Origin: Thermoanaerobaculia bacterium
Lineage (GTDB): Bacteria > Acidobacteriota > Thermoanaerobaculia > UBA5066
Direction: 5' to 3'
NCBI GenBank assembly: GCA_963816185.1
Contig: CAWFJJ010000005.1
Span: forward strand, 160,001 to 224,000
Length of the DNA: 64,000 nt
A program made the translations under genes and the position numbers. Positions 1-64,000 of the stretch are shown here, in pieces. Positions within the stretch are counted from its first letter, which is position 1. Each line of letters opens with the position of its first letter. The notes beneath the pieces were generated by a model, which saw only the letters and a program-made list of their open reading frames with translations, was not told the origin of the DNA and ran no database searches.

Positions 1-855
1 GGAGAGAGCGCCGGACGTGGCGCCGGCGGTGATCTGCGCGGCGTCGGTCGCGGCCGCCACGGCGGCGGGGATGCCGATGAAGATGAGGAGCGGCGTCATC
101 AGGAAGCCGCCTCCGACGCCGAAGAGGCCGGACAGGAATCCGACGAGTGAGCCCATTCCCGCGATGAGAAGAGGGCTCACGGAGGCGCCGGCCACCGGGA
201 AGTAGAACCGCAGGTGCTCGAAAAGGCCTTTGCTCTCCTGGTGCTGCACCCGCCCGACCATGGCCGGTGTGACGTTCGGGTGGCAGGCGCCGCACGTCTG
301 CGCGAGCCTGCCGGGGCTGACGCTCGAACGGGGATCGCTTGCGGGAAGGATGTCGTGAGCCTCGTGGCACGACGGGCAAGTGGCCACGTCGAGAATGCCG
401 TGAGAGAGGGCCACGCCGTGGAACGTCCGCTCGAAGCCCTCCACGCTCGCCGAAGGCAGCTCGGTGTGACGCAGCACCGCGGGGTCGTCGTGGCAGCGCG
501 CGCAGGTCATGGAGACGCGGCCGACCGAGGTGGGCGCGGCCGCGCTGTGCACCGGCAGCACGGCATGGCCGCCGTGACACGACACGCAGGTGGCGGAAAG
601 ACCGTCGCCATTGGCCACGCTGCGGGCGTGCGAGCTCGTGCGGTAAGCCTGAAGCTGCTTCTCGTGGCAGCGACCGCACGAGGCGGCCACGTTCTCGGCG
701 CTCACCGCTGACGCGAAACCGGTCGACGACGCCCCCTCGGACCCGTGACACTCTGCGCACGCCAGGCCCGCGTGAACGCCTCCGAGAGGGACCCGGCCGC
801 CCACCGCCAGAGGACTCGCGAGGACGTGACTTCCGAACCCGAAAGCCGCCGCCAT
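1..855 (-). CDS. Multiheme (6x CxxCH) cytochrome c domain fused to a TauE/SafE-family membrane domain; 3' end runs off the window, start uncertain (about 855-900)
   Basis: Manual translation, not in the ORF track. CAECH 745-759, CGRCH 664-678, CVSCH 574-588, CARCH 490-504, CPSCH 364-378, CGACH 280-294, then in frame YFPVAGASVSPLLIAGMGSLVGFLSGLFGVGGGFLMTPLLIFIGIP (TauE signature); no stop in between. Confidence 0.88.
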   Translation of the reverse strand, partial: MAAAFGFGSHVLASPLAVGGRVPLGGVHAGLACAECHGSEGASSTGFASAVSAENVAASCGRCHEKQLQAYRTSSHARSVANGDGLSATCVSCHGGHAVLPVHSAAAPTSVGRVSMTCARCHDDPAVLRHTELPSASVEGFERTFHGVALSHGILDVATCPSCHEAHDILPASDPRSSVSPGRLAQTCGACHPNVTPAMVGRVQHQESKGLFEHLRFYFPVAGASVSPLLIAGMGSLVGFLSGLFGVGGGFLMTPLLIFIGIPAAVAAATDAAQITAGATSGALS

Positions 856-964
856 CAGAAGGGTCGTGCGCCCTGAGACCCTCAGCGCCGGGCGCGCCTC
901 ATGACGGCCGCCTCGCAGGAATCGAGCGCCTCCCGCCGGACGCTGGCAGCTCTGCACGGCGGTG

Positions 965-979
965 GCAAAGCAAGTCCCA
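965..979 (-). promoter_or_regulatory. Sigma54 -24/-12 promoter candidate for the cytochrome-TauE gene
   Basis: Minus strand TGGGACTTGCTTTGC = GG-N10-GC with TTGC; next to a sigma54 activator gene. Confidence 0.65.
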
Positions 980-1135
980 CGCCTCGATCTCGACGGGCCA
1001 CCGATTCGCTAATGATTGATGGCGTTGAACTTGTAGCTCTGGAGGCCAAAGCCGCGAAGGCGGCTTGTTACGATCTCTTCCCATACGGGGCGGAGTGCGA
1101 TCATCTCCCGGGTCCCCAAAACGAAACGGGCGACG

Positions 1136-2515
1136 TCAGCCGGTCTCGAGACCGTAGTGCTTCGTCTTCTCCCAGAGGGTCTTTCGGCTGACGCGCAGGA
1201 GCTGCGCGGCTTCGCTTCGGCGCCCCTCGGTGGTCTCCAGCGCGGCCTTGATGGCCTCGATCTCCGCTCGCTCGACCGCTTCCTGCAGGGTCGTCGCCTG
1301 TGGGGCGGCGGGAGCGCGGTGCGGGGCGGAGCTCGCCGTGCGCACGTTGGCGGGGAGGTCGTCGATCGTGATCTTCGAGCCGGTGCAGAACAGAGCCGCC
1401 CTCTCCACGACGTTGCGAAGCTCCCGCACGTTCCCCGACCAGTGATGCGCGTCGAACGCCTGCAGCGCCTCCGTGGAGAATCCCACGACCGCCTTCTGCC
1501 TCGCGCGCGTGAACTCCTCCAGGAACGACCGGGCCAGGATCGGGATGTCTTCCCTTCGTTCGCGCAACGGCGGGAGGTGAATGGTCACCGTGTTGATGCG
1601 GAAGAAGAGGTCCTCGCGGAACAGACCTTCTGTGATCTCCTCCTCAAGCGGGCGGAGCGACGCCGAGACGATGCGGAAGTCCACATTGATGGTGCGCTGC
1701 GAGCCGAGCCGTTCGATCTGCCGCTCCTGAAGGACGCGCAACAGCTTGACCTGGAAGGAAGGGGGGAGCTCGCCGATCTCGTCCAGGAACAGCGTGCCTC
1801 CGGACGCGGCCTCGAATCGCCCGATCCGTCGGTCGGTCGCACCGGTGAATGCGCCTCTCTCGTATCCGAAAAGCTCCGATTCGAGCAGCGATTCGGGAAG
1901 CGAGGCGCAGCTCACGCGAATGTAGGGGCGGGCTCGCCGCGCCGAGTTGTAATGGACCGCGGAGGCGACGAGCTCCTTGCCCGTGCCGCTCTCTCCTTGA
2001 ACGAGGACGTTCGCGTCGGAGTCGGCGACCACCTTGATCAGCTCGAACACCTCGTGCATCTGCTTGCTCTTGCCGATGATGCTGCCGAACGAGAAGCGCT
2101 GCTCGAGCTGCTCTTGAAGGCGGACGTTCTGCTCCTTGAGCGACCGGAAGGAGCAGACATTGTCGAGGCGCAGCAGGAGCTGCATCATCGAGAACGGCTT
2201 CGTGATGAAGTCCGCGGCGCCCTGCCGCATGGCGTCCACCGCCGAGTCGATCGTGCCGTGCGCCGTGATGATGATGACCGTCGCGTCGGGCTTGAGGGCT
2301 TTGACGCGTCGAAGGAGCTCGAGGCCGTCGACACGCGGCATCAGCAGATCGGTCAGGACGACCTCGTGACCCTGCCGCTCGAACTGCGCAAACGCTTTCG
2401 CGCCATCCTCCGCGACGTCCACCTCCCAGCCTTCCTTGCGAAGAGCGTCCGCCATCGTGATGCGGAGAATCGGCTCGTCCTCGGCGATCAGGAGTCGGTT
2501 TCCACAGAGTGTCAT
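1136..2515 (-). CDS. NtrC/AtoC-family sigma54-dependent response regulator
   Basis: Receiver domain, [24 protein letters not shown], Fis-type HTH. Confidence 0.95.
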
Positions 2516-3987
2516 GGCGTTACTTCTTCGGCCTGCGGGGGGTGGCTCAGGGGCAGGGTGATCCGGAAGGTGGCTCCCTTGCCCACCTGGCTGTTCACCT
2601 CGATGGTCCCGTTGTGAGCCGCGACGATATTATAGCTGACCGCGAGGCCGAGCCCGGTGCCCTTGCCCACGTCGCGGGTGGAGAAGAAGGGGTCGAAAAT
2701 GCGCTCGCGGATCTCTTCTGGAATCCCGACTCCCGTGTCGATCACCTCCGTCACCGCGTTCCCGCCGGTGCGTCGCGTGCGAAGCGTGAGCTTTCCCCCC
2801 TTCGGCATGGCCTGGATGGCGTTCAAGACGAGGTTCAGGAAGAGCTGTTCCATCTGGAAATGATCCGCTAGCACGACGGGCTCGACCGGCGCCAGGTCGA
2901 AGAGCACCTCCACGCGGTTCGCCCGAAGCTGATATTGAGCCAGCTCGACCACATGGCGGAGATTCTCGTTGAGGGACGTGGGCTCGGGGCGGATCTCGCT
3001 CGGCCGGGAAAAATCCAGGAGGTTCAGAACCGTGTGCTCGATTCGCTTGATGCCGTCCTGCACGAGGGCGAGGTATCGGTCGCGCATCTCGACGTCTTCC
3101 GGGTGGGCGACGATCGCCTCCAGGCAGGTGAGGATGCCCGCCAGCGGATTGTTCACCTCGTGAGCGACTCCCGCGGCGAGGGTCCCCACGGCGGCCATCT
3201 TCTCCGTGTGGGCCAGCCTGGCCCACCGCATCTCCTCCCGCCCTCGCGCTTGCTCGAGCTCCTCCATCGTCCGGTTGAAGGCCGCGGCCAGCTCGCCAAC
3301 CTCGTCCCATCGCTTGACCGGAGCACGTGCTTTCAGATCACCCCGCCCGGCCTGCCTCATGGTGTTGTGCAGGTTGAGGATCGGCCGGATCAGCGTCTCG
3401 ACGTAGACCGCGGTGAGGATGGAGCTTCCCAGCATGAGGATGAGCGCCACGAGGCCGGCGCGCTTGGCGATGCCGCGAACCTCCTGCTCGATCGGACTGA
3501 GGGAGAACCCGATGGCCAGGGAGCCCCAGAAGCGTGTCGAGATGCTGAGGGACGTGCGGACCTCGAGAATCCGTTCCCCGGACGAGGCCGTGCGCTGCTC
3601 GACAAGGGAAGCCCCCCCGACCGGAGAACGGTACAAAGCTCGCCCGAAGCGTTGCCCGATGAGGTTCCAACGGTTGGAGTGGGTGACGACTCCCCGCTGG
3701 TCGGTGATGATGACGTAGCGCACGAAGTCGCGGTTGCGGTCGATCAAGCCGTCGAGGTAGCTCTCGATGAGCCCCTCCTCCACGACCGCGCCCAGCTCCC
3801 CGTAGACGAGCGCGTCCGTGACAGGCACTGTAAACGTTTCTGCGAGGGCCCTTCCGCGCGCGACGATCTCGTCGTAGCGAGCGCTACGCTCGTGAATCAC
3901 AGCCAGCACGGTGACGAGCCCCATGGTCACCGCAATGAGGGTGTTCGAGTAAAGGAAGAACTTCAGGCGAAGACCGAGAAACGCCAT
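2512..3987 (-). CDS. Membrane sensor histidine kinase (HAMP, HisKA, HATPase)
   Basis: Two TM segments, [13 protein letters not shown]-box, GKGTGLGL; start trimmed to MAFLGLRLK. Confidence 0.93.
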
Positions 3988-3989
3988 GT

Positions 3990-4895
3990 TCACTGCCGCG
4001 CCGGGAGGCACTCCCTCCTCATCGCCGAGTCGGAGAGAGTGAGCGCGTTTGAGCCGAACACCCGCCGGGCGAGCTTGCGGATCGGGTCGTATTCCTCGTC
4101 GGACACGGGCACGAAGCCTTCGGAGAGCTCTTCCTCCCAATCCTTCATTGCCGCCGCCACCCAGCGATTCTGGCCCGGGAGGACGGCGAGAACGCGCACG
4201 AGCTGCTCCCGAAGTGCCGGCGGCGTTCCGGGGGCCAGTCCGAGCACGAAGTTGGGAATCTGATCCGAGCGGGCCAGGACCCGGAGCGCCTGTCGCGCCA
4301 CGAACTTCTCCCCCACGATGTCGCGCACCGCGCAGGCATCCACCTCTCTAAGAAGGACCGCCCGCGCCGCTTGTTCATTTTGGGCGTAGTACCGGCAGCT
4401 GAGGTTCACGCCGACGCGCAGGCCGGCGTCCTCGAGCATCCCGCGCGCCACGAGGCTGGACGCCGTCGACATCGGCTCGCCGAAGCCGAACTTCTTGCCG
4501 GCCAGCTCCTCAAGGTGCTGCAGCTTGCTGTCGACGCGAACCATGATGAGGCCGTGATACGTGGGCTTGCCGTGGGTGTTGAGCTTGACCACCGGGATGA
4601 CCTGGCAGGCTGCGTGAGCGCGCGCATAGGTGTAAGGACCGAGATTAGCCATCGTCAGCTTTCCGGCGCAGAGGTCCTCCACTGCTTTTTCATAGGAGTC
4701 GACGAGCACGAGATCCCAAGGCTCTCCCGTAGCGCTTTCGAGATAGTTGGCCAGGGGTTGGTACTTGAGGTACATCACCCGGGGGGTATAAACGCTCACG
4801 ACCCCGAAGCGCTTGCGAGGCGACGGCTTTGCGGGTGCCGCGGCCGCGCCGGCAGCCAGCAAGACGACACCCACCAAGCTAGCGAGCGTTCGCAT
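3990..4895 (-). CDS. PhnD/PtxB-like periplasmic oxyanion-binding protein
   Basis: Signal peptide; YQPLANYLE, NLGPYTY, Y-x-GLIMVRVDS, GEPMSTAS motifs; no ABC permease or ATPase nearby. Confidence 0.8.
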   Translation of the reverse strand: MRTLASLVGVVLLAAGAAAAPAKPSPRKRFGVVSVYTPRVMYLKYQPLANYLESATGEPWDLVLVDSYEKAVEDLCAGKLTMANLGPYTYARAHAACQVIPVVKLNTHGKPTYHGLIMVRVDSKLQHLEELAGKKFGFGEPMSTASSLVARGMLEDAGLRVGVNLSCRYYAQNEQAARAVLLREVDACAVRDIVGEKFVARQALRVLARSDQIPNFVLGLAPGTPPALREQLVRVLAVLPGQNRWVAAAMKDWEEELSEGFVPVSDEEYDPIRKLARRVFGSNALTLSDSAMRRECLPARQ

Positions 4896-6648
4896 GGTTT
4901 CGCCTCTCCTCGAGTGCCGCGATCAGCGCAGCGGCGCCCCCGTCTGGGCTCACCTCGACGGCGGGGTTCCACCCGACGTCCTCCGCCCGGCTCGCCGCGG
5001 CGGCGCCCAGACACCACGCGACCGCTTCACCCCGCCATGACGGCCGTTCGGCGACGAACGCGTCCACCTCTCGTGGGGTCCTCAGCAAGCAACCCGTGAG
5101 CGGCAGCGCTCCCATCGCCGTTCGGGCGGCCGCCGTGAGGGGAACGGGCACCTCCACCAGCGCAGCGCCGACTCGCTCCAGATCGGCTCGAAGCCTCCCG
5201 GCCGGCGCGGCGACTGTCAGACGCTCGCCGAAAAGCGGTCGGCGCGTGAACCAGTCCAGACGACCGGCATGGCGCACGGCCGAGCCGATGACGAAGATCG
5301 CGGGGGGAAGGATTCCCGCCGCCTCGGCCGCCGCCGGCAGGTCGCGCAACGGGGCGCGCACGACGCGCTGGGCCGGCGTCGCGCCCCGCTCGATGAGCGC
5401 GGAGGGCATCTCGGGGTCCATTCCCGCCGCAAGGAGGCTGGCGCTCACGTTCTTCAGGGCCGAAACTCCCATGAAGCCGATGAGCGTGGCGCACGGGTCG
5501 CCGGCGAGCAGCTCCCACCGGACCTGCGGTCCGCTCTTCTTGATGCTCTCGTGAGCGGTGACCAGCGTGACGCGAACGGCTTCGTCGCGGAAGGTCACAG
5601 GGATCCCGGCGTAGATCGGAACCGCCGTTCCGGCCGACACGCCGGGCACGACGTCGAACGAGACGCCGGCCGCCGAGAGCGCTTCGGCTTCCTCGCCTCC
5701 CCTACCGAAGATGCAGGGGTCGCCCCCCTTGAAGCGCACGACCCGTTTGCCCTCGTGCGCAAGGCGGACCAGCATCGCCTCGATCTCCTCCTGCGGCACC
5801 GAGTGGTGCCCGGCCTCCTTGCCCACGCTGAGGAGCTCGACAGTGGGAGGCAAGTCGGGCGGGAGGGCGGGCTCGGCGAGTCGGTCGAAGACCACCGCGT
5901 CCGCGGCCATGAGCCGCTCGCGGCCGCTCAACGTCAAAAGGCCCGGATCACCGGGCCCGGCGCCGACGAGAGAGACGAAACCGACGTTCGTCTCGCGCGT
6001 CTTCGGCTGCGAGCCGGAGGGCGCCTCCGCCCTCGACAGCCAAGCCGTCTCCTCCTCGGAGGTGGGCGGGCGCACGGCCAGCGTCTCGGCGTCGACCGTC
6101 GCCGCAAAGAAGCGATCGAACAGTTTCTCCCGGTCTTCCGGACCGATCTCGAGCGCCCGGACCCGGACGCGGAAACGGGCCGCCGCCGTCATCCAATCGG
6201 CCCACTCGGGGGTGAAGCGGCGCTCCAGGATCTGGCGGAGACGCCGGACCGCGAACGGCGCCTGCCCTTCCGAGGCGACGGCGATCTGCAACGGGCCTCG
6301 CCTCACGCGCGCCGGCAGATGGAACGTGCAGAGCTCCGGGTCGTCGGCGACGTTGACCCACGTTCCGGCCGCCTCGGCGTCCCCGGCCACGCGGCGATTC
6401 GTCTCGGCGCTGTCCGTGGCGGCCAGGACGAGGCGATAGCCGGCAGCCTCTCCGCCCCGGTAAGCCCGCCTCTGAAGGCTCAATTTGCCGCTCGAGGCCA
6501 GCGATTCGAGAGCGGAGACGGGAGAGAGCGCGACGACCGTGACCTTGGCGCCCGCCTCGAGAAGCCCTTCGACCTTTCGGAGCGCGACCTCACCTCCGCC
6601 CACGACGAGGCACGCGCGACCGCTGAGGCTGAGCGTTACGGGCAGCAT
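4879..6648 (-). CDS. cysG: Siroheme synthase (precorrin-2 dehydrogenase/ferrochelatase + uroporphyrinogen-III methyltransferase) with short HemD-like tail
   Basis: VVGGGEVALRK, VNVADDPELCTF, VSLVGAGPGDPGLLT, RFKGGDP; tail LDWFTRRPLFG as in CobA/HemD fusions. Confidence 0.9.
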   Translation of the reverse strand: MLPVTLSLSGRACLVVGGGEVALRKVEGLLEAGAKVTVVALSPVSALESLASSGKLSLQRRAYRGGEAAGYRLVLAATDSAETNRRVAGDAEAAGTWVNVADDPELCTFHLPARVRRGPLQIAVASEGQAPFAVRRLRQILERRFTPEWADWMTAAARFRVRVRALEIGPEDREKLFDRFFAATVDAETLAVRPPTSEEETAWLSRAEAPSGSQPKTRETNVGFVSLVGAGPGDPGLLTLSGRERLMAADAVVFDRLAEPALPPDLPPTVELLSVGKEAGHHSVPQEEIEAMLVRLAHEGKRVVRFKGGDPCIFGRGGEEAEALSAAGVSFDVVPGVSAGTAVPIYAGIPVTFRDEAVRVTLVTAHESIKKSGPQVRWELLAGDPCATLIGFMGVSALKNVSASLLAAGMDPEMPSALIERGATPAQRVVRAPLRDLPAAAEAAGILPPAIFVIGSAVRHAGRLDWFTRRPLFGERLTVAAPAGRLRADLERVGAALVEVPVPLTAAARTAMGALPLTGCLLRTPREVDAFVAERPSWRGEAVAWCLGAAAASRAEDVGWNPAVEVSPDGGAAALIAALEERRNHANAR

Positions 6649-6682
6649 GGTCTCACTCGATCGGGGCCCTCCTCGAGCCATC

Positions 6683-8368
6683 TTACAGGGAGGTTTTCCC
6701 CGGTGATCCGGCCAACCCCATGAGCGCCCTGAGCCGCAGACCCCCGGCCAGGTACTTCGCCGACCCACCCGCCGCCTTGAGGAGCCGGACGGCCTCGGCG
6801 GAGCGGGCCCCCCGCTCACAGATCGCCAGCCACTCGCCACGTTCCGGGAGCGGGAGCGAAGAGCGCAGCTCCTCGAGAGGAGCCTGCCGCGCGGAGGCTG
6901 GAAGAGGGCGTTCTTCCGTCTCGCCGCTGTGCCGCACGTCGAGCAGGCGCGGGCCTTCGAGGGCACCGCCGGGGGGGCGTGCCTCGATTCCCTCCTCCTG
7001 GTTCTCCGCGGCGAAGGCTGCTTGGGCGAGTGGGTCGATCGCGGGAGCGAAAGGAGGCGCATACGCCTGCTCCAGATTGGCAAATTCACCCAAATCCGCG
7101 CCGCGCGCGATGAGCTGCGTGGCGACGTCGACCCGCTTGGCGACGTCGCCCTCGCCGACCGCCTGCACGCCCAGGACCCGCCGCGATCCCGCCTCGTAGA
7201 CGAGATGGACCACGATTTCCTTGGCCTCGGGCCAGTAGTGCGCGCGGTCGTGGGCAACCACCCAAGCCGAACGCGCTTGCAAGCCTGTCGCCTCGGCAGC
7301 CGCGCGCGTCACGCCGGTCGCCGCCACGTTGAGATCGAAGACCTTCACCGCCACCGCCCCCACCGCTCCCGGAAACCGGTCTTTGCCGCCGGCGAGGACG
7401 TTGGCGAGGGCTCGCCCCTGACGGTTGGCGAGCGAGCCGAGCGGCAGGTAGGCCGAGTCACCTCCGGGGATCCGCCGCACCTCGACGCAGTCTCCCGCCG
7501 CCCAGACGTGGGGAATGCTCGTGGCGAGACGCTCGTCCACGCAAATGGCGCCGGTCCTTCCGAGGGCGACGCCGGCCGAACGCGCGAGATCGACCTGGGG
7601 TTCCACTCCGATCGCCACGAGGACGAGGTCCCCGGCGAAGCGTTCCGCGGCAGCCGTCACCTCCGCCCGTTCGTCGTCGGCCGTGATCGCTGAGACCGCG
7701 GCGCCGGTGCGCAGATCCACCCCGTTTCGCCGAAGCGCCGCGGCGACCACAGCACCGATCTCCGGGTCGAGGAAGCCGGCAAGGGGAGCGTTCGCCGCTT
7801 CCAGCAGGGAGACCTCGACGCCCCAGAGGAGGTGGAAGGCTTCGGAGAGCTCGCACCCGACCAGGCCGGCGCCCACGATCACGACTCGCGAGATCTGCCC
7901 CTTGCCGAGAGCCGAGTGGACCGGCGCGAGGTCCTCGGGAGCGTGAAACGAACGGACGCGGGGATGGAGTGGCTGGTTGGGGAGACGACGGGCCCGGGCC
8001 CCGGTCGCCAGCACGAGGTCGTCCCACTCGAGAGCCACGCGCTCCGATCCGGGTCCCTCGCACGTGAGCAAACCGGCACCCACGTCCACGGCCGTCACCC
8101 GGCCTGAAAGCACCTCGACGCCCTTGACCGCGGCGAAGTAGGCGGCGTCGCGCAGGGCGCCGTCGCTCGTCGTTTGCAAAGACGCGGCAGAGGCGACGTC
8201 GCCGGAAAGCACGTAGGGGAGGCCGCAGGCGGCCACGGAGAAGGTCTCCCGCTCCTCCACCACGGTGATGGGCCACTTCGGCCGAAGGCGGGCCAGGCGG
8301 CAGGCGCAGCGCAGCCCCGCCGCCGAGGCGCCCACGATCACGACCCGACGTCGTCCTTCAGCGTTCAC
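6683..8368 (-). CDS. CoA-disulfide/persulfide reductase-like flavoprotein with C-terminal rhodanese domain
   Basis: GASAAG FAD motif, SVAACGLPY redox Cys, AYAPPF, rhodanese loop ICERGARS. Confidence 0.85.
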   Translation of the reverse strand: MNAEGRRRVVIVGASAAGLRCACRLARLRPKWPITVVEERETFSVAACGLPYVLSGDVASAASLQTTSDGALRDAAYFAAVKGVEVLSGRVTAVDVGAGLLTCEGPGSERVALEWDDLVLATGARARRLPNQPLHPRVRSFHAPEDLAPVHSALGKGQISRVVIVGAGLVGCELSEAFHLLWGVEVSLLEAANAPLAGFLDPEIGAVVAAALRRNGVDLRTGAAVSAITADDERAEVTAAAERFAGDLVLVAIGVEPQVDLARSAGVALGRTGAICVDERLATSIPHVWAAGDCVEVRRIPGGDSAYLPLGSLANRQGRALANVLAGGKDRFPGAVGAVAVKVFDLNVAATGVTRAAAEATGLQARSAWVVAHDRAHYWPEAKEIVVHLVYEAGSRRVLGVQAVGEGDVAKRVDVATQLIARGADLGEFANLEQAYAPPFAPAIDPLAQAAFAAENQEEGIEARPPGGALEGPRLLDVRHSGETEERPLPASARQAPLEELRSSLPLPERGEWLAICERGARSAEAVRLLKAAGGSAKYLAGGLRLRALMGLAGSPGKTSL

Positions 8369-8433
8369 GCGCCCTTACCTCTTCCGTCACGACCCACTGG
8401 CGGCGCGGCCGGGCGCCGCGCCGGCCGACGACC

Positions 8434-9591
8434 TTATGCCGCGACTTCCCCTCGCACCGACAGAGCGATCTTGTAGAAGATCGTGATGAGCAAAAGGCCC
8501 CCGGCATAGATGCCCAGGGAGATCAGCAGCTCCGGCGCCGTCGGGCTGTAGGAGGTCACCTTTCCCAGGGGAGACGGCACGAAGCCGGTCACGATCATCC
8601 CGAGCCCCTTTTCGATCCAGATGGAGAAGAAGACCGCGATGCACGCGACCGTCAAGGTGCTCTCCCGGCGCCGAGTCCGCGGGTTGAGCAGGAGAACGAG
8701 AGCCGTCACGGCGAGAGCCTCGGCTGCCCACGTCCAGGGGACGAGGGTGGTCCTCCCGTTCAGTCCCAGGAACAGGAACTCGAAGTGCTCGATGTGCTCG
8801 GGGATGCCGCCGTAAAGGGCGGTGAAGAGCTCCATCAAGACGAAGAAGACATTGGCGCACATGGCGTACGTCGCGATGAGCGCCAGCTTCTGGATCGGCT
8901 CTTTCCCCGCGTCGAACCGCGTGATCTTGCGAAGGATCAGGCACATCAGGATCAGCAGCGCGGGACCGGAGGAGAACGCCGACGCGAGGAAGCGCGGGGC
9001 CAGAATCGCGGTCAGCCAGAACGGCCGCGCCGCCAGCCCCGAGTAGAGGAACGCCGTGACCGTATGAATGGAGATCGCCCACGGAATCGAGAGCACGATG
9101 ATCGGCTTGATCCAGTGCGGAGGGGGGACCCCCTTGCGCTCCGCCCCCAGCGTCACGTGCGAGATCAGCACGTTGAGAACGAGGTAGCCCGAGAGGGAGA
9201 CCATGTCCCAGAACATGAGGGAGTGGGGCGTCGGGTAGAGCATCACGTTGAGCACACGCGTCGGCTGCCCCATGTCCACGAAGATGAACAGCATGCACAT
9301 GGTCACGGCGGCGATCGCGAGGAACTCGCCGAGGATCGTGAGCTTGCTGAAAGCCTTCCAGTCGTGCAGGTAGTAAGGGAGGACGACCATCACCGCCGAG
9401 GCCGCCACGCCGACGAGGAACGTGAACTGCGCGATGTAGAGGCCCCATGTGACGTCGCGGGAGAGGCCCGTGATACCGAGGCCGAGGGCGAACTGGCGCA
9501 TGTAGAAGATCGCTCCCAAGGCGATGAGCCCGAGGAGAAGGGTCACCCAGCGCCAATAGCCTCTGCTTCCGACCAACGCTTTCTCGAGCAT
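8434..9591 (-). CDS. dsrP: DsrP, NrfD/PsrC-family membrane subunit
   Basis: TGLSRDVTWGLYIAQFTFLVGVAAS, IPWAISIHTVTAF; follows dsrO. Confidence 0.95.
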   Translation of the reverse strand: MLEKALVGSRGYWRWVTLLLGLIALGAIFYMRQFALGLGITGLSRDVTWGLYIAQFTFLVGVAASAVMVVLPYYLHDWKAFSKLTILGEFLAIAAVTMCMLFIFVDMGQPTRVLNVMLYPTPHSLMFWDMVSLSGYLVLNVLISHVTLGAERKGVPPPHWIKPIIVLSIPWAISIHTVTAFLYSGLAARPFWLTAILAPRFLASAFSSGPALLILMCLILRKITRFDAGKEPIQKLALIATYAMCANVFFVLMELFTALYGGIPEHIEHFEFLFLGLNGRTTLVPWTWAAEALAVTALVLLLNPRTRRRESTLTVACIAVFFSIWIEKGLGMIVTGFVPSPLGKVTSYSPTAPELLISLGIYAGGLLLITIFYKIALSVRGEVAA

Positions 9592-9598
9592 TTACGCC

Positions 9599-10363
9599 TC
9601 ACACCAGGTAATAGACTTCGGGTTGGGTCCCGAGGCCCGGCTTGCGGCGCAGCGCGAATCGCGACCGGAGCAGGCGCCGCACCTCGGAGTCGGGATCGTT
9701 CAGATCGCCGAACGTCATCGCTTTCTCCTTGCAGGCCGCCACGCACGCCGGCTCCTCGCCCCGGTCCAGCCTTTCGTCGCAGAACGTGCACTTCTCGACG
9801 ACCCCCTTCGTGCGCGTCGGGAAATCCCGGTTCAGCACCTTGAGGTGCGGGCGCGGGTCCTCCCAGTTGAAGCTCCGGGAACCGTAGGGGCACGCGGCCA
9901 TGCAATAGCGGCACCCGATGCAGCGGTGCCAGTCCATCATCACGACGCCGTCGGAGCGCTTCCAGGTCGCCCCGGTGGGGCAGACGCGGGCGCACGGAGG
10001 GTTGTCGCAGTGGTTGCAGAAGACCAGGGCCGGCCCCGCGGTGAGCGCCTCGTCCACGTAGGGAGAGTTCTCGTCGGGGAAGACGTCGTGGAAACGCTCC
10101 TGCCAGATCCACTTCACGGCGTGCTTCGGGTCCGACATCGTGGGGACGTTGTGGACGCGGTGACAGGCCTCGGTGCATGCCGTGCAGTCTTTCGTCTCGA
10201 GACACTTGCGCAAATCGATGACCATCGCGCGCCGGATCCCCTTCGGGGCCTCCGAGGTCGAGGCTTCCGCCGTGCCGTCGAGCCGTGAGAGGGATTCGCT
10301 GCCGGCGACGCAGAGCGCGGTCAGGCCGGCGAGCTTCAGGAAATTCCTGCGGTCCTCTCCCAT
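9599..10363 (-). CDS. dsrO: DsrO, Tat-exported 4Fe-4S protein
   Basis: RRNFLK Tat motif; CNHCDNPPC, CIGCRYCMAAC, EKCTFC. Confidence 0.95.
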   Translation of the reverse strand: MGEDRRNFLKLAGLTALCVAGSESLSRLDGTAEASTSEAPKGIRRAMVIDLRKCLETKDCTACTEACHRVHNVPTMSDPKHAVKWIWQERFHDVFPDENSPYVDEALTAGPALVFCNHCDNPPCARVCPTGATWKRSDGVVMMDWHRCIGCRYCMAACPYGSRSFNWEDPRPHLKVLNRDFPTRTKGVVEKCTFCDERLDRGEEPACVAACKEKAMTFGDLNDPDSEVRRLLRSRFALRRKPGLGTQPEVYYLV

Positions 10364-10743
10364 CACGTGTTCTCCTTCGGCTCGTTGTGGCAGTCCCAGC
10401 AGGTGGGCTTGATCGCGAGATCGTCGTGGCAGGAATCGCAGAATTCCGACTTGTTGGGATGGCAGCGGATGCAGGTCCCGACCAGGCTCATCGTGACGAA
10501 CTTCCCGTCTCCGTCCCGGTACGTCCGCTGCTCCTTCCGGACGACGGTGTCCCGCCAGGAGTTGAGCAGCTCCATGTGGCTTGCGCGCATCTCTTCCCGC
10601 GGCGCCACGCATCGTTTCTCCGCGGTGACGATCTTGGGCTGAGGCCTCGGGGGAGGTGCCACGATCGCGGGCCGCCACACCGGGAAGAGCGCCAGCGCGA
10701 GAAAAGCCGTGATCCCGGTGAGGATCTTGCCTCCGTCATACAT
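10363..10743 (-). CDS. dsrJ: DsrJ triheme cytochrome c
   Basis: Three CxxCH; MRASHMELLNSWRDTVVR. Confidence 0.95.
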   Translation of the reverse strand: MYDGGKILTGITAFLALALFPVWRPAIVAPPPRPQPKIVTAEKRCVAPREEMRASHMELLNSWRDTVVRKEQRTYRDGDGKFVTMSLVGTCIRCHPNKSEFCDSCHDDLAIKPTCWDCHNEPKENT

Positions 10744-12355
10744 CGGTGCCGCCCTCCTCGGCCGCGAACGGGTTCCCTCTCAGGTCCGTCGTCCTCGGCT
10801 TCTCACCCTCCATCACGAGCGCGTTGCCGACGAGCTCGTGCACGCCCGACACGCCCACCTCGGGCACCCAGTACTCCATCAGGGAGGACAGGACCGCCCG
10901 ATCGATGGCGCAGACGCACGCGAGCGTGTTGACGCCGTGCTTCTCGTGGACGTAGCGCACCGCGTTGGCCCGCGGCAGGCCTCCCCGGAGGCGCATCTCC
11001 ATGTTCTCGTCGTTCCCGAGACCGGCTCCTCCGCCGCAGCAGAACGTCTGCTCGCGGATCGTGTTCTCCGGCATCTCGAAGAAGTTGTTGCAGACCGCTC
11101 GAATGATGCTGCGGGGCTCCTCGAGGAGCCCCATGGCGCGCGCGGGATTGCACGAGTCGTGAAACGTCACGCGGCGGTGGTCGTTGCGCTTCGGGTCGAG
11201 CTTGAGCTTGCCGTGCCGGATCAGGTCCGCCGTGAACTCGCAGATGTGCACCATCTTCGTCGAGGCGGCGTGATCGAAGCGTGTGTGCGTGAACGGGCTG
11301 ACCGGCACCTCGAGGAAGTCCGCCGGGCCGTTCATCGTGTCCATGAACTGGTGCATGACGCGCCACATGTGGCCGCACTCGCCTCCGAGAAGCCACTTCA
11401 CCCCGAGCCGCTTGGCCTCGTGGTAGATCTTGTAGTTCAGGCGCTTGATCGTGTCGGTCGAGGTGAACAGCCCGAAATTGCCGCCCTCGGAGGCATAGGC
11501 CGAGAGCGTGTAGTCCAGCCCAAGGGCCTTGAATACGAGGAGGTAGCCCATGAAGGTATAGATGCCCGGGTCCGCGAAGTAATCCGCGGAGGGCACGATG
11601 AAGAGCACCTCCGCGCCTTTGCGGTTGATCGACGGCTCGGCCCGGATCCCCGTCAGCCCTTCCAGCTCGTCCACCAGGAAGTCGACGTTGTCCTTGAAGG
11701 TGTGGGGCGGAATCCCGAGATGGTTCCCGGTGCGATCGCAGTTGGCGACCGGCTCCATGACCCAGTTGATGTTGAGCCCGACCAGGTTGAGAAGCTCCCG
11801 CGCGTGCATGGTGATCTCGGCCGTGTCGATGCCGTAGGGGCAGAAGACCGAGCAGCGGCGGCATTCCGTGCACTGGAAGAAGTAGTAGTACCACTCCTTC
11901 AGGAGCTCGGGGCTCAGCTTGCGGGCGCCCGCGAAGCGGCCGAGGATCTTGCCTGCCGTGGTGAAGTCGTTCCGATAGACCGAGCGGAGCAGCTCGGCGC
12001 GCAGAACGGGCATGTTCTTGGGATCCCCGGAGCCGAGATAGAAGTGACACTTGTCGGCGCATGCCCCGCAGCGCACGCAGATGTCGAGAAACACCTTAAG
12101 CGACCGGTATTTCGCGAGCCGTTCCTCGAGCCCGTCCTTGATGATCTGCTGCCAGTTCTCGGGAAGCTTCCAATCCGCGTCCGTGGGAGACCATTCACGC
12201 GGGTTCGGAAAACCGAGGTAACGCAGGTTCTTGCCTGCCGCGGGGTAAGACCAGGAGCCCTTGCGTGCCTCGAAGTCGACCCCCGGGTCCATCCAGTCGC
12301 CCGGCTTGGGCGTGTAGTCGATCTGCACCAGTTCTTGTTTCGTCTTCTCCGCCAT
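10736..12355 (-). CDS. dsrK: DsrK, HdrD-like Fe-S subunit
   Basis: CVRCGACADKC, CTECRRCSVFC, GECGHMWR, FHDSCN, CCGGG. Confidence 0.96.
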   Translation of the reverse strand: MAEKTKQELVQIDYTPKPGDWMDPGVDFEARKGSWSYPAAGKNLRYLGFPNPREWSPTDADWKLPENWQQIIKDGLEERLAKYRSLKVFLDICVRCGACADKCHFYLGSGDPKNMPVLRAELLRSVYRNDFTTAGKILGRFAGARKLSPELLKEWYYYFFQCTECRRCSVFCPYGIDTAEITMHARELLNLVGLNINWVMEPVANCDRTGNHLGIPPHTFKDNVDFLVDELEGLTGIRAEPSINRKGAEVLFIVPSADYFADPGIYTFMGYLLVFKALGLDYTLSAYASEGGNFGLFTSTDTIKRLNYKIYHEAKRLGVKWLLGGECGHMWRVMHQFMDTMNGPADFLEVPVSPFTHTRFDHAASTKMVHICEFTADLIRHGKLKLDPKRNDHRRVTFHDSCNPARAMGLLEEPRSIIRAVCNNFFEMPENTIREQTFCCGGGAGLGNDENMEMRLRGGLPRANAVRYVHEKHGVNTLACVCAIDRAVLSSLMEYWVPEVGVSGVHELVGNALVMEGEKPRTTDLRGNPFAAEEGGTDV

Positions 12356-12358
12356 GTC

Positions 12359-13348
12359 TCACTTCCCGTCGAGAGGGATACCGGCCGCCACCAGCTTGTC
12401 GTGAAAGTCCTTTTCCCACTCGGCATAGGTGTGCCCGACGATGGACGGGTTCCACGGGTTGATGTGCCGGCGCGCCCGGTTGTTGTTGGCGAGGTTTCGG
12501 GTCGGTGAGAGGAAGACGCCCGCCATGTGGACGAGCTTGGAGAAGGGGAAATAGGCAAAGAGGACGCTCACGAGAAAGAGATGCGCGTAGAAGAGCGAGC
12601 CGATGCCTTTGGGGAGCGCCGGATGGAAGGTCACCAATCCCATCGCGAGAGTCTTCACCGCCTCGACGTCCACCTTCGCGAAGTAGCGAAGGAGGATCCC
12701 GGAGATCCCGACTCCGAGGATCAACGCGAGGGGGAAGTAGTCGGCGTGAAGGGACACGTAGCGCAGCCGGGCGTCGGCGAGGCGCCGGAACAGCAGATAC
12801 CCGACGGCGGCGATCAGGAGGCCGTCCGTCACGTAGAGCTCCGGAAGGCCCACCTGGAAGAAGCCGTCCAACCCCTGCAGCCACCTGACGAACGCGGGCA
12901 CGGGCGCCGCGAAGAAGCGGTCGTGGCGCAGGAGGATCACGAGGAACGAGTAATGGAAGGCGAGGGCGGCTGCCCAGAGCCACTTGTCGGCGGAGTAGAC
13001 GAGACGTCCCCCTTCCTTGAGCTCGGCGCGCGTGTTGCGGAAAAGTGAGCGGAACGTGAAGACTTCGAGAAGCACGCGCCCGGCGGCGCCGAGTCCCGTG
13101 GAGGGGTTGTCCAGGCGCGCGGACTTGATCCACGAGAGCGAGCGCTGCTGTCCGCAGGTCGTCGGAGTGCGAAAGGGCACCGGCGAGCGCGCCCACCCCA
13201 GGACCCGAGCCGTGATCCCCACGAGGAAGATCGCGATCGCGAGAATGGGAAGCACGATTCCGAACAGGGCCTGGCCCCCCGCCTGGGCGCCGCCGTAGGC
13301 GATCAGGGCCAGCGCCAGAACAAGCAAGAAAGACCAGATGGCCCGCAT
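12359..13348 (-). CDS. dsrM: DsrM, diheme cytochrome b
   Basis: PTTCGQQRSL; both His pairs FHYSFLVILLRH and AHLFLVSVLFAYFPFSKLVH. Confidence 0.96.
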   Translation of the reverse strand: MRAIWSFLLVLALALIAYGGAQAGGQALFGIVLPILAIAIFLVGITARVLGWARSPVPFRTPTTCGQQRSLSWIKSARLDNPSTGLGAAGRVLLEVFTFRSLFRNTRAELKEGGRLVYSADKWLWAAALAFHYSFLVILLRHDRFFAAPVPAFVRWLQGLDGFFQVGLPELYVTDGLLIAAVGYLLFRRLADARLRYVSLHADYFPLALILGVGISGILLRYFAKVDVEAVKTLAMGLVTFHPALPKGIGSLFYAHLFLVSVLFAYFPFSKLVHMAGVFLSPTRNLANNNRARRHINPWNPSIVGHTYAEWEKDFHDKLVAAGIPLDGK

Positions 13349-13352
13349 AACC

Positions 13353-13904
13353 TCACGCGCTCCCTTCCGCGGGAGGGCAGGCAGCGGCGCCCTCCATCGC
13401 CTTCGCGTCCTCGAGAAGGCCGGCCCGCTTCAGCAAGGCGTACGTGCGTGCGGTCGCTTCCCGGGTCCGGATTGCCGAGATCTTTTCCCGGCACATGGTG
13501 TATCTCTCCCACGCCAGAAGAGCCAATGCGTCGATACGCTCATCGATCTCGAGCAGCTCATCGGCCGGCGTTTTCGCGAGCTCTTCGTGGAGCTCCACGC
13601 TCAGAGCGCGCCGGAAGAGGAACACGAATCCCGCCGCCTGGGCGGGGGAGAAATCCTGGACCGCGCGCACGCGGACCACCGCGTCCACGGACGCGGAAAG
13701 ACCGCCCGGATCGTCGCCGGCGAGCAGGCCCTCGGTGAGGGCGCCGATGGCGTCCCGGATCGTCACCCCGACCGGGTTCCGGAATCCGTCCCGCTCCTTG
13801 AGCAGAAACGCAGTGGTCGGGTGGGGGTACGTGGCCAGGACCAGCTCCACCCACCGATCGGCCAGCGCCGAACGTCGGTCTCGTGAGATCTCCAGGAGTG
13901 TCAT
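13353..13904 (-). CDS. dsrT: DsrT (RsbRD-N domain)
   Basis: TYP..FLLKERDGFRNPVG, RVRAVQDFSPAQA, MCREKI; upstream of dsrM. Confidence 0.9.
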   Translation of the reverse strand: MTLLEISRDRRSALADRWVELVLATYPHPTTAFLLKERDGFRNPVGVTIRDAIGALTEGLLAGDDPGGLSASVDAVVRVRAVQDFSPAQAAGFVFLFRRALSVELHEELAKTPADELLEIDERIDALALLAWERYTMCREKISAIRTREATARTYALLKRAGLLEDAKAMEGAAACPPAEGSA

Positions 13905-13921
13905 GACGCCCACAGGCGGCC

Positions 13922-14239
13922 CTAGACGCAGCCGGTTGGCTTCGCGAGACCCGCCACCTTGCAGGCTCCCTTGGCGGGACCCGACGGGAAGAGGGCGTAG
14001 ACCTTCTTGAGGTCGTACCCCGTTTCCTTGCACAGCTTGCGGATCATCGGGGCGACCCCGAACTGCACGAAGTAGTTCCTGAGATACTTCACGAGCTTCC
14101 AGTGTTCGTCGGTCAGCTCGTTGACGCCCTCCGTCGTGGCGAGGGCCTTCGCGACGTCCTCGTTCCACTTGTCCGGCTCCTGCATGAAGCCGTCCTCGTC
14201 AACTTCGATCGAAATGTTCGCGTGACTGAACGTTGGCAT
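13922..14239 (-). CDS. dsrC: DsrC sulfur carrier
   Basis: VDEDGF; C-terminal GACKVAGLAKPTGCV with both Cys; RBS AAGGAGG. Confidence 0.97.
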   Translation of the reverse strand: MPTFSHANISIEVDEDGFMQEPDKWNEDVAKALATTEGVNELTDEHWKLVKYLRNYFVQFGVAPMIRKLCKETGYDLKKVYALFPSGPAKGACKVAGLAKPTGCV

Positions 14240-14262
14240 ACCAATTCCTCCTTGGATCGACT

Positions 14263-14838
14263 TTATTGGGGTGTCTCTCCGGCCGGGGGGTGGTTCGTGC
14301 GGGCGGGCTTCTCCCCGCCCTCTGCTTTCGCGAGGGCCTTGAGAAACTCCGGAGCCGGACTGAATCCGCCCTCCAGCGCGGCGTCTAGGTGCGCATGACT
14401 TTCGGTCACCTGTCCGAGGGCCAAAAGCCCGACGGCCAGGTGGTAATGGGCTCCGGCGTGCTCGCCGTCCAGCTCCAGGGCGCGCCGGAGGCAGGCCACC
14501 ATCGCTTCCGCCTCGCCCAGGTAGAGATGGCCCAGCGCTTGGTTGTAGTGAGCAATGAAGAGCTCCGGCCGGACCTTCGCCGCCTGACGGTTGGCCTCGA
14601 TGCAGCCCCGATAGTCCCAGCGGGCGAGAAGGACACCCCCGAGGTTCACGAGCGCCTCCGGGAAGTCGGCGCGCAGCTCGAGAGCCTTTCGGAACTCCTG
14701 CTCTGCCTCTGCGGGGCATCCGGACTGCCAGAGCGCCGTCCCGAGGTTGTGATGGGAGGCAGCCGAGGCGGGATCCTGAGCCACCGCCCGGCGCCACCGC
14801 TCGGCCTGCTCGCGAACGTGGGGGCCGGCTGCGCTCAT
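14263..14838 (-). CDS. TPR-repeat protein
   Basis: Repeated helical TPR pattern (HHNLGTAL, LVNLGGVL, HYNQAL, HYHLAV); ATGA overlap with upstream gene. Confidence 0.85.
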   Translation of the reverse strand: MSAAGPHVREQAERWRRAVAQDPASAASHHNLGTALWQSGCPAEAEQEFRKALELRADFPEALVNLGGVLLARWDYRGCIEANRQAAKVRPELFIAHYNQALGHLYLGEAEAMVACLRRALELDGEHAGAHYHLAVGLLALGQVTESHAHLDAALEGGFSPAPEFLKALAKAEGGEKPARTNHPPAGETPQ

Positions 14839-15293
14839 GACGCTTCTCCTTTCTGGCAGTTGACGATGGCTCGAGCGATGCTGTCCACGACCGAACGCCG
14901 GTCGTGCTGAGCGACCAATCGCACAACGTCCACCAGCGCATCGCGGAGCCGGGCGTCGCGGGTCAGGCGGAGGAGGTTCGGCACGAGGGGGCGGAGGAGA
15001 TCGGGCGTCTCCTCGGCGACGGCCCGCAGCACCTCGGGCGCGGTCACGGCATGCGTTCCGGATTCCTCGTTCATGGCCCACACGAGACGCCGGGCCACCT
15101 CCTGCACGAGCCGGGGATGATGGTGTCCGGCGAGCGCGAGCCCTCTGGCCGCGGTGGCGCGCACGTCGGGCTCGGGCCGATACGTGAGAGCGACGAGCTG
15201 GCGCACCGTGCGCGGGTCCGACTTGACCAGCTCGGCCACGTCGTCCAGCCTGCGCTCCTGGACGGCTTCGACGATCGCTCCGCGCGCGCTCAT
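14835..15293 (-). CDS. HEAT-like repeat protein (DVU0298-like)
   Basis: ARRLVWAMNEESG..APEVL motif; ATGA overlaps on both sides. Confidence 0.7.
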   Translation of the reverse strand: MSARGAIVEAVQERRLDDVAELVKSDPRTVRQLVALTYRPEPDVRATAARGLALAGHHHPRLVQEVARRLVWAMNEESGTHAVTAPEVLRAVAEETPDLLRPLVPNLLRLTRDARLRDALVDVVRLVAQHDRRSVVDSIARAIVNCQKGEAS

Positions 15294-16672
15294 GGCTCTT
15301 CTCCGCGAGCGGCGCGAATCATGGCCGGCGCCCACTCGGGCGTGCCCAAGGCATGTAGGTGCGTGTAGGTGGCCACCGCCCTGGCGATCTGGACTCCGTC
15401 CCTGCCGTCTCCCACGCCGACGCCGCGGTCGATCGCGAGGATCGTTTGGTACGGCAGGGTCGTCCGGTTCACGTGCGAGTAGTGGAACTCGTGACCGCGG
15501 ACCGCGCTCCCTTCGCCGAGGAAGGGATTCGGCGCATCGGCCCGCGCCGCCACGTAGCCGTGGCCCTCGGGCCGGCTGGTCTGCTCCACGACGACGGGCA
15601 GGGCCCCCACCATCGGATGGCCGATTCCGTCGACGACGAGCTGCTGGGCCAGATACATCAGCCCTCCGCACTCGCCCCAGACCGGCAGCCCCTCTGCGAT
15701 CCGCTGGCGCAGCTCGGCCCGGAAGCCGCGATTGCCCGCGAGCCTCGCTGCATAGACTTCCGGGAATCCGCCTCCGACGTAGAAACCGTCCAGGCTCGGG
15801 AGCGATTCGTCCGCGAGGGGGGAGACGAAGACGAGCTCCGCGCCCGCCTCCTCAAGGGCCTCGAGGTTCTCCGGGTAGTAGAAAGAGAAGGCCGCGTCGC
15901 GGGCGACGCCGATTCGAACCCGCGGACCCACGGGGACGTGGCGCGGCTTGGCGGGCGGCACCTCCAGCCGTGGCGCTCCGCCCGCCACCGCGAGCAGGGC
16001 GTCCACGTCGACGTGCGCGTCGATGAGGTCCGCGGCGCGCTCCAGCATCTCCTCGGACCGCGGGTGCTCGGCTACCGGGACGAGGCCCAGGTGCCTGCTG
16101 GGCAGGTCGATTTTCGCCTGGCGGGGGATCGCCCCGAGCACGGGCACGTTCGTGGCGTCGGCGATCGCTTCGCGAATGACCACCTCATGCCGCCGATTGG
16201 CCACACGGTTCAGGATCACGCCGGCGAGGTTGAGCTGGGGATCCATGACCTCGCATCCCAGGACCTGGGCGGCGACGGTGCGGGTCACCTTCGTGGTGTT
16301 GACCACGAGCACGACCGGCGCGGCCACCAATTTGGCGAGTGCCGCCGAGGAGTGCGATCCCTCGCCGTCCATCCCGTCGAACAGGCCGCGATTTCCCTCG
16401 ATGATGGCGATGTCGTTTCCGCGGGCGGCGGCGCCCGCCAGAGACGACGCGATCGCGGAGGCCGGCATCAGGTACGTGTCGAGGTTGCGTGCCTCCGTTC
16501 CGGCGGCCGCACCAAGCCACGAGGCGTCGATGTAATCCGGTCCCTTCTTGAAGGCTCCCACGAGGATCTTCCGCCGACGCAGGGCGCGCACGAGTCCGGT
16601 GGAGACGAGCGTCTTGCCGGTATCCCCGGCGAGCCCGGCCACCATCAAGCGCGACAGCCTGGTTTGCGTCAC
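15290..16672 (-). CDS. dsrN: DsrN siroheme amidase (CbiA/CobB-like)
   Basis: GDTGKT, FKKGPDYID, IEGNRGLFDG, GECGGLMYL, GHEFHYS. Confidence 0.93.
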   Translation of the reverse strand: MTQTRLSRLMVAGLAGDTGKTLVSTGLVRALRRRKILVGAFKKGPDYIDASWLGAAAGTEARNLDTYLMPASAIASSLAGAAARGNDIAIIEGNRGLFDGMDGEGSHSSAALAKLVAAPVVLVVNTTKVTRTVAAQVLGCEVMDPQLNLAGVILNRVANRRHEVVIREAIADATNVPVLGAIPRQAKIDLPSRHLGLVPVAEHPRSEEMLERAADLIDAHVDVDALLAVAGGAPRLEVPPAKPRHVPVGPRVRIGVARDAAFSFYYPENLEALEEAGAELVFVSPLADESLPSLDGFYVGGGFPEVYAARLAGNRGFRAELRQRIAEGLPVWGECGGLMYLAQQLVVDGIGHPMVGALPVVVEQTSRPEGHGYVAARADAPNPFLGEGSAVRGHEFHYSHVNRTTLPYQTILAIDRGVGVGDGRDGVQIARAVATYTHLHALGTPEWAPAMIRAARGEEP

Positions 16673-16690
16673 CCTAGCTCTCTCCGTTCC

Positions 16691-18370
16691 TCACACCATC
16701 TCGAGATAGCCGCAGGGGCATTCGTCGGCGCACTTCTTACAGCCGTCGCAGAGCTCGAGCTTGATCTTGAAGTAGTGTCCGGGCCGTTTCTCCTCGAGCT
16801 TGGCGAAGCAGCCGGCCTGGCAGTACATCCAGCATTTCTCGCAGTCGAAGCACAGGCCGCACGAGAAGCAGCGCGTGACCTCTCCGAGAAACTGCTCCCG
16901 CGTGATGCCGTGGTCGATCTCGTCGAGCGGGTTGGCCAGCCTTTCGGCGGCGGCCGTGATCGAGCGCTCGGCCCGCGGCTTCGCCTCGTAGGTGTCCTTC
17001 TTGATGCGGGCCGCCGGCACGGGCGATCGATGATCCGTTCGCGGCGGCGGCTCGGATCCGCGCAGCGCCGCATGGATCGTCTCGGCCGCCCTCCGCCCCT
17101 GGTACACGGCGATCGTGGCCAGACCGAGCTCCACGTCGTCCCCGCCGGCCCACACGCCTTCGGCCACCTTCCCGTCCGGGTCGGCCCCGAACCAGCCCTT
17201 CGACGCCCCCAGGGCCGCCACCCTTTCGGCTTCGGGCTCCTGGGAGATGGCCGCGATCACCGTATCGACGGGGATCTCGTACTCGGATCCCGCGACGGGA
17301 ACCGGGCGGCGGCGGCCGGACGCGTCCGGCTCGCCCAGCTCCATGCGCTGGACGACCAACGCCTTCACGCTCTCCCCGTCGCGCCGGATGGCCACCGGCG
17401 CCGCCAGGAAGACGATCTCGATGTTCTCTTCGAGAGCCTGTTCGACCTCGCTGGCGATGGCCGGCATCTCGGTCCGCGTCCTTCGGTAGACGATCGTCAC
17501 CTTCGCGCCGAGCCGGAGCGCGACCCGTGCCGCGTCGATCGCGGTGTCGCCGCCTCCGATCACCGCCACGGACGAGCCCACGTCCACGCGCTCGCCCGAA
17601 TTCGCCCGGTTCAGGAACTCGGTACCCGTCAAGACGCCGGGACCATCTTCACCCGGCACCCCGAGACGCTTCCCGCGGTGCGCGCCGATCCCGGCGAAGA
17701 CCACCTTGTGTCGAGCCCTGAGCTCGTCGATCGAAACGTCGCGGCCCACGGCCGTATTGAGCTTGAGGTCCACACCGAGGTCCACGATCCGCCTCACCTC
17801 GGCGTCCAGGACGCTCGACGGCAGGCGGTAGCGGGGGATGCCGTAGCGCAGCATGCCGCCCGCCTCGGGGAACGCCTCGTAGACGGTCACCGCGTAACCG
17901 CGGCGGGCCAGCTGATAGGCGCAGGAGAGCCCGGCGGGCCCCGCCCCGATCACGCCGATGGACTCGGACTTCGGGGTCTCCTCCACCTTGCCGAGAGCAA
18001 GGCTCTTCTCGAGCCCCCAGTCCCCGATGAAGCGCTCGAGGCAGTTGACCGCCACCGAGCCGTCCTTCTCCTTCCGGTTGCAGTTGTCCTCGCAGGGGTG
18101 CGGACAGACCCGCCCCATCACGGCCGGGAAGGGGTTGTACTCCACGATCGTCCGCCACGCCTTCTCGAACGCCTGCTCCTCGGAGAGCCCGGTCTTGTCC
18201 CGCTGAGCGATCGTCGTGATCCAGCCCCGGATGTCCGTGCCGCTCGGGCAATTTCCGATGCAAGGCGGGAGCTTCTCGACGGCCTGCGGACGCAGCGACG
18301 ACACTTGCGTGGCGCCGCTTCCGCCCATCCTTAGGGGAGGCTTCTTGGAGACCGGCTTCAGGAGTCCCAT
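16691..18370 (-). CDS. dsrL: DsrL Fe-S flavoprotein, DsrL-2 type
   Basis: PPC..CP, GRVCPHPCE, GAGPAG, GGGDTA, YRR motif, C-terminal ferredoxin; follows dsrD. Confidence 0.92.
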   Translation of the reverse strand: MGLLKPVSKKPPLRMGGSGATQVSSLRPQAVEKLPPCIGNCPSGTDIRGWITTIAQRDKTGLSEEQAFEKAWRTIVEYNPFPAVMGRVCPHPCEDNCNRKEKDGSVAVNCLERFIGDWGLEKSLALGKVEETPKSESIGVIGAGPAGLSCAYQLARRGYAVTVYEAFPEAGGMLRYGIPRYRLPSSVLDAEVRRIVDLGVDLKLNTAVGRDVSIDELRARHKVVFAGIGAHRGKRLGVPGEDGPGVLTGTEFLNRANSGERVDVGSSVAVIGGGDTAIDAARVALRLGAKVTIVYRRTRTEMPAIASEVEQALEENIEIVFLAAPVAIRRDGESVKALVVQRMELGEPDASGRRRPVPVAGSEYEIPVDTVIAAISQEPEAERVAALGASKGWFGADPDGKVAEGVWAGGDDVELGLATIAVYQGRRAAETIHAALRGSEPPPRTDHRSPVPAARIKKDTYEAKPRAERSITAAAERLANPLDEIDHGITREQFLGEVTRCFSCGLCFDCEKCWMYCQAGCFAKLEEKRPGHYFKIKLELCDGCKKCADECPCGYLEMV

Positions 18371-18501
18371 CGTCTGTCTCTCTTCCTGCGCGGGAGCGTG
18401 GCTGCGATCTTGGCCGTCCGCTGCGCCATCTTCTCGGTCAACCGATACCTCAGAGGCGGCGGGGCCCCCGGGGCCGACACGACCCCGGGGGCAGCGCCAC
18501 G

Positions 18502-18738
18502 CTAGACCTTGTCCGGCGGAAGCGTGATGTAGCTCCCGCCAAAGTACGAATAGATGCAACGACCCGAGTCCATCAGCTGGCGGATCGCCTTCTTGCAGAC
18601 ATCCTTGGAGCACTCTTCGCCGTACTTCTCGATCATGGCCTTGGTGAGATCCGTGGCCTTCTGGCTTTTCTTGCCATGTGTCTCTTTGACCACTTGAAAC
18701 ATCGCGTCGGCGACCTGCTCGATACTCACGGGACTCAT
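18502..18738 (-). CDS. dsrD: DsrD
   Basis: 78 aa Lys-rich winged-helix; CKKAIRQLMDSGRCIYSYFGGSYI; directly after dsrB. Confidence 0.88.
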   Translation of the reverse strand: MSPVSIEQVADAMFQVVKETHGKKSQKATDLTKAMIEKYGEECSKDVCKKAIRQLMDSGRCIYSYFGGSYITLPPDKV

Positions 18739-18757
18739 GGCACCCTCCTCTTGACGC

Positions 18758-19843
18758 TCACGCCTGCCGCATGTGGACGGAGCGTTTGAACGTCTCGCCG
18801 GCGTGCTTGAAGTCGTCGATGTGGTACTTGGTGAATTCGATGCCGGTGAGCTCGAAGAACTTCGGCCAGCCGATCCGGTCGATCCACTCTCCAACCCGCT
18901 CGAACTTGCGCGCGTTGGCGCCGTACACTTTGACGATATTCGAGACGGCGCTCACGACCTCGGGCCACCGCGGCGGGTTGTTGGGCAGGAAGGGGATCGC
19001 GAGCTTGGAGAACCGGGGCTCGGAGCGGGCGTTGGAGACCTTGCCGCCCACCCAGATCGAAATGCCGTCGTTCTCGGCATTCGCGATCTTCAGCGCGGGA
19101 CACACCGTGAAGCAGTTGCCGCAGTACATGCACTGCTCCTCGATGATCTCGACGGATTGGACGCCGTCCACCATGGCCGGCCGGACCGCGCCGGTCGGGC
19201 AGGACGAGACCACGCTGGGGATCTCGCACATCTTCGGGAGGTCCTTGTGGCTGATCTTCGGGGGCTTGCGGTGGATGCCCAGAATGGCGATGTCCGAGCA
19301 GTGGACCGCGCCGCACATGTTGAGGCAGCACGCGAACGCGATGCGGACCCGCGCCGGCATGTCGATGTTGACGAAGTGCGGGTACAGGTCGTCCATGACG
19401 GACTTCACGACGCCGGACGCATCGGATGCCGCGGAGTGGCAGTGGACCCAACCCTGGGTGTGGACGCAGTTGGAGATCGACGCCCCGACACCGCCGACCG
19501 GATAGCCCTCTTTTGTCAGGGCCGCGATGAGCGGATCGATGTTGGCGGGATCCGTGGGGAGGAACTCCACGTTGTTCCGGCTCGTGAAGCGGAGGTGTCC
19601 GCCGGAGTACTCGTCCGCCAGCTTGGCGAACAGGCGGATCGTCTCGATGGACAGGAGGCGGGGCGAGGCGGCGCGGACCGTGTAGAGCTTGTCGCCGGAG
19701 GCGGCGACGTGCACCAGGACGCCCGGCTTGAGAATCTCGTGATACTTCCACTTCCCGTAGTTCTTCTTGACGACGGGAGGGAGGAACTTCTGGTAGTGGG
19801 GCGGGCCGATGTCGGTTTTTCTCGGATTGGCAGACATTCGCAT
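18758..19843 (-). CDS. dsrB: Dissimilatory sulfite reductase beta subunit
   Basis: [40 protein letters not shown]. Confidence 0.98.
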
Positions 19844-19864
19844 GTTCTCCTTACGTTCCCGTCC

Positions 19865-21058
19865 TCAGGCCGTCTCTTCCACGGTGTCCTGGTAGAAGAT
19901 GTAGGGGTTCGATCGGGGCGCACTGATCATCTCGGGGGCGGGCTCGAGGCCGACCTGCTCCAGGAAGCTCGAGAGGCCGATCCTCTGGATGAACTCGCCG
20001 ACGCGTTCGCGGTTCTTGCCGTGCTCGGACCAGAGATCCCAGATCCGCGAGATGAGCTCTTTGATGTCGTCGTAAGGCGGCTCCATCTTGATGAATGGCA
20101 CGAGGACGCTGGCAAGCAGCGCGCCGCCCACGATGGGCGCCTTCGCCCCGATGAGAATCGCCGCGCCGCGGTCGTCGCCGGGGGCGAGCGCCTTCGGCAT
20201 CGCGTTGATGCAGTGCATGCACTTGACGCAGTTGCGGTTGTCGATGCCGAGCGCCGAGCCGTTCCAGGCCATGCAGCGGGTCGGGCAGCGGTCGCAGACG
20301 TCTTTCTGGATGTCCAGCTTGCCGCTCGCGGCATAAGCCTTGACCTGCTCGGCGTCGATCTTGATGTCGTCCCGCCAGACGCCGATGAACGACATGTCGG
20401 AGCGCGCCACCGAGGCGACGCAGTCATTGCCACAGCCGGCGAACTTCAGCTTGTACTTGTAGGGGAAGGCCGGCCGGTGCAGCTCGTCCTGGTACGTTTG
20501 CGTGAAGTCGTAGCAGGCGCCCATCGTGTCGTAGCAAGCCCATTCGCAGCGCGCCTGTCCCGCGCAGCACGAAGGCGTCCGCATGTCCGAGCCGGAACCG
20601 CCGAGGTCGAATCCTGCGGCGGTCAGCTCCGCGAAAACGGGCTCCAGCTCTGCGGTCTTGGCGCCCAGCAAAACGAGGTCTCCCGTCGAGCCGTGCATGT
20701 TGGTGAGGCCGGAGCCGTGCCGGTCCCAGATGTCCGCGATGGTTCGCAGCGCGTCGGAGGTATAGAACCATCCGGCTGGTTGATTGATGCGCATGGTGTG
20801 AAATTCGGCGCATTCCGGGAACTCGGCGGCGAGGTCCGAGTAGCGGCCGATGACGCCGCCCCCGTACCCCATCACGCCCACGAGGCCGCCGTGCTTCCAG
20901 TGGCCCACCTTCTCCTCGTACGAGCGCTCGAGCTGGCCGAGGAGATCCCCGACCATTGGCCTGTCGGCCTCTTTCTTGAGCTCTTTGACGAAGCTCGGCC
21001 ACGGGCCCTTCTCCAGCTCGTCCAAAAGCGGTGTTTCCTTCTTGCCCTTCTCAGTCAT
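19865..21058 (-). CDS. dsrA: Dissimilatory sulfite reductase alpha subunit
   Basis: [31 protein letters not shown]-x5-C and GCGNDC siroheme/Fe-S motif. Confidence 0.98.
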
Positions 21059-21147
21059 AGCGGCTCCTTTCGAGGCGGGCGATCTGGTTGTGCAACATTC
21101 GGCTCTGGGCTCCTTTCGAGTTCCATTGCCTTACCGCCACCCGACCG

Positions 21148-21163
21148 AGCAACCCTTGTGCCC
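21148..21163 (-). promoter_or_regulatory. Sigma54 -24/-12 promoter for the dsrAB operon
   Basis: Minus strand GGGCACAAGGGTTGCT, near consensus. Confidence 0.8.
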
Positions 21164-21173
21164 GTATTCACAG
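21156..21173. promoter_or_regulatory. Rex-like operator overlapping the dsrA -24 element
   Basis: TTGTGCC-CGTA-TTCACAG vs Rex consensus TTGTGAA-N4-TTCACAA. Confidence 0.55.
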
Positions 21174-21256
21174 CCTCCGGCTATCGCCGCAATCGACTTG
21201 ATTGCAGACTGTTAGCGAGGCTCGGCGAAATGACGCCGAAGATACGGATCGACATC

Positions 21257-21272
21257 GTTACTCGACCGTAAC
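21257..21272. promoter_or_regulatory. Candidate enhancer (UAS) palindrome
   Basis: GTTAC-TCGACC-GTAAC about 94 bp upstream of the -24; related GTAAC-GGAAAC-GTAAC at 21348-21363. Confidence 0.55.
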
Positions 21273-21371
21273 AGGATTCTGAGGGGACGACTTCGCCTCA
21301 GCGAACTCGGAAGTCGGCCGAAGCGGCGTTTCAGAGGACGCGCTTCCGTAACGGAAACGTAACGCGCCGGG

Positions 21372-22985
21372 CTAGTGGAATTCCCACTCGATAAAGCCCG
21401 GCTTGACGTCGGCCATCGCGTTGACGATCAGCTCCACGAGGCCGCCGTAGAGGATTCGGCTCCGCTCGAACGCGTCGTAAGCGCGGATCAAGTCCCGGAA
21501 CTGTCCCTTGCAGTTGGAGCAAGGCGTGCAAATGTACTTGGGGATCGAGGGATCGAGCTCGCCGGCGAAGGCGTCGAGGACCTGCTTCATCTTGATCCGG
21601 CCGGAGACCAGCATCCGCCAGTTCGCGAAGTTGTTTCCGGACATGATGGCGAAACCGGAGCCGCCCCCGCAGCAGTAGTTATCCACGCCGTGCGGATGCA
21701 TCTCTCGGAAGCGCGGCGCGATCTTGCGCAGGATCCGGCGGGGCGGCTCGATGATCCCCATCGCGCGCGCGATGTTGCAGGGGTCGTGGAGCGTGACGGG
21801 GAAGTCGTTGCGCGAGGGGTCGAACTTGAGAACGCCCGAATCCACGATCGACTCCAGGAACGGCGCGAAGCTCTCCCGCGGGACGTTGGCCTCGCCGAGG
21901 AGGATCCGGTCCGCAACCACCGACAGCGCCTTGTGCGCGTGGCCGCACTCGCCGATCACGATCTTCTTGACCTTGAGCTTCCTTGCCACCTCGGCGTGCC
22001 TCAGAGCGACGCGGGCGAACTGCACGTCGTCGTACCACAGGCCGTAGTTGATCGCGTCGTAGGCGACGAGCTCCGAGGACAGGGTCCAGGAGATTCCGGC
22101 CTTCTGCATGATCACCGCGAAGGCTCCCGGGTTCTCGGGCCACGCCATGATCTCGCCCGCGTTGTGCATGAGCAGGACGTCGGCGCCCACCTTGTCCCAC
22201 GGCGTCTCCACCTTGAAACCGACCTTTTCGCTCATCTCCTCGTCGATGAACTGGATGTTGTCCTTGACGACGGCGGGCGTCATGCCGGTGGAGGATCCGG
22301 CCTTGAGCTGCAGAACCGACCCGTCGGCATGGGCCTCCTTGGCCGCGATCCCCAGCTCCTGGCTGAAGAGCTTGCGCAGCTCGTGCGTGACGAGTCCGTT
22401 GTCGACGCCGATCGGACACGCCTGGCAGCAGCGGCGGCAGAGGGTGCAGCGATACGCAAGCTCGGCGAGGCGCGCGAAGGTGTTCCAGTTCAGCTCCGGC
22501 GCGCCCGCGAGCGCGGCCTTGATCGGGTTGCCGCCCGGGCCGTAACGTGCCACGAGCCCGCGGAGGACGTCGGCCCTGTAGGTCGGCCGGTAGACCTCGT
22601 TCCGGCCGCTCGTCTCGAAGATCGGACAGGCCTCCGCGCAGGTCTGGCAATGCGTACAGTGGTCGAGCGTGAGCGTGAGCTGCTGGAGGAAGCCCCAGTT
22701 GTCCTCACGGCTGAGAAGCTTGTGAAGTCCGGCCTTGAGGCCTATCAGGAGGCGTCTTTCCTCCGCCGGATCGGCCGGCCGTTTGAGCGCGAGGGCCGAG
22801 ACGCCGTCCAGCGAAGCGTCGACGTCCCGCCGCTTCTCGGCGGTCAGCTCCTTCCACAAGAGGGCCGGGTCGTCGTGGTCGTAGGGAGGCGGCAAGGGAA
22901 GGATCCGCTCGAGGTCGATTGGCGAGAGGGTGTCGGCGTTCTTGGCGATGTCCCGGACGTTCGGGGTCGTGGGCGCGCTGGCCAT
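21372..22985 (-). CDS. dsrK2: Second DsrK-like Fe-S protein (DsrK2)
   Basis: CTHCQTCAEAC, CTLCRRCCQAC, GECGHAHK, LHDPCN, YCCGGGSG, CTPCSNC. Confidence 0.88.
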   Translation of the reverse strand: MASAPTTPNVRDIAKNADTLSPIDLERILPLPPPYDHDDPALLWKELTAEKRRDVDASLDGVSALALKRPADPAEERRLLIGLKAGLHKLLSREDNWGFLQQLTLTLDHCTHCQTCAEACPIFETSGRNEVYRPTYRADVLRGLVARYGPGGNPIKAALAGAPELNWNTFARLAELAYRCTLCRRCCQACPIGVDNGLVTHELRKLFSQELGIAAKEAHADGSVLQLKAGSSTGMTPAVVKDNIQFIDEEMSEKVGFKVETPWDKVGADVLLMHNAGEIMAWPENPGAFAVIMQKAGISWTLSSELVAYDAINYGLWYDDVQFARVALRHAEVARKLKVKKIVIGECGHAHKALSVVADRILLGEANVPRESFAPFLESIVDSGVLKFDPSRNDFPVTLHDPCNIARAMGIIEPPRRILRKIAPRFREMHPHGVDNYCCGGGSGFAIMSGNNFANWRMLVSGRIKMKQVLDAFAGELDPSIPKYICTPCSNCKGQFRDLIRAYDAFERSRILYGGLVELIVNAMADVKPGFIEWEFH

Positions 22986-22986
22986 G

Positions 22987-23892
22987 TTAGGAATCACCCT
23001 TCTCGCCCACGATGTCGGCCCACGTTCTTCGGCCGTCTCCCTTGATGTGCGGCGCCGACCAGGAGACTGGCAAAGTCAGCAGCTGCTGCACTTTCTTGTC
23101 GTACTTCCCTGCCAGGTTCGGGGCGTCGTCCCAGCGCACCGAGTGCCACGTGAAGTACTTGGCGAAGAAGTGGGTCATGTGGCTCCACGGCAGGTAGGCG
23201 AGAAAGAGGCCGAGGAGCAGCACCTGAGCGGCAAACCAGGCCGGGAGCGCGGCGACGGGCCGCAGGGTCACGAGCCCTCGAACGAACTTCGCGGCCACGG
23301 CAAGGTCCGGGTCCGCCCACAAGAGGCTTCCCCACGAAGCCAGGAAGACCGCAAGGAGAAGTACGAGATGGAGAAAGTCCGCCGGCGTGGATGCCCGGCG
23401 CAAGCCACGATTGGCGTAGCGCCGCACGAGCAGACCCGCGCACCCAAGTGTGGCCAGTGTGAGCCCCGCCCCGCACCACAGCGCCAGCGCGCGGCCCCCG
23501 CCGAGGCGGGCGAGCACGGGGACGTCGCGCACGAACGGGATCGCTCCGAGAAACAGGGCGCTCCCGAGCGCGAACAGAAGATAGAGGCCGTAGTGGAAGA
23601 GCAACGAAGGAAGCCAAAGAGAGGGGTTGCGCTCTCTCACCTGCTTCAGGGTCAGCACTTCCTCGGCGATGGTCTTCACCTCGCCCAGCTTCGACACCTC
23701 GCGGGGCTTCGTCCACCAATCGACTTCCTCGAAGTACGATCCGCCATAGGCCGCTTTACCTTTTTCGTGCGCCACGGGGTAAAGCTCCCAGCGCAGATGC
23801 ATCGGCATGCGGGCGTAGTGGATGGCCTTGAACAGGCAGCCCCCAACGAACCCGATCAGGGCGAGGGAGCCCAGAATCTGGACCAATCCCAT
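22987..23892 (-). CDS. dsrM2: Second DsrM-like/NarI-family cytochrome b (DsrM2)
   Basis: MPMHLRWELYPVAHE, GGSYFEE.DWW, LFHYG, YLPWSHMTH; RBS GAGGAG. Confidence 0.85.
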   Translation of the reverse strand: MGLVQILGSLALIGFVGGCLFKAIHYARMPMHLRWELYPVAHEKGKAAYGGSYFEEVDWWTKPREVSKLGEVKTIAEEVLTLKQVRERNPSLWLPSLLFHYGLYLLFALGSALFLGAIPFVRDVPVLARLGGGRALALWCGAGLTLATLGCAGLLVRRYANRGLRRASTPADFLHLVLLLAVFLASWGSLLWADPDLAVAAKFVRGLVTLRPVAALPAWFAAQVLLLGLFLAYLPWSHMTHFFAKYFTWHSVRWDDAPNLAGKYDKKVQQLLTLPVSWSAPHIKGDGRRTWADIVGEKGDS

Positions 23893-23937
23893 CGGGAACC
23901 CTCCTCGTCGGGCGAGAGCCCGGCGCCCGGGCAGCAT

Positions 23938-23952
23938 GACAGTTCCGTGCCA
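23938..23952 (-). promoter_or_regulatory. Possible sigma54 promoter for dsrM2K2 with non-canonical -12
   Basis: TGGCAC-GGAAC-TGTC: perfect -24, TC in place of GC. Confidence 0.35.
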
Positions 23953-24041
23953 TCGGGCTCCCCTCGAGACAAGTCCTTCTCCGGCCAGCCGAGCGCGTTC
24001 TCGCGGCGGTTCGGGCGGCGCGCACGTGGCCCATCTCACCC

Positions 24042-24074
24042 GTCACCACGCTGTAACCGTTCCCGAACGGTAAC
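24042..24074. promoter_or_regulatory. Tandem candidate enhancer sites between divergent dsrM2 and aprB
   Basis: GTCAC-CACGCT-GTAAC (24042-24057) and GTTCC-CGAACG-GTAAC (24059-24074). Confidence 0.55.
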
Positions 24075-24214
24075 AAGCTCGCTCAGGAGCGGCAACTCGC
24101 TCGGATGCAGGCAATTGAGCGGCAGGATGCGAAGAGGCGCCACCTGCCGCAGGCTGCGCGCGCAACGGTACCTCCATGCACCGCTTCTCTTTGTCCCAGA
24201 GTGGTTTACCTACC

Positions 24215-24232
24215 TTGTGAAATCTGGCACAT
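24215..24232. promoter_or_regulatory. Rex-like operator overlapping the aprB -24 element
   Basis: TTGTGAA-ATCT-GGCACAT. Confidence 0.55.
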
Positions 24233-24240
24233 GCCTTGCT
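24225..24240 (+). promoter_or_regulatory. Sigma54 -24/-12 promoter for aprBA-qmo-sat
   Basis: TGGCAC-ATGCC-TTGCT, perfect consensus. Confidence 0.85.
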
Positions 24241-24389
24241 CCTGAAGGCGCCAAAGAGCGCGACATGCTCTTCCAGGATCTGATCGGGAGGTGATGCCAC
24301 GAGCTGACCGGAACCCTGACCATGGCCCTTGGCGGACAAAGAGACACCCGCCGACCCCCGAAACTCTCGAGGCCTCAAGGAGGAAATGA

Positions 24390-24827
24390 ATGCCTAGTTT
24401 TGTGAACCCGGAGAAATGCGACGGGTGCAAGGCGCTCGACAAGACCGCCTGTCAGTACATCTGTCCGAATGACCTCATGGTCCTCAACAAGGACATCATG
24501 AAGGCATACAACCAAGAACCGGAGATGTGCTGGGAGTGCTACAACTGCGTCAAGATCTGCCCGACCCAGGCGATCGACGTGCGCGGCTACGCGGACTTCG
24601 TCCCCATGGGCGCGTCGGTGGTTCCCATGCGCTCCACCGACAGCATCATGTGGACGGTGAAGTTCCGCAACGGCACCGTCAAGCGTTTCAAGTTCCCCAC
24701 CCGCACCACCCCAGAGGGCCAGGCTCAGCCTCAGGGCGGATTCAACACGGAGCCCTCGCTCGACGGAACCGTTCTGTTCACGGAACCCGCTTCGCTCGGC
24801 CTGCCCGCCGTGTGGGCGAAGGCCTGA
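24390..24827 (+). CDS. aprB: APS reductase beta subunit
   Basis: CDGCKALDKTACQYICP, CWECYNCVKICP, RFKFP. Confidence 0.98.
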   Translation: MPSFVNPEKCDGCKALDKTACQYICPNDLMVLNKDIMKAYNQEPEMCWECYNCVKICPTQAIDVRGYADFVPMGASVVPMRSTDSIMWTVKFRNGTVKRFKFPTRTTPEGQAQPQGGFNTEPSLDGTVLFTEPASLGLPAVWAKA

Positions 24828-24837
24828 GGAGGCAGCC

Positions 24838-26745
24838 ATGGTCGAATTCAAAACCGTCCAGGTCGAAACCGACCTCCTCATTCTCGGTGGCGGAATGGCC
24901 GCTTGCGGCGCCGCCGTCGAGGCCGCGTTCTGGGCCAAGAAGCACGGACTCAAAGTGACCCTGGTGGACAAGGCGGCCGTAGACCGCTCCGGTGCCGTGG
25001 CCATGGGTCTCTCCGCCATCAATCAGTACGTCGGACTCAAGGATGGCCAGAACACCATCAAGGACTACGTGGACTACGTGCGCAACGACCTCATGGGCGT
25101 CACGCGTGAAGACCTCGTAGCCAACATCGCACGGCACGTCGACTCCTCCGTCCATCTCTTCGAGAAGTGGGGTCTGCCAATTTGGAAGGATGAGAAGGGC
25201 GCCTACGTCCACGAAGGCCGCTGGCAGCTCATGATCAACGGCGAGTCGTACAAGGTCATCGTGGCGGAGGCCGCCAAGAACGCGATCGGCAAGGAGAACA
25301 TCTACGAGCGCGTGTTCATCGTCGGCCCCATCATGGAGAACGGGCGCTGCGTCGGCGCGTACGGCTTCTCGGTGCGCGACAACACGTTCTACGTCTTCAA
25401 GGCGAAGGCCGTGCTCGCCGCCATGGGCGGCGCCGTCCACGTCTTCAAGCCGAGGTCTTCCGGCGAGGGTCAGGGCCGCGCTTGGTATCCGCCTTGGAAC
25501 GCCGGCGCCTCGGCCTACTTCACCCTCAAGGCCGGCGCCGAGATGACCTGCCAGGAAGTCCGCTTCATTCCGGTCCGCTTCAAGGACGCGTACGGCCCGG
25601 TGGGCGCCTGGTTCCTGCTCTTCAAGGCCCGCGCGACGAACGCGCTGGGCGAGAACTACATGGAGACGAACAAGCCCGAACTCGAGAACTGGGTGCCCTA
25701 CGGTCACGTCAAGCCGGTTCCCGCGAACCTGCGCAACTACCTGATGATGCTCGACGTGATGAAGGGCAAGGGCCCCATCTACATGCGGACCGAGGAGGCC
25801 ATTCAGAAGATCGCTGCCGGAGCCGGCGACGACAAGGCCGCGAAGAAGAAGCTCAAGGAGCTGGAGACCGAGGCATGGGAGGACTTCCTCGACATGACGA
25901 TCTCCCAGGCCATCCTTTGGGCCGCGACCAACGTGTCACCGCAGGACCAGCCGTCGGAGATCGCGGCCGCCGAGCCGTATTTCATCGGATCGCACTCGGG
26001 CGCCTCGGGCGCCTGGGTCAGCGGCCCCGAGGACCTCGCACCCAAGGAGTATTTCTGGGGTTACGAGAACATGTCCACCGTCAACGGCCTCTTCTGCGCC
26101 GGCGACGCCTCGGGCGCTTCCTCGCACAAGTTCTCTTCCGGCTCGCACGCGGAAGGGCGCATCGCGGCGAAGGCTGCCATTCGCTACATCACCAAGGAGA
26201 AAGTCTCTGCGCCTAAGCTGAGCGATGCGGACATCGACCGCCTGAAGGCGGAGGTCATCAAGCCGCTGCGCCAGTTCGAGGAGTTCAAGGGCGCGACCAC
26301 GCAGACGGACGTCAACCCCAATTACATCCTGCCGAACATGTTCCAGGCGAGGCTTCAGAAGCTCATGGACGAATACGCCGGCGGCGTGACGTCGCAGTTC
26401 ACCACCTCCGAGCAGCTGCTCAAGAGAGGGCTGGAGCTTCTGGCGTTTCTCAAGGAAGACGCGGCGAAGCTGGGTGCCCCCGACTTGCACGAGCTCATGC
26501 GGTGCTGGGAGAACGTTCACCGGATGTACCAGGCGGAGGCCCACGTCCGCTCGGTTCTCTTCCGCGAAGAGACCCGCTGGCCGGGCTACTACTTCCGCTC
26601 CGACAAGCCGAAGATCGACGAGAAGAACTGGCACGTGTTCGTGAACTGTCGCCTGAATCCGGCGACCGACTCGTGGGAGATGGCCAAACGGCCGATCGTC
26701 CACACTTTCGTCAAAGCCGCAGAGCGTGAGCTCCAGCCGGTCTGA
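24838..26745 (+). CDS. aprA: APS reductase alpha subunit
   Basis: GGGMAACG, RSGAVAMGLSAIN, WQLMINGESYK, HKFSSGS, ETRWPGYY. Confidence 0.98.
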   Translation: MVEFKTVQVETDLLILGGGMAACGAAVEAAFWAKKHGLKVTLVDKAAVDRSGAVAMGLSAINQYVGLKDGQNTIKDYVDYVRNDLMGVTREDLVANIARHVDSSVHLFEKWGLPIWKDEKGAYVHEGRWQLMINGESYKVIVAEAAKNAIGKENIYERVFIVGPIMENGRCVGAYGFSVRDNTFYVFKAKAVLAAMGGAVHVFKPRSSGEGQGRAWYPPWNAGASAYFTLKAGAEMTCQEVRFIPVRFKDAYGPVGAWFLLFKARATNALGENYMETNKPELENWVPYGHVKPVPANLRNYLMMLDVMKGKGPIYMRTEEAIQKIAAGAGDDKAAKKKLKELETEAWEDFLDMTISQAILWAATNVSPQDQPSEIAAAEPYFIGSHSGASGAWVSGPEDLAPKEYFWGYENMSTVNGLFCAGDASGASSHKFSSGSHAEGRIAAKAAIRYITKEKVSAPKLSDADIDRLKAEVIKPLRQFEEFKGATTQTDVNPNYILPNMFQARLQKLMDEYAGGVTSQFTTSEQLLKRGLELLAFLKEDAAKLGAPDLHELMRCWENVHRMYQAEAHVRSVLFREETRWPGYYFRSDKPKIDEKNWHVFVNCRLNPATDSWEMAKRPIVHTFVKAAERELQPV

Positions 26746-26757
26746 CCTGTCTTTCAC

Positions 26758-26794
26758 GGCTCCGGGCGCTGACGCGCGCCCGGAGCCCCTTTTT
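26758..26794 (+). terminator. Intrinsic terminator/attenuator after aprA
   Basis: GGCTCCGGGCGC/GCGCCCGGAGCC stem followed by CCTTTTT. Confidence 0.75.
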
Positions 26795-26809
26795 CAGCGC
26801 GAGGTGAGC

Positions 26810-27154
26810 ATGTCGCCGACCAAAGCCGTTCTGTCCTGTCCCCACTGTGGCCAGCCATTGCTTCCCTTCAGTCTTCCGGACGAGGCCGCTTTCGAGGCGC
26901 CGTTCCAGCTTGCATGCTTCAACGACGACTGCCCGTACTACACGCGGGGCTGGACGTGGATGGAAGCGCAGTTCGGCGTCAAGTCCTCTTACCGTTGCCG
27001 TGTCGATCCCATAACCGGAAAAGCTTCGCCAATCCCGGTCTGGTCCAAGAGCGCGCTGCGCGATCGCATCCTCGAGGCTGACGTCGGTGTCGCTCCGTGT
27101 GGCGAGTCCGACGTGAACCCCGCTCAAATTCAAGAGACAAGGAACGAGCTATGA
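26810..27154 (+). CDS. Small Cys-rich zinc-ribbon-like protein
   Basis: CPHC, CFNDDCPYYTRGW; RBS GAGGTG; ATGA overlap with next gene. Confidence 0.8.
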   Translation: MSPTKAVLSCPHCGQPLLPFSLPDEAAFEAPFQLACFNDDCPYYTRGWTWMEAQFGVKSSYRCRVDPITGKASPIPVWSKSALRDRILEADVGVAPCGESDVNPAQIQETRNEL

Positions 27155-27939
27155 GCACAGAGACCTGCACGGTGTCCGAGGCGGTCCACGAGCAGCGGCA
27201 TCTCGCCGAGGGCGAGCAGTTTCGTTTTGGCTGCAACCCGAGCGTCGCCTGCTTCAACCGCTGCTGCGCCGACGTGAACATCCTTCTCACCCCGGTCGAC
27301 GTCCTGAGGCTGGCGCGCCGGCTTCACCTCACGACCCGCGAGTTCCTCGACCGGCATACCCTCACGCCGATCACGAAAGAGCTTCACCTTCCCGTCGTCA
27401 TCATGCGGATGCGGGAGGAGGCCGAGAAGCGCTGCGAATTCGTCGGGGAGAACGGCTGCACCGTGTACGAGGACCGCCCCTGGGCGTGTCGCATGTACCC
27501 GCTCGGGATGGCATTGCCGCCGGCGCGGGCCGGGGTCGAGCCGACGCCGGTCTCGTTTCTCTTCGAAGACGACTTCTGCCTCGGCCGCGAGCAAGCCCAG
27601 ATCTGGACGGCGGCCACCTGGCGAAAGGACCAGCGGGCGGAGGAGCAGGAGGAGGTCGAGGCGGGTTTTCGGGACCTGGTCTCACACCCCTGGTTCATCG
27701 GCGGAAGGCAGCTCGACCCGAAGCGGATGGAGATGTTCTTCCTCGCATGCTACGACCTCGACACGTTCCGTCGCCTCGTGCTCGGCTCGAGCTTCCGCGA
27801 TCGCTTCGTGCTCGAGCCTGATCTCGTCGAGCGCCTCAAGAGCGACGACCTCGAGCTTCTGCGGTTCGCCTTCCGCTGGCTCCGTTTCGCCCTCTTCGCG
27901 GAGCCTACGATGACGGTGCGGGAGAAAGGCAAGTCATGA
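27151..27939 (+). CDS. YkgJ/CxxCxxCC-family Fe-S/Zn cluster protein
   Basis: C-x5-CFNRCC, GCTVYEDRPWACRMYP. Confidence 0.88.
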   Translation: MSTETCTVSEAVHEQRHLAEGEQFRFGCNPSVACFNRCCADVNILLTPVDVLRLARRLHLTTREFLDRHTLTPITKELHLPVVIMRMREEAEKRCEFVGENGCTVYEDRPWACRMYPLGMALPPARAGVEPTPVSFLFEDDFCLGREQAQIWTAATWRKDQRAEEQEEVEAGFRDLVSHPWFIGGRQLDPKRMEMFFLACYDLDTFRRLVLGSSFRDRFVLEPDLVERLKSDDLELLRFAFRWLRFALFAEPTMTVREKGKS

Positions 27940-29189
27940 CCGCACGGCATCATCGGCCGCTGCTGGTCGTCGGGGCCGGCATCGCCGGCGTCACCGCCGC
28001 CCTCGAGGCGTCCGAAGCCGGCCGGGACGTCGTCCTGGTGGAGCGGGACGCCGCGGTGGGCGGCCGCGTCCTTCGCAACCACCACTACTTTCCCAAGCTC
28101 TGTCCGCCGTCCTGCGGGATGGAGATCAACACCCGCAGGCTGGAGCGCAATCCCCGCGTGCGGGTCCTGACCGAGTGCGAGGTGACGAAGGCGTCGCCTT
28201 CCGACGGCGGCTGGCGCGTCACGCTGACGCGCGCCCCGGCCTTCATCGCCGATCAGTGCACCGCGTGCGGCGCCTGCAGCGAGGTCTGTCCGGCCCAGGT
28301 GGCGGATCCGTTCAACCTCGGGATGGCGAAGGTGCCGGCGGTGCGCCTGCCGTTTCCAAGCGCCTGGCCTCGTCGTTTCGTCCTCGATCGCGCGGCCTGT
28401 CCTCCGACCTGCCGGGCGTGCGTGGACGCATGCAAGTACGCGGCGATCGACCTCGAAGCAAAGGAGCGCGAAGAGACGCTCGACGTGGGCGGGGTCGTCA
28501 TCGCCACGGGCTGGAGCCCCTATCCGTTGGAGAAGCTTCCCGAGCTGGGCGGAGGGGTGTTTCCGGACGTGATCTCGAACGTGCAGATGGAGCGGCTCGC
28601 GGCCCACTCGGGTCCGACGCAAGGCCGGATCGTGCGCCCCTCCGACGGGCAGTCGCCCAAGCGCGTGGCGTTCGTCCAGTGCGCCGGCTCGCGGGACGTC
28701 CATCACCTGCCGTATTGCTCCGCCGTCTGCTGTCTGGCCTCCCTCAAGCAGGCCTTGTACGTCCGCGAGGAGCTCCCCGCGACCGAAGTGGACATCTATT
28801 ACATCGACCGCCGTACCCCCGGTCGCAACGAGGAGATGCTCCGCCGGGTCGCGGCGACGAAAGGCGTGAACCTGATCAAGGGAAAGGTGGGCAAGGTGGA
28901 GCGCGGCGAAGGCGGGGTCCTCCGCCTGCGGGTGGAGGACGTCGCGAACGGCCGCCTTCTTTCTGCCGAGGCCGAGCTGGTCGTGCTCGCGACCGGCATG
29001 GTACCCGGCCTCGCCGGCGACTCTCTCCCGTTCCCCGTGTCCCGGGACGAGGACGGCTTCGGCCTCGACAGCCCGGAGTCGGGGCTGACCGTGGCCGGAG
29101 TGGCCCGGCGACCCGAGGACGTCGCGGCGTCCGTGCGGGACGCCACCGGGGCGGCGGCGAAGGCCCTCGTGGCGGGAAGGTGGGCGTGA
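27936..29189 (+). CDS. qmoA: QmoA (HdrA-like)
   Basis: YFPKLCPPSCG, QCAGSRD, YCSAVCC. Confidence 0.93.
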   Translation: MTARHHRPLLVVGAGIAGVTAALEASEAGRDVVLVERDAAVGGRVLRNHHYFPKLCPPSCGMEINTRRLERNPRVRVLTECEVTKASPSDGGWRVTLTRAPAFIADQCTACGACSEVCPAQVADPFNLGMAKVPAVRLPFPSAWPRRFVLDRAACPPTCRACVDACKYAAIDLEAKEREETLDVGGVVIATGWSPYPLEKLPELGGGVFPDVISNVQMERLAAHSGPTQGRIVRPSDGQSPKRVAFVQCAGSRDVHHLPYCSAVCCLASLKQALYVREELPATEVDIYYIDRRTPGRNEEMLRRVAATKGVNLIKGKVGKVERGEGGVLRLRVEDVANGRLLSAEAELVVLATGMVPGLAGDSLPFPVSRDEDGFGLDSPESGLTVAGVARRPEDVAASVRDATGAAAKALVAGRWA

Positions 29190-31435
29190 TGCAGCATCCC
29201 GGCGTCTTCCTGTGCAGCGGATGCGGCATCGGCGAGGCGATCAACGTCGAGGGGCTGGCAGCCGTGGCCGGCGAGCTCGGAACGGTACCGTGCACGGTCC
29301 ACCCGAGTCTCTGCTCACCCGAATCCGTGGCCGCGATGCGCGCCTCCGTGGCCGCTGGCGAGCTGGACGGTCTCCTCGTGGCGGCTTGCTCGCCGCGGGC
29401 GAAGGTTCCCGAGTTCCGTTTCGATCCCGCGCAAGCGGTTGTGGAGCGCGTGTCTCTCCGCGAGCAGGTCGCGTGGTCGCATCCCGCGGGCGCGGAGGAC
29501 ACCCAGGCGCTGGCCGAGGATCTCCTCCGCATGGGCTACGCCCGACTTGCCAAAATGTCCCCGCCCAAGCCCGTCGCCGAGACGATCGAACGCACCATTC
29601 TGGTCGTCGGCGGGGGTCGGGCCGGCCTCGAGGCCGCGAAGGCGGCCGCGGGAGCGGGTCATCCGGTGGTTCTGGTCGAGTCGCGAGACCGTTTGGGAGG
29701 CCATCTGGCAGACGTGGGAGAGGTGGTGCCGGAACGCCCGCCCTATGACGGCCCGCAGGCAAATCACATCGCCTCTCTGGTGGGCGAGGTGGCGGCGCAT
29801 CCCGCCGTGAGGGTCTTTCCGTCGACCAAGATCCGCGTGATCTCCGGACAGCCGGGACAATTCAAGGTGGAGCTTCAGACGCCGGGTGGAGTGGAGACCT
29901 TTACCGCCGGGGCCATCGTGCAAGCGACCGGGGCCCGGCCCTACGACGCCAAGAAGCTCTCTCACCTCGGCTACGGCGCCTCGCCGAACGTGGTCACGTC
30001 CCACGAGCTGGACGCGATGCTCAAGGAGAAGAAGCTCGCCCGGCCTTCCGACGGGAAGTTGCCGCAGCGGATCGTATTCATCCAGTGCGCCGGATCGCGC
30101 GATCCCGCGCACCTGCCCTACTGCTCCACCGACTGCTGCGGGACCACGCTGAAGCAGGTGGCGGTCATCGGCCGCGACTTTCCCCAGGTGGAAAGCGCCG
30201 TGATCTACCGGGACATGCGGACCCCGGGCCAGCTCGAGCGTTTTTACCAGGCCGTGCAGTCTCAGCCGGGCCGCTTGTTCGCGCGCGGCGAGGTCGAGCG
30301 CGTGGAGGGAAACGGCAAGCTCACCGTCCACATGCGCGAGAGCCTGCTCGGCGACGTCTGCAACCTGGAGGCCGACCTGGTCGTGCTGGCGGTGGGCATG
30401 GTGCCGAACGCCGCCGACGGCGAAGGGATCCGAACGCTCCACGATGCGCAACGGCGTGCCGAAAAAGGCGAGTCGGAGACGCAACGCGAGGAGGCACGAA
30501 AGATCGTGGCCGAGTTCAGCTCCCACGAGGGAACAGAGATCCTGAACCTCGCGTATCGCCAGGGACCCGACCTCCCCGTACTGGCCAATTCGTTCCAGGA
30601 TTCTCACTTCATCTGCTTCCCGTACGAGACCCGGCGGACCGGCATCTACGCGGCCGGTACGCTGCGTGCCCCGATGGACGCCGCCCAGGCGGCCGAGGAC
30701 GGCTGGGGCGCGGCGATGAAGGCGATCCAGTGCATCGCCGCAGCAGAGCGCGGCGAGGCCGTGCATCCGCGGTCCGGTGACGTCTCGATTCCGGATTTCT
30801 TTCTCCAGCGCTGCACGCAATGCAAGCGCTGCACCGAGGAGTGTCCCTTCGGGACCCTCAACGAGGACGAGAAGGGCACCCCGCAGCTCAATCCGCTGCG
30901 CTGCCGCCGCTGCGGAATCTGCATGGGCGCCTGTCCGGAGCGCATCATCTCCTTCCCCGACTACTCGGTGGACGCGGTCGCCGGCATGATCAAGGCGATG
31001 AGCGTGCCCGAGGAGTCCGAGGAGAAGCCTCGCATCCTCGCCCTGCTGTGCGAGAACGACGCACTCCCCGCCCTCGACGCGGCCGCCGCCCTGCGCCGTT
31101 CCTGGAATCCGTGGGTCCGGATCATTCCGATCCGCTGCCTCGGATCCACGAACATCGTGTGGATCGCGGAAACGCTCTCCCGAGGCATCGACGGCATCAT
31201 CCTCATCGGCTGCAAGTCCGGTGACGATTACCAATGCCACTACGTGCGCGGTTCCCAGCTCGCGCAGACGCGGCTTGGCAACGTCCAGGAGACGCTCAAT
31301 CGCCTCGCCCTCGAGCCGGAGCGGATCCAGGTGGTCGAGCTGGCCCATGACGAGTTCGACCGCATCCCGCAGGTGCTGGACGCGTTCGCCGCCACGCTCG
31401 ACAAGCTCGGTCCCAACCCCCTGAAGGGATTCTGA
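29189..31435 (+). CDS. qmoB: QmoB (HdrA + ferredoxin + MvhD domains)
   Basis: CSGCGIG, CTQCKRCTEEC, LCENDA, GCKSGDDYQCH; true start MQHPGVFLC. Confidence 0.93.
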   Translation: MQHPGVFLCSGCGIGEAINVEGLAAVAGELGTVPCTVHPSLCSPESVAAMRASVAAGELDGLLVAACSPRAKVPEFRFDPAQAVVERVSLREQVAWSHPAGAEDTQALAEDLLRMGYARLAKMSPPKPVAETIERTILVVGGGRAGLEAAKAAAGAGHPVVLVESRDRLGGHLADVGEVVPERPPYDGPQANHIASLVGEVAAHPAVRVFPSTKIRVISGQPGQFKVELQTPGGVETFTAGAIVQATGARPYDAKKLSHLGYGASPNVVTSHELDAMLKEKKLARPSDGKLPQRIVFIQCAGSRDPAHLPYCSTDCCGTTLKQVAVIGRDFPQVESAVIYRDMRTPGQLERFYQAVQSQPGRLFARGEVERVEGNGKLTVHMRESLLGDVCNLEADLVVLAVGMVPNAADGEGIRTLHDAQRRAEKGESETQREEARKIVAEFSSHEGTEILNLAYRQGPDLPVLANSFQDSHFICFPYETRRTGIYAAGTLRAPMDAAQAAEDGWGAAMKAIQCIAAAERGEAVHPRSGDVSIPDFFLQRCTQCKRCTEECPFGTLNEDEKGTPQLNPLRCRRCGICMGACPERIISFPDYSVDAVAGMIKAMSVPEESEEKPRILALLCENDALPALDAAAALRRSWNPWVRIIPIRCLGSTNIVWIAETLSRGIDGIILIGCKSGDDYQCHYVRGSQLAQTRLGNVQETLNRLALEPERIQVVELAHDEFDRIPQVLDAFAATLDKLGPNPLKGF

Positions 31436-31447
31436 GGGAGGCGCGCG

Positions 31448-32581
31448 ATGTCAACCTCGGCGGCGATTCTCCCCTCGGCCGACTTTCGACGAGACCTCGA
31501 GCGTCGAGGCGGAGCGACCGTCTCCCGCTGCTTCCAATGCGCCACGTGCTCCGCCGTGTGCGACCTCACCACGAACGGGGCGCCCTTCCCGCGCCGCCAG
31601 ATGCTCTTCGCCCAATGGGGGCTGAGCGAGCGAGTGATGGGAGATCCCGGGCTTTGGCTCTGCCACCAGTGCAACGACTGCACCCAACGATGTCCGCGCG
31701 ACGCCCGACCCGGCGACGTCCTCCAGGCGGTGCGGGCGCAGGCGGTGGAGAAGCTTGCATTCCCCGCGGCGCTCGGCCGGCTCGTCGGACGCGCGGCCAC
31801 CACGTGGCCGCTCCTGTTCGCCCTCCCGATCCTCTTCTGGGTCGCGCTCCTGGCCGGCACCGGTCACCTGAACGTGCCCGCCGACTTCCGCGCTTACGAG
31901 CAGGTCGTCCCGCACGCGCTGATCTACGGCGTGTTCTTCCCGGTCGCCGGATGGGTCGTTCTGGCGAGCTGGGTGAGCGGGCGAAGGCTCTGGGCTGCCC
32001 TCGGCGCCGGGTCCCCGCGTTCCGGCCCGTTCCTGGGGAGTCTGATGCCCGTCCTCGGCGAGATCGCGAGCCACAAGCGATTCCAGTCGTGCGGGGCCGC
32101 CCGCCCTCGCTTCACCGGTCACCTCCTTCTCTTGTGGGGCTTCGTGGGGGCCGCCGTCACGTCCGGCCTCCTGGTCGTCGGAATCTACGTCCAGAAGCTG
32201 CCGATGCCGCTCGCCCTCTCGCATCCTTACAAGATTCTGGGCAACGTGTCGGCGGTGCTGCTCGTCGTCGGGGGCGGCTGGCTGGTCGCGACCCGGCTCG
32301 GGAATCGGGCGGCGACCGGCGCGTCGACCGCCTTCGACGCCTACTTCCTCACGATGGTGGTCCTCGTCATCGTCACCGGGGTCCTCGCCGAGGTGGCGCG
32401 CCTCGCGCTCTCGCCCTCCTTCGCGGTCGCCATCTACATCACGCATCTGGGGGTGGTGCTGAATCTCTTCATCACCTTCCCGTATTCGAAGTTCTCACAC
32501 CTTCTTTACCGCTCCATCGCCATGCTCCACCAGCGCATGGCCGACGTTGGTGAGCGCAGCATCGCTGGACACGCCCAATAG
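31448..32581 (+). CDS. qmoC: QmoC membrane cytochrome b/Fe-S subunit
   Basis: [25 protein letters not shown]. Confidence 0.93.
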
Positions 32582-32598
32582 GAAAGGAGAACGTCACG

Positions 32599-33864
32599 AT
32601 GTCAAGACTCGTTCCTCCCCATGGAAGCAAGGCCCTCCGACCGCTCCTCCTGAGCGGAAAGGAGTGCGAAGAGGAGATCCGGAAGGCGCGCTCGCTCAAG
32701 AAAGTCCCGATGACGAGCCGCGAGACCTCGGACCTGATCATGATGGGAATCGGAGCCTTCACGCCCCTTCCGGGGTTCATGGGCTACGACGACTGGAAAG
32801 GCTGCTGCGACGACTACAAGCTCGCCTCCCAGAAGAACCTCTTCTGGCCCATTCCTATCACGCTCTCGGCCGAGCCCGACCTGGGTGACTCGATCAAGAC
32901 CGGCGAAGAGGTCGCTCTCTGGGACACCGAGACCGACGCCCTCATGGGCACCATGAAGGTGACGGAGAAGTACGTCATCGAAAAGGAATTCGAGTGCAAG
33001 CAGGTGTTCCGCACCGTCGACACCAAGCACCCGGGCGTCCAGAAGGTCATGGCCCAGCCGCCGGTCAACCTGGCGGGTCCGGTGAAGGTGGTCTCCGAGT
33101 CGTATTACCCCGAGATGTTCAAGGGGATCTATCAGCGTCCCGCCGAGGCCCGGAAGAACTTCGAGGACAGGAACTGGACCACGGTGGCCGCCCTGCAGCT
33201 TCGCAACCCCATGCACGGCTCCCATGCCTACCTCGCGTGGATCGCGATCGAGGTCTGCGACGGCGTCTACATCCACCAGCTCGTCGGCAAGCTCAAGGAA
33301 GGCGACATTCCCGCCGACGTTCGCGTGCGCGCAATCGACGCCCTAGTCAACAAGTATTTCCGCAAGGAGCGCGTAATCCAGGGCGGCTACCCCATGGAGA
33401 TGCGCTACGCCGGTCCGCGTGAAGCGCTCCTGCACGCCGTCTTCCGCCAGAACTATGGCTGCTCGCACCTCATCGTGGGGCGCGATCACGCCGGCGTCGG
33501 CGACTACTACGGCCCGTTCGACGCCCAGACGATCTTCCACGAGATCCCGTCGGACGCCCTGGCGCTCAAGCCTCTGCCGCTCGACTGGACGTTCTATTGC
33601 TACGAGTGCGGAAGCATGGCCTCGATGAAGACCTGCCCCCACGAGAGCAAGGCCGTCATAGACGAAAACGGCAAGTACAAGGGCGGCGCTCGCCTGCTGC
33701 TCTCCGGCACCCTCCTCCGGAAGCTCATGAGCGAAGGCAAGCCCGTGCCGTCCGAGTTCTCGAAGCCCGAGGTAATTGCCATCCTGAAGGAGTACTACGA
33801 CAAGCTCGAGGATAAGGTGGAGATCAAGCTCCACGGCGCGGCGACGGGGGACGTCAAGAGGTAG
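32599..33864 (+). CDS. sat: Dissimilatory-type sulfate adenylyltransferase
   Basis: [39 protein letters not shown]. Confidence 0.97.
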
Positions 33865-33894
33865 TCGAAGACCTCGCCACTGAAGCCTCAGCTC

Positions 33895-33941
33895 CTCGAC
33901 GCATGCGTTCCAGCGGGACGCGTGCGTCGAGTTTTTCTTTT
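33895..33941 (+). terminator. Intrinsic terminator after sat
   Basis: CTCGACGCATGCGTTCC/GGGACGCGTGCGTCGAG stem + TTTTTCTTTT. Confidence 0.85.
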
Positions 33942-33978
33942 GCGAAATGCACGATTCGCAATTTGCCCATACTCCAAC

Positions 33979-34007
33979 TTGACAACTATGGGATTGGGCA
34001 CTACGTT
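33979..34007 (+). promoter_or_regulatory. Sigma70-type promoter for rrf2, probably leaderless
   Basis: TTGACA-17 nt-TACGTT, GTG start 6 nt later, no RBS. Confidence 0.65.
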
Positions 34008-34013
34008 GCGCTT

Positions 34014-34499
34014 GTGAAACTCGGTACACGCCCGCGTTACGCGCTCCGGATGATGCTCGAGATCGCCCGGCTCGGCGGGCAGAACGCCCCGGTGAGCCTG
34101 ACCACCGTCTCCGGGCACAGTCACCTCTCGCGAGGGTATCTCGAGCAGCTGGCGCTCGCGCTCAGAACCCGGGGCCTGCTCAAGGGCGTGTGCGGGAAGC
34201 AGGGCGGCTATCGCCTCGCCCGCGGCCCCGATGAGATCACGATCGGAGAGATCTTCGAGGCGGCGATGGGTCCCCTCAACATCGTCGAGTGCGTCAGCGA
34301 TCCGCTTTCGTGCATGCGCAGCGAGTCTTGCGAATGCCGTCCGGTCTATCAGCTGATGAACCGGCGTATCACCGAGGTGCTGCACGGTTTCACGCTTGCC
34401 CAGATGCTCGACCCGGGATGGGCGCAGGCGATGAAGGCTGACGCGGTTTCGGCGGGACCAACGGAGAGTCCGATCGCCGGGCGCGGTACGGGAGGGTAA
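34014..34499 (+). CDS. Rrf2-family regulator with three-Cys Fe-S motif
   Basis: TRPRYALRMM, YLEQL, GKQGGYRLAR, ECVSDPLSCMRSESC. Confidence 0.92.
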   Translation: MKLGTRPRYALRMMLEIARLGGQNAPVSLTTVSGHSHLSRGYLEQLALALRTRGLLKGVCGKQGGYRLARGPDEITIGEIFEAAMGPLNIVECVSDPLSCMRSESCECRPVYQLMNRRITEVLHGFTLAQMLDPGWAQAMKADAVSAGPTESPIAGRGTGG

Positions 34500-34503
34500 T
34501 GCG

Positions 34504-35031
34504 ATGGTGGAAAAGAGAGTCGGGGATCACGTCATCAAGCTCGTCCGCGGCGACATCACGGACCTCGCGGTGGACGCGTTCGTCTACGACCTCACGGCCG
34601 ACTGCAAGCTGGGCTCGGGTTACGGCGGCGCGATCTCCACGCGCGGCGGGAAGGTCGTGCAGGACCAGCTCAACGCGGTCGGCACCCTGAACACCGGGGA
34701 GGCCGCCGTCACGACCGCCGGGAACCTGAAGGCCAAGTTCATCATCCACGTGAACGGCCCCAAGTTCCACGAGCCGGACACGCGCGGCAAGCTCGCACGA
34801 TCGGTGGAGAGCGCCCTGAAGAAGGCGGAGGAGAAGGGCCTCGACACGGTCGCCTTCCCGCCGATCGGGACAGGGCTCTACCAGGTGCCGCCGGACCTGT
34901 GCGCGAGCGTCCTTTTGGACACCGTGAAGGGGTACCTCGGCGGAAAGACCCGTCTCAAGGAGGTTCTCTTCGTCGCCGTCGACTCGCGCGAGTACAAGCC
35001 TTTTGCGGCTGCCTTGGAAGGGGGGGCGTGA
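34504..35031 (+). CDS. Macro-domain protein with degenerate catalytic motif
   Basis: GDIT..VDAFV, TAGNLKAKFIIHVNGP, VAFPPIGTG; NAAN replaced by YDLT. Confidence 0.85.
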   Translation: MVEKRVGDHVIKLVRGDITDLAVDAFVYDLTADCKLGSGYGGAISTRGGKVVQDQLNAVGTLNTGEAAVTTAGNLKAKFIIHVNGPKFHEPDTRGKLARSVESALKKAEEKGLDTVAFPPIGTGLYQVPPDLCASVLLDTVKGYLGGKTRLKEVLFVAVDSREYKPFAAALEGGA

Positions 35032-35032
35032 C

Positions 35033-35719
35033 ATGCCCGCCACCGAGCCCTCCCGTTTGCTGCACTCGGTCGAGATCATCCACTGGACTGCTCTCGGCGT
35101 AATGGCCATGGTCTACCTCCTGCGCATCCGCTGGCTGCTCTCCTTCCGCGCCACACGCGACCGCCAGACGCCGAGTGCGCCGTCCCGCACCGGCGCCCAG
35201 AGAGGGGCCATGTACTCGCTGGCCAACGTCATGATGCCCTGGGCGATGGAGAGCACCCGGCGGGGGTTTCCCTTCTACCTGACCTTCGTGCTGTTCCATC
35301 TCGGCGTCGTGGCCGGCATTTCCCTCGCGTTCCTTTCCACGATCTCCCGATCGTTCCTGCAGATTTCCGCGGTGGCCACGGTCACACTCTCCCTGCTCGT
35401 CGCCGCATTCCTCATCGGCCTTTACCGCATCGCGCGCCGGCTGCTCCGCCGCGTCATGCGGCTGATCTCGACCCCGGACGACTACTTCTCCGTCGCGCTC
35501 CTGACCTCGTGGTTCCTGCTCGGGGCCTTCGCCGAGCTGCACCTCCTCGGCAAAGTCGGCGGAGAGGGCGTGATGGTGGCGTACCTGCTCCTCACGAGCT
35601 TCTTCCTGCTTTACGTCCCGTTCTCGAAGATCTCGCACTACCTCTACTACCCGTTCACCCGGATCTGGCTCGGGCGGACGCTGGGTCACCGCGGGGTCTT
35701 CCCGCTCTTGAGAGGATGA
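35033..35719 (+). CDS. NarI/DsrM/TmcC/HmcE-family membrane cytochrome b
   Basis: About five TM segments; LFHLG, YVPFSKISHY. Confidence 0.8.
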   Translation: MPATEPSRLLHSVEIIHWTALGVMAMVYLLRIRWLLSFRATRDRQTPSAPSRTGAQRGAMYSLANVMMPWAMESTRRGFPFYLTFVLFHLGVVAGISLAFLSTISRSFLQISAVATVTLSLLVAAFLIGLYRIARRLLRRVMRLISTPDDYFSVALLTSWFLLGAFAELHLLGKVGGEGVMVAYLLLTSFFLLYVPFSKISHYLYYPFTRIWLGRTLGHRGVFPLLRG

Positions 35720-35729
35720 GGAGATCACC

Positions 35730-37487
35730 ATGAGCGCGAACGACAGCACCTACAAGATCCAGGCGATGCGGGATCTGCTCGCCAAGAAGCTGACGCGGCC
35801 CGTCGTCGGCTCCCTGGTCGGCTGCGTCCACTGCGGGATGTGCAACGAGGCGTGCCACTACGTCATGACGCATCCCGAAGACCCGAAGATGACGCCTTCG
35901 TTCAAGGCCGACCAGCTCCGCAAGCTGTTCAAGTACAACTTCGACTGGACGGGCAAGGTGTTCCCCTGGTGGGTCGGGGCGAAGGAGCCGTTGACCGACG
36001 CCGATCTCGACGTGCTCAAGGACATCGCCTTCGGGACGTGCACCAACTGCCGCCGCTGCACCTTCAACTGCCCCATGGGGGTCGACACCGCGGTGCTCAA
36101 CCGTGTCATGCGCGGCCTGCTCGCCTCGGTCGGCGTGATGCCCGAAGGCGTCCGCGTCGTTTCCAAGGACCAGTGGGAGATCGGCAACCAGATGGGCGTT
36201 CTCAAGGAGGACTACCTGGAGACGCTCGACTGGATGTCCGAAGAGCTCGTGAAGGAAGTCAACGACCCGAATGCGCGCATTCCCGTCGACAAGCCGAACT
36301 GCGACGTGATCTACACCATCAACCCACGCGAGGCAAAGTACGATCCGCGCACGATCTCGGCCGCGGCCAAGATCTTCTGGGCGGCCGGAGAGAGCTGGAC
36401 CATGCCTTCCGAGGGCTGGGACCAGACCAACTTCGGGCTGTTCTCCGGCGACGACGCCCTCGGCGGCGCCGCCGCCCGCCGCGTCTACGAGAAGATGAAG
36501 GAGCTGAACGCCAAGAGGATCGTGATCTCGGAGTGCGGTCACGGTTACCGCTCGACGCGCTGCGAGGGACCCAACTGGGCGGGGATCGACCAGAATTTCG
36601 AGATGGAGAGCTCCATCTTCACGATGCTCCGGTATCTCAAGGACGGGCGCATCAAAGTCGATCAGGCGAAGCTCCGGGAACGCGTGACCTATCACGACTC
36701 CTGCAATCTGGCCCGCTCGTGCGGCATCACCGAGGAGCCGCGCGAGCTGTTGCGGGCCGTGGCGACCGACTTCGTCGAGATGGTTCCCAACCGCGCCGAG
36801 AATTTCTGCTGCACGGGCGGCGGCGGAGCGATGTCGATGTCGGAGTACACGCCCCGGCGCCTGAAGTCGGCGAAGGTCAAGGCCGACCAGATCGCGGCGA
36901 CCGGCGCGAAGATCGTCGTCACCTCGTGCCACAACTGTGTCGACGGGCTAAACGACCTGATCAAGCACTACAAGCTCGGCTGCGAGGTGAAACAGCTCGT
37001 GGACCTCGTTGCCGATGCACTCATCATCCCGGAATGCGCGGTGATGAGACGACCGAAGGCGGTGGTGGAGATGCCGAAACCTGCACAGGCGTTGAAAGAG
37101 AGGCGGATCCTGGTGGTGGACGACGAGGCCGACATCCGGACGTTCCTCAGGACGGTCCTCGAGGATGCCGGTGCCGAAGTCTACGAGGCCGCCGATGGCA
37201 ACCAGGCCCTCGCCCAGGCCCGCAAGTACAAGCCCGACCTGATCACCCTCGACCTGTCGATGGAGCACAAGGACGGCATCGAGACGTTCGCCGAGCTGCG
37301 CTCCGACGACGCACTCGCGGGAATCCCGGTTTGCGTCGTCACCGGCCACCCGGAGTTCCGCCAGGTTCTCTATTCCCGCGCCGTGCCTCCGCCCGACGGA
37401 TACATGGACAAGCCGATCAAGGAAGACGAGCTGGTCGAGAACGTGTGGCGCATCCTCGGACTCCACAATCACAAGGTCCATGCCTGA
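35730..37487 (+). CDS. DsrK/TmcB/HmcF-family CCG Fe-S protein fused to a C-terminal receiver domain
   Basis: CVHCGMCNEAC, CTNCRRCTFNC, SECGHG, YHDSCN, FCCTGGG, SCHNC, then ILVVDDE..LITLDLSM..VTG..DKP. Confidence 0.9.
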   Translation: MSANDSTYKIQAMRDLLAKKLTRPVVGSLVGCVHCGMCNEACHYVMTHPEDPKMTPSFKADQLRKLFKYNFDWTGKVFPWWVGAKEPLTDADLDVLKDIAFGTCTNCRRCTFNCPMGVDTAVLNRVMRGLLASVGVMPEGVRVVSKDQWEIGNQMGVLKEDYLETLDWMSEELVKEVNDPNARIPVDKPNCDVIYTINPREAKYDPRTISAAAKIFWAAGESWTMPSEGWDQTNFGLFSGDDALGGAAARRVYEKMKELNAKRIVISECGHGYRSTRCEGPNWAGIDQNFEMESSIFTMLRYLKDGRIKVDQAKLRERVTYHDSCNLARSCGITEEPRELLRAVATDFVEMVPNRAENFCCTGGGGAMSMSEYTPRRLKSAKVKADQIAATGAKIVVTSCHNCVDGLNDLIKHYKLGCEVKQLVDLVADALIIPECAVMRRPKAVVEMPKPAQALKERRILVVDDEADIRTFLRTVLEDAGAEVYEAADGNQALAQARKYKPDLITLDLSMEHKDGIETFAELRSDDALAGIPVCVVTGHPEFRQVLYSRAVPPPDGYMDKPIKEDELVENVWRILGLHNHKVHA

Positions 37488-37526
37488 CACGGCGGGCGCC
37501 GCCTCGGAAGGAACAGGGAGGCCCCT

Positions 37527-38951
37527 GTGACGGAGCGGTGTCGCGAGTACTTCGAGGAGATGCCGTGTTACGTCTCGGTGCACGACCGCGACCTTCGCAT
37601 CGTGGCCGCGAACCGGCGATTCCGCGAAGACTTCGGCGACGCCGTCGGCGCGTTGTGCTACCAGGCCTACAAGGGACGTCACGAGGTCTGTCCGGATTGC
37701 CCCGTGCAGCAGACCTTCCGGGAAGGCCGGGGTCAGATCAGCGAGCAAACCCTCGTCGCCAAGAGCGGCGAGCACGTACCTGTTCGCGTCTGGACGACGC
37801 CGATCCTCGATGCGAAAGGGCAGGTCGGGGCCGTCATGGAGATGCACACCGACCTCCGCCCGTTCAAGGCTCTGGAGGCCCGGCTGGAGCGGACGCAGGC
37901 GCGCTACGCGCAGCTTTTCGAGGAGGTTCCGTGCTTCATCTCCGTGCAAGGCCGAGACCGGATCATCCAGCACGCGAACCGGAGGTTTCGGGAGACTTTC
38001 GGCGACGCCGTCGGGAAGCACTGCTGGCGCGTTTACAAGCACCGCGATGAGCCGTGCCTCGTCTGTACGCCGCAGCCCACGTTCGACACCGGAGCGCCGA
38101 CCGAGCACGAGGAGGTCGTGGTCTCCCTGTCGGGCCGGACGATGCACGTAAGGTGCACGAGCGCGCCCGTTCGCAACTCGTCCGGGAAGGTGGAGGCGAT
38201 CATCGAGATGTCGACCGATATCACGCCCCTCCGGGAGCTGCAGTCCCAGCTCACGTCGATCGGCCTCCTCGTCGGGTCGATCTCCCATGGAATCAAGGGG
38301 CTTCTCACCGGGCTCGACGGGGGGATGTATCTGGTCAATTCGGGCTTCGAGAAGGACCGGCCCGACCGGGTCAGGCAGGGCTGGGCGATGGTGCAGCGCA
38401 ACGTCGAGCGGATCCGGTCCATGGTGCTCGACATCCTCTACTACGCCAAGGATCGAGAGCTCGAGGTTGCGCCCATCGAAGTCGAGCAGCTCGCTGTTGA
38501 GGTCGTCGAGTCCATGCAGAAGCGCGCCGGCGACGTCGACGTCGCTCTTTCCCTAGAAATCGAGCCGCAGGTCGGCGTGCTGGCCGGCGACGCCAAGGCG
38601 GTGCGGGCGATGCTCGTCAACATCCTCGAGAACTCGCTGGACGCCTGCCGCGCGGACACCGCCAAGACGGTTCATCGCGTCGAGTTCAGGGTGAAACGCT
38701 CGCCGCCGTGGCTCCTCTTCGAGATCGAGGACAACGGGATCGGAATGGACCGGGAGACCCGCGAGAAACTGTTCTCTCTCTTCTTCTCGTCGAAGGGGGT
38801 CAGCGGGACGGGGCTGGGTCTCTTCATCTCGAACAAGATCGCCGACAAGCACGGGGGCGGCATCGAGGTCGACTCGGAGCCGGGCCGCGGCAGTCGCTTC
38901 GCTGTCCGACTGCCGCTGGAGGCGCGTCCCAGCACCCAACCCGAGGAATGA
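37527..38951 (+). CDS. Cytoplasmic PAS-PAS histidine kinase
   Basis: Two PAS repeats each with C-x10-C-x2-C; ISHGIKG H-box; GTGLGL. Confidence 0.92.
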   Translation: MTERCREYFEEMPCYVSVHDRDLRIVAANRRFREDFGDAVGALCYQAYKGRHEVCPDCPVQQTFREGRGQISEQTLVAKSGEHVPVRVWTTPILDAKGQVGAVMEMHTDLRPFKALEARLERTQARYAQLFEEVPCFISVQGRDRIIQHANRRFRETFGDAVGKHCWRVYKHRDEPCLVCTPQPTFDTGAPTEHEEVVVSLSGRTMHVRCTSAPVRNSSGKVEAIIEMSTDITPLRELQSQLTSIGLLVGSISHGIKGLLTGLDGGMYLVNSGFEKDRPDRVRQGWAMVQRNVERIRSMVLDILYYAKDRELEVAPIEVEQLAVEVVESMQKRAGDVDVALSLEIEPQVGVLAGDAKAVRAMLVNILENSLDACRADTAKTVHRVEFRVKRSPPWLLFEIEDNGIGMDRETREKLFSLFFSSKGVSGTGLGLFISNKIADKHGGGIEVDSEPGRGSRFAVRLPLEARPSTQPEE

Positions 38952-38979
38952 GGGGACCGGCGCGAACCGAGGGGGAGCG

Positions 38980-39387
38980 ATGGCGGAGAAGAGAGTCCTC
39001 ATCGTCGACGACGACCCCGACGTCGTGGCCTACGTCACGTCCTTTCTCGAAGATCAGGGCTATGTCGCGCGATCGGCGGGCGACGCAGCCAGGGCCCTCG
39101 CCGTTCTCTCGAGTTATCGTCCCGACGCGATCCTGGTCGATGTGCTGATGCCCGGAAAGTCCGGACTCGACCTCCTCGTCACGCTGCGCCGCGACCCGCG
39201 CTGGCAGGACCTCCCGCTCGTCGTCGTCACCGGCATGGACCAGATTCTCGAGAAAGATTGTCAGTCGTACCTGCTCTCGCACGAGGGCATCAGCGGCCCG
39301 GACGCCGTGCTCGGCAAGCCCATCGACCGAAAGGCGCTCCTCGCCGTCCTCGCCTACGTCTGCGACCGTCTCCCTGCGCCTCGATGA
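38980..39387 (+). CDS. Stand-alone receiver-domain protein
   Basis: LIVDDD, ILVDVLMP, VTG, GKP. Confidence 0.92.
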   Translation: MAEKRVLIVDDDPDVVAYVTSFLEDQGYVARSAGDAARALAVLSSYRPDAILVDVLMPGKSGLDLLVTLRRDPRWQDLPLVVVTGMDQILEKDCQSYLLSHEGISGPDAVLGKPIDRKALLAVLAYVCDRLPAPR

Positions 39388-39449
39388 TCGAGAGCGGGGA
39401 GGACCTTGGATGGTTACCGCCCCGACGCGACCCGGTCTGGAGACGGGAC

Positions 39450-39465
39450 GTCACGGGAACGTAAC
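39450..39465. promoter_or_regulatory. Candidate enhancer site
   Basis: GTCAC-GGGAAC-GTAAC about 93 bp upstream of the -24 at 39559. Confidence 0.55.
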
Positions 39466-39557
39466 AGACGGGTGCGGCGTGTGGCGCATCGGTGCTCCCC
39501 CGGACGAGAGAGAGGCCGCAATTGCAGACAGATCATCGGGCATGACGTGGACGGAGG

Positions 39558-39573
39558 CGGCATCAGGTTTGCG
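39558..39573 (+). promoter_or_regulatory. Sigma54 -24/-12 promoter candidate
   Basis: CGGCATCAGGTTTGCG = GG-N10-GC with TTGC. Confidence 0.7.
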
Positions 39574-39614
39574 TTGAAGGAATTAGGCGCCGCTGAAGGT
39601 CTGCCGGAGGCCAC

Positions 39615-40010
39615 ATGACACAGCGAAGTGCAGTCGTCATCGACGACGAGCCGGACATCACTGCCTACCTCAGCGCCCTCCTTTCCGATCACGGCTGGAG
39701 GGTCCGTACCGCGAACGGAGTCGAGCAGGGGCTCAGACTCCTGGCCTTAGAGCGACCGGACGCGGTCCTCCTCGACCTCATGATGCCGGACCGAGGGGGT
39801 CTCACCGCTCTCGTGGCCATCCGAAAGGACCCTTCCCTCGCGGGGCTGCCGGTCGTCATCGTGAGCGGCATCCAGGAGAAGCTCACGTCCGACTACCACG
39901 CCTTCCTCGCCCGCGCCAAGCACCACCGGCCCGATGCCTATCTCGACAAGCCGGTCAACCCCAAGGAGCTGCTCCAGACCCTGGACAAGCTGGTCGCCGC
40001 AGCGGTCTGA
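39615..40010 (+). CDS. Stand-alone receiver-domain protein
   Basis: VIDDEP, LLDLMMP, VSG, DKP. Confidence 0.92.
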   Translation: MTQRSAVVIDDEPDITAYLSALLSDHGWRVRTANGVEQGLRLLALERPDAVLLDLMMPDRGGLTALVAIRKDPSLAGLPVVIVSGIQEKLTSDYHAFLARAKHHRPDAYLDKPVNPKELLQTLDKLVAAAV

Positions 40011-40041
40011 GCAGGATCCTCACCGAATCGCGGCGAAGCCG

Positions 40042-41541
40042 ATGCCGATCATCTTCCTCTGTAGCGTGCCCTTCGGTGGCGGCGAGAGACTCGCCCGCCG
40101 CCTCGCCGCAAAGCTGGACTATGCCTACCTGAGCCGCGAGGACGTCGTCGCCAAGGCCAACGAGTGCGGCATCCCCGTGGGCAAGCTCGAGGTGGCCATG
40201 GTCAAGAAGCCCGCGGTGCGCGAGCGCCTGGCCCGCCTCAAGGAGCGATACCTCGCCGTCGCGACAGCGACGATTTGCGAGAGGGCCGCCGAAGGGGACC
40301 TCGTGTATCACGGGCGCGCCGGCCATTTCCTTCTTCCGGGCGTCTCGCACGTCGTCCGCGTTCGCGTCATCCCGGAGCACGGCGAACGCCTCGAGACCGT
40401 GATACAGCGGACAAAGCTGCCGCGCGAGAAAGCGGAGGATTTCCTTCGCAACATCGACGCCGACATACACGACTGGGTGCAGTTCGTCCACGGCGTCGAC
40501 ATGGACGACCTCCGCCGCTACGACCTCGTGGTCAACCTGGAGAACATCAGCGTCGAGAACGCCGCCATGGCGCTCTGCGGCATCGCCGACCTGCCCGACT
40601 TCAAGCCGACGCCGGCGAGCCGGAAAGCGATGGAGGAGCGGCTCCTGCAAGCCCGCGCCCGAATCCGGCTGGCTCTCGACGAACGGACCGCCGAGTCGGA
40701 CTTGACGGTCCGCTCGAGCGATGGCGTCGTCACGGTCACGTACGTGCCCCGCCAGTCCGCCGTGGCGACGGCGATTCCGGAGGTCCTTCGCGATCTGCCC
40801 GGCTGCCGGGCGGTCCGCTGCACCGTCGCGAGCACCAACATCCTCTGGATTCAGGAAGAGTTCCGCCCGGACGCCGAAACATTGCCGCAGATCAACGAGC
40901 TCGCCCGGCGCTGGGGGGCGGCCGTAGAGCTCGTCCGCTACCGGACAGAGGCGGCTTCGGAGGCTGCACTCGCTCCGCACGCGGCCGGGCCGCTGCCGAG
41001 GCCGCCCGATGGCGGCGTGGAGGACGACGACGTCGAGACGGTTTCGACGTCCGAGCGAGACTTCCGCGAAACGCTGGAGCTCTTCGTCCACGAAGGGCGC
41101 TCCGGGGGAAGCCAGAGCGTCTCGGGAGGACCCGACCGGCTTCTCGCGGCGATCAATCCGGACATCAGCTACAGCCTCATGGTCCTGGGCGACGTCTTCC
41201 TCGACAGGCCGTCGGCCGCGCGCACCCGCATGGCGCGAGATCTGGCCAATTTCCTCGCGAGAAAGGTGAAGGCGCCGGTGATCGGGACCGCCGAGCTGTC
41301 CGCGAGGCTCCGCTTCAGCTTTGGCCAGGGAATCAAAGTCGCCGCGGCGCTGCTCGTCATCGTCGGCCTCTACGTGCTCATCTTCCACTACCAGGAGCCG
41401 CTCCTCGACGTGCTCGGCGGCGCTTACCACAAGAAACAGCCCTGGGCCGCTCCGGTCCTGGTGGCGCTCGTCGCGCCCACCGTGGCCGCGCTGTACGGGA
41501 TGGTGGCCTCGGCGCTTCTCAGGCTGATACGGCTGGAGTGA
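40042..41541 (+). CDS. Cytidylate-kinase-like domain + BON-like domain + C-terminal TM helices
   Basis: IIFLCSVPFGGGERLARRLAAKL, VYHGRAGHFLL, YDLVVNL, LTVRSSDGVVTV; hydrophobic C-terminus. Confidence 0.75.
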   Translation: MPIIFLCSVPFGGGERLARRLAAKLDYAYLSREDVVAKANECGIPVGKLEVAMVKKPAVRERLARLKERYLAVATATICERAAEGDLVYHGRAGHFLLPGVSHVVRVRVIPEHGERLETVIQRTKLPREKAEDFLRNIDADIHDWVQFVHGVDMDDLRRYDLVVNLENISVENAAMALCGIADLPDFKPTPASRKAMEERLLQARARIRLALDERTAESDLTVRSSDGVVTVTYVPRQSAVATAIPEVLRDLPGCRAVRCTVASTNILWIQEEFRPDAETLPQINELARRWGAAVELVRYRTEAASEAALAPHAAGPLPRPPDGGVEDDDVETVSTSERDFRETLELFVHEGRSGGSQSVSGGPDRLLAAINPDISYSLMVLGDVFLDRPSAARTRMARDLANFLARKVKAPVIGTAELSARLRFSFGQGIKVAAALLVIVGLYVLIFHYQEPLLDVLGGAYHKKQPWAAPVLVALVAPTVAALYGMVASALLRLIRLE

Positions 41542-41588
41542 GCGCGTGAGAGTCACCTTCCGCCTTCGATCCGACAAGGAGACGTGAA

Positions 41589-42665
41589 ATGCCCTCTGTG
41601 TTCGGCGACGTCTTCGTTCAGATCTCCTGGACGACCGCGCTCCTCGTCATCCTGCTCGGCTTCATCGGGGGAGTGCTGAGCGGCTTCATCGGCAGCGGGG
41701 GCGCCTTCTTCATGACGCCCGGCATGATGAACCTCGGCATCTCGGGCGTCGTCGCGGTCGGAAGCAACATCACGCACAAGTTCGGCAAGGCGCTCATCGG
41801 CGCTCGAAAGCACGCCCAGATGGGCAATGTCGACAAGCGCTTGGCGATGTATCTCCTCGTCACCGCGATCGCGGGGGTGCGACTCGCGGTCTGGATCAAC
41901 AGCAAGCTGTTCTCCGGCGGAGGCAAAGGCGCGGGGGCCGACCTCTACATCAGCACCGTCTTCATCACCATCCTGACGTTCGTCGGAATCTCGATGCTCC
42001 GCGATGCGATGCGCTCGACCTCGGAAGGCCAGGGCCCGTCACGCCGCATCATCGAGTTCCTCGCGCGGCTCAACCTCAAGCCGATCATCCGGTTCCCCGT
42101 GTCGGACGTGGACCTCTCTCTCTGGGTCGTGCTTCCCGTCGGCCTGGCGACCGGCTATCTGGCGGGCACCATCGGCGTCGGCGGCTTCATCGGGGTGCCC
42201 GCGATGATCTACATCTTCGGCATCCCCACGGCCGTGGCGGCCGGAACCGAGCTCTACCTCGCCATCTTCATGGGGGCCTTCGGCGCGCTGAATTACGCCT
42301 ACGAGGGGTGCGTCGATCTGCGCCTGACGTGCCTGCTGTTCCTCGGCTCGCTGTTGGGGGTCTACATCGGCGCGTACGGGGTCAAGGTCGTGAGCGAGCG
42401 CTACATCCGCCTCGTCACGGGCTTCATCATCCTGTTCTGCGTGGCCAGCCGAGCCGTCAACGTCCCCGTGTACCTGCGCCAACTGGGGGTCGTGAGGTAC
42501 GCCCCGGCCTGGGATCCCTGGTTCAACGGAAGCAGTACGGTGATTCTCTTCGCGGCGGGGATCGGCGGGGCCGCGCTCATCGTCTATGAGGTCTGGAAGG
42601 CCCACAGGGAGCGGCGCAGGATCCAGACGACGCTGCTCGTGAGCAGGGCGGCGACAACGTCCTGA
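41589..42665 (+). CDS. TauE/SafE-family sulfur-compound transporter
   Basis: SGFIGSGGAFFMTP, HKFGKA, GTIGVGGFIGVP. Confidence 0.9.
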   Translation: MPSVFGDVFVQISWTTALLVILLGFIGGVLSGFIGSGGAFFMTPGMMNLGISGVVAVGSNITHKFGKALIGARKHAQMGNVDKRLAMYLLVTAIAGVRLAVWINSKLFSGGGKGAGADLYISTVFITILTFVGISMLRDAMRSTSEGQGPSRRIIEFLARLNLKPIIRFPVSDVDLSLWVVLPVGLATGYLAGTIGVGGFIGVPAMIYIFGIPTAVAAGTELYLAIFMGAFGALNYAYEGCVDLRLTCLLFLGSLLGVYIGAYGVKVVSERYIRLVTGFIILFCVASRAVNVPVYLRQLGVVRYAPAWDPWFNGSSTVILFAAGIGGAALIVYEVWKAHRERRRIQTTLLVSRAATTS

Positions 42666-42677
42666 CGGGAGAGATCC

Positions 42678-43088
42678 ATGGAACGTCTCCAGGTGCTGGT
42701 CCTCGACGACGAACCCATCGTGGGCAAGCGGCTGCAGCCGGCTCTCGCCAAGGTCGGCTGCGACGTGGAGGTGTTCGACGCGCCTCGTCCGGCCCTCGAG
42801 CGAATCGAGGCAAAGCGGTTCGACGTCGTGGTGACCGACATTCGGATGGAAGAGATCGACGGCATTCAGGTCCTCGAGAGGGTCCTGGAGCGCTGGCCGG
42901 CCACCCTCGTGATCATGATCACCGGCTACGCCTCCGTCGAGGTCGCCCGAGAGGCCATTGCGAAGGGAGCCTTCGACTTCATCGCGAAACCTTTCAAGCC
43001 GCAGGAGCTTCGGGATGCGATCGCCAAAGCCGCGGATGCGCTCGGCTTCGCGGACGTCGGAAGGGCGGTCGTTCCGGAGGCCCCGTAG
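42678..43088 (+). CDS. Stand-alone receiver-domain protein
   Basis: VLDDEPIVG, VTDIRM, ITGYA, AKPF. Confidence 0.92.
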   Translation: MERLQVLVLDDEPIVGKRLQPALAKVGCDVEVFDAPRPALERIEAKRFDVVVTDIRMEEIDGIQVLERVLERWPATLVIMITGYASVEVAREAIAKGAFDFIAKPFKPQELRDAIAKAADALGFADVGRAVVPEAP

Positions 43089-43096
43089 GGAGGGCC

Positions 43097-44659
43097 ATGC
43101 CCCGAGACGGCTTGGACGCAGCCGCAAGCGGCCCCGACGCGATCAGTGTCGAGCGCGCTTTCCTCAAGCGTCCGAGCATCGGCATCCGGGCGCGACTGGT
43201 CACCAGCTTCCTCTCCTTCGTTTTGTTCGCGGTTGCGGTGACCATCGGGGCCTGGGTTCTGCTCGACCGCCTGGAAGGTCGCCTTCGCTTCCTGGAGGCC
43301 GCCGACCGCTACACGATGGAAATCCAGCAGACGCGACGCTTCGAGAAGAACTACTTCCTCTACGGAACGAACCTCTCCGACGTGCAGGACCACCTCGGAA
43401 ACGCGCGACATCTTCTCGAGGCCGCCGAGACGGATGCCGCTCGGGTGCTGACCTCGACCGAGCTCCGGCGGATGCGCGCCCATCTGAACGGCTACGAGTC
43501 TCTGATCGCGCGCCTCCTCTCCATTCAGGGCGGGCACTCTTCGGCGGACCCCCAGGAAAAGGGGGCCATCGAGACGGAGCTCCGGGACCACGGCTCTCAG
43601 ATGGTCGCCTTCGCCCTCGAGCTGGCCGACAAGGAGCGAAGCAGCGTCAATGCGACCCTCGGCCTCTTCAAGCGCCTTCCCGTGGCCTTTCTCGTATTCC
43701 TGTTCATCTTTTCGGTTTTCGTCGCCAACTTCCTCGCCCGCCAGATCGTCGGGCCTCTTTCTCGCCTCGGAGCCACCACGCAGCGAATCGCGAGCGGCGA
43801 TTTCACGCCCCTCACGCCCCAACGCTGGTACCGAGACGAATTCTCGAACTTTGCAATGGCCCTGAACACGATGATGCGGGAGCTCGCCCATCGGCAGGAG
43901 GTGTTGGTCAATTCGCACAAGCTCACGGCCATCGGAACGCTCACATCGGGGGTGGCCCACGAGCTGAACAACCCGATCAACAACATCACACTGACCGCCG
44001 AGATGCTCAAGGAGGATTACCGTGCCCTCGGGGACGAGCAGCGGCTCGACATGGTCAACGACCTGGTGGAGCAGGCCGGGCGGGCGCGGAAGATCGTGCG
44101 CAACCTGCTCGACTTCGCCCGGCAGAGCGAGATCACGACGCAGAAGCTCGATCTCGCCGAGGTCATCCGGGGTGCCACGGGGCTGGCCGCCAACCAGATC
44201 CGGCTCTCGGGCGCCCGGATTACGCTCGACGTCGCCTCCAACCTCCCCGCGATCCACGGCGACGGTCCGTCCCTGATCCAGGTCTTCGTCAACCTGCTGC
44301 TCAATGCCCTCGACGCGGTCGGAAAAGGGGGCCGGATCCGGATCGCCGCCGAGGGCCGGCAGGAGCCAGGCTGGGTCCGGGTGACGGTGACGGACGACGG
44401 CCAGGGGATCCCTGCTCACGCACTGCCGTACATCTTCGACCCCTTCTTCACGACGAAGCCAAGGGGGAAGGGAACGGGCCTCGGGCTCTCCGTGAGCCTC
44501 GGTATCGTGCGCCAGCACGGAGGTGACATCCGCGTCGAGAGCGAGCCGGGGAAAGGGACGACGGTGACCGTTCTTCTCCCGGCCGCGATGGTACCGGGGT
44601 TGCCCGAGACGGAGTCGCCGCCGGCTACGCCCGCTGCGAAGACTTTGCCACGAGCTTGA
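43097..44659 (+). CDS. Membrane histidine kinase with HAMP
   Basis: RRFEKNYFLY periplasmic motif, [16 protein letters not shown]. Confidence 0.93.
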   Translation: MPRDGLDAAASGPDAISVERAFLKRPSIGIRARLVTSFLSFVLFAVAVTIGAWVLLDRLEGRLRFLEAADRYTMEIQQTRRFEKNYFLYGTNLSDVQDHLGNARHLLEAAETDAARVLTSTELRRMRAHLNGYESLIARLLSIQGGHSSADPQEKGAIETELRDHGSQMVAFALELADKERSSVNATLGLFKRLPVAFLVFLFIFSVFVANFLARQIVGPLSRLGATTQRIASGDFTPLTPQRWYRDEFSNFAMALNTMMRELAHRQEVLVNSHKLTAIGTLTSGVAHELNNPINNITLTAEMLKEDYRALGDEQRLDMVNDLVEQAGRARKIVRNLLDFARQSEITTQKLDLAEVIRGATGLAANQIRLSGARITLDVASNLPAIHGDGPSLIQVFVNLLLNALDAVGKGGRIRIAAEGRQEPGWVRVTVTDDGQGIPAHALPYIFDPFFTTKPRGKGTGLGLSVSLGIVRQHGGDIRVESEPGKGTTVTVLLPAAMVPGLPETESPPATPAAKTLPRA

Positions 44660-44996
44660 CGAGGTCCTTGAGCTTGAACGGCTTGGTCAGGAATTGAACG
44701 GCGCCGAGCGCGTCCGCTTCGTGGCTGGTCTCGATGGTGGCATACCCCGTGATCACGATGACACGGGTGCCGGGGGCTTTCTCCCTGATGAAGCGCAGCA
44801 CGTCCATGCCGCTCGGCCCGCGCATCTTCACGTCCGTGACCAGAACCCCGAAGGCTTTTTCCTTCAGCCGGTCCATGGCCGCCGTGCTGTCCGTGAAGAC
44901 CTCGACGTAGAAGCCCTCCTTCTCGAGAGCTGGCCGAAGACGGTCCCCGACGATCGGCTCGTCATCCAGGACCATGACATCTCTGTTTGGAGGCAT
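44625..44996 (-). CDS. Stand-alone receiver-domain protein, paralog of 42678
   Basis: VLDDEPIVG, VTDVKM, ITGYA, TKPF. Confidence 0.9.
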   Translation of the reverse strand: MPPNRDVMVLDDEPIVGDRLRPALEKEGFYVEVFTDSTAAMDRLKEKAFGVLVTDVKMRGPSGMDVLRFIREKAPGTRVIVITGYATIETSHEADALGAVQFLTKPFKLKDLVKLVAKSSQRA

Positions 44997-45106
44997 CTTC
45001 TCCTCTGGCCGTACGGATCGCGAAGAAGGTATATCACTTCTCTCACGATAGACTGCAGTGCCGCCACGTGGGGAAAACCGGATCTCCAGAGTCCGAGGGT
45101 GCACTC

Positions 45107-46204
45107 GTGTCCTGGTTGAGCCGCGTTCTCCGCAAGCCGTCCGACGGAGATGCCCTCACGCTCCTGAGGCTGCGGACGACGCGCTTCCGCCAGCTCCTCG
45201 GGAGCTATGGGAAGCTTCTGGCGCTTCTCGAGGACGCGGCGGAAAAACAGGGTGGGGGCTTCATCTTCGACAGGCAGTACGTGATCGCCCTCGCCGAACA
45301 GCTTGCCGAGCTGGCCGACGCCGCGGTATACGACCTCAACGTCATCACGTCGCACGAGAATCTGGCGTTCTATGACGTAGCGGAACGACTACGGGACGAC
45401 CTGCGCCGCATCGTCGCGCGGAGATCCGAAAATCCCCCTCTGGCTGAATCCGAAGAAGAGGAGGAATACCGTCTCTTACGATCCGTTCGACGGGCGGTCT
45501 TCCCGTTGACGCTCGCCGACGCGCAGACGGAGCCCTCCCTGCGAGGCTGCAGGACAATTCACGACCTTGTGCATCTCGCCCGAAGTCTCTCCGGCGACGC
45601 CCTGTGTTCGCTGCTGACGGCCCGGCCCGGCGCCGCGAGTGGTCGCGTGCGGTTCGAGGGCTCCGCGGGGCGCGAAGCCCACGTCGTCGTCCTCGCAGGT
45701 TCTCTTCCGTCCGGCTCGCTTGCGCTCTCTGACGTTCCGTCGCGCCCGCTGCGGGCGTTTCTGGACGGCCTGCTGTTTCAACAAGGATCCGTAGGCTCGC
45801 CCCCGCCGGGCCGGCCGACGTGCACACTGGACGCCGCAGCGACGGACGAGCATTGTCTCGTCGTCAGGACTTTGCCAAGCGGGTTCGACATGCTCGACGC
45901 GACGGCGGGCGAGACGCCGGAGACGAACACGGTCTACTGTCGCTTCGCCCCTCGGGGCGAAGACGACCCTGAGGCCGCCCGTGGGACGTTGGCATCCGGC
46001 GTCCTCGCACGCCTGGGCTTCTCGGTGACCGTCACGAGACGTGAGGTGAGCGGCTGGACCCGCGGCCTCGCGTGCTCGGAGACAGGGGAGCGCGTCCGCA
46101 TCCTCGGGGGTCTTTCCCGTCGTCTGGCCGAGGTGAGTCTCGGTGGCTTCTCGCGCGATGAGATCGCGTCGAATGTGGAAGCCTTCGTGCGCGACGGAAC
46201 ATGA
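45107..46204 (+). CDS. Hypothetical protein; internally deleted paralog of the downstream PEP-utilising enzyme
   Basis: RFRQLL and CRTIHDLVH mirror RYRVLRRLL and CRSVHDIVRF of the next gene; no ATP-grasp or His domain. Confidence 0.65.
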   Translation: MSWLSRVLRKPSDGDALTLLRLRTTRFRQLLGSYGKLLALLEDAAEKQGGGFIFDRQYVIALAEQLAELADAAVYDLNVITSHENLAFYDVAERLRDDLRRIVARRSENPPLAESEEEEEYRLLRSVRRAVFPLTLADAQTEPSLRGCRTIHDLVHLARSLSGDALCSLLTARPGAASGRVRFEGSAGREAHVVVLAGSLPSGSLALSDVPSRPLRAFLDGLLFQQGSVGSPPPGRPTCTLDAAATDEHCLVVRTLPSGFDMLDATAGETPETNTVYCRFAPRGEDDPEAARGTLASGVLARLGFSVTVTRREVSGWTRGLACSETGERVRILGGLSRRLAEVSLGGFSRDEIASNVEAFVRDGT

Positions 46205-46224
46205 AGGCGGAGCGGTTCTGACCG

Positions 46225-48711
46225 ATGAGGCGCGTGCGTCTGATGAAGGCGACTCCGGAGGGCGATCGGCTACGGCACCGCTACCGCGTCCTCAGGCGCT
46301 TGCTCGCGGCCAACAGCGAAATGCTCGAGCTGATGGGTGACCTCGAGGCCGACCTGGCGCACCTCGACCCGGGCGAGCACGGAATCGGTCAACGCGTACT
46401 GCGCCTCCTCGACGGCTCCCTGCTTCTGGCCGAGAACCTGAACATCCTCACCGACGACGCTCATTGCGCCCTCTATGGAGCGCACGCGGAGATCGAAGAC
46501 TCTGTCCGCTCGATTCTTCGTTCCTTTCCAAATCCGGCCGCGCTCCCCTTCATGGTCTCTCTCGAAGAGGCCGGCGTCGAGAGAGCGCGCGAGGTCGGCG
46601 GCAAGGCGGCGAATCTCGGTTCGTTGCGCGCGGTGATGCCGGACGTCGTTCCCAACGGTTTCATCCTCACCACGGCGGCGTACCGCTTCTTCCTGACCGA
46701 GAACAAGCTCCACGAGCCGATTCGCAACCTTCTCAGGGACCTGAGCCTGATCACGGGGCGCCGCCTTTTCAAGGAGCGCACGGCGGCGATCCGCGCGTTG
46801 ATCGGCGCCAGCCCGGTGCCCTCCCGCGTCGTCGAGGCCCTCGATCGGGGCGTGCGGCTCTTCGGCGAGAGCTTGCCTCCGCGCTGGGCCGTCCGTTCGA
46901 GTGCGGTCGGAGAGGACGGGCCGATGAGCTTTGCCGGGCAGTTCGAGACTGTCCTCGACGTCTCCGTTGATCGGCTCGCTTCGGCGTACCGGACCGTGAT
47001 CGCCAGCCGCTATAGCGACCACGCCGTGCTTTACCGGCTGGCGGGCGGCCTCGTGGAGGTCGATACGCCGATGGCCGTGCTCGTGTTGCCCATGCTCGAC
47101 GCACGCGCCGCCGGCGTGCTCTACACCCGCGACCCGGCGGACGAGTCAGCCGACCGGATGCTGATCGACGCCGTCGCAGGCCTCGCCGACGCGATGGTGC
47201 GCGGCGACGAGGCGGCGTCGAGCGTCTTCGCCTTACGCAACCGGCCCGGTGAGATCGAAACGCGACGCGCCGAGGGCAAGTCCGCAACCGGGGGCTCGGC
47301 CCCCGCCGGCTTCCCGCTCGCATCCCGGGAGATCCGGTCTTTGGTCGAGCTGGGCTTGCAGGTGGAAGCGCACGGGCGAAGGCCCCTGGACATCGAGTGG
47401 GTCCTGACCCGCGAAGGCGCATGGAGGGTCTTGCAGTGCCGGCCTCTGCGCTCGTTCGTGGGCGAGTCGCACCCGGGGCCTCTCCTCGGTGCTCCGGATC
47501 CGGTGGCGACGGGCGGCATGACGATCTTCCCCGGCCGCGCCGTGGGGCCCGCTTATCTCGCGCGCACGGTGGACGACCTCCTGTCGGCGCCCGACGCGGC
47601 CATTCTCATCCTTCCTCAGGCCGGGCCCGAGCTCGCAGCCGTGCTGCCGCGCGCGGCAGGCGTGGTCGCCGAGCAGGGCAATCCGGCCGGCCATGCGGCG
47701 GCGCTCATCCGGGAGTTTGCGGTGCCTTCCCTGTTTGGAGTTCCCGACGCCCAGAGACGCCTCGGTCACTCTTCCAGCCTGAGCCTCGACGCGACTCAAC
47801 GTCTCGTCTTCGAAGGTGCACTGTGGCCGGAGGTCCGCGAGCGAGTCCGCAGCAGAATCCGCCATCTTCCCGCGCGTCGCCTGACGAACCCGCTCGTAGA
47901 GCGCGTGCTCGCGCTGAACTTGACGAACCCCCAGGCCGTCACGTTTCGCGCTCGTGCCTGCCGCTCCGTGCACGACATCGTCCGCTTCACCCACGAGAAA
48001 GCGGTCGCCGCGATGTTCGATCTCACCGACGAGGTGGACCGGCAGGGCCGGCACCGGGTCTTCCGGCTCGAGTCGGCGGTTCCTCTGGATCTTTTCATCC
48101 TCGACCTCGGAGCCGCCATTCCGTCCGAAGCCCAGGAGCGGGCCGCGGTCCGGCCGGACGAGATCGCCTCGCCGCCGTTTCAGGCGCTCTGGCGAGGGAT
48201 GACCCGCCCCGGGACCAGCTGGGCGGGCCGCACCAAGGTCAGCGTGAGCGGTTTTCTGTCCGTGCTCGCGACGTCCATCGCGGATCGACCCGCGGGCGCG
48301 CGCGATCTCGGCGGGCGCAGCTACATCATGGTCGCGCCCGACTACGTCAACCTGAACGCCCGGCTCGCGTACCACTTCGCCATGGTGGACGCCTTCGTCT
48401 CGCCGGCCCCGGAGAACAACTTCGTCAACTTCCGTTTTCGCGGCGGCGCGGCGGGGGCCGACCGGCGCAGTCTGAGGGCGCGGTTCCTGTCCGACGTTCT
48501 CTTGCATTCGGGCTTCGGCGTGGACTGTCGGGGGGATCTGGTGACGGCGTGGCTGCGCCGCCATCCCCGCGCAGCCTCGGAGGAGGGACTCGCCACGCTG
48601 GGCGCCTTGATGGCCTGCGCCCGCCAGCTTGACATGCTCGTTTCCAGCGAGGCGGACGCCCGTCACTTCGCGGAGCGTTTTACGGCCGGCGACTACGGTG
48701 CCTTCGCATGA
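46225..48711 (+). CDS. PEP-synthase/PPDK-like dikinase (PPDK_N + phospho-His domain + non-canonical C-terminal domain)
   Basis: VGGKAANLG, AVRSSAVGED, SFAGQF, DIEW..LQCRPL, GNPAGHAAALIREF. Confidence 0.85.
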   Translation: MRRVRLMKATPEGDRLRHRYRVLRRLLAANSEMLELMGDLEADLAHLDPGEHGIGQRVLRLLDGSLLLAENLNILTDDAHCALYGAHAEIEDSVRSILRSFPNPAALPFMVSLEEAGVERAREVGGKAANLGSLRAVMPDVVPNGFILTTAAYRFFLTENKLHEPIRNLLRDLSLITGRRLFKERTAAIRALIGASPVPSRVVEALDRGVRLFGESLPPRWAVRSSAVGEDGPMSFAGQFETVLDVSVDRLASAYRTVIASRYSDHAVLYRLAGGLVEVDTPMAVLVLPMLDARAAGVLYTRDPADESADRMLIDAVAGLADAMVRGDEAASSVFALRNRPGEIETRRAEGKSATGGSAPAGFPLASREIRSLVELGLQVEAHGRRPLDIEWVLTREGAWRVLQCRPLRSFVGESHPGPLLGAPDPVATGGMTIFPGRAVGPAYLARTVDDLLSAPDAAILILPQAGPELAAVLPRAAGVVAEQGNPAGHAAALIREFAVPSLFGVPDAQRRLGHSSSLSLDATQRLVFEGALWPEVRERVRSRIRHLPARRLTNPLVERVLALNLTNPQAVTFRARACRSVHDIVRFTHEKAVAAMFDLTDEVDRQGRHRVFRLESAVPLDLFILDLGAAIPSEAQERAAVRPDEIASPPFQALWRGMTRPGTSWAGRTKVSVSGFLSVLATSIADRPAGARDLGGRSYIMVAPDYVNLNARLAYHFAMVDAFVSPAPENNFVNFRFRGGAAGADRRSLRARFLSDVLLHSGFGVDCRGDLVTAWLRRHPRAASEEGLATLGALMACARQLDMLVSSEADARHFAERFTAGDYGAFA

Positions 48712-48757
48712 CCCGCGGCGAGAGGTCGGAGAATCGCCGTGATAGCCTGTTTTTGCG

Positions 48758-49429
48758 ATGCGTCCCGACCAAGCCTCCGGCGTCGCGCTCCTGACCCACT
48801 CTCCATCCGGCGAGCCCGAGGGGTTTCATACCGCCATGGCGCATCTGTACCGCGGCGAGATGCAGCGGATGACGGTGTGGCGAAGCCGGCTCGACGCCAC
48901 GAGCAACTGGGCGATCCTCCTGACGACCGGGATGACGACGTTCACGCTCGGTTCCACGGCCATCCCGCACTACATCATGCTGCTGTGCCTGGCTCTTATC
49001 GGGATCTGCATGGTGATCGAGGCGCGCCGTTATCGGCACATGCTCCACAGCAAGTGGCGTCTGCACGTCCTCGAAGCGAACTACTTCGGCCAGCAGATCC
49101 GCCCGAGCGAGCCGGTGCCGGACCCGGAATGGAGGCAACGTCTCGCCGAGGATCTGAGGAAGCCGACCCTCAGGACGAGCTTGCTGATGGCGTTCCGCCT
49201 CCGGCTGCGTCGCAATTACCTGCTTCTCGTCTATTTCATCAGCGCCGTCTGGCTGACCAAGGTCTTCCTCCACCCGGTCGGCGCGAGAGACGTGTACGAG
49301 TTTCACGGGCGGCTCGCCGTGGGCGAGATGATCGCGAGCTGGATCGTCGCCGTGACCGCCGCGCTCTTCGTCGTGACGTGCACGGTGCTCGCAGCGCTGT
49401 CCCCGAGCGAGGAAGCGATGGAAATCTGA
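48758..49429 (+). CDS. DUF2270-like membrane protein
   Basis: AMAHLYRGEM..WRSRLDATSNWA, EARRYR, RLRRNY. Confidence 0.85.
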   Translation: MRPDQASGVALLTHSPSGEPEGFHTAMAHLYRGEMQRMTVWRSRLDATSNWAILLTTGMTTFTLGSTAIPHYIMLLCLALIGICMVIEARRYRHMLHSKWRLHVLEANYFGQQIRPSEPVPDPEWRQRLAEDLRKPTLRTSLLMAFRLRLRRNYLLLVYFISAVWLTKVFLHPVGARDVYEFHGRLAVGEMIASWIVAVTAALFVVTCTVLAALSPSEEAMEI

Positions 49430-49444
49430 GGCGAAGGACGCCGG

Positions 49445-50353
49445 TCAGCGACCCCTCCCTCGCAATCGGCCCTCCTCCGGAGCGACGAGCTTTTCCGGCG
49501 GCGTCTTGACGTCGACGCCAGTGGCCGACGCAATCGTCCAGTCGCCTCCGGACTTCACCATCACCTGCAGGAGGCGCGTTCGGATGACCTTCTCCGCGTC
49601 GACGAAGACCGCCGGGGGGGCCTTGTGAAAACGCGAAACTTCCGCGTCGATCTCCACGATCGCGACGTCCGGCTTGAGGAAGCGAGTCTTCCTCACCTTG
49701 AGGGCGAGGAGGCTGCCCTTGAAGTACGAGGAGAAGAGCTCGGACGTTCGGCGCTCGATCTCGGCGCGGCCTCGAGAGACGGCGCCCAGCACGTCCGTCG
49801 AGGAGCCCTCTTCCTGGAACCGCGCTGCGAAGGCCTTCGCGTCGGCGCGATTCCACGCGTCCTCCTCCGCGTCGACCGCCTTCCGGATCACCGGTTCCTC
49901 GGCGGCCGCGACCGCGTCGGGCAAGAGCACGCCGGGCGGGGAAATCGCGGGGTTTCCTTCGGCCGGCGTCGCGGCAGCAGGCGGCGCGGCGACGGGCGTC
50001 GGCGAGCTTCCACCGGCCGGAGGCTCGTACTCGGAGGAGAGGATCCTGCCGTCGCCCGCGTCGACCATGACCTCTTGAACGCCCCCCTTGTTTTCGAAGC
50101 GCAGGTCGAGCGGCCACGCGAGGCAGCCGTTCACGACCTCGACCCCTGAGGACATGACCGACGCCACCTTCTCCGGCGAGACGGAGGCGATCGCGCGGGC
50201 CTCGGCGTCCCTGGAGGACAGCTTCGCCATGCGCGAGAGGTCCTCCGGTGAGGTCCCCCGAGGCGGGCGAATGGAGCAATCCGGCTTCTGAGCGGCCGCA
50301 AGGGCGGCGGCGAGGGAGAGCAGGCTGGCGGCGGCGAAGAGCGGGCGGCGCAT
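49445..50353 (-). CDS. Secreted protein: PepSY-like domain + SnoaL/NTF2 (SgcJ/EcaC-like) domain
   Basis: Signal peptide; EVMVDAGDGRIL; AWNRADAKAFAARF, GRAEIE, RFLKPDVAIV. Confidence 0.7.
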   Translation of the reverse strand: MRRPLFAAASLLSLAAALAAAQKPDCSIRPPRGTSPEDLSRMAKLSSRDAEARAIASVSPEKVASVMSSGVEVVNGCLAWPLDLRFENKGGVQEVMVDAGDGRILSSEYEPPAGGSSPTPVAAPPAAATPAEGNPAISPPGVLLPDAVAAAEEPVIRKAVDAEEDAWNRADAKAFAARFQEEGSSTDVLGAVSRGRAEIERRTSELFSSYFKGSLLALKVRKTRFLKPDVAIVEIDAEVSRFHKAPPAVFVDAEKVIRTRLLQVMVKSGGDWTIASATGVDVKTPPEKLVAPEEGRLRGRGR

Positions 50354-50425
50354 GAACGCTCCTTCCAACATTATGGGCGCGATTCGCGGCACACGCCTTG
50401 CGGCGAACCCCCGTCGGAGGCGCGC

Positions 50426-50884
50426 TTGAAGAAAAGTGAAAACAGGACGGTCGGGTACTCGGGGCACCGGGTGGGAACCGCGATCGGCGCCGTGAGCGCG
50501 GGGGTCGCCGGCGCGGCGGCAGGTGCGGCGATGGGCGGCTCGCTCGGGGCGGTCGTCGGCGCTGCCGCGGGTGCCGCGGTCGGCGCGGTCGCCGGCAACA
50601 GCTTCACCTCGGAGTTCGATGCCGAGGAGGAAGCGGCCTACTGGAGCGATCAGTATCAGTTCCGCCCGTACTATCGCTCGGGGACGACGTTCGCGGACTA
50701 CGAGCCCGCCTATCGCTACGGATGGGAGAGCGCGCGCCGCCCGGAGTTCAAACGCCGGACGTTCGAGGAGATCGAGGACGAGCTGGCCGCCGAGTGGCGC
50801 CGGGAGCGGAACGCCGTCGCCGACGACTGGAGGCTCTATCGCGAGGCCGTGCGGGACGCCTGGCACCGGATCCGGTACGGGTGA
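50426..50884 (+). CDS. Glycine-zipper protein
   Basis: GxxxG repeats; EEAAYW, YEPAYRYG, AVRDAW. Confidence 0.75.
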   Translation: MKKSENRTVGYSGHRVGTAIGAVSAGVAGAAAGAAMGGSLGAVVGAAAGAAVGAVAGNSFTSEFDAEEEAAYWSDQYQFRPYYRSGTTFADYEPAYRYGWESARRPEFKRRTFEEIEDELAAEWRRERNAVADDWRLYREAVRDAWHRIRYG

Positions 50885-50918
50885 CGCCGCCCCCGCGTTC
50901 TCGTCGTAACCTCGGCAC

Positions 50919-51398
50919 GTGGTGCCGCCTTCCGACGAACGGTTCATGCGCGACGCCCTCGGCTCGGCCCGGAGGGCTCTGGTACACGGGGACGTGCCGG
51001 TCGGCGCTGCCGTGGTGAAGGACGGATTCGTGATCGCGCGCGGGCGGAACGCACGGGAGAGAGACGGCGATCCCACGGCCCACGCCGAGATCGTGGCCAT
51101 CCGGCGCGCGGCGAAGAAGCTCGGCTCATGGCGGCTCTCAGGCTGCACGCTGTATGTCACGCTCGAGCCCTGCGCCATGTGCGCGGGGGCGATGGTCCTC
51201 GCGCGCCTCCCGCGCCTCGTCTACGGAGCGGCGGACCCGAAAGCGGGATTCACCGGATCGCTCGGAGATCTCGTTCGCCATCCCCGGCTCAACCACCGGG
51301 TGGACGTCACGGCGGGCGTCCTCGAGGCAGAATGCGGCAGAATCCTCGTGGAGTTCTTCCGTGACCGACGAGCCGAAAAGCCCCGCACGGCACGCTGA
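50919..51398 (+). CDS. tadA: tRNA adenosine(34) deaminase
   Basis: VPVGA, PTAHAE, TLEPCAMC. Confidence 0.95.
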   Translation: MVPPSDERFMRDALGSARRALVHGDVPVGAAVVKDGFVIARGRNARERDGDPTAHAEIVAIRRAAKKLGSWRLSGCTLYVTLEPCAMCAGAMVLARLPRLVYGAADPKAGFTGSLGDLVRHPRLNHRVDVTAGVLEAECGRILVEFFRDRRAEKPRTAR

Positions 51399-52110
51399 CA
51401 CGCCTTTCGACGCACCCGAGGCGCCCGCCCTGCGCTGCCCGTCGTGCGGTGCGGCGGCCACGGAGGGCGACCGGGCGTGCGGGCACTGCGGCTCGCTCCT
51501 GTCGACACGCCGATGCGCGGTCTGCTTCGCGCTCTCGCCCCGGGATGCCGAGCGTTGCGTGAGATGCGGGGCGCTGCTCCCGGCCGAGGCGCTGAAGCCG
51601 GCCGCAGGCACATGTCCCGACTGCCGGCAGCCGCTCGTCTCGCGGACAGCGGGAGTCGTGGGCTTCTCCGAGTGCGCCCGGTGCGGCGGGCTCTTTCTCG
51701 GACAGGAGGCCTTCGAGGCGGTCGCGAAGGACGCCGACGCGCGTCAAAAGGTCCGCGCGTTCGACGAGATCCCGCGGAAAGGGGCCGAGGCCGAGCCGGG
51801 CTTTCACTACCGCCCGTGCCCCGTGTGCCACAAGCTGATGAACCGGTCGAATTATGGAAGCGGCTCGGGCGTCATCGTGGACGTCTGCGGACCGCACGGC
51901 GTCTTTTTCGACAGAGGCGAGCTCACGCGCATCGTGGATTTCCTCGAGAATGGCGGTTGGGACCGGGTCAAGAAGCGCGAGAAGGAGAGGATGGAAGAGG
52001 AAATCTCCGCCTTGGAAAGCAGGCAGACGGGAGCGCTCGACCTTCGGGCGAGTCCCGGCGGCGGGCTGTCGGAGATCATCGGGTTTCTCGCGTCGATCCG
52101 GAATTCTTGA
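51361..52110 (+). CDS. Multi zinc-ribbon (zf-TFIIB-like) protein
   Basis: Multiple CxxC pairs; YRPCPVCHKLMNR, DVCGPHGVFFDRGEL. Confidence 0.8.
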   Translation: MTDEPKSPARHADTPFDAPEAPALRCPSCGAAATEGDRACGHCGSLLSTRRCAVCFALSPRDAERCVRCGALLPAEALKPAAGTCPDCRQPLVSRTAGVVGFSECARCGGLFLGQEAFEAVAKDADARQKVRAFDEIPRKGAEAEPGFHYRPCPVCHKLMNRSNYGSGSGVIVDVCGPHGVFFDRGELTRIVDFLENGGWDRVKKREKERMEEEISALESRQTGALDLRASPGGGLSEIIGFLASIRNS

Positions 52111-52249
52111 GGTTCCAAGAGACGAGTTCCTCGAAACAAGCGCAGCGCGGCGTCCCTAAACCCTTCTAAGAACTCTTCTCTGAGAACTCGCCTTCTGTCT
52201 TCTTGACGCCCCGGCAGGTTCGGGAGATCCTCCTTTTTCCGCCGTGCGC

Positions 52250-52339
52250 GGACAGGTGTCCGAGTGGTTTAAGGAACACGGTTGGAAGCCGTGCGTAGCC
52301 GAAAGGTTACCGTGGGTTCGAATCCCACCCTGTCCGCCA
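52250..52339 (+). tRNA. tRNA-Ser (anticodon GGA)
   Basis: GGACAGG/CCTGTCC acceptor stem, CACGG-TTGGAAG-CCGTG, long variable arm, GTTCGAATC, CCA. Confidence 0.97.
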
Positions 52340-52428
52340 TCGTTTTACTCCCGGGAGAAAAGATCCGGCACGTCTTTCGCACTCCCCGGCGTGGTGCCCG
52401 TTGGCGGTGCCGGAAAGGGGTCTGTCTG

Positions 52429-52902
52429 ATGAAGAACGCGCTCCGGTCGACCTTCGCCTGCCTTGCCGCCTCTCTCGCCCTCTGCCTCGCCGCGCCGAAC
52501 GCGGCGGCCGCGGGAGGTCCGCTGCTCGAGAAAGAGATCGAGGTCCCGCGTGCAACGCGCATCCCGCTCGACATGACCTGGGAGAAGTGCGCGCTCGTCG
52601 ACGTCGAGACGCAGAACGACCCGTCCGACAAGACGGTCCAGGCGGCGAAGGAGCACGACCCGAAGGACCTCACGTTTCTCCTCGTTCGCTTCCGTTACAA
52701 GAACACGGACTGGATCGACCACCGCGTGCGCCTTCGCGCCGTATTGCTCGACGCCTCGGGAAACGTCGTCGCGGACGCCGGCCGCACAGGCACGATGGAC
52801 AAGGCTCAGACCGACGACACGCTGAGTTTTCCGATGAAGGTGAGGACCGTCGACTGGGCGAACGCCCGGAAGATGAAGGTCACCGCGAGCTTTCTGAAGT
52901 AG
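52429..52902 (+). CDS. Exported hypothetical protein
   Basis: Signal peptide, high-GC3 coding pattern. Confidence 0.75.
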   Translation: MKNALRSTFACLAASLALCLAAPNAAAAGGPLLEKEIEVPRATRIPLDMTWEKCALVDVETQNDPSDKTVQAAKEHDPKDLTFLLVRFRYKNTDWIDHRVRLRAVLLDASGNVVADAGRTGTMDKAQTDDTLSFPMKVRTVDWANARKMKVTASFLK

Positions 52903-52935
52903 CGGACCGTATAATCTGCCGTTCCGATCGGCCGC

Positions 52936-53025
52936 GGTGAGGTGCTGGAGTGGTTGATCAGGACGGTCTCGAAAACCGTTTTACCCGGAAGGGTAACGTG
53001 GGTTCGAATCCCACCCTCACCGCCA
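52936..53025 (+). tRNA. tRNA-Ser (anticodon CGA)
   Basis: GGTGAGG/CCTCACC, ACGGT-CTCGAAA-ACCGT, long variable arm, CCA; TATAAT at 52910. Confidence 0.97.
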
Positions 53026-53032
53026 CTTCGAC

Positions 53033-54631
53033 TCAGCGCGCGGCGAGCTCGGGCTCGAAGAGGCGGTCTCGGTCGGCGATCGCCGCGAAGGCGACGTCGT
53101 CCACGTATCCCGACTCGACCATGCGCGCGAGCCGCCAGAAATCCTCGACGTGCCCGCGGATGCGCGCTTCGGCGTAGTCGCGAGAGACTTCGTTGTCGAT
53201 CAGGAACGGCCAGTCGGACGACTGGAGCAGCAGGGCCTGCCGCTCGAGGGCCGCGAAGAGCGGCGCCGGAATCGCCCCGCGCCGGTCCTCGAACCTTTCC
53301 AGGGCGCGTTCGGCCGCATCCACCTCGCGCCAGTACGGGATCGTGTGGTCGTTCCACCAGACCTGAAAGTCGCCTCCGCGTCCCCACGTGCCGGGCGGCA
53401 GGCGGAGGACGACGGGAGGAGGCGCGGCCGCGAGCGCCTCGGAAGCGGTGCGCGGCACGACACGCTCGCTCCCGGCGAGCCGGGTGAAGACCTCCTCGAG
53501 GAAGTCCACGCCCTCGAACCACCAGTGGCCGAACAGCTCGAAGTCGAACATCGCGACGACGACCGGCGCGTCGCCGTCGGGCAGGGGCGGTGCGCTCTCG
53601 AGCAGCTTGATGAAGTGGTCGGCATGCGACGCGAGGGCGGCGGCGACGGCGCCGCGCTCGTAAGGGAGCTTGTCGGGGAGGTCGAGGTTCGAATCCGTGA
53701 CGCGCCAGTAGCGGTGGCCGCTCGGGGCGCGTTTCTTGTGGAACTCGAGGTAGCGCCCGTCGCCGGGATAGCCGATCTTGCCGGACCACACCTGCTGCGA
53801 AGAGAGCGGGTCTCGCGCGAAGACGCCGACGCGCTCGCCGTGCGCGGCGCGAACCGCGTAGATGCGGTAAGGAGTCCCGCCGCTCGGCGGCAGGTCGACC
53901 TGGCCCCCGTAAGCGGGGACGACCCGCCCGCCCGTGACGAGATGCGTCTCCACGAAGAAATACTTCAAGCCGCGCGCGGCGAGGAAATCCTCGAGACCGC
54001 ATCGATCCTCGACGTGCCCGTCTGCGGGCGAGGTCCACGGTCCGCCCGGCCGGTACGCGCACTCGGGCAACCAGATGCCCCGCGCTTCGCGCCTAAAATG
54101 GCGCCGGTGCGCCGCGAGGCCGGCGTCGAGCTGGCGGTCGATCGCGCGGTCGTTCGGGAGGAGAGGCAGAAACCCGTGCGTGGCCGCCGAGGCGATCATC
54201 TCGAGGGCGCCGCGCTCGGCGAGGGCGTGGAAGGACGGGGTGAGGCCGCCCTCTCGCCCGGCGAAATCCGAACGCAGGCCTTCGTAGAAGGCCGACCAGA
54301 ACCCGGCGACGGACGTGGCCTGGGCGTCGCCGCTTGCGGAGAGCCGTGCCTCGTCCTCCCGGGCCGCGCGCGTGCGCTGCGCGAGATAGTCCTCGAATCC
54401 CCGCGTGAAGCGCTCGTCCGCGAGCTGTTCGGAGAGAACGGGCGTCATCCCGACCGTGGCCTTGAAGGGAATTCCGGCTGCGAGCAGCCGTTCGACCGCG
54501 ATGAGGAACGGTTGGTACGTCTCGGCCGCGGCTTCGTAAAGCCAGTTCGCGCCATGCGGCCACGTGCCGTGTCCGAGCACGTCCGGAATGTGGCCGTGCA
54601 GCACGAGGACGAGCGTCACGGGTGGCCGCAT
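53033..54631 (-). CDS. GH57 1,4-alpha-glucan branching enzyme (DUF1957-type)
   Basis: LHGHIP, ATHGFLPL, GIWLPECAY, FDFELFGHWWFEG, QSSDWPF. Confidence 0.9.
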   Translation of the reverse strand: MRPPVTLVLVLHGHIPDVLGHGTWPHGANWLYEAAAETYQPFLIAVERLLAAGIPFKATVGMTPVLSEQLADERFTRGFEDYLAQRTRAAREDEARLSASGDAQATSVAGFWSAFYEGLRSDFAGREGGLTPSFHALAERGALEMIASAATHGFLPLLPNDRAIDRQLDAGLAAHRRHFRREARGIWLPECAYRPGGPWTSPADGHVEDRCGLEDFLAARGLKYFFVETHLVTGGRVVPAYGGQVDLPPSGGTPYRIYAVRAAHGERVGVFARDPLSSQQVWSGKIGYPGDGRYLEFHKKRAPSGHRYWRVTDSNLDLPDKLPYERGAVAAALASHADHFIKLLESAPPLPDGDAPVVVAMFDFELFGHWWFEGVDFLEEVFTRLAGSERVVPRTASEALAAAPPPVVLRLPPGTWGRGGDFQVWWNDHTIPYWREVDAAERALERFEDRRGAIPAPLFAALERQALLLQSSDWPFLIDNEVSRDYAEARIRGHVEDFWRLARMVESGYVDDVAFAAIADRDRLFEPELAAR

Positions 54632-54645
54632 GAAGGGCCGCGATT

Positions 54646-56796
54646 CTACGCCGGGGCCTGCCGGGCTCTCCGAAGGCTCGCAGGTGACGACGCGGGGCCG
54701 GGCGGGCGGAAGCGCACCCAGCCGTCTTCCGGGATCGCCTCCTGCGTGCGGCCGTCCGCGTCGAGCAGCGCGATCCGGAACGAAAGCGCGGCCCGTGCGC
54801 CGAGGGAGCAGGGCAGCCGCACCTCGAGCACTCGTTCCAGCCCCACCCGGAGGCCGCCGTCGCCGGTCACGCCGGGCGAAAGGTGCAGATCCGTCGAAAC
54901 GGGAGCGTCGCCGTCGCCCGGCGGCTGGATCTCGACGCGCAACGTCCGGCCATGAAAGACCGACGCATCCGTCTCGGGGTCGAGCCTGAGGAAGAGCGTG
55001 TCGCCCGCCGCGGACGCGCCGAAGAGAACCTGTTTCACGAGACCCGCGCTGCGGTGCATCGTGCCGCGGCTTCCGCCCCTGACGCAGCCCGCGCCCGCCC
55101 AGTCCGCATCACCGGCGAGGCCGTCCACCGCCGGCCAGAGCGCGCTTCCGGGCGGCATGACCTCGGGCCCGTGGAGGGGGTCGACGGGCTCCAGGAGCTC
55201 GGGCGGCACGGGACGCGCGGCTGCGCGGTACGCGGCGACGAGGTGCTTGCGAAACAGCGCGTCGAAGACCGCATCATGCGCCGAGGAGTGGTCGTCGCCG
55301 AGCCACCAGAACCAGTCGGACGCTTCGGCGGCGAAGAGCGCGGCCTTGGCCGCAGCCGGCGTCGCGTCGCCGCTCAGGACCTCGGCGGGGGAAACCACGG
55401 GCGCGGCGGCGATCTTTCCCCCGAGAGCCTCCCGCGCGGTATGGAGGAGGCTCCAGGCTTTGTTCTTCGGAGGCGCGCCGATCCACGTGGCGAGGTTCCC
55501 GTCGACCCACGACCCCGCGACGACGCGTTCGAGGCTCGCGGGCGGAGCCGTGAGGCGTTGGAGCGCCTCCGAGGGCGTCACGACCTCGAAGTCCTGCCGC
55601 GCCGCGAGCGCCGCCGCGAGAGCGCGCAGGAACGGCGCGCCGTTGTCGGGATACGCCTCCCATGCGTTCTCGCCGTCGAGGATCACGGGGACCGTGAGCT
55701 CGGCCTCGGGCGCGGCCTCACGGATCGAGAGCAGGCGGGCGACGAAGTCGGCCGCGGCGTCGCCGGGATCCCACGTCGCGTACGAAAAGCCGATCCGGTC
55801 CGAGAGGACGCGGTCGCGGAAGAAGATGGCGGGCGACGGGACGCCTGCGAGACGCCACGGGCGGAACACCGTGCGCGCGCGGTCGCCCTCGCCGAAGTCG
55901 CGCTTTCCGGCCGGCAGCGACTGCAGGAGGACGGCCTCGTCCGACGCCGTCCACGCGACGCCGGCCTCTCCGAGCAGCGCGAGCGTGCCCTCCGAGAGCG
56001 CCCCCTCGGGCGGCCACATCCCGCGCGGGCGGAAGCCGAAGTACTTTTCGAACGTCCCGAGGCCGAGCGCGAGCTGCGACCGCGCGTCGTCGGAGTGCGA
56101 GAAGCGAGGCACTGGAACCGGCAGGTCGGGACGCGCATCGCGGCCCGCGCTCGAGTCCAGGAGGAGCGGCAGGATCGGGTGGTGGTAGGGGCTCGTCGCG
56201 GCCTCGACCAGTCCCGACTCGAAGGCGCTCTTCCACGCGGGGATCACGCGGGAGAGGAACGCCGCCTGGTGGTCGAGGAGCGCGTTCTTTTCCGTCTCGG
56301 TGAAGCCGTGCCCGCGCTTGCGCAGGTGGACGATGAGTTGATCCTTCTGGAGGGCGGGCCCCGACCACGCGAGGTGGAACAGGACCACGAGGTCCGTGAG
56401 GTCGGAGGGGGAGAGCGCTTCTCCCTCGTCGGCGCGCTTCTGGAGATCCGCGAGGCGCGGAAACCTCTCGAGGATCCGCGGGTGGACGGCGAAGAAATTC
56501 TGTCGGGCGAAGCGTACGGCGGCCGAATCCCACTCCGTCGCGGGTGTCCTCGCGACGTCGAGGAACGCATCCGAACCGCCTCGCGCGAGGAGGTCGATCT
56601 GGTCGAGAAGGGCGGGCACGAGGTTCGCGGTGTGGTGGATGCGCGGCTCCTCCGAGAGGAGAGCGGGCAGGTCGAAGTAGTCCTTCAGGGCGTGGAGGCG
56701 CACCCACGGGAGCGCGGGCGGCACGCCGTCGAACGTCGGATACCACGGCTGGTGGAAGTGCCAGAGGAAGACGACGCGGAGAGGCGGAGCGGTCAC
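54646..56796 (-). CDS. GH57 glycoside hydrolase (amylopullulanase-like)
   Basis: WHFHQP, PWVRLHALKDY, GMWPPEG, ILDGENAWE, SDWFWW. Confidence 0.9.
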   Translation of the reverse strand: MTAPPLRVVFLWHFHQPWYPTFDGVPPALPWVRLHALKDYFDLPALLSEEPRIHHTANLVPALLDQIDLLARGGSDAFLDVARTPATEWDSAAVRFARQNFFAVHPRILERFPRLADLQKRADEGEALSPSDLTDLVVLFHLAWSGPALQKDQLIVHLRKRGHGFTETEKNALLDHQAAFLSRVIPAWKSAFESGLVEAATSPYHHPILPLLLDSSAGRDARPDLPVPVPRFSHSDDARSQLALGLGTFEKYFGFRPRGMWPPEGALSEGTLALLGEAGVAWTASDEAVLLQSLPAGKRDFGEGDRARTVFRPWRLAGVPSPAIFFRDRVLSDRIGFSYATWDPGDAAADFVARLLSIREAAPEAELTVPVILDGENAWEAYPDNGAPFLRALAAALAARQDFEVVTPSEALQRLTAPPASLERVVAGSWVDGNLATWIGAPPKNKAWSLLHTAREALGGKIAAAPVVSPAEVLSGDATPAAAKAALFAAEASDWFWWLGDDHSSAHDAVFDALFRKHLVAAYRAAARPVPPELLEPVDPLHGPEVMPPGSALWPAVDGLAGDADWAGAGCVRGGSRGTMHRSAGLVKQVLFGASAAGDTLFLRLDPETDASVFHGRTLRVEIQPPGDGDAPVSTDLHLSPGVTGDGGLRVGLERVLEVRLPCSLGARAALSFRIALLDADGRTQEAIPEDGWVRFRPPGPASSPASLRRARQAPA

Positions 56797-56861
56797 GCAC
56801 CCCCCTTTTATCGTCCGGGGCGGGCGGACACAAGTTGCGGCCGGCTGCTAGAATCCGCATC

Positions 56862-56991
56862 CCCGGGCCCCCGGATGAGTTCGGGTCCCGCGCGACGGTC
56901 CCCTCCGAACCGTGTCAGGTCCGGAAGGAAGCAGCACTCAGGAGAAAGGCCCGGGCGCCGCGGATCGCCCGGACTCATCGGGGGGCTCGGG
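56862..56991 (+). ncRNA. ffs: SRP 4.5S RNA
   Basis: GTCAGGTCCGGAAGGAAGCAGCAC domain IV in a long hairpin; TAGAAT upstream, T-run downstream; precedes dnaX. Confidence 0.93.
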
Positions 56992-57017
56992 CCCTTTTTT
57001 TCGAGTACAGTCTCGAC

Positions 57018-58932
57018 GTGACCGACCAGGCCTCCTACGTTCCCCTCGCCCGCAAATGGCGGCCCCGCAGGTTCGCGGACGTCGTGGGGCAGGACGAGAT
57101 CGTCCGCGCGCTCACGAACGCGGTTTCCGCCGACCGGCTCGCGCACGCGTACCTCTTTTCGGGGCCGCGCGGGGTCGGCAAGACGACGACGGCGCGCCTC
57201 CTCGCGGCCGCGATCAACTGCAGCTCGTCCGACCGGCCGACGGCGACTCCGTGCGGGATTTGCGCGTCTTGCGTGGAGGTGCTCGAGGGCCGCTCTCTGG
57301 ACACGCTCGAGATCGACGGCGCCACGCACGGCAAAGTGGACCAGGCGCGCGATCTCATCGAAGTCGTGGCGTACGCGCCCTCGCGTGACCGCCGGAAGGT
57401 GTTCATCATCGACGAGGTCCACGCGATCTCCTCGGCCGCCTTTCAGGCCCTCCTGAAGACTCTCGAAGAGCCGCCGTCTCACGCAGTCTTCATCCTGGCG
57501 ACGACCGAGAGGCACAAGATTCCCGCGACGATCCTGTCCCGCTGCCAGCGTTTCGACTTCCGCCGCCTCACGGACGACGAGGTCGCCGGGCGCCTCGAGG
57601 ACATCGCCCTCCGCGAGGACTTCGAGGTCGTCGACGCGGGGCAGGAGGCAAAGGGAGGGAAGCCCATCGTGGAGCGAACGGCGCTGGCCGCGCTCGCCGC
57701 GGCGGCCACGGGCAGCCTCCGGGACGGCCTCTCGCTCTTCGACCAGGCGGCCGCGCGCTCCGGCGGCGGCGTCCGGGCGGAAGACGTCGCGGCGCTTCTC
57801 GGCGCGCCCGACCGCACGGCGCTCGTCACGCTCCTCGGAGCGGTGCTGGCCTCCGACCGGATCGGCGTCTTCAAGGGCTGCGCCGAGCTCGAGGCCGCAG
57901 GCGCCGAGCCTCGAGCCACGCTCCACGACCTCACCGCGCTCGTGCGCGGCGCCGTGCGCCTCGCCGCCGACCCGTCGGCGCCGCCGCCGACGGGCCTCTC
58001 GGAGGAAGGCGCGGAGCGGGTGCGCGAATTCGCGCGCCTCACGCCCTACGCGACGCTCCTCCGCCTCCTCTCCCTCCTGTCGGAGTCCGACGGGACGCTG
58101 CGCCGCTCGGACGTGCCTGCCCTCGCCTTCGAGGTCCTGCTCCTGAAGGTCGCGGAGCTGCCTCGGCTCGTGCCGATAGAAGAAATTCTTGCCGGGAGGA
58201 TCCCCGCGCCACCCGGAGCGCCTGGCGCGTCGAGCGTGGGCGGGGCAGCGGGCGGCGGCGCCGGGGGATTTTCTTCGAAAGGTGATTTGGCCGCGGAGCG
58301 CAACGCGGGCGGCTCGCGTGCGAGCGGCGTCCCCGCGCCGCCCCGTCCCCCTCTTCCCCTTCTAAGAAGAAGCTACGGACGTTGCCGTCGCATCGCCAAA
58401 GCACGCCGCGCACCGCGCCCACAGTCTGCCGTCCGAAGCAGAAAATTCCTCCTCTTCCGACGTCCCCCGATTCGTCGGCCTGACGCCGCTGGAGATCGTT
58501 CCCGATCCCGTGCCGACGCCCGATCCCGCGGGCGCATTCCGCGCGGCCGTCGAGAAGAGGCACTCGCAGCTCGGGGCCGTCCTCGACGACGCGTCCATTC
58601 GGCTCGAAGGCAAGGACGTTTTCATCTCGCTCGACCCTCCGAGCATCGTGACCGAAAAGCGCCTCGCCGAGCCCGCGATGGCGAAGGTGCTCGAGGAAGC
58701 TGCGGTCGCCGTCCTCGGGAAGGGCGCGAAGGTGTCCGTCGAGAGCGTGACCCCGCCCGCGGGCGATCTCACGGCGGCCGCGGCCGTCGCCGACCCCCAG
58801 ACGCTCGAAAGAGAGCATCTGAAAATGAAGGTTGCGACCGACGAACGCGTGAAAAGGATGATGGATCTCTTCGGGGGCGAGATCGCCGAGGTGAAACGCG
58901 ACGGCGGGCCCGACCGGGCGAAAGGCCGCTGA
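57018..58932 (+). CDS. dnaX: DNA polymerase III tau/gamma, split by a +1 frameshift near 58365-58460
   Basis: LARKWRP, GPRGVGKTT, IDEVH, SRCQ in one frame; tau C-terminus (VKRMMDLFGGEI) in the +1 frame, open from 58366. Confidence 0.88.
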
Positions 58933-58935
58933 GAA

Positions 58936-59544
58936 GTGGCCGGCCTCCCGGCGTTCGACCGGCTCGTGGCCGCGCTCGAGAAGCTGCCGGGCATCGGTCC
59001 GAAGAGCGCGCGCCGGCTCGCGTACCACCTCCTGGCCGCGCCCGAGTACGACGCCGGGGCGCTCACGGCCGCGCTGGCCGAGGCGCGGGCGCGCACGCGC
59101 TCGTGCTCGGTCTGCCACGCCCTCACCGAGGCCGATCCGTGCGCGATCTGCTCGGACTCGTCGCGCGACCTTCGCCTCCTCGCGGTCGTGGAGGACGCGG
59201 CCGACGCGGACGTCCTCGAGAGGACGCACGAGTTCCGGGGCCGCTACCACGTGCTGGGCGGGGCGCTCGCGCCCTTGCGCGGCATCGGGCCGGACGACCT
59301 CAACGTCGCCGATCTCCTCGTGCGCGTCGAGTCTCCGGCCGCCGGCGAAAGCGTGGAGGAGGTCGTTCTGGCGACGAATCCGAACGTCGAGGGCGAGTCC
59401 ACGGCCCTCTACCTGGCCCGCCGCCTCAAGCCGCTCGGGGTGAAGGTGACGCGCCTCGCTCTGGGCCTTCCGGTGGGCGCCGCGCTCGAGTTCGCGGACG
59501 AGGTGACCCTCGGGAGGTCCCTCTCGGGCCGCCGGGAGATCTGA
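58936..59544 (+). CDS. recR: RecR
   Basis: LPGIGPKSA, C4 zinc finger, ATNPNVEGE. Confidence 0.96.
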   Translation: MAGLPAFDRLVAALEKLPGIGPKSARRLAYHLLAAPEYDAGALTAALAEARARTRSCSVCHALTEADPCAICSDSSRDLRLLAVVEDAADADVLERTHEFRGRYHVLGGALAPLRGIGPDDLNVADLLVRVESPAAGESVEEVVLATNPNVEGESTALYLARRLKPLGVKVTRLALGLPVGAALEFADEVTLGRSLSGRREI

Positions 59545-59570
59545 TCGGTTAGACTTGCGTGTAAAAGCGC

Positions 59571-60065
59571 ATGTCGGATTTCATTCTTTTTGACGAGGAG
59601 TTTCATCAGATCAAGGACGTCATCGGACGCCTGAAGGCGGATGCCCAGGCGAAAGTCGTCTTCATCGTCGACAAGAACGGACAACAGATCGCCGCCCAGG
59701 GCGACATTCAATCCCTCGACACGACGTCGCTCGCGTCGCTCACCGCCGGCAACGTCGCCGCGACGGATGGCCTCGCGCGGCTCATCGGCGAAAAGGAATT
59801 CCCCGTCCTCTTTCACGAAGGCGAGCGCGACAACGTCTATATCTCGATCGTCGGCCAGCGCGTCATCCTCGTCGTCATCTTCGACGAGCGCTCGTCTCTC
59901 GGCCTCGTGCGGCTGCGAGTGCGCAAAGCGAACGGCGAGCTCGAGCGCATCTTCGACACGATCCAGAGGAAGGTCGAGAGCGAAAAAACGCGCCGCCAGG
60001 AGGGCTACGACTCGCCGTTCGCCGAGATCACAGACGAAGACATCGACAGCCTTTTCCGCGAGTAG
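59571..60065 (+). CDS. mglB: MglB roadblock/LC7 protein
   Basis: DTTSLASLTAGNVAATDGLA, SSLGLVRLR. Confidence 0.93.
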   Translation: MSDFILFDEEFHQIKDVIGRLKADAQAKVVFIVDKNGQQIAAQGDIQSLDTTSLASLTAGNVAATDGLARLIGEKEFPVLFHEGERDNVYISIVGQRVILVVIFDERSSLGLVRLRVRKANGELERIFDTIQRKVESEKTRRQEGYDSPFAEITDEDIDSLFRE

Positions 60066-60071
60066 CCGCGC

Positions 60072-60656
60072 ATGACGTTCATCAACTACGCCGCGCGGGA
60101 GATCAACTGCAAGATCGTCTACTACGGACCCGGCCTCTGCGGGAAGACCACGAACCTGCAGTACATCTACGACCGCACGAACCCCGCCGCCAAGGGCAAG
60201 CTCATCTCGCTCGCCACCGAGACGGACCGGACTCTCTTCTTCGATTTCCTCCCGCTCGACCTCGGCACCGTCCGCGGCTTCAAGACGCGCTTCCACCTCT
60301 ACACGGTGCCCGGGCAGGTCTTCTACGACGCGAGCCGCAAGCTCATCCTGAAGGGCGTCGACGGCGTCGTCTTCGTGGCCGACTCGCAGGAAGCGCGCAT
60401 GGACGCGAACGTCGAGTCGCTCCAGAACCTCGAGAAGAACCTCGTCGATCACGGGTTCGACCTGCAGGCGATTCCATACGTCCTGCAGCTCAACAAGCGC
60501 GACCTGCCGACGGCCATTCCCGCCGAGGAGCTCTACCGCCAGCTCAATTTCAAGGGAGAGCCCACGTTCGAGGCGACCGCCCCGACCGGCCAGGGCGTCT
60601 TCGACACGCTCAAGGCCGTGGCGAAGCAGGTTCTGATGGAGCTGCGGAAGAAATAG
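60072..60656 (+). CDS. mglA: MglA small GTPase
   Basis: [30 protein letters not shown]. Confidence 0.96.
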
Positions 60657-60720
60657 CCGGAGCGGCGAAGCTTCCACGGTCCTGGCTCATGTTTGACTCC
60701 CCATCCTCGAAAGCTCGGCA

Positions 60721-61608
60721 TTGATTCCCGTGCTGAGGCGCCTGTCGCACCCTCCCCTTCGCTGGCGCGGTTCTACTCTCGGTCTTGCTCCCGGCCTGCG
60801 CGCGCAGGGTGGCGCCGCCGGTGGAGAGCCCGACGGAATCGATCTCGGCGGGCGTCACGCATCGCATCGTGGTGCGGTCCCAGCCGACACCCCTCGTGAT
60901 GCACATCGTGGAGATCGATCTCGAGAAGGCGCCGGGCACCTTGAAGGTGGCCGCGAATCAGTCGGTCCCGGACGGAAGCCTGATCGCCACGACGGTCAGC
61001 CAGCTCGCGGCGAAAGCTGATTTTTCCGTAGCCGTGAACGCGAACTTCTTCCAGGTGCCGGGCGGCCGGTATCCGAAGGAGGGCGATCGCGCGAAGGCCG
61101 TCGGAGGAGTGATCCTCGAGGGCCGGACGGTTTCGCCGAAGGGCCCGGAACACGGCCTCATCAATGCGGGACTCTGCATCGAGGGACGGAACGTGCGCGT
61201 CGAAAAGGGCTTCGAGTGTCGCGGCGCGACGTGCGGTCTCGCGTCCGGTCCGCTCCTGCTCTGGCGGGGAGAGCCGGTCGACACGGGCCTCGCGGACAGG
61301 ATCTTCAGATCTCCGCGCCATCCGCGCACCGCGTTTGGGGTGGACTCGGCCCGCCGGAAGGTCTGGCTGATCGTCGCGGACGGGCGGCAGGAGGGTGTGA
61401 GCGAAGGCGCGACGCTGGACGAGCTGAAGCAGACGCTGAAAGAAGCTCGGCGCCGTCGACGCCCTCAACCTCGACGGCGGCGGCTCCTCCACCCTCGTCG
61501 CCCGCGTGAACGGAACCCTCCGAGTCCTCAACGTGCCCGTCCACGAGAGGATCCCGGGCCGCGAGCGGCCGGTCGTGACGGCTCTGGGGATGACCGAAAG
61601 GGAGTAAC
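60721..61608 (+). CDS. Phosphodiester glycosidase (NAGPA-like) lipoprotein with apparent frameshifts near 60750 and 61441
   Basis: LPAC lipobox, AVNANFF, HPRTAFG, ADGRQ; ALNLDGGGSS lies in a shifted frame. Confidence 0.75.
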
Positions 61609-61649
61609 AGACCTCGAGCAGCCGATCTGCTTGTGCTACGATGTGCGTC

Positions 61650-61925
61650 ATGAGCGACGGCGTGAACGTGCGCGACCTGCGGCAGAACCTGAGCGTCCAT
61701 CTGCGCCTCGTCAAGGCCGGGCGGACGCTGCGGGTCCTCGAGCGCGGGCGCCCCGTCGCGCTCCTCACGCCGCTTCCGGGGCACGGGAGCGCGCTGGAAC
61801 GGCTCGTCTCGTCCGGCCGCGCGGTGCCCCCGAGGCTCGAGCTCGCCGAGCTGTCTCCCCCGCGGGCGGTGGAGGGGAGCCTGACGGCGAGCGAGGCGCT
61901 CCGCCAGCAGCGCGACGAGCGGTGA
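61650..61925 (+). CDS. Phd/YefM-family antitoxin
   Basis: VNVRDLRQNLS..L..V..G, RGRPVALL. Confidence 0.88.
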   Translation: MSDGVNVRDLRQNLSVHLRLVKAGRTLRVLERGRPVALLTPLPGHGSALERLVSSGRAVPPRLELAELSPPRAVEGSLTASEALRQQRDER

Positions 61926-62329
61926 CGGCCGAGCTCGTCTATCTCGACTCGTCGGCGCTCGTGAAGCTCGTCGTGCGCGAGGCGGAGAGCGACGCCGTGC
62001 GCGCCTGGCTGGTGGAGCACGCGGCGACCGTCACCTCGGCGCTCGCCGTGACGGAGGTGCGGCGGGCCGTCTCTCGCCTCTCGCCGCAGCGCGGTCTCCT
62101 GGACCGTGCGCGGCTCGTGCTGGACGGCGTCGCGTTGCTCGCCGTGAACCACGACATCCTCGAGAGGGCCGTGCGGCTCGCGCCCAAGGAGCTCCGGACG
62201 CTGGACGCGATCCACATCGCGTCGGCCCTCTCGCTTGGAACCGACCTCCTCGCCTTCGTCTCGTACGACGACCGTCAGGGGGCGGCCGCCCGCAGGGCGG
62301 GTCTGCCGCTCGTCCGGCCGGGCACGTGA
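61922..62329 (+). CDS. vapC: VapC PIN toxin
   Basis: YLDSSALVK, LRTLDAIHIASA, SYDDR; GTGA overlap with antitoxin. Confidence 0.9.
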   Translation: MTAELVYLDSSALVKLVVREAESDAVRAWLVEHAATVTSALAVTEVRRAVSRLSPQRGLLDRARLVLDGVALLAVNHDILERAVRLAPKELRTLDAIHIASALSLGTDLLAFVSYDDRQGAAARRAGLPLVRPGT

Positions 62330-62372
62330 GGAATGGCTCAGCGTTTCGGCGGCGGTCAAAACGCGGGACGAA

Positions 62373-62817
62373 TCAGCGCTTCGAGACCTTCGAAGCGGCC
62401 TCGAGCACCCGGACCTCGATCTCCTTAACACGCGTGAGGCCGGCGGTCGGTCGTCACGAAAGCCGACGCTCCGGCGGCGAGAGCGGTGGCGAGGTGGATG
62501 GCATCTGCAGTCCGCACGTCATACCGGGCGCGAAGGCCGGCGGCGCGCCGGGCGATGTCCATGTCGACGTCCAGGACGACGACGCCGGCCGATTCCGCGA
62601 AAAGGCTCTCGTAACGCCGCACGAGAGCGTCGTCCTCCCTGCGCATTGCCCCGGTGAGCACTTCCAGCACGGCAATCACCGACGTGACCGCTGTCGCGCG
62701 TCCCTCTTCGATCTCGCGAAAGATGGGCTCGACGGCGGGAAGAAACGCTGGATTCTGCTCGATCCAGAGGATCCAAGGGCCTGTATCGAGTGCGAGGACG
62801 GGGAGAGCGCGGCTCAC
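62373..62817 (-). CDS. PIN-domain toxin; apparent frameshift near 62440 (uncorrected stop at 62425)
   Basis: ALDTGPWI, RTADAIHLATA, FVTTDR; LTRVKEIEV continues in a shifted frame. Confidence 0.8.
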
Positions 62818-63041
62818 CAGCCTTCGCGCTCGCGATCGACGTATTTTTGGACGTCGACGCCCCGCCAGATCTCGGCACCGACCCCGCGGAAGTCGTTGAC
62901 GGTGTACTTGCGCGGCCTCGTCAAGGCCTCGGCGAGAAGGACCTGGGCCTCTGCGGCAACGGAACGACCTTCACGCTTCGCCTGCTTTTTCAGCTTCTGA
63001 TAGAGGCCGTCGGGGAAGTTCTTGACGTTGAGGGTCGCCAT
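62814..63041 (-). CDS. FitA-like ribbon-helix-helix antitoxin
   Basis: MATLNVKNFPDGLYQKLKKQAKREGRSVAAE. Confidence 0.85.
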   Translation of the reverse strand: MATLNVKNFPDGLYQKLKKQAKREGRSVAAEAQVLLAEALTRPRKYTVNDFRGVGAEIWRGVDVQKYVDREREGW

Positions 63042-63119
63042 GGGCGTTCCTCCAAAACGCCTCCATTCTACCTCCTTCTCGTTCCGCGCTCGGATGGCCG
63101 CCCGGGGGTCCATGGCCAG

Positions 63120-63248
63120 CGGGCGTTCGGCTCCGAGCACGAGGCCGTTCACATTTCGAACATCGAAACGCGTGTCCTTCCGAGCCTGACGATCCTGCCG
63201 TTCGACGTTGCGGTCGCGCGCGTTTATGGGCGGATCGTCGTTGGTTGA
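63120..63248 (+). pseudogene. Fragment of another PIN/VapC gene
   Basis: NIETRVLPSLTILPFDVAVARVYGRI resembles the VapC ILPFD..AA..YG segment; no start or C-terminus. Confidence 0.5.
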
Positions 63249-63276
63249 TCCTCAACCTGTCAGAATCGGCTTCAAC

Positions 63277-63809
63277 ATGCACCGAAGGAAGGACCTGTCA
63301 GCTATGCGCCGCGCCCTGGACGAGGCCGTACCGCGACCGGCCCAAGACGCGAAGCAGGAGGACAAAAAGAACTACGCTGAGAGACTTTCTAACGCGCTCG
63401 CGACTATGGTTGCGAATGGCCTGCGCGTCGATTTGGGGGCATCACGCCAGAGAAGGATGGAACCCGACAGGAGAACCGTGCCCGAACGGCGAAGGCGACC
63501 AAGAAACTCGATGTGAACTACAGTACGACCGATCTGGGACTCGGTCTAGGAGTCTCGATCAAGACGATAAATTTCCGCGACGGTAAGTCGGGGCGATATA
63601 CGAAGAACTTCACTCGAGTCGACAACGAGTTAAGGGCGGAAGCGATCGACTACCACGTCAGGCAGCCGTTCGCCGTGCTCGTGGGGCTGGTTTTCCTCCC
63701 ATACGACGCCTGCGAGGATGGCCGAACGACTCACTCGTCTTTCGGTGGCGCCGTCAGAGTGTTCCATTACCGGGCTAATCGCACCGATACGACGAAGGAG
63801 GCTCAGTGA
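63277..63809 (+). pseudogene. PD-(D/E)xK restriction-endonuclease-like gene, frameshifted near 63435 and truncated by an IS
   Basis: Joined frames give KKLDVNYST..GVSIKTINFRD..KNFTRVDNELRAEA; stop supplied by the IS terminal TGA; lower GC. Confidence 0.6.
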
Positions 63810-64000
63810 AACGCCCCGGGTTCTCCGGAGACCTGTTTATCTGAGTCCAGCCACTGCGGCTGGGGTTTCCTGACTGCGATAGTAGGCCGCCTCGTACTCG
63901 GCCGGGGGCACGTAGCCGATGGGACCGAGAAGCCTTCGGTTGTTAAACCAGTCGACCCATTCCAGAACAGCAATTTCCACTTCGTCGATATTTCGCCAGG
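63807..64000 (-). mobile_element. IS3-family element (IS6110/IS51-like), right end with OrfB C-terminus at 63837-64000
   Basis: Terminal IR TGAAACGCCCCGGGTTCTCCGGAGAC; WVDWFNNRRLLGPIGYVPPAEYEAAYY. Confidence 0.92.

Follow-up and report, generated by a model that had tools for sequence, protein, structure and literature searches.

Gene organisation around the cytochrome–TauE gene

The window analysed here, a 64,000-nt stretch of contig CAWFJJ010000005.1 (positions 160,001 to 224,000) from a Thermoanaerobaculia bacterium, is a dissimilatory-sulfur region with complete dsrAB, dsrMKJOP, aprBA, qmoABC and sat. At its left edge, ~24 kb from aprB, lies a gene for a multihaem cytochrome c joined to a TauE permease (cyt-TauE), which together with the gene directly following it forms a two-gene cassette. 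The features relevant to this study are the following (window coordinates unless a contig is named):

1..855, minus strand: cyt-TauE, first 285 codons from ATG 855; the remainder lies left of the window and the longest ORF starts at GTG 957
814..855, minus strand: presumed Sec signal peptide (MAAAFGFGSHVLAS...), read from the translation and the homologue alignment
280..759, minus strand: hexahaem cytochrome c module, six CxxCH motifs grouped into three 'paired CxxCH' units, together with distal His residues that are conserved
1..162, minus strand: beginning of the TauE/TSUP permease domain; in the 554-aa ORF the Pfam match starts at residue 266
CAWFJJ010000005.1:158494-159291, left of the window and directly after cyt-TauE: Alph_Pro_TM partner gene, by Pfam match
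965..979, minus strand: sigma54-type -24/-12 promoter candidate TGGGAC-N5-TTGC, one mismatch to consensus, 124 nt upstream of ATG 855
1136..2515, minus strand: NtrC-type sigma54-dependent response regulator (REC, Sigma54_activat and HTH_8), directly upstream
2512..4140, minus strand: sensor histidine kinase (sCache-like, HAMP, HisKA, HATPase_c)
3990..4895, minus strand: PhnD-type periplasmic binding protein (Phosphonate-bd)
8434..13348, minus strand: dsrMKJOP (DsrM 501 bits, DsrK 722, DsrO 305, DsrP 462, above curated cut-offs)
10779..10366, minus strand: DsrJ ORF, 3 CxxCH
18758..21058, minus strand: dsrAB (DsrA 572 bits, DsrB 495, both above curated cut-offs)
24390..26745, plus strand: aprBA (AprB 220 bits, AprA 922, above curated cut-offs)
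27936..32581, plus strand: qmoABC (QmoC 396 bits vs a cut-off of 300)
32599..33864, plus strand: sat, sulfate adenylyltransferase (461 bits vs a cut-off of 387)

QmoA and QmoB were assigned because they have HdrA-like domains and are 62-74% identical to their counterparts in related loci. DsrL-like and DsrN-like genes also fall within the window, and two copies of a gene for a PpsA-like dikinase adjoin the cassette. Searches of the source genome (94.9% complete) found neither DsrH nor DsrD, the DsrD search having no positive control and giving no match in the control genomes.

The ORF listing and its translation show a minus-strand ORF, 957..1, that reaches the left edge of the window still open. 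A reading of this DNA from sequence only had noted that the gene was missing from the track of complete ORFs, and this is so because the ORF crosses that edge. Recovery of the full ORF from the left flank, which the same reading had suggested, placed the stop codon 707 nt outside the window (gene end CAWFJJ010000005.1:159296), with the TauE domain intact. The product comprises 554 aa from GTG 957 or 520 aa from ATG 855, the latter being the form on record in the protein collection. From ATG 855 the N-terminus is hydrophobic and devoid of a basic n-region, which makes it a weak signal peptide; homologues carry clear ones. An alternative start at the out-of-frame ATG 902 had been considered as well, yet this frame reads MRRARR and then meets a stop at 884..882. 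Nothing points to the indel considered between 850 and 905 either, as contigs from other runs span 804-962 and 807-1283 gap-free.

The fusion is a conserved gene

In a single ORF, six CxxCH motifs are followed in frame by a TauE domain; both parts score above their Pfam cut-offs and both are conserved in homologues, so the fusion first spotted in the nucleotide sequence stands. A ~200-residue hexahaem cytochrome, presumably exported by Sec to the periplasm, a ~25-residue linker and a complete TauE permease domain thus make up one real gene. Among the best 120 clusters of a 5.8-billion-protein collection, 109 combine at least two CxxCH motifs with PF01925, mainly as a six-haem form of ~540 aa (48 clusters) and a nine-haem form of ~645 aa (37 clusters). 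Nine of the 120 have no CxxCH and two have one, and the remainder resemble truncated gene calls. Public annotations of the homologues read 'TSUP family transporter', 'uncharacterized membrane protein YfcA' or 'hypothetical protein'.

A frameshift, an assembly chimera or a read-through joining two separate genes would be the trivial explanation for such an architecture. In its favour, the domain tree described below contains, in between the fused forms, a few TauE-only proteins and one-motif fragments that could be split genes. Against this, 109 of the best 120 clusters show the fusion collinear, as do 21 genomes from three families; the refuting case, homologues that are always separate genes, hence does not apply. 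Besides, contigs from runs of two other studies span 25-525, 1-297 and 268-760 gap-free, bridging the domain junction with neither stop nor indel, even if the best-matching contig sources may include the sample from which the window came. This comparison showed a single indel, located upstream of the gene in intergenic DNA (position 1064). Given the conserved fusion and the independent gap-free contigs, we rejected the artefact, whose likelihood we regard as practically nil. A separate scan of metagenome contigs with the cytochrome-plus-junction alignment returned 80 loci, all generic multihaem or TauE-TM1 matches and no full-length fusion.

The haem module

Numbered from GTG 957, the CxxCH motifs start at residues 67, 94, 124, 152, 194 and 222 (window 759..280). 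Three Pfam families match this part above their cut-offs: Cytochrome_C7 (35.5 bits, cut-off 24.8), Cytochrom_c3_2 (36.1 bits, cut-off 25) and Paired_CXXCH_1 (23.8 bits, cut-off 20.6), while an NCBIfam scan of cyt-TauE gave no model reaching its cut-off. An alignment of 25 homologues shows no variation in the six motifs or in their spacing, so the motifs are more than a chance occurrence. The additional histidines that the sequence-only reading had pointed out also proved to be conserved: within these 25 sequences His76, His146 and His167 are invariant, His97 and His205 are at least 90% conserved, and in 15 of the 16 six- or seven-haem rows a sixth His stands ahead of haem 1. Since six conserved extra histidines accompany six CxxCH motifs, there is one distal His per haem, and by sequence the module looks like an electron-transfer type with bis-His ligation throughout.

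This composition bears on the idea of periplasmic redox chemistry on the cargo, in which the haems would act on the transported species by reduction or oxidation where it enters or leaves the channel, for instance by oxidising exported sulfite or by reducing thiosulfate, tetrathionate or polysulfide before import. The last haem does lie ~25 residues ahead of the first conserved element of the permease. TauE-family proteins have moreover been tied to sulfite/sulfonate export (PMC3949148 and PMC4794232, citing Weinitschke 2007; these and the other PMC sources below are drawn on in part), and a pair of TauE and a 'co-occurring transmembrane protein' is more abundant during thiosulfate disproportionation (PMC13490349). 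However, each haem has its distal His and the 25-sequence alignment holds no catalytic-haem signature, that is, no CxxCK and no conserved Cys, Lys, Met or Tyr ligand. Domain scans of cyt-TauE revealed no Mo, Cu or other catalytic domain either, and the PDB profile matches, all weak and restricted to the haem part, are led by two uncharacterised multihaem proteins and the electron-transfer types MtrA and NrfB. Chemistry on the cargo hence appears quite unlikely to us.

Across 1.84 billion representative proteins, a HMMER scan recovered 2777 relatives of the haem module at E<=0.001, often as tandem repeats; TauE is also present in 5 of the best 150 of them. The closest relatives are multihaem-c proteins (33-42% identity, E down to 1e-76), and 8 of the 12 that were scanned carry a C-terminal Ni_hydr_CYTB domain of the cytochrome b561 type, for which Pfam gave no match in cyt-TauE itself. 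This is the layout of CbcL, which in Geobacter joins a nine-haem bis-His periplasmic domain to a di-haem b domain resembling HydC/FdnI (PMC9129911). With such CbcL-type bc cytochromes cyt-TauE shares a homologous multihaem module, bis-His haems and the periplasmic-then-membrane order (PMC9129911). In contrast to their Ni_hydr_CYTB domain, the membrane domain of cyt-TauE is a TauE permease and has no His pairs for b haems, and an evident quinol site is for this reason missing.

The kinship with CbcL raises the possibility of a membrane-anchored electron conduit, in which the haem wire does the actual work by linking Qmo/Dsr electronically to donors or acceptors in the periplasm. TauE and Alph_Pro_TM would then be mainly an anchor or docking platform, or a new quinone- or electron-handling module in place of the CbcL-type cytochrome b. 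Long-range electron transfer would suit the six to nine haems, and in 11 genomes the cassette stands directly behind qmoC (see below). On the other hand, one transmembrane helix would be anchor enough, and the TauE domain retains its full conserved core as well as its partner gene, which argues for kept transport. The membrane part has a single conserved His, H286, and therefore no ligand pairs for b haems. To our knowledge, no quinone-site motif has been recognised in TSUP proteins, a further point against the conduit. On balance, we consider it rather unlikely.

The TauE domain and its partner

TauE (PF01925) scores 148.8 bits against a cut-off of 32.6 over residues 266-531, covering profile positions 2-235 of 237. 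The AF2 model (pLDDT 71, pTM 0.65) shows two repeats, each composed of a beta-hairpin and five helices. Either half has a GxGGG motif, which is GVGGGF in both and invariant among the 25 homologues. Going by the secondary structure, the membrane topology may comprise 4+4 crossings that leave both termini on the outside, or else be that of an inverted repeat. A PDB sequence search returned no match to the TauE part and no TSUP structure; Foldseek with the full model against the PDB gave no hit at E<=0.001, BacA/UppP coming closest in shape among the weak rows (TM ~0.5 on target), and an ESM Atlas search yielded no usable match.

The neighbouring gene encodes a protein that has a signal peptide and matches Alph_Pro_TM (PF09608) at 140.2 bits (cut-off 24.5). 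It scores 67.3 bits with NCBIfam TIGR02186, below that model's cut-off of 255.25, which points to a distant, non-alphaproteobacterial member. Its confident model (pLDDT 87.3) has two beta-sandwiches bearing a helical insert, followed by a single TM helix at the C-terminus, and its structural neighbours are generic FnIII/Ig-like beta-sandwiches alone (Z up to 8.5). Prediction of a complex between the TauE domain and Alph_Pro_TM gave ipSAE values of 0.58, 0.58 and 0.59, vs 0.00 for the best control, with at least 80% of contacts shared by the three runs and a partner pLDDT of at least 68. The prediction, which the tool itself grades as weak support, thus hints that Alph_Pro_TM may bind the TauE domain.

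The two genes are habitual neighbours. Among 78 species-representative loci with this TauE subfamily, 62 contain an Alph_Pro_TM match, 59 of these directly downstream of TauE, and so do 22 of 25 fused loci. The fused form accounts for 3 of the 78, and in the other 75 the N-terminal multihaem cytochrome is missing. Stand-alone relatives occur in Alphaproteobacteria too, and the Desulfobacterota loci examined have the order sigma54 site-USP-TauE-Alph_Pro_TM-PpsA-like. The source genome itself has, on another contig (C28), a stand-alone TauE-Alph_Pro_TM-PpsA-like set. Over the 78 loci, a PpsA-like PEP-utilising enzyme was present in 36, a full-length sigma54 response regulator in 28 and a USP gene in 15. 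The idea that the fusion merely joins genes that are neighbours anyway was discarded, as a multihaem gene stands beside a stand-alone TauE in only one locus, on the opposite strand.

Transport-core residues, D271, Q274, T430 and Q434 among them, are the same in the fused (101) and stand-alone (73) TauE domains compared. A tree of 127 rows, from which 68 of the 109 fused rows were left out, separates the fused domains from a clade of 77 stand-alone ones (99 SH-aLRT), its root being unsure because it rests on two long-branched paralogues. Nested among the fused forms are five TauE-only proteins (309-327 aa) and two one-motif fragments, which are possibly truncated gene calls or split genes.

The cassette tracks with the APS pathway

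A first draw detected the fused gene in none of 24 same-genus and none of 16 same-order genomes (one of the 16 is flagged unpublished). Sampling across the phylum found it in 3 of 401 genomes and sampling across the class in 21 of 401, spread over three families. Of these same 401 class genomes, 66 possess aprA, and all carriers belong to them (21/66 aprA-positive vs 0/335 aprA-negative); the counts are given without a statistical test, related genomes being non-independent samples. In the family of the source genome, the carriers and the aprA-positive genomes are the same four.

Twenty-kb flanks served to place the cassette in the 21 carriers. It sits inside the cluster, as aprBA-qmoABC-[cyt-TauE-Alph_Pro_TM]-sat, in 11 genomes, and one has the order qmoABC-sat-H+-PPase-cassette. 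Four carriers, which make up the source genome's family and include the source genome, have it next to an H+-PPase gene and three next to a PpsA-like gene; the last two have none of these neighbours. Conversely, 45 of the 66 aprA-positive genomes do without the cassette, which is therefore dispensable for the APS pathway. Inspection of 14 such non-carriers found the cassette in none: qmoC adjoins sat in 12, and in the other two an unrelated peptidase-like gene stands between them. No SulP, DASS or CysP transporter was seen beside sat in aprA-positive non-carriers. Because qmoC and sat lack the cassette in non-carriers and mostly enclose it in carriers, the cassette is an insertion of two accessory genes in that part of the dissimilatory APS pathway which activates sulfate, within one bacterial class.

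These distributions also bear on the idea of a cargo other than a sulfur oxyanion, such as a metal (e.g. iron, with its redox state set by the haems) or an organic compound destined for the PpsA-like dikinase. For a metal, magnetosome systems of the MamO/MamP type offer a parallel: in MamO of magnetotactic bacteria, a degenerate, metal-binding trypsin-like domain on the periplasmic side is fused to a C-terminal TauE (PMC4794232). Both the TauE domain and Alph_Pro_TM end in ...GGH, and the dikinase recurs in the subfamily loci and, in two copies, beside the cassette of the source genome. Yet the fused form keeps strictly to genomes with aprA, with qmoC and sat as the flanks of its insertion, and the cassette flanks examined contained no iron-uptake or magnetosome genes. 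A non-sulfur cargo accordingly strikes us as very improbable.

A candidate sigma54 promoter

The sigma54 promoter candidate that the sequence-only reading had placed upstream of the gene holds up: TGGGAC-N5-TTGC is found at 979..965, a gene for an NtrC-type enhancer-binding protein is adjacent, and the source genome encodes rpoN (Sigma54_DBD, 214.9 bits). Sites of equal quality occur at 0.011 per 450 nt in this genome. Over the whole window, five sigma54-like sites vs 2.9 expected are not above chance, and it is their placement alone that is suggestive. Similar sites lie 179-269 nt upstream in six of six loci of one family (f11) in which the gene is not behind qmoC, and in the three closest relatives no sigma54 site was found upstream of the gene. 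From Desulfovibrio, TSUP operons that depend on sigma54 have been described (PMC4641369); for D. vulgaris, the operon DVU2957-2964 is controlled by DVU2956 and depends on sigma54 (PMC4641369, PMC7531388). A tendency to sigma54 control is common to the stand-alone and fused members of the Alph_Pro_TM-paired subfamily (PMC4641369).

Discussion

Our preferred reading, to which we assign a probability of about one half, is that cyt-TauE and Alph_Pro_TM constitute a sulfur-oxyanion permease of the APS pathway that is tied to the periplasmic cytochrome pool. TauE and Alph_Pro_TM would form a permease moving the pathway's sulfur oxyanion over the cytoplasmic membrane, most likely sulfate inward to Sat or, if the pathway runs oxidatively, sulfate or sulfite outward. 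The six bis-His haems, positioned at the periplasmic mouth of the permease, would exchange electrons with the cytochrome pool and in this way tie transport to the redox state of the cell, in the simplest form as a redox gate that lets sulfate pass only if the cell has reductant at hand. In the source genome, the cassette may be under its own candidate sigma54 promoter and the adjacent two-component system with its NtrC-type activator. The cargo, the direction of transport and the role of the haems are those that we infer, with sulfate as the best guess because the cassette adjoins sat and H+-PPase. The sequence-only reading had arrived at a redox-gated or redox-coupled sulfur-oxyanion transporter; the link to sulfur oxyanions gained considerable support from the restriction of the fusion to aprA-positive genomes and its placement mostly between qmoC and sat, while gating or coupling stays conjectural.

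Several observations sit uneasily with this permease reading. A wire of six to nine haems far exceeds the needs of a redox sensor, 9 of the 21 carriers have the cassette outside the apr-qmo-sat cluster, and the recurrence of a PpsA-like dikinase (36 of the 78 subfamily loci) could point to an organic substrate. A bolder version would see the fusion as a new electron-coupled membrane device: either one in which the redox state of the haem wire drives or gates TSUP transport, or one in which TauE/Alph_Pro_TM, following QmoC, builds with Qmo a coupling site where periplasmic electrons and sulfate enter APS reduction together. We hold this version, its two forms being judged jointly, to be improbable; if true, the coupling site would bear on the unresolved energetics between Qmo and AprAB.

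How do these findings relate to known systems? As a member of the TauE/SafE (DUF81) or TSUP family (PF01925, TC 2.A.102), cyt-TauE shares with stand-alone relatives the complete domain, the core residues and the downstream partner. Unlike them, it has a multihaem domain, groups apart and is embedded in apr-qmo-sat. The earlier remark that TauE proteins are usually stand-alone holds, yet the fusion of a periplasmic domain to TauE has a known case in MamO (PMC4794232). The N-terminal domain of MamO is a metal-binding pseudoprotease in a magnetosome context, whereas that of cyt-TauE is a cytochrome in an apr-qmo-sat context. The sulfate importers of dissimilatory sulfate reducers are unsettled, with TSUP proteins among the candidates (PMC5840216, PMC4641369), and some sulfate reducers have no candidate sulfate transporter other than a conserved TSUP clade (PMC5840216). 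This 'clade B' (Marietou et al. 2018), comprising DVU2958, Adeg_0175 and Dret_2118, was proposed to be a sulfate transporter (PMC5840216); compared by description, not by sequence, it resembles cyt-TauE in being a TSUP of sulfate reducers and differs from it in having no cytochrome domain. The main texts of the literature on TauE with multiheme, TIGR02186, TauE with qmoABC and TSUP sulfate transport contained no description of the fusion architecture. What is new, then, is a cytochrome–TauE fusion that is confined to aprA-positive genomes among 401 of the class and usually lies within the APS gene cluster.

The position of the cassette in aprBA-qmoABC-sat is the strongest genomic pointer we found to a dedicated APS role of this TSUP subfamily. 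Its fused haem wire would provide direct contact with the periplasmic electron pool, which is rare among transporters, and redox-gated or redox-coupled anion transport could be tested directly with one two-gene construct. Beyond the individual protein, sulfur-cycling gene sets are spreading in soil and wetland Acidobacteriota-type lineages, and the cassette identifies one of their variable accessory modules.

Candidate promoters and further genes of the sulfur region

Besides the fused cytochrome c-TauE gene (cyt-TauE), the dsr and apr genes are preceded by sigma54-type sites, which are intergenic and correctly oriented:

21149-21163 (-), sigma54-type site, ~90 nt upstream of dsrA
24225-24239 (+), sigma54-type site, ~150 nt upstream of aprB

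The site upstream of aprB is a perfect TGGCAC-N5-TTGC. The total number of sigma54-type sites in the whole window is not above chance. Sigma54 control may be common to the dsr, apr and cyt-TauE units. The same region holds further genes:

21372-24039 (-), second DsrM-like/DsrK-like pair, between dsrA and aprB (both scores below the curated cut-offs)
35730-37487 (+), 585-aa protein with HdrD-like Fer4_8 and CCG domains and a C-terminal response-regulator receiver domain

The gene for the 585-aa protein lies a short way downstream of sat and of a gene for an Rrf2 regulator; PAS kinase and receiver genes adjoin it.

A second TauE cluster

Further into the window lies a second TauE-containing cluster, comprising Cytidylate_kin2-like, TauE paralogue, response regulator, kinase, PpsA-like dikinase and DUF2270 genes:

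39934-49429, entire second cluster
41589-42665, TauE paralogue (34% identical)
46225-48711, PpsA-like dikinase
48758-49429, DUF2270 integral membrane protein

The pairing of TauE with a PpsA-like protein occurs as three sets in the source genome, G000, and at 36 of the 78 species-representative loci with this TauE subfamily (L018-L095). DUF2270 integral membrane proteins are also a repeated feature of the sat neighbourhood in genomes that have aprA but not the cassette of cyt-TauE and its partner gene Alph_Pro_TM (L220, L228, L232).

C-terminal tails and distribution of the cassette

In TauE, whose C-terminus lies left of the window, as well as in Alph_Pro_TM, ...GGH forms the C-terminal end (loci L018-L095). 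The fused TauE terminates in GGGH in 87/101 cases, and most non-alphaproteobacterial Alph_Pro_TM proteins in ..GGH or ..GAH, whereas the alphaproteobacterial partners end in ...FRKG instead. The GGH tail common to the two proteins could be a metal-binding or recognition element.

Among these loci, L018 is a 4.6-kb contig labelled Acidithiobacillales. Because its cyt-TauE and H+-PPase are 79% and 91% identical to those of G000, and its gene order (cyt-TauE, Alph_Pro_TM, H+-PPase) is the same, it is probably a mis-binned contig from a relative of G000. In another genome with the fused gene, G681, the aprA match is partial and contains three in-frame TGA codons (G681:C7:627880-628884), and the apr-qmo genes give weak matches (41-55%); this cluster may be decaying or divergent.

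Within the family of G000, aprA was found in only 4/39 genomes (G000 and 3 of the 38 others), and these are the very four that carry the fused gene; in its genus, aprA and the fused gene occur together in one of 19 other genomes. The entire sulfur region may have been acquired or lost block-wise.
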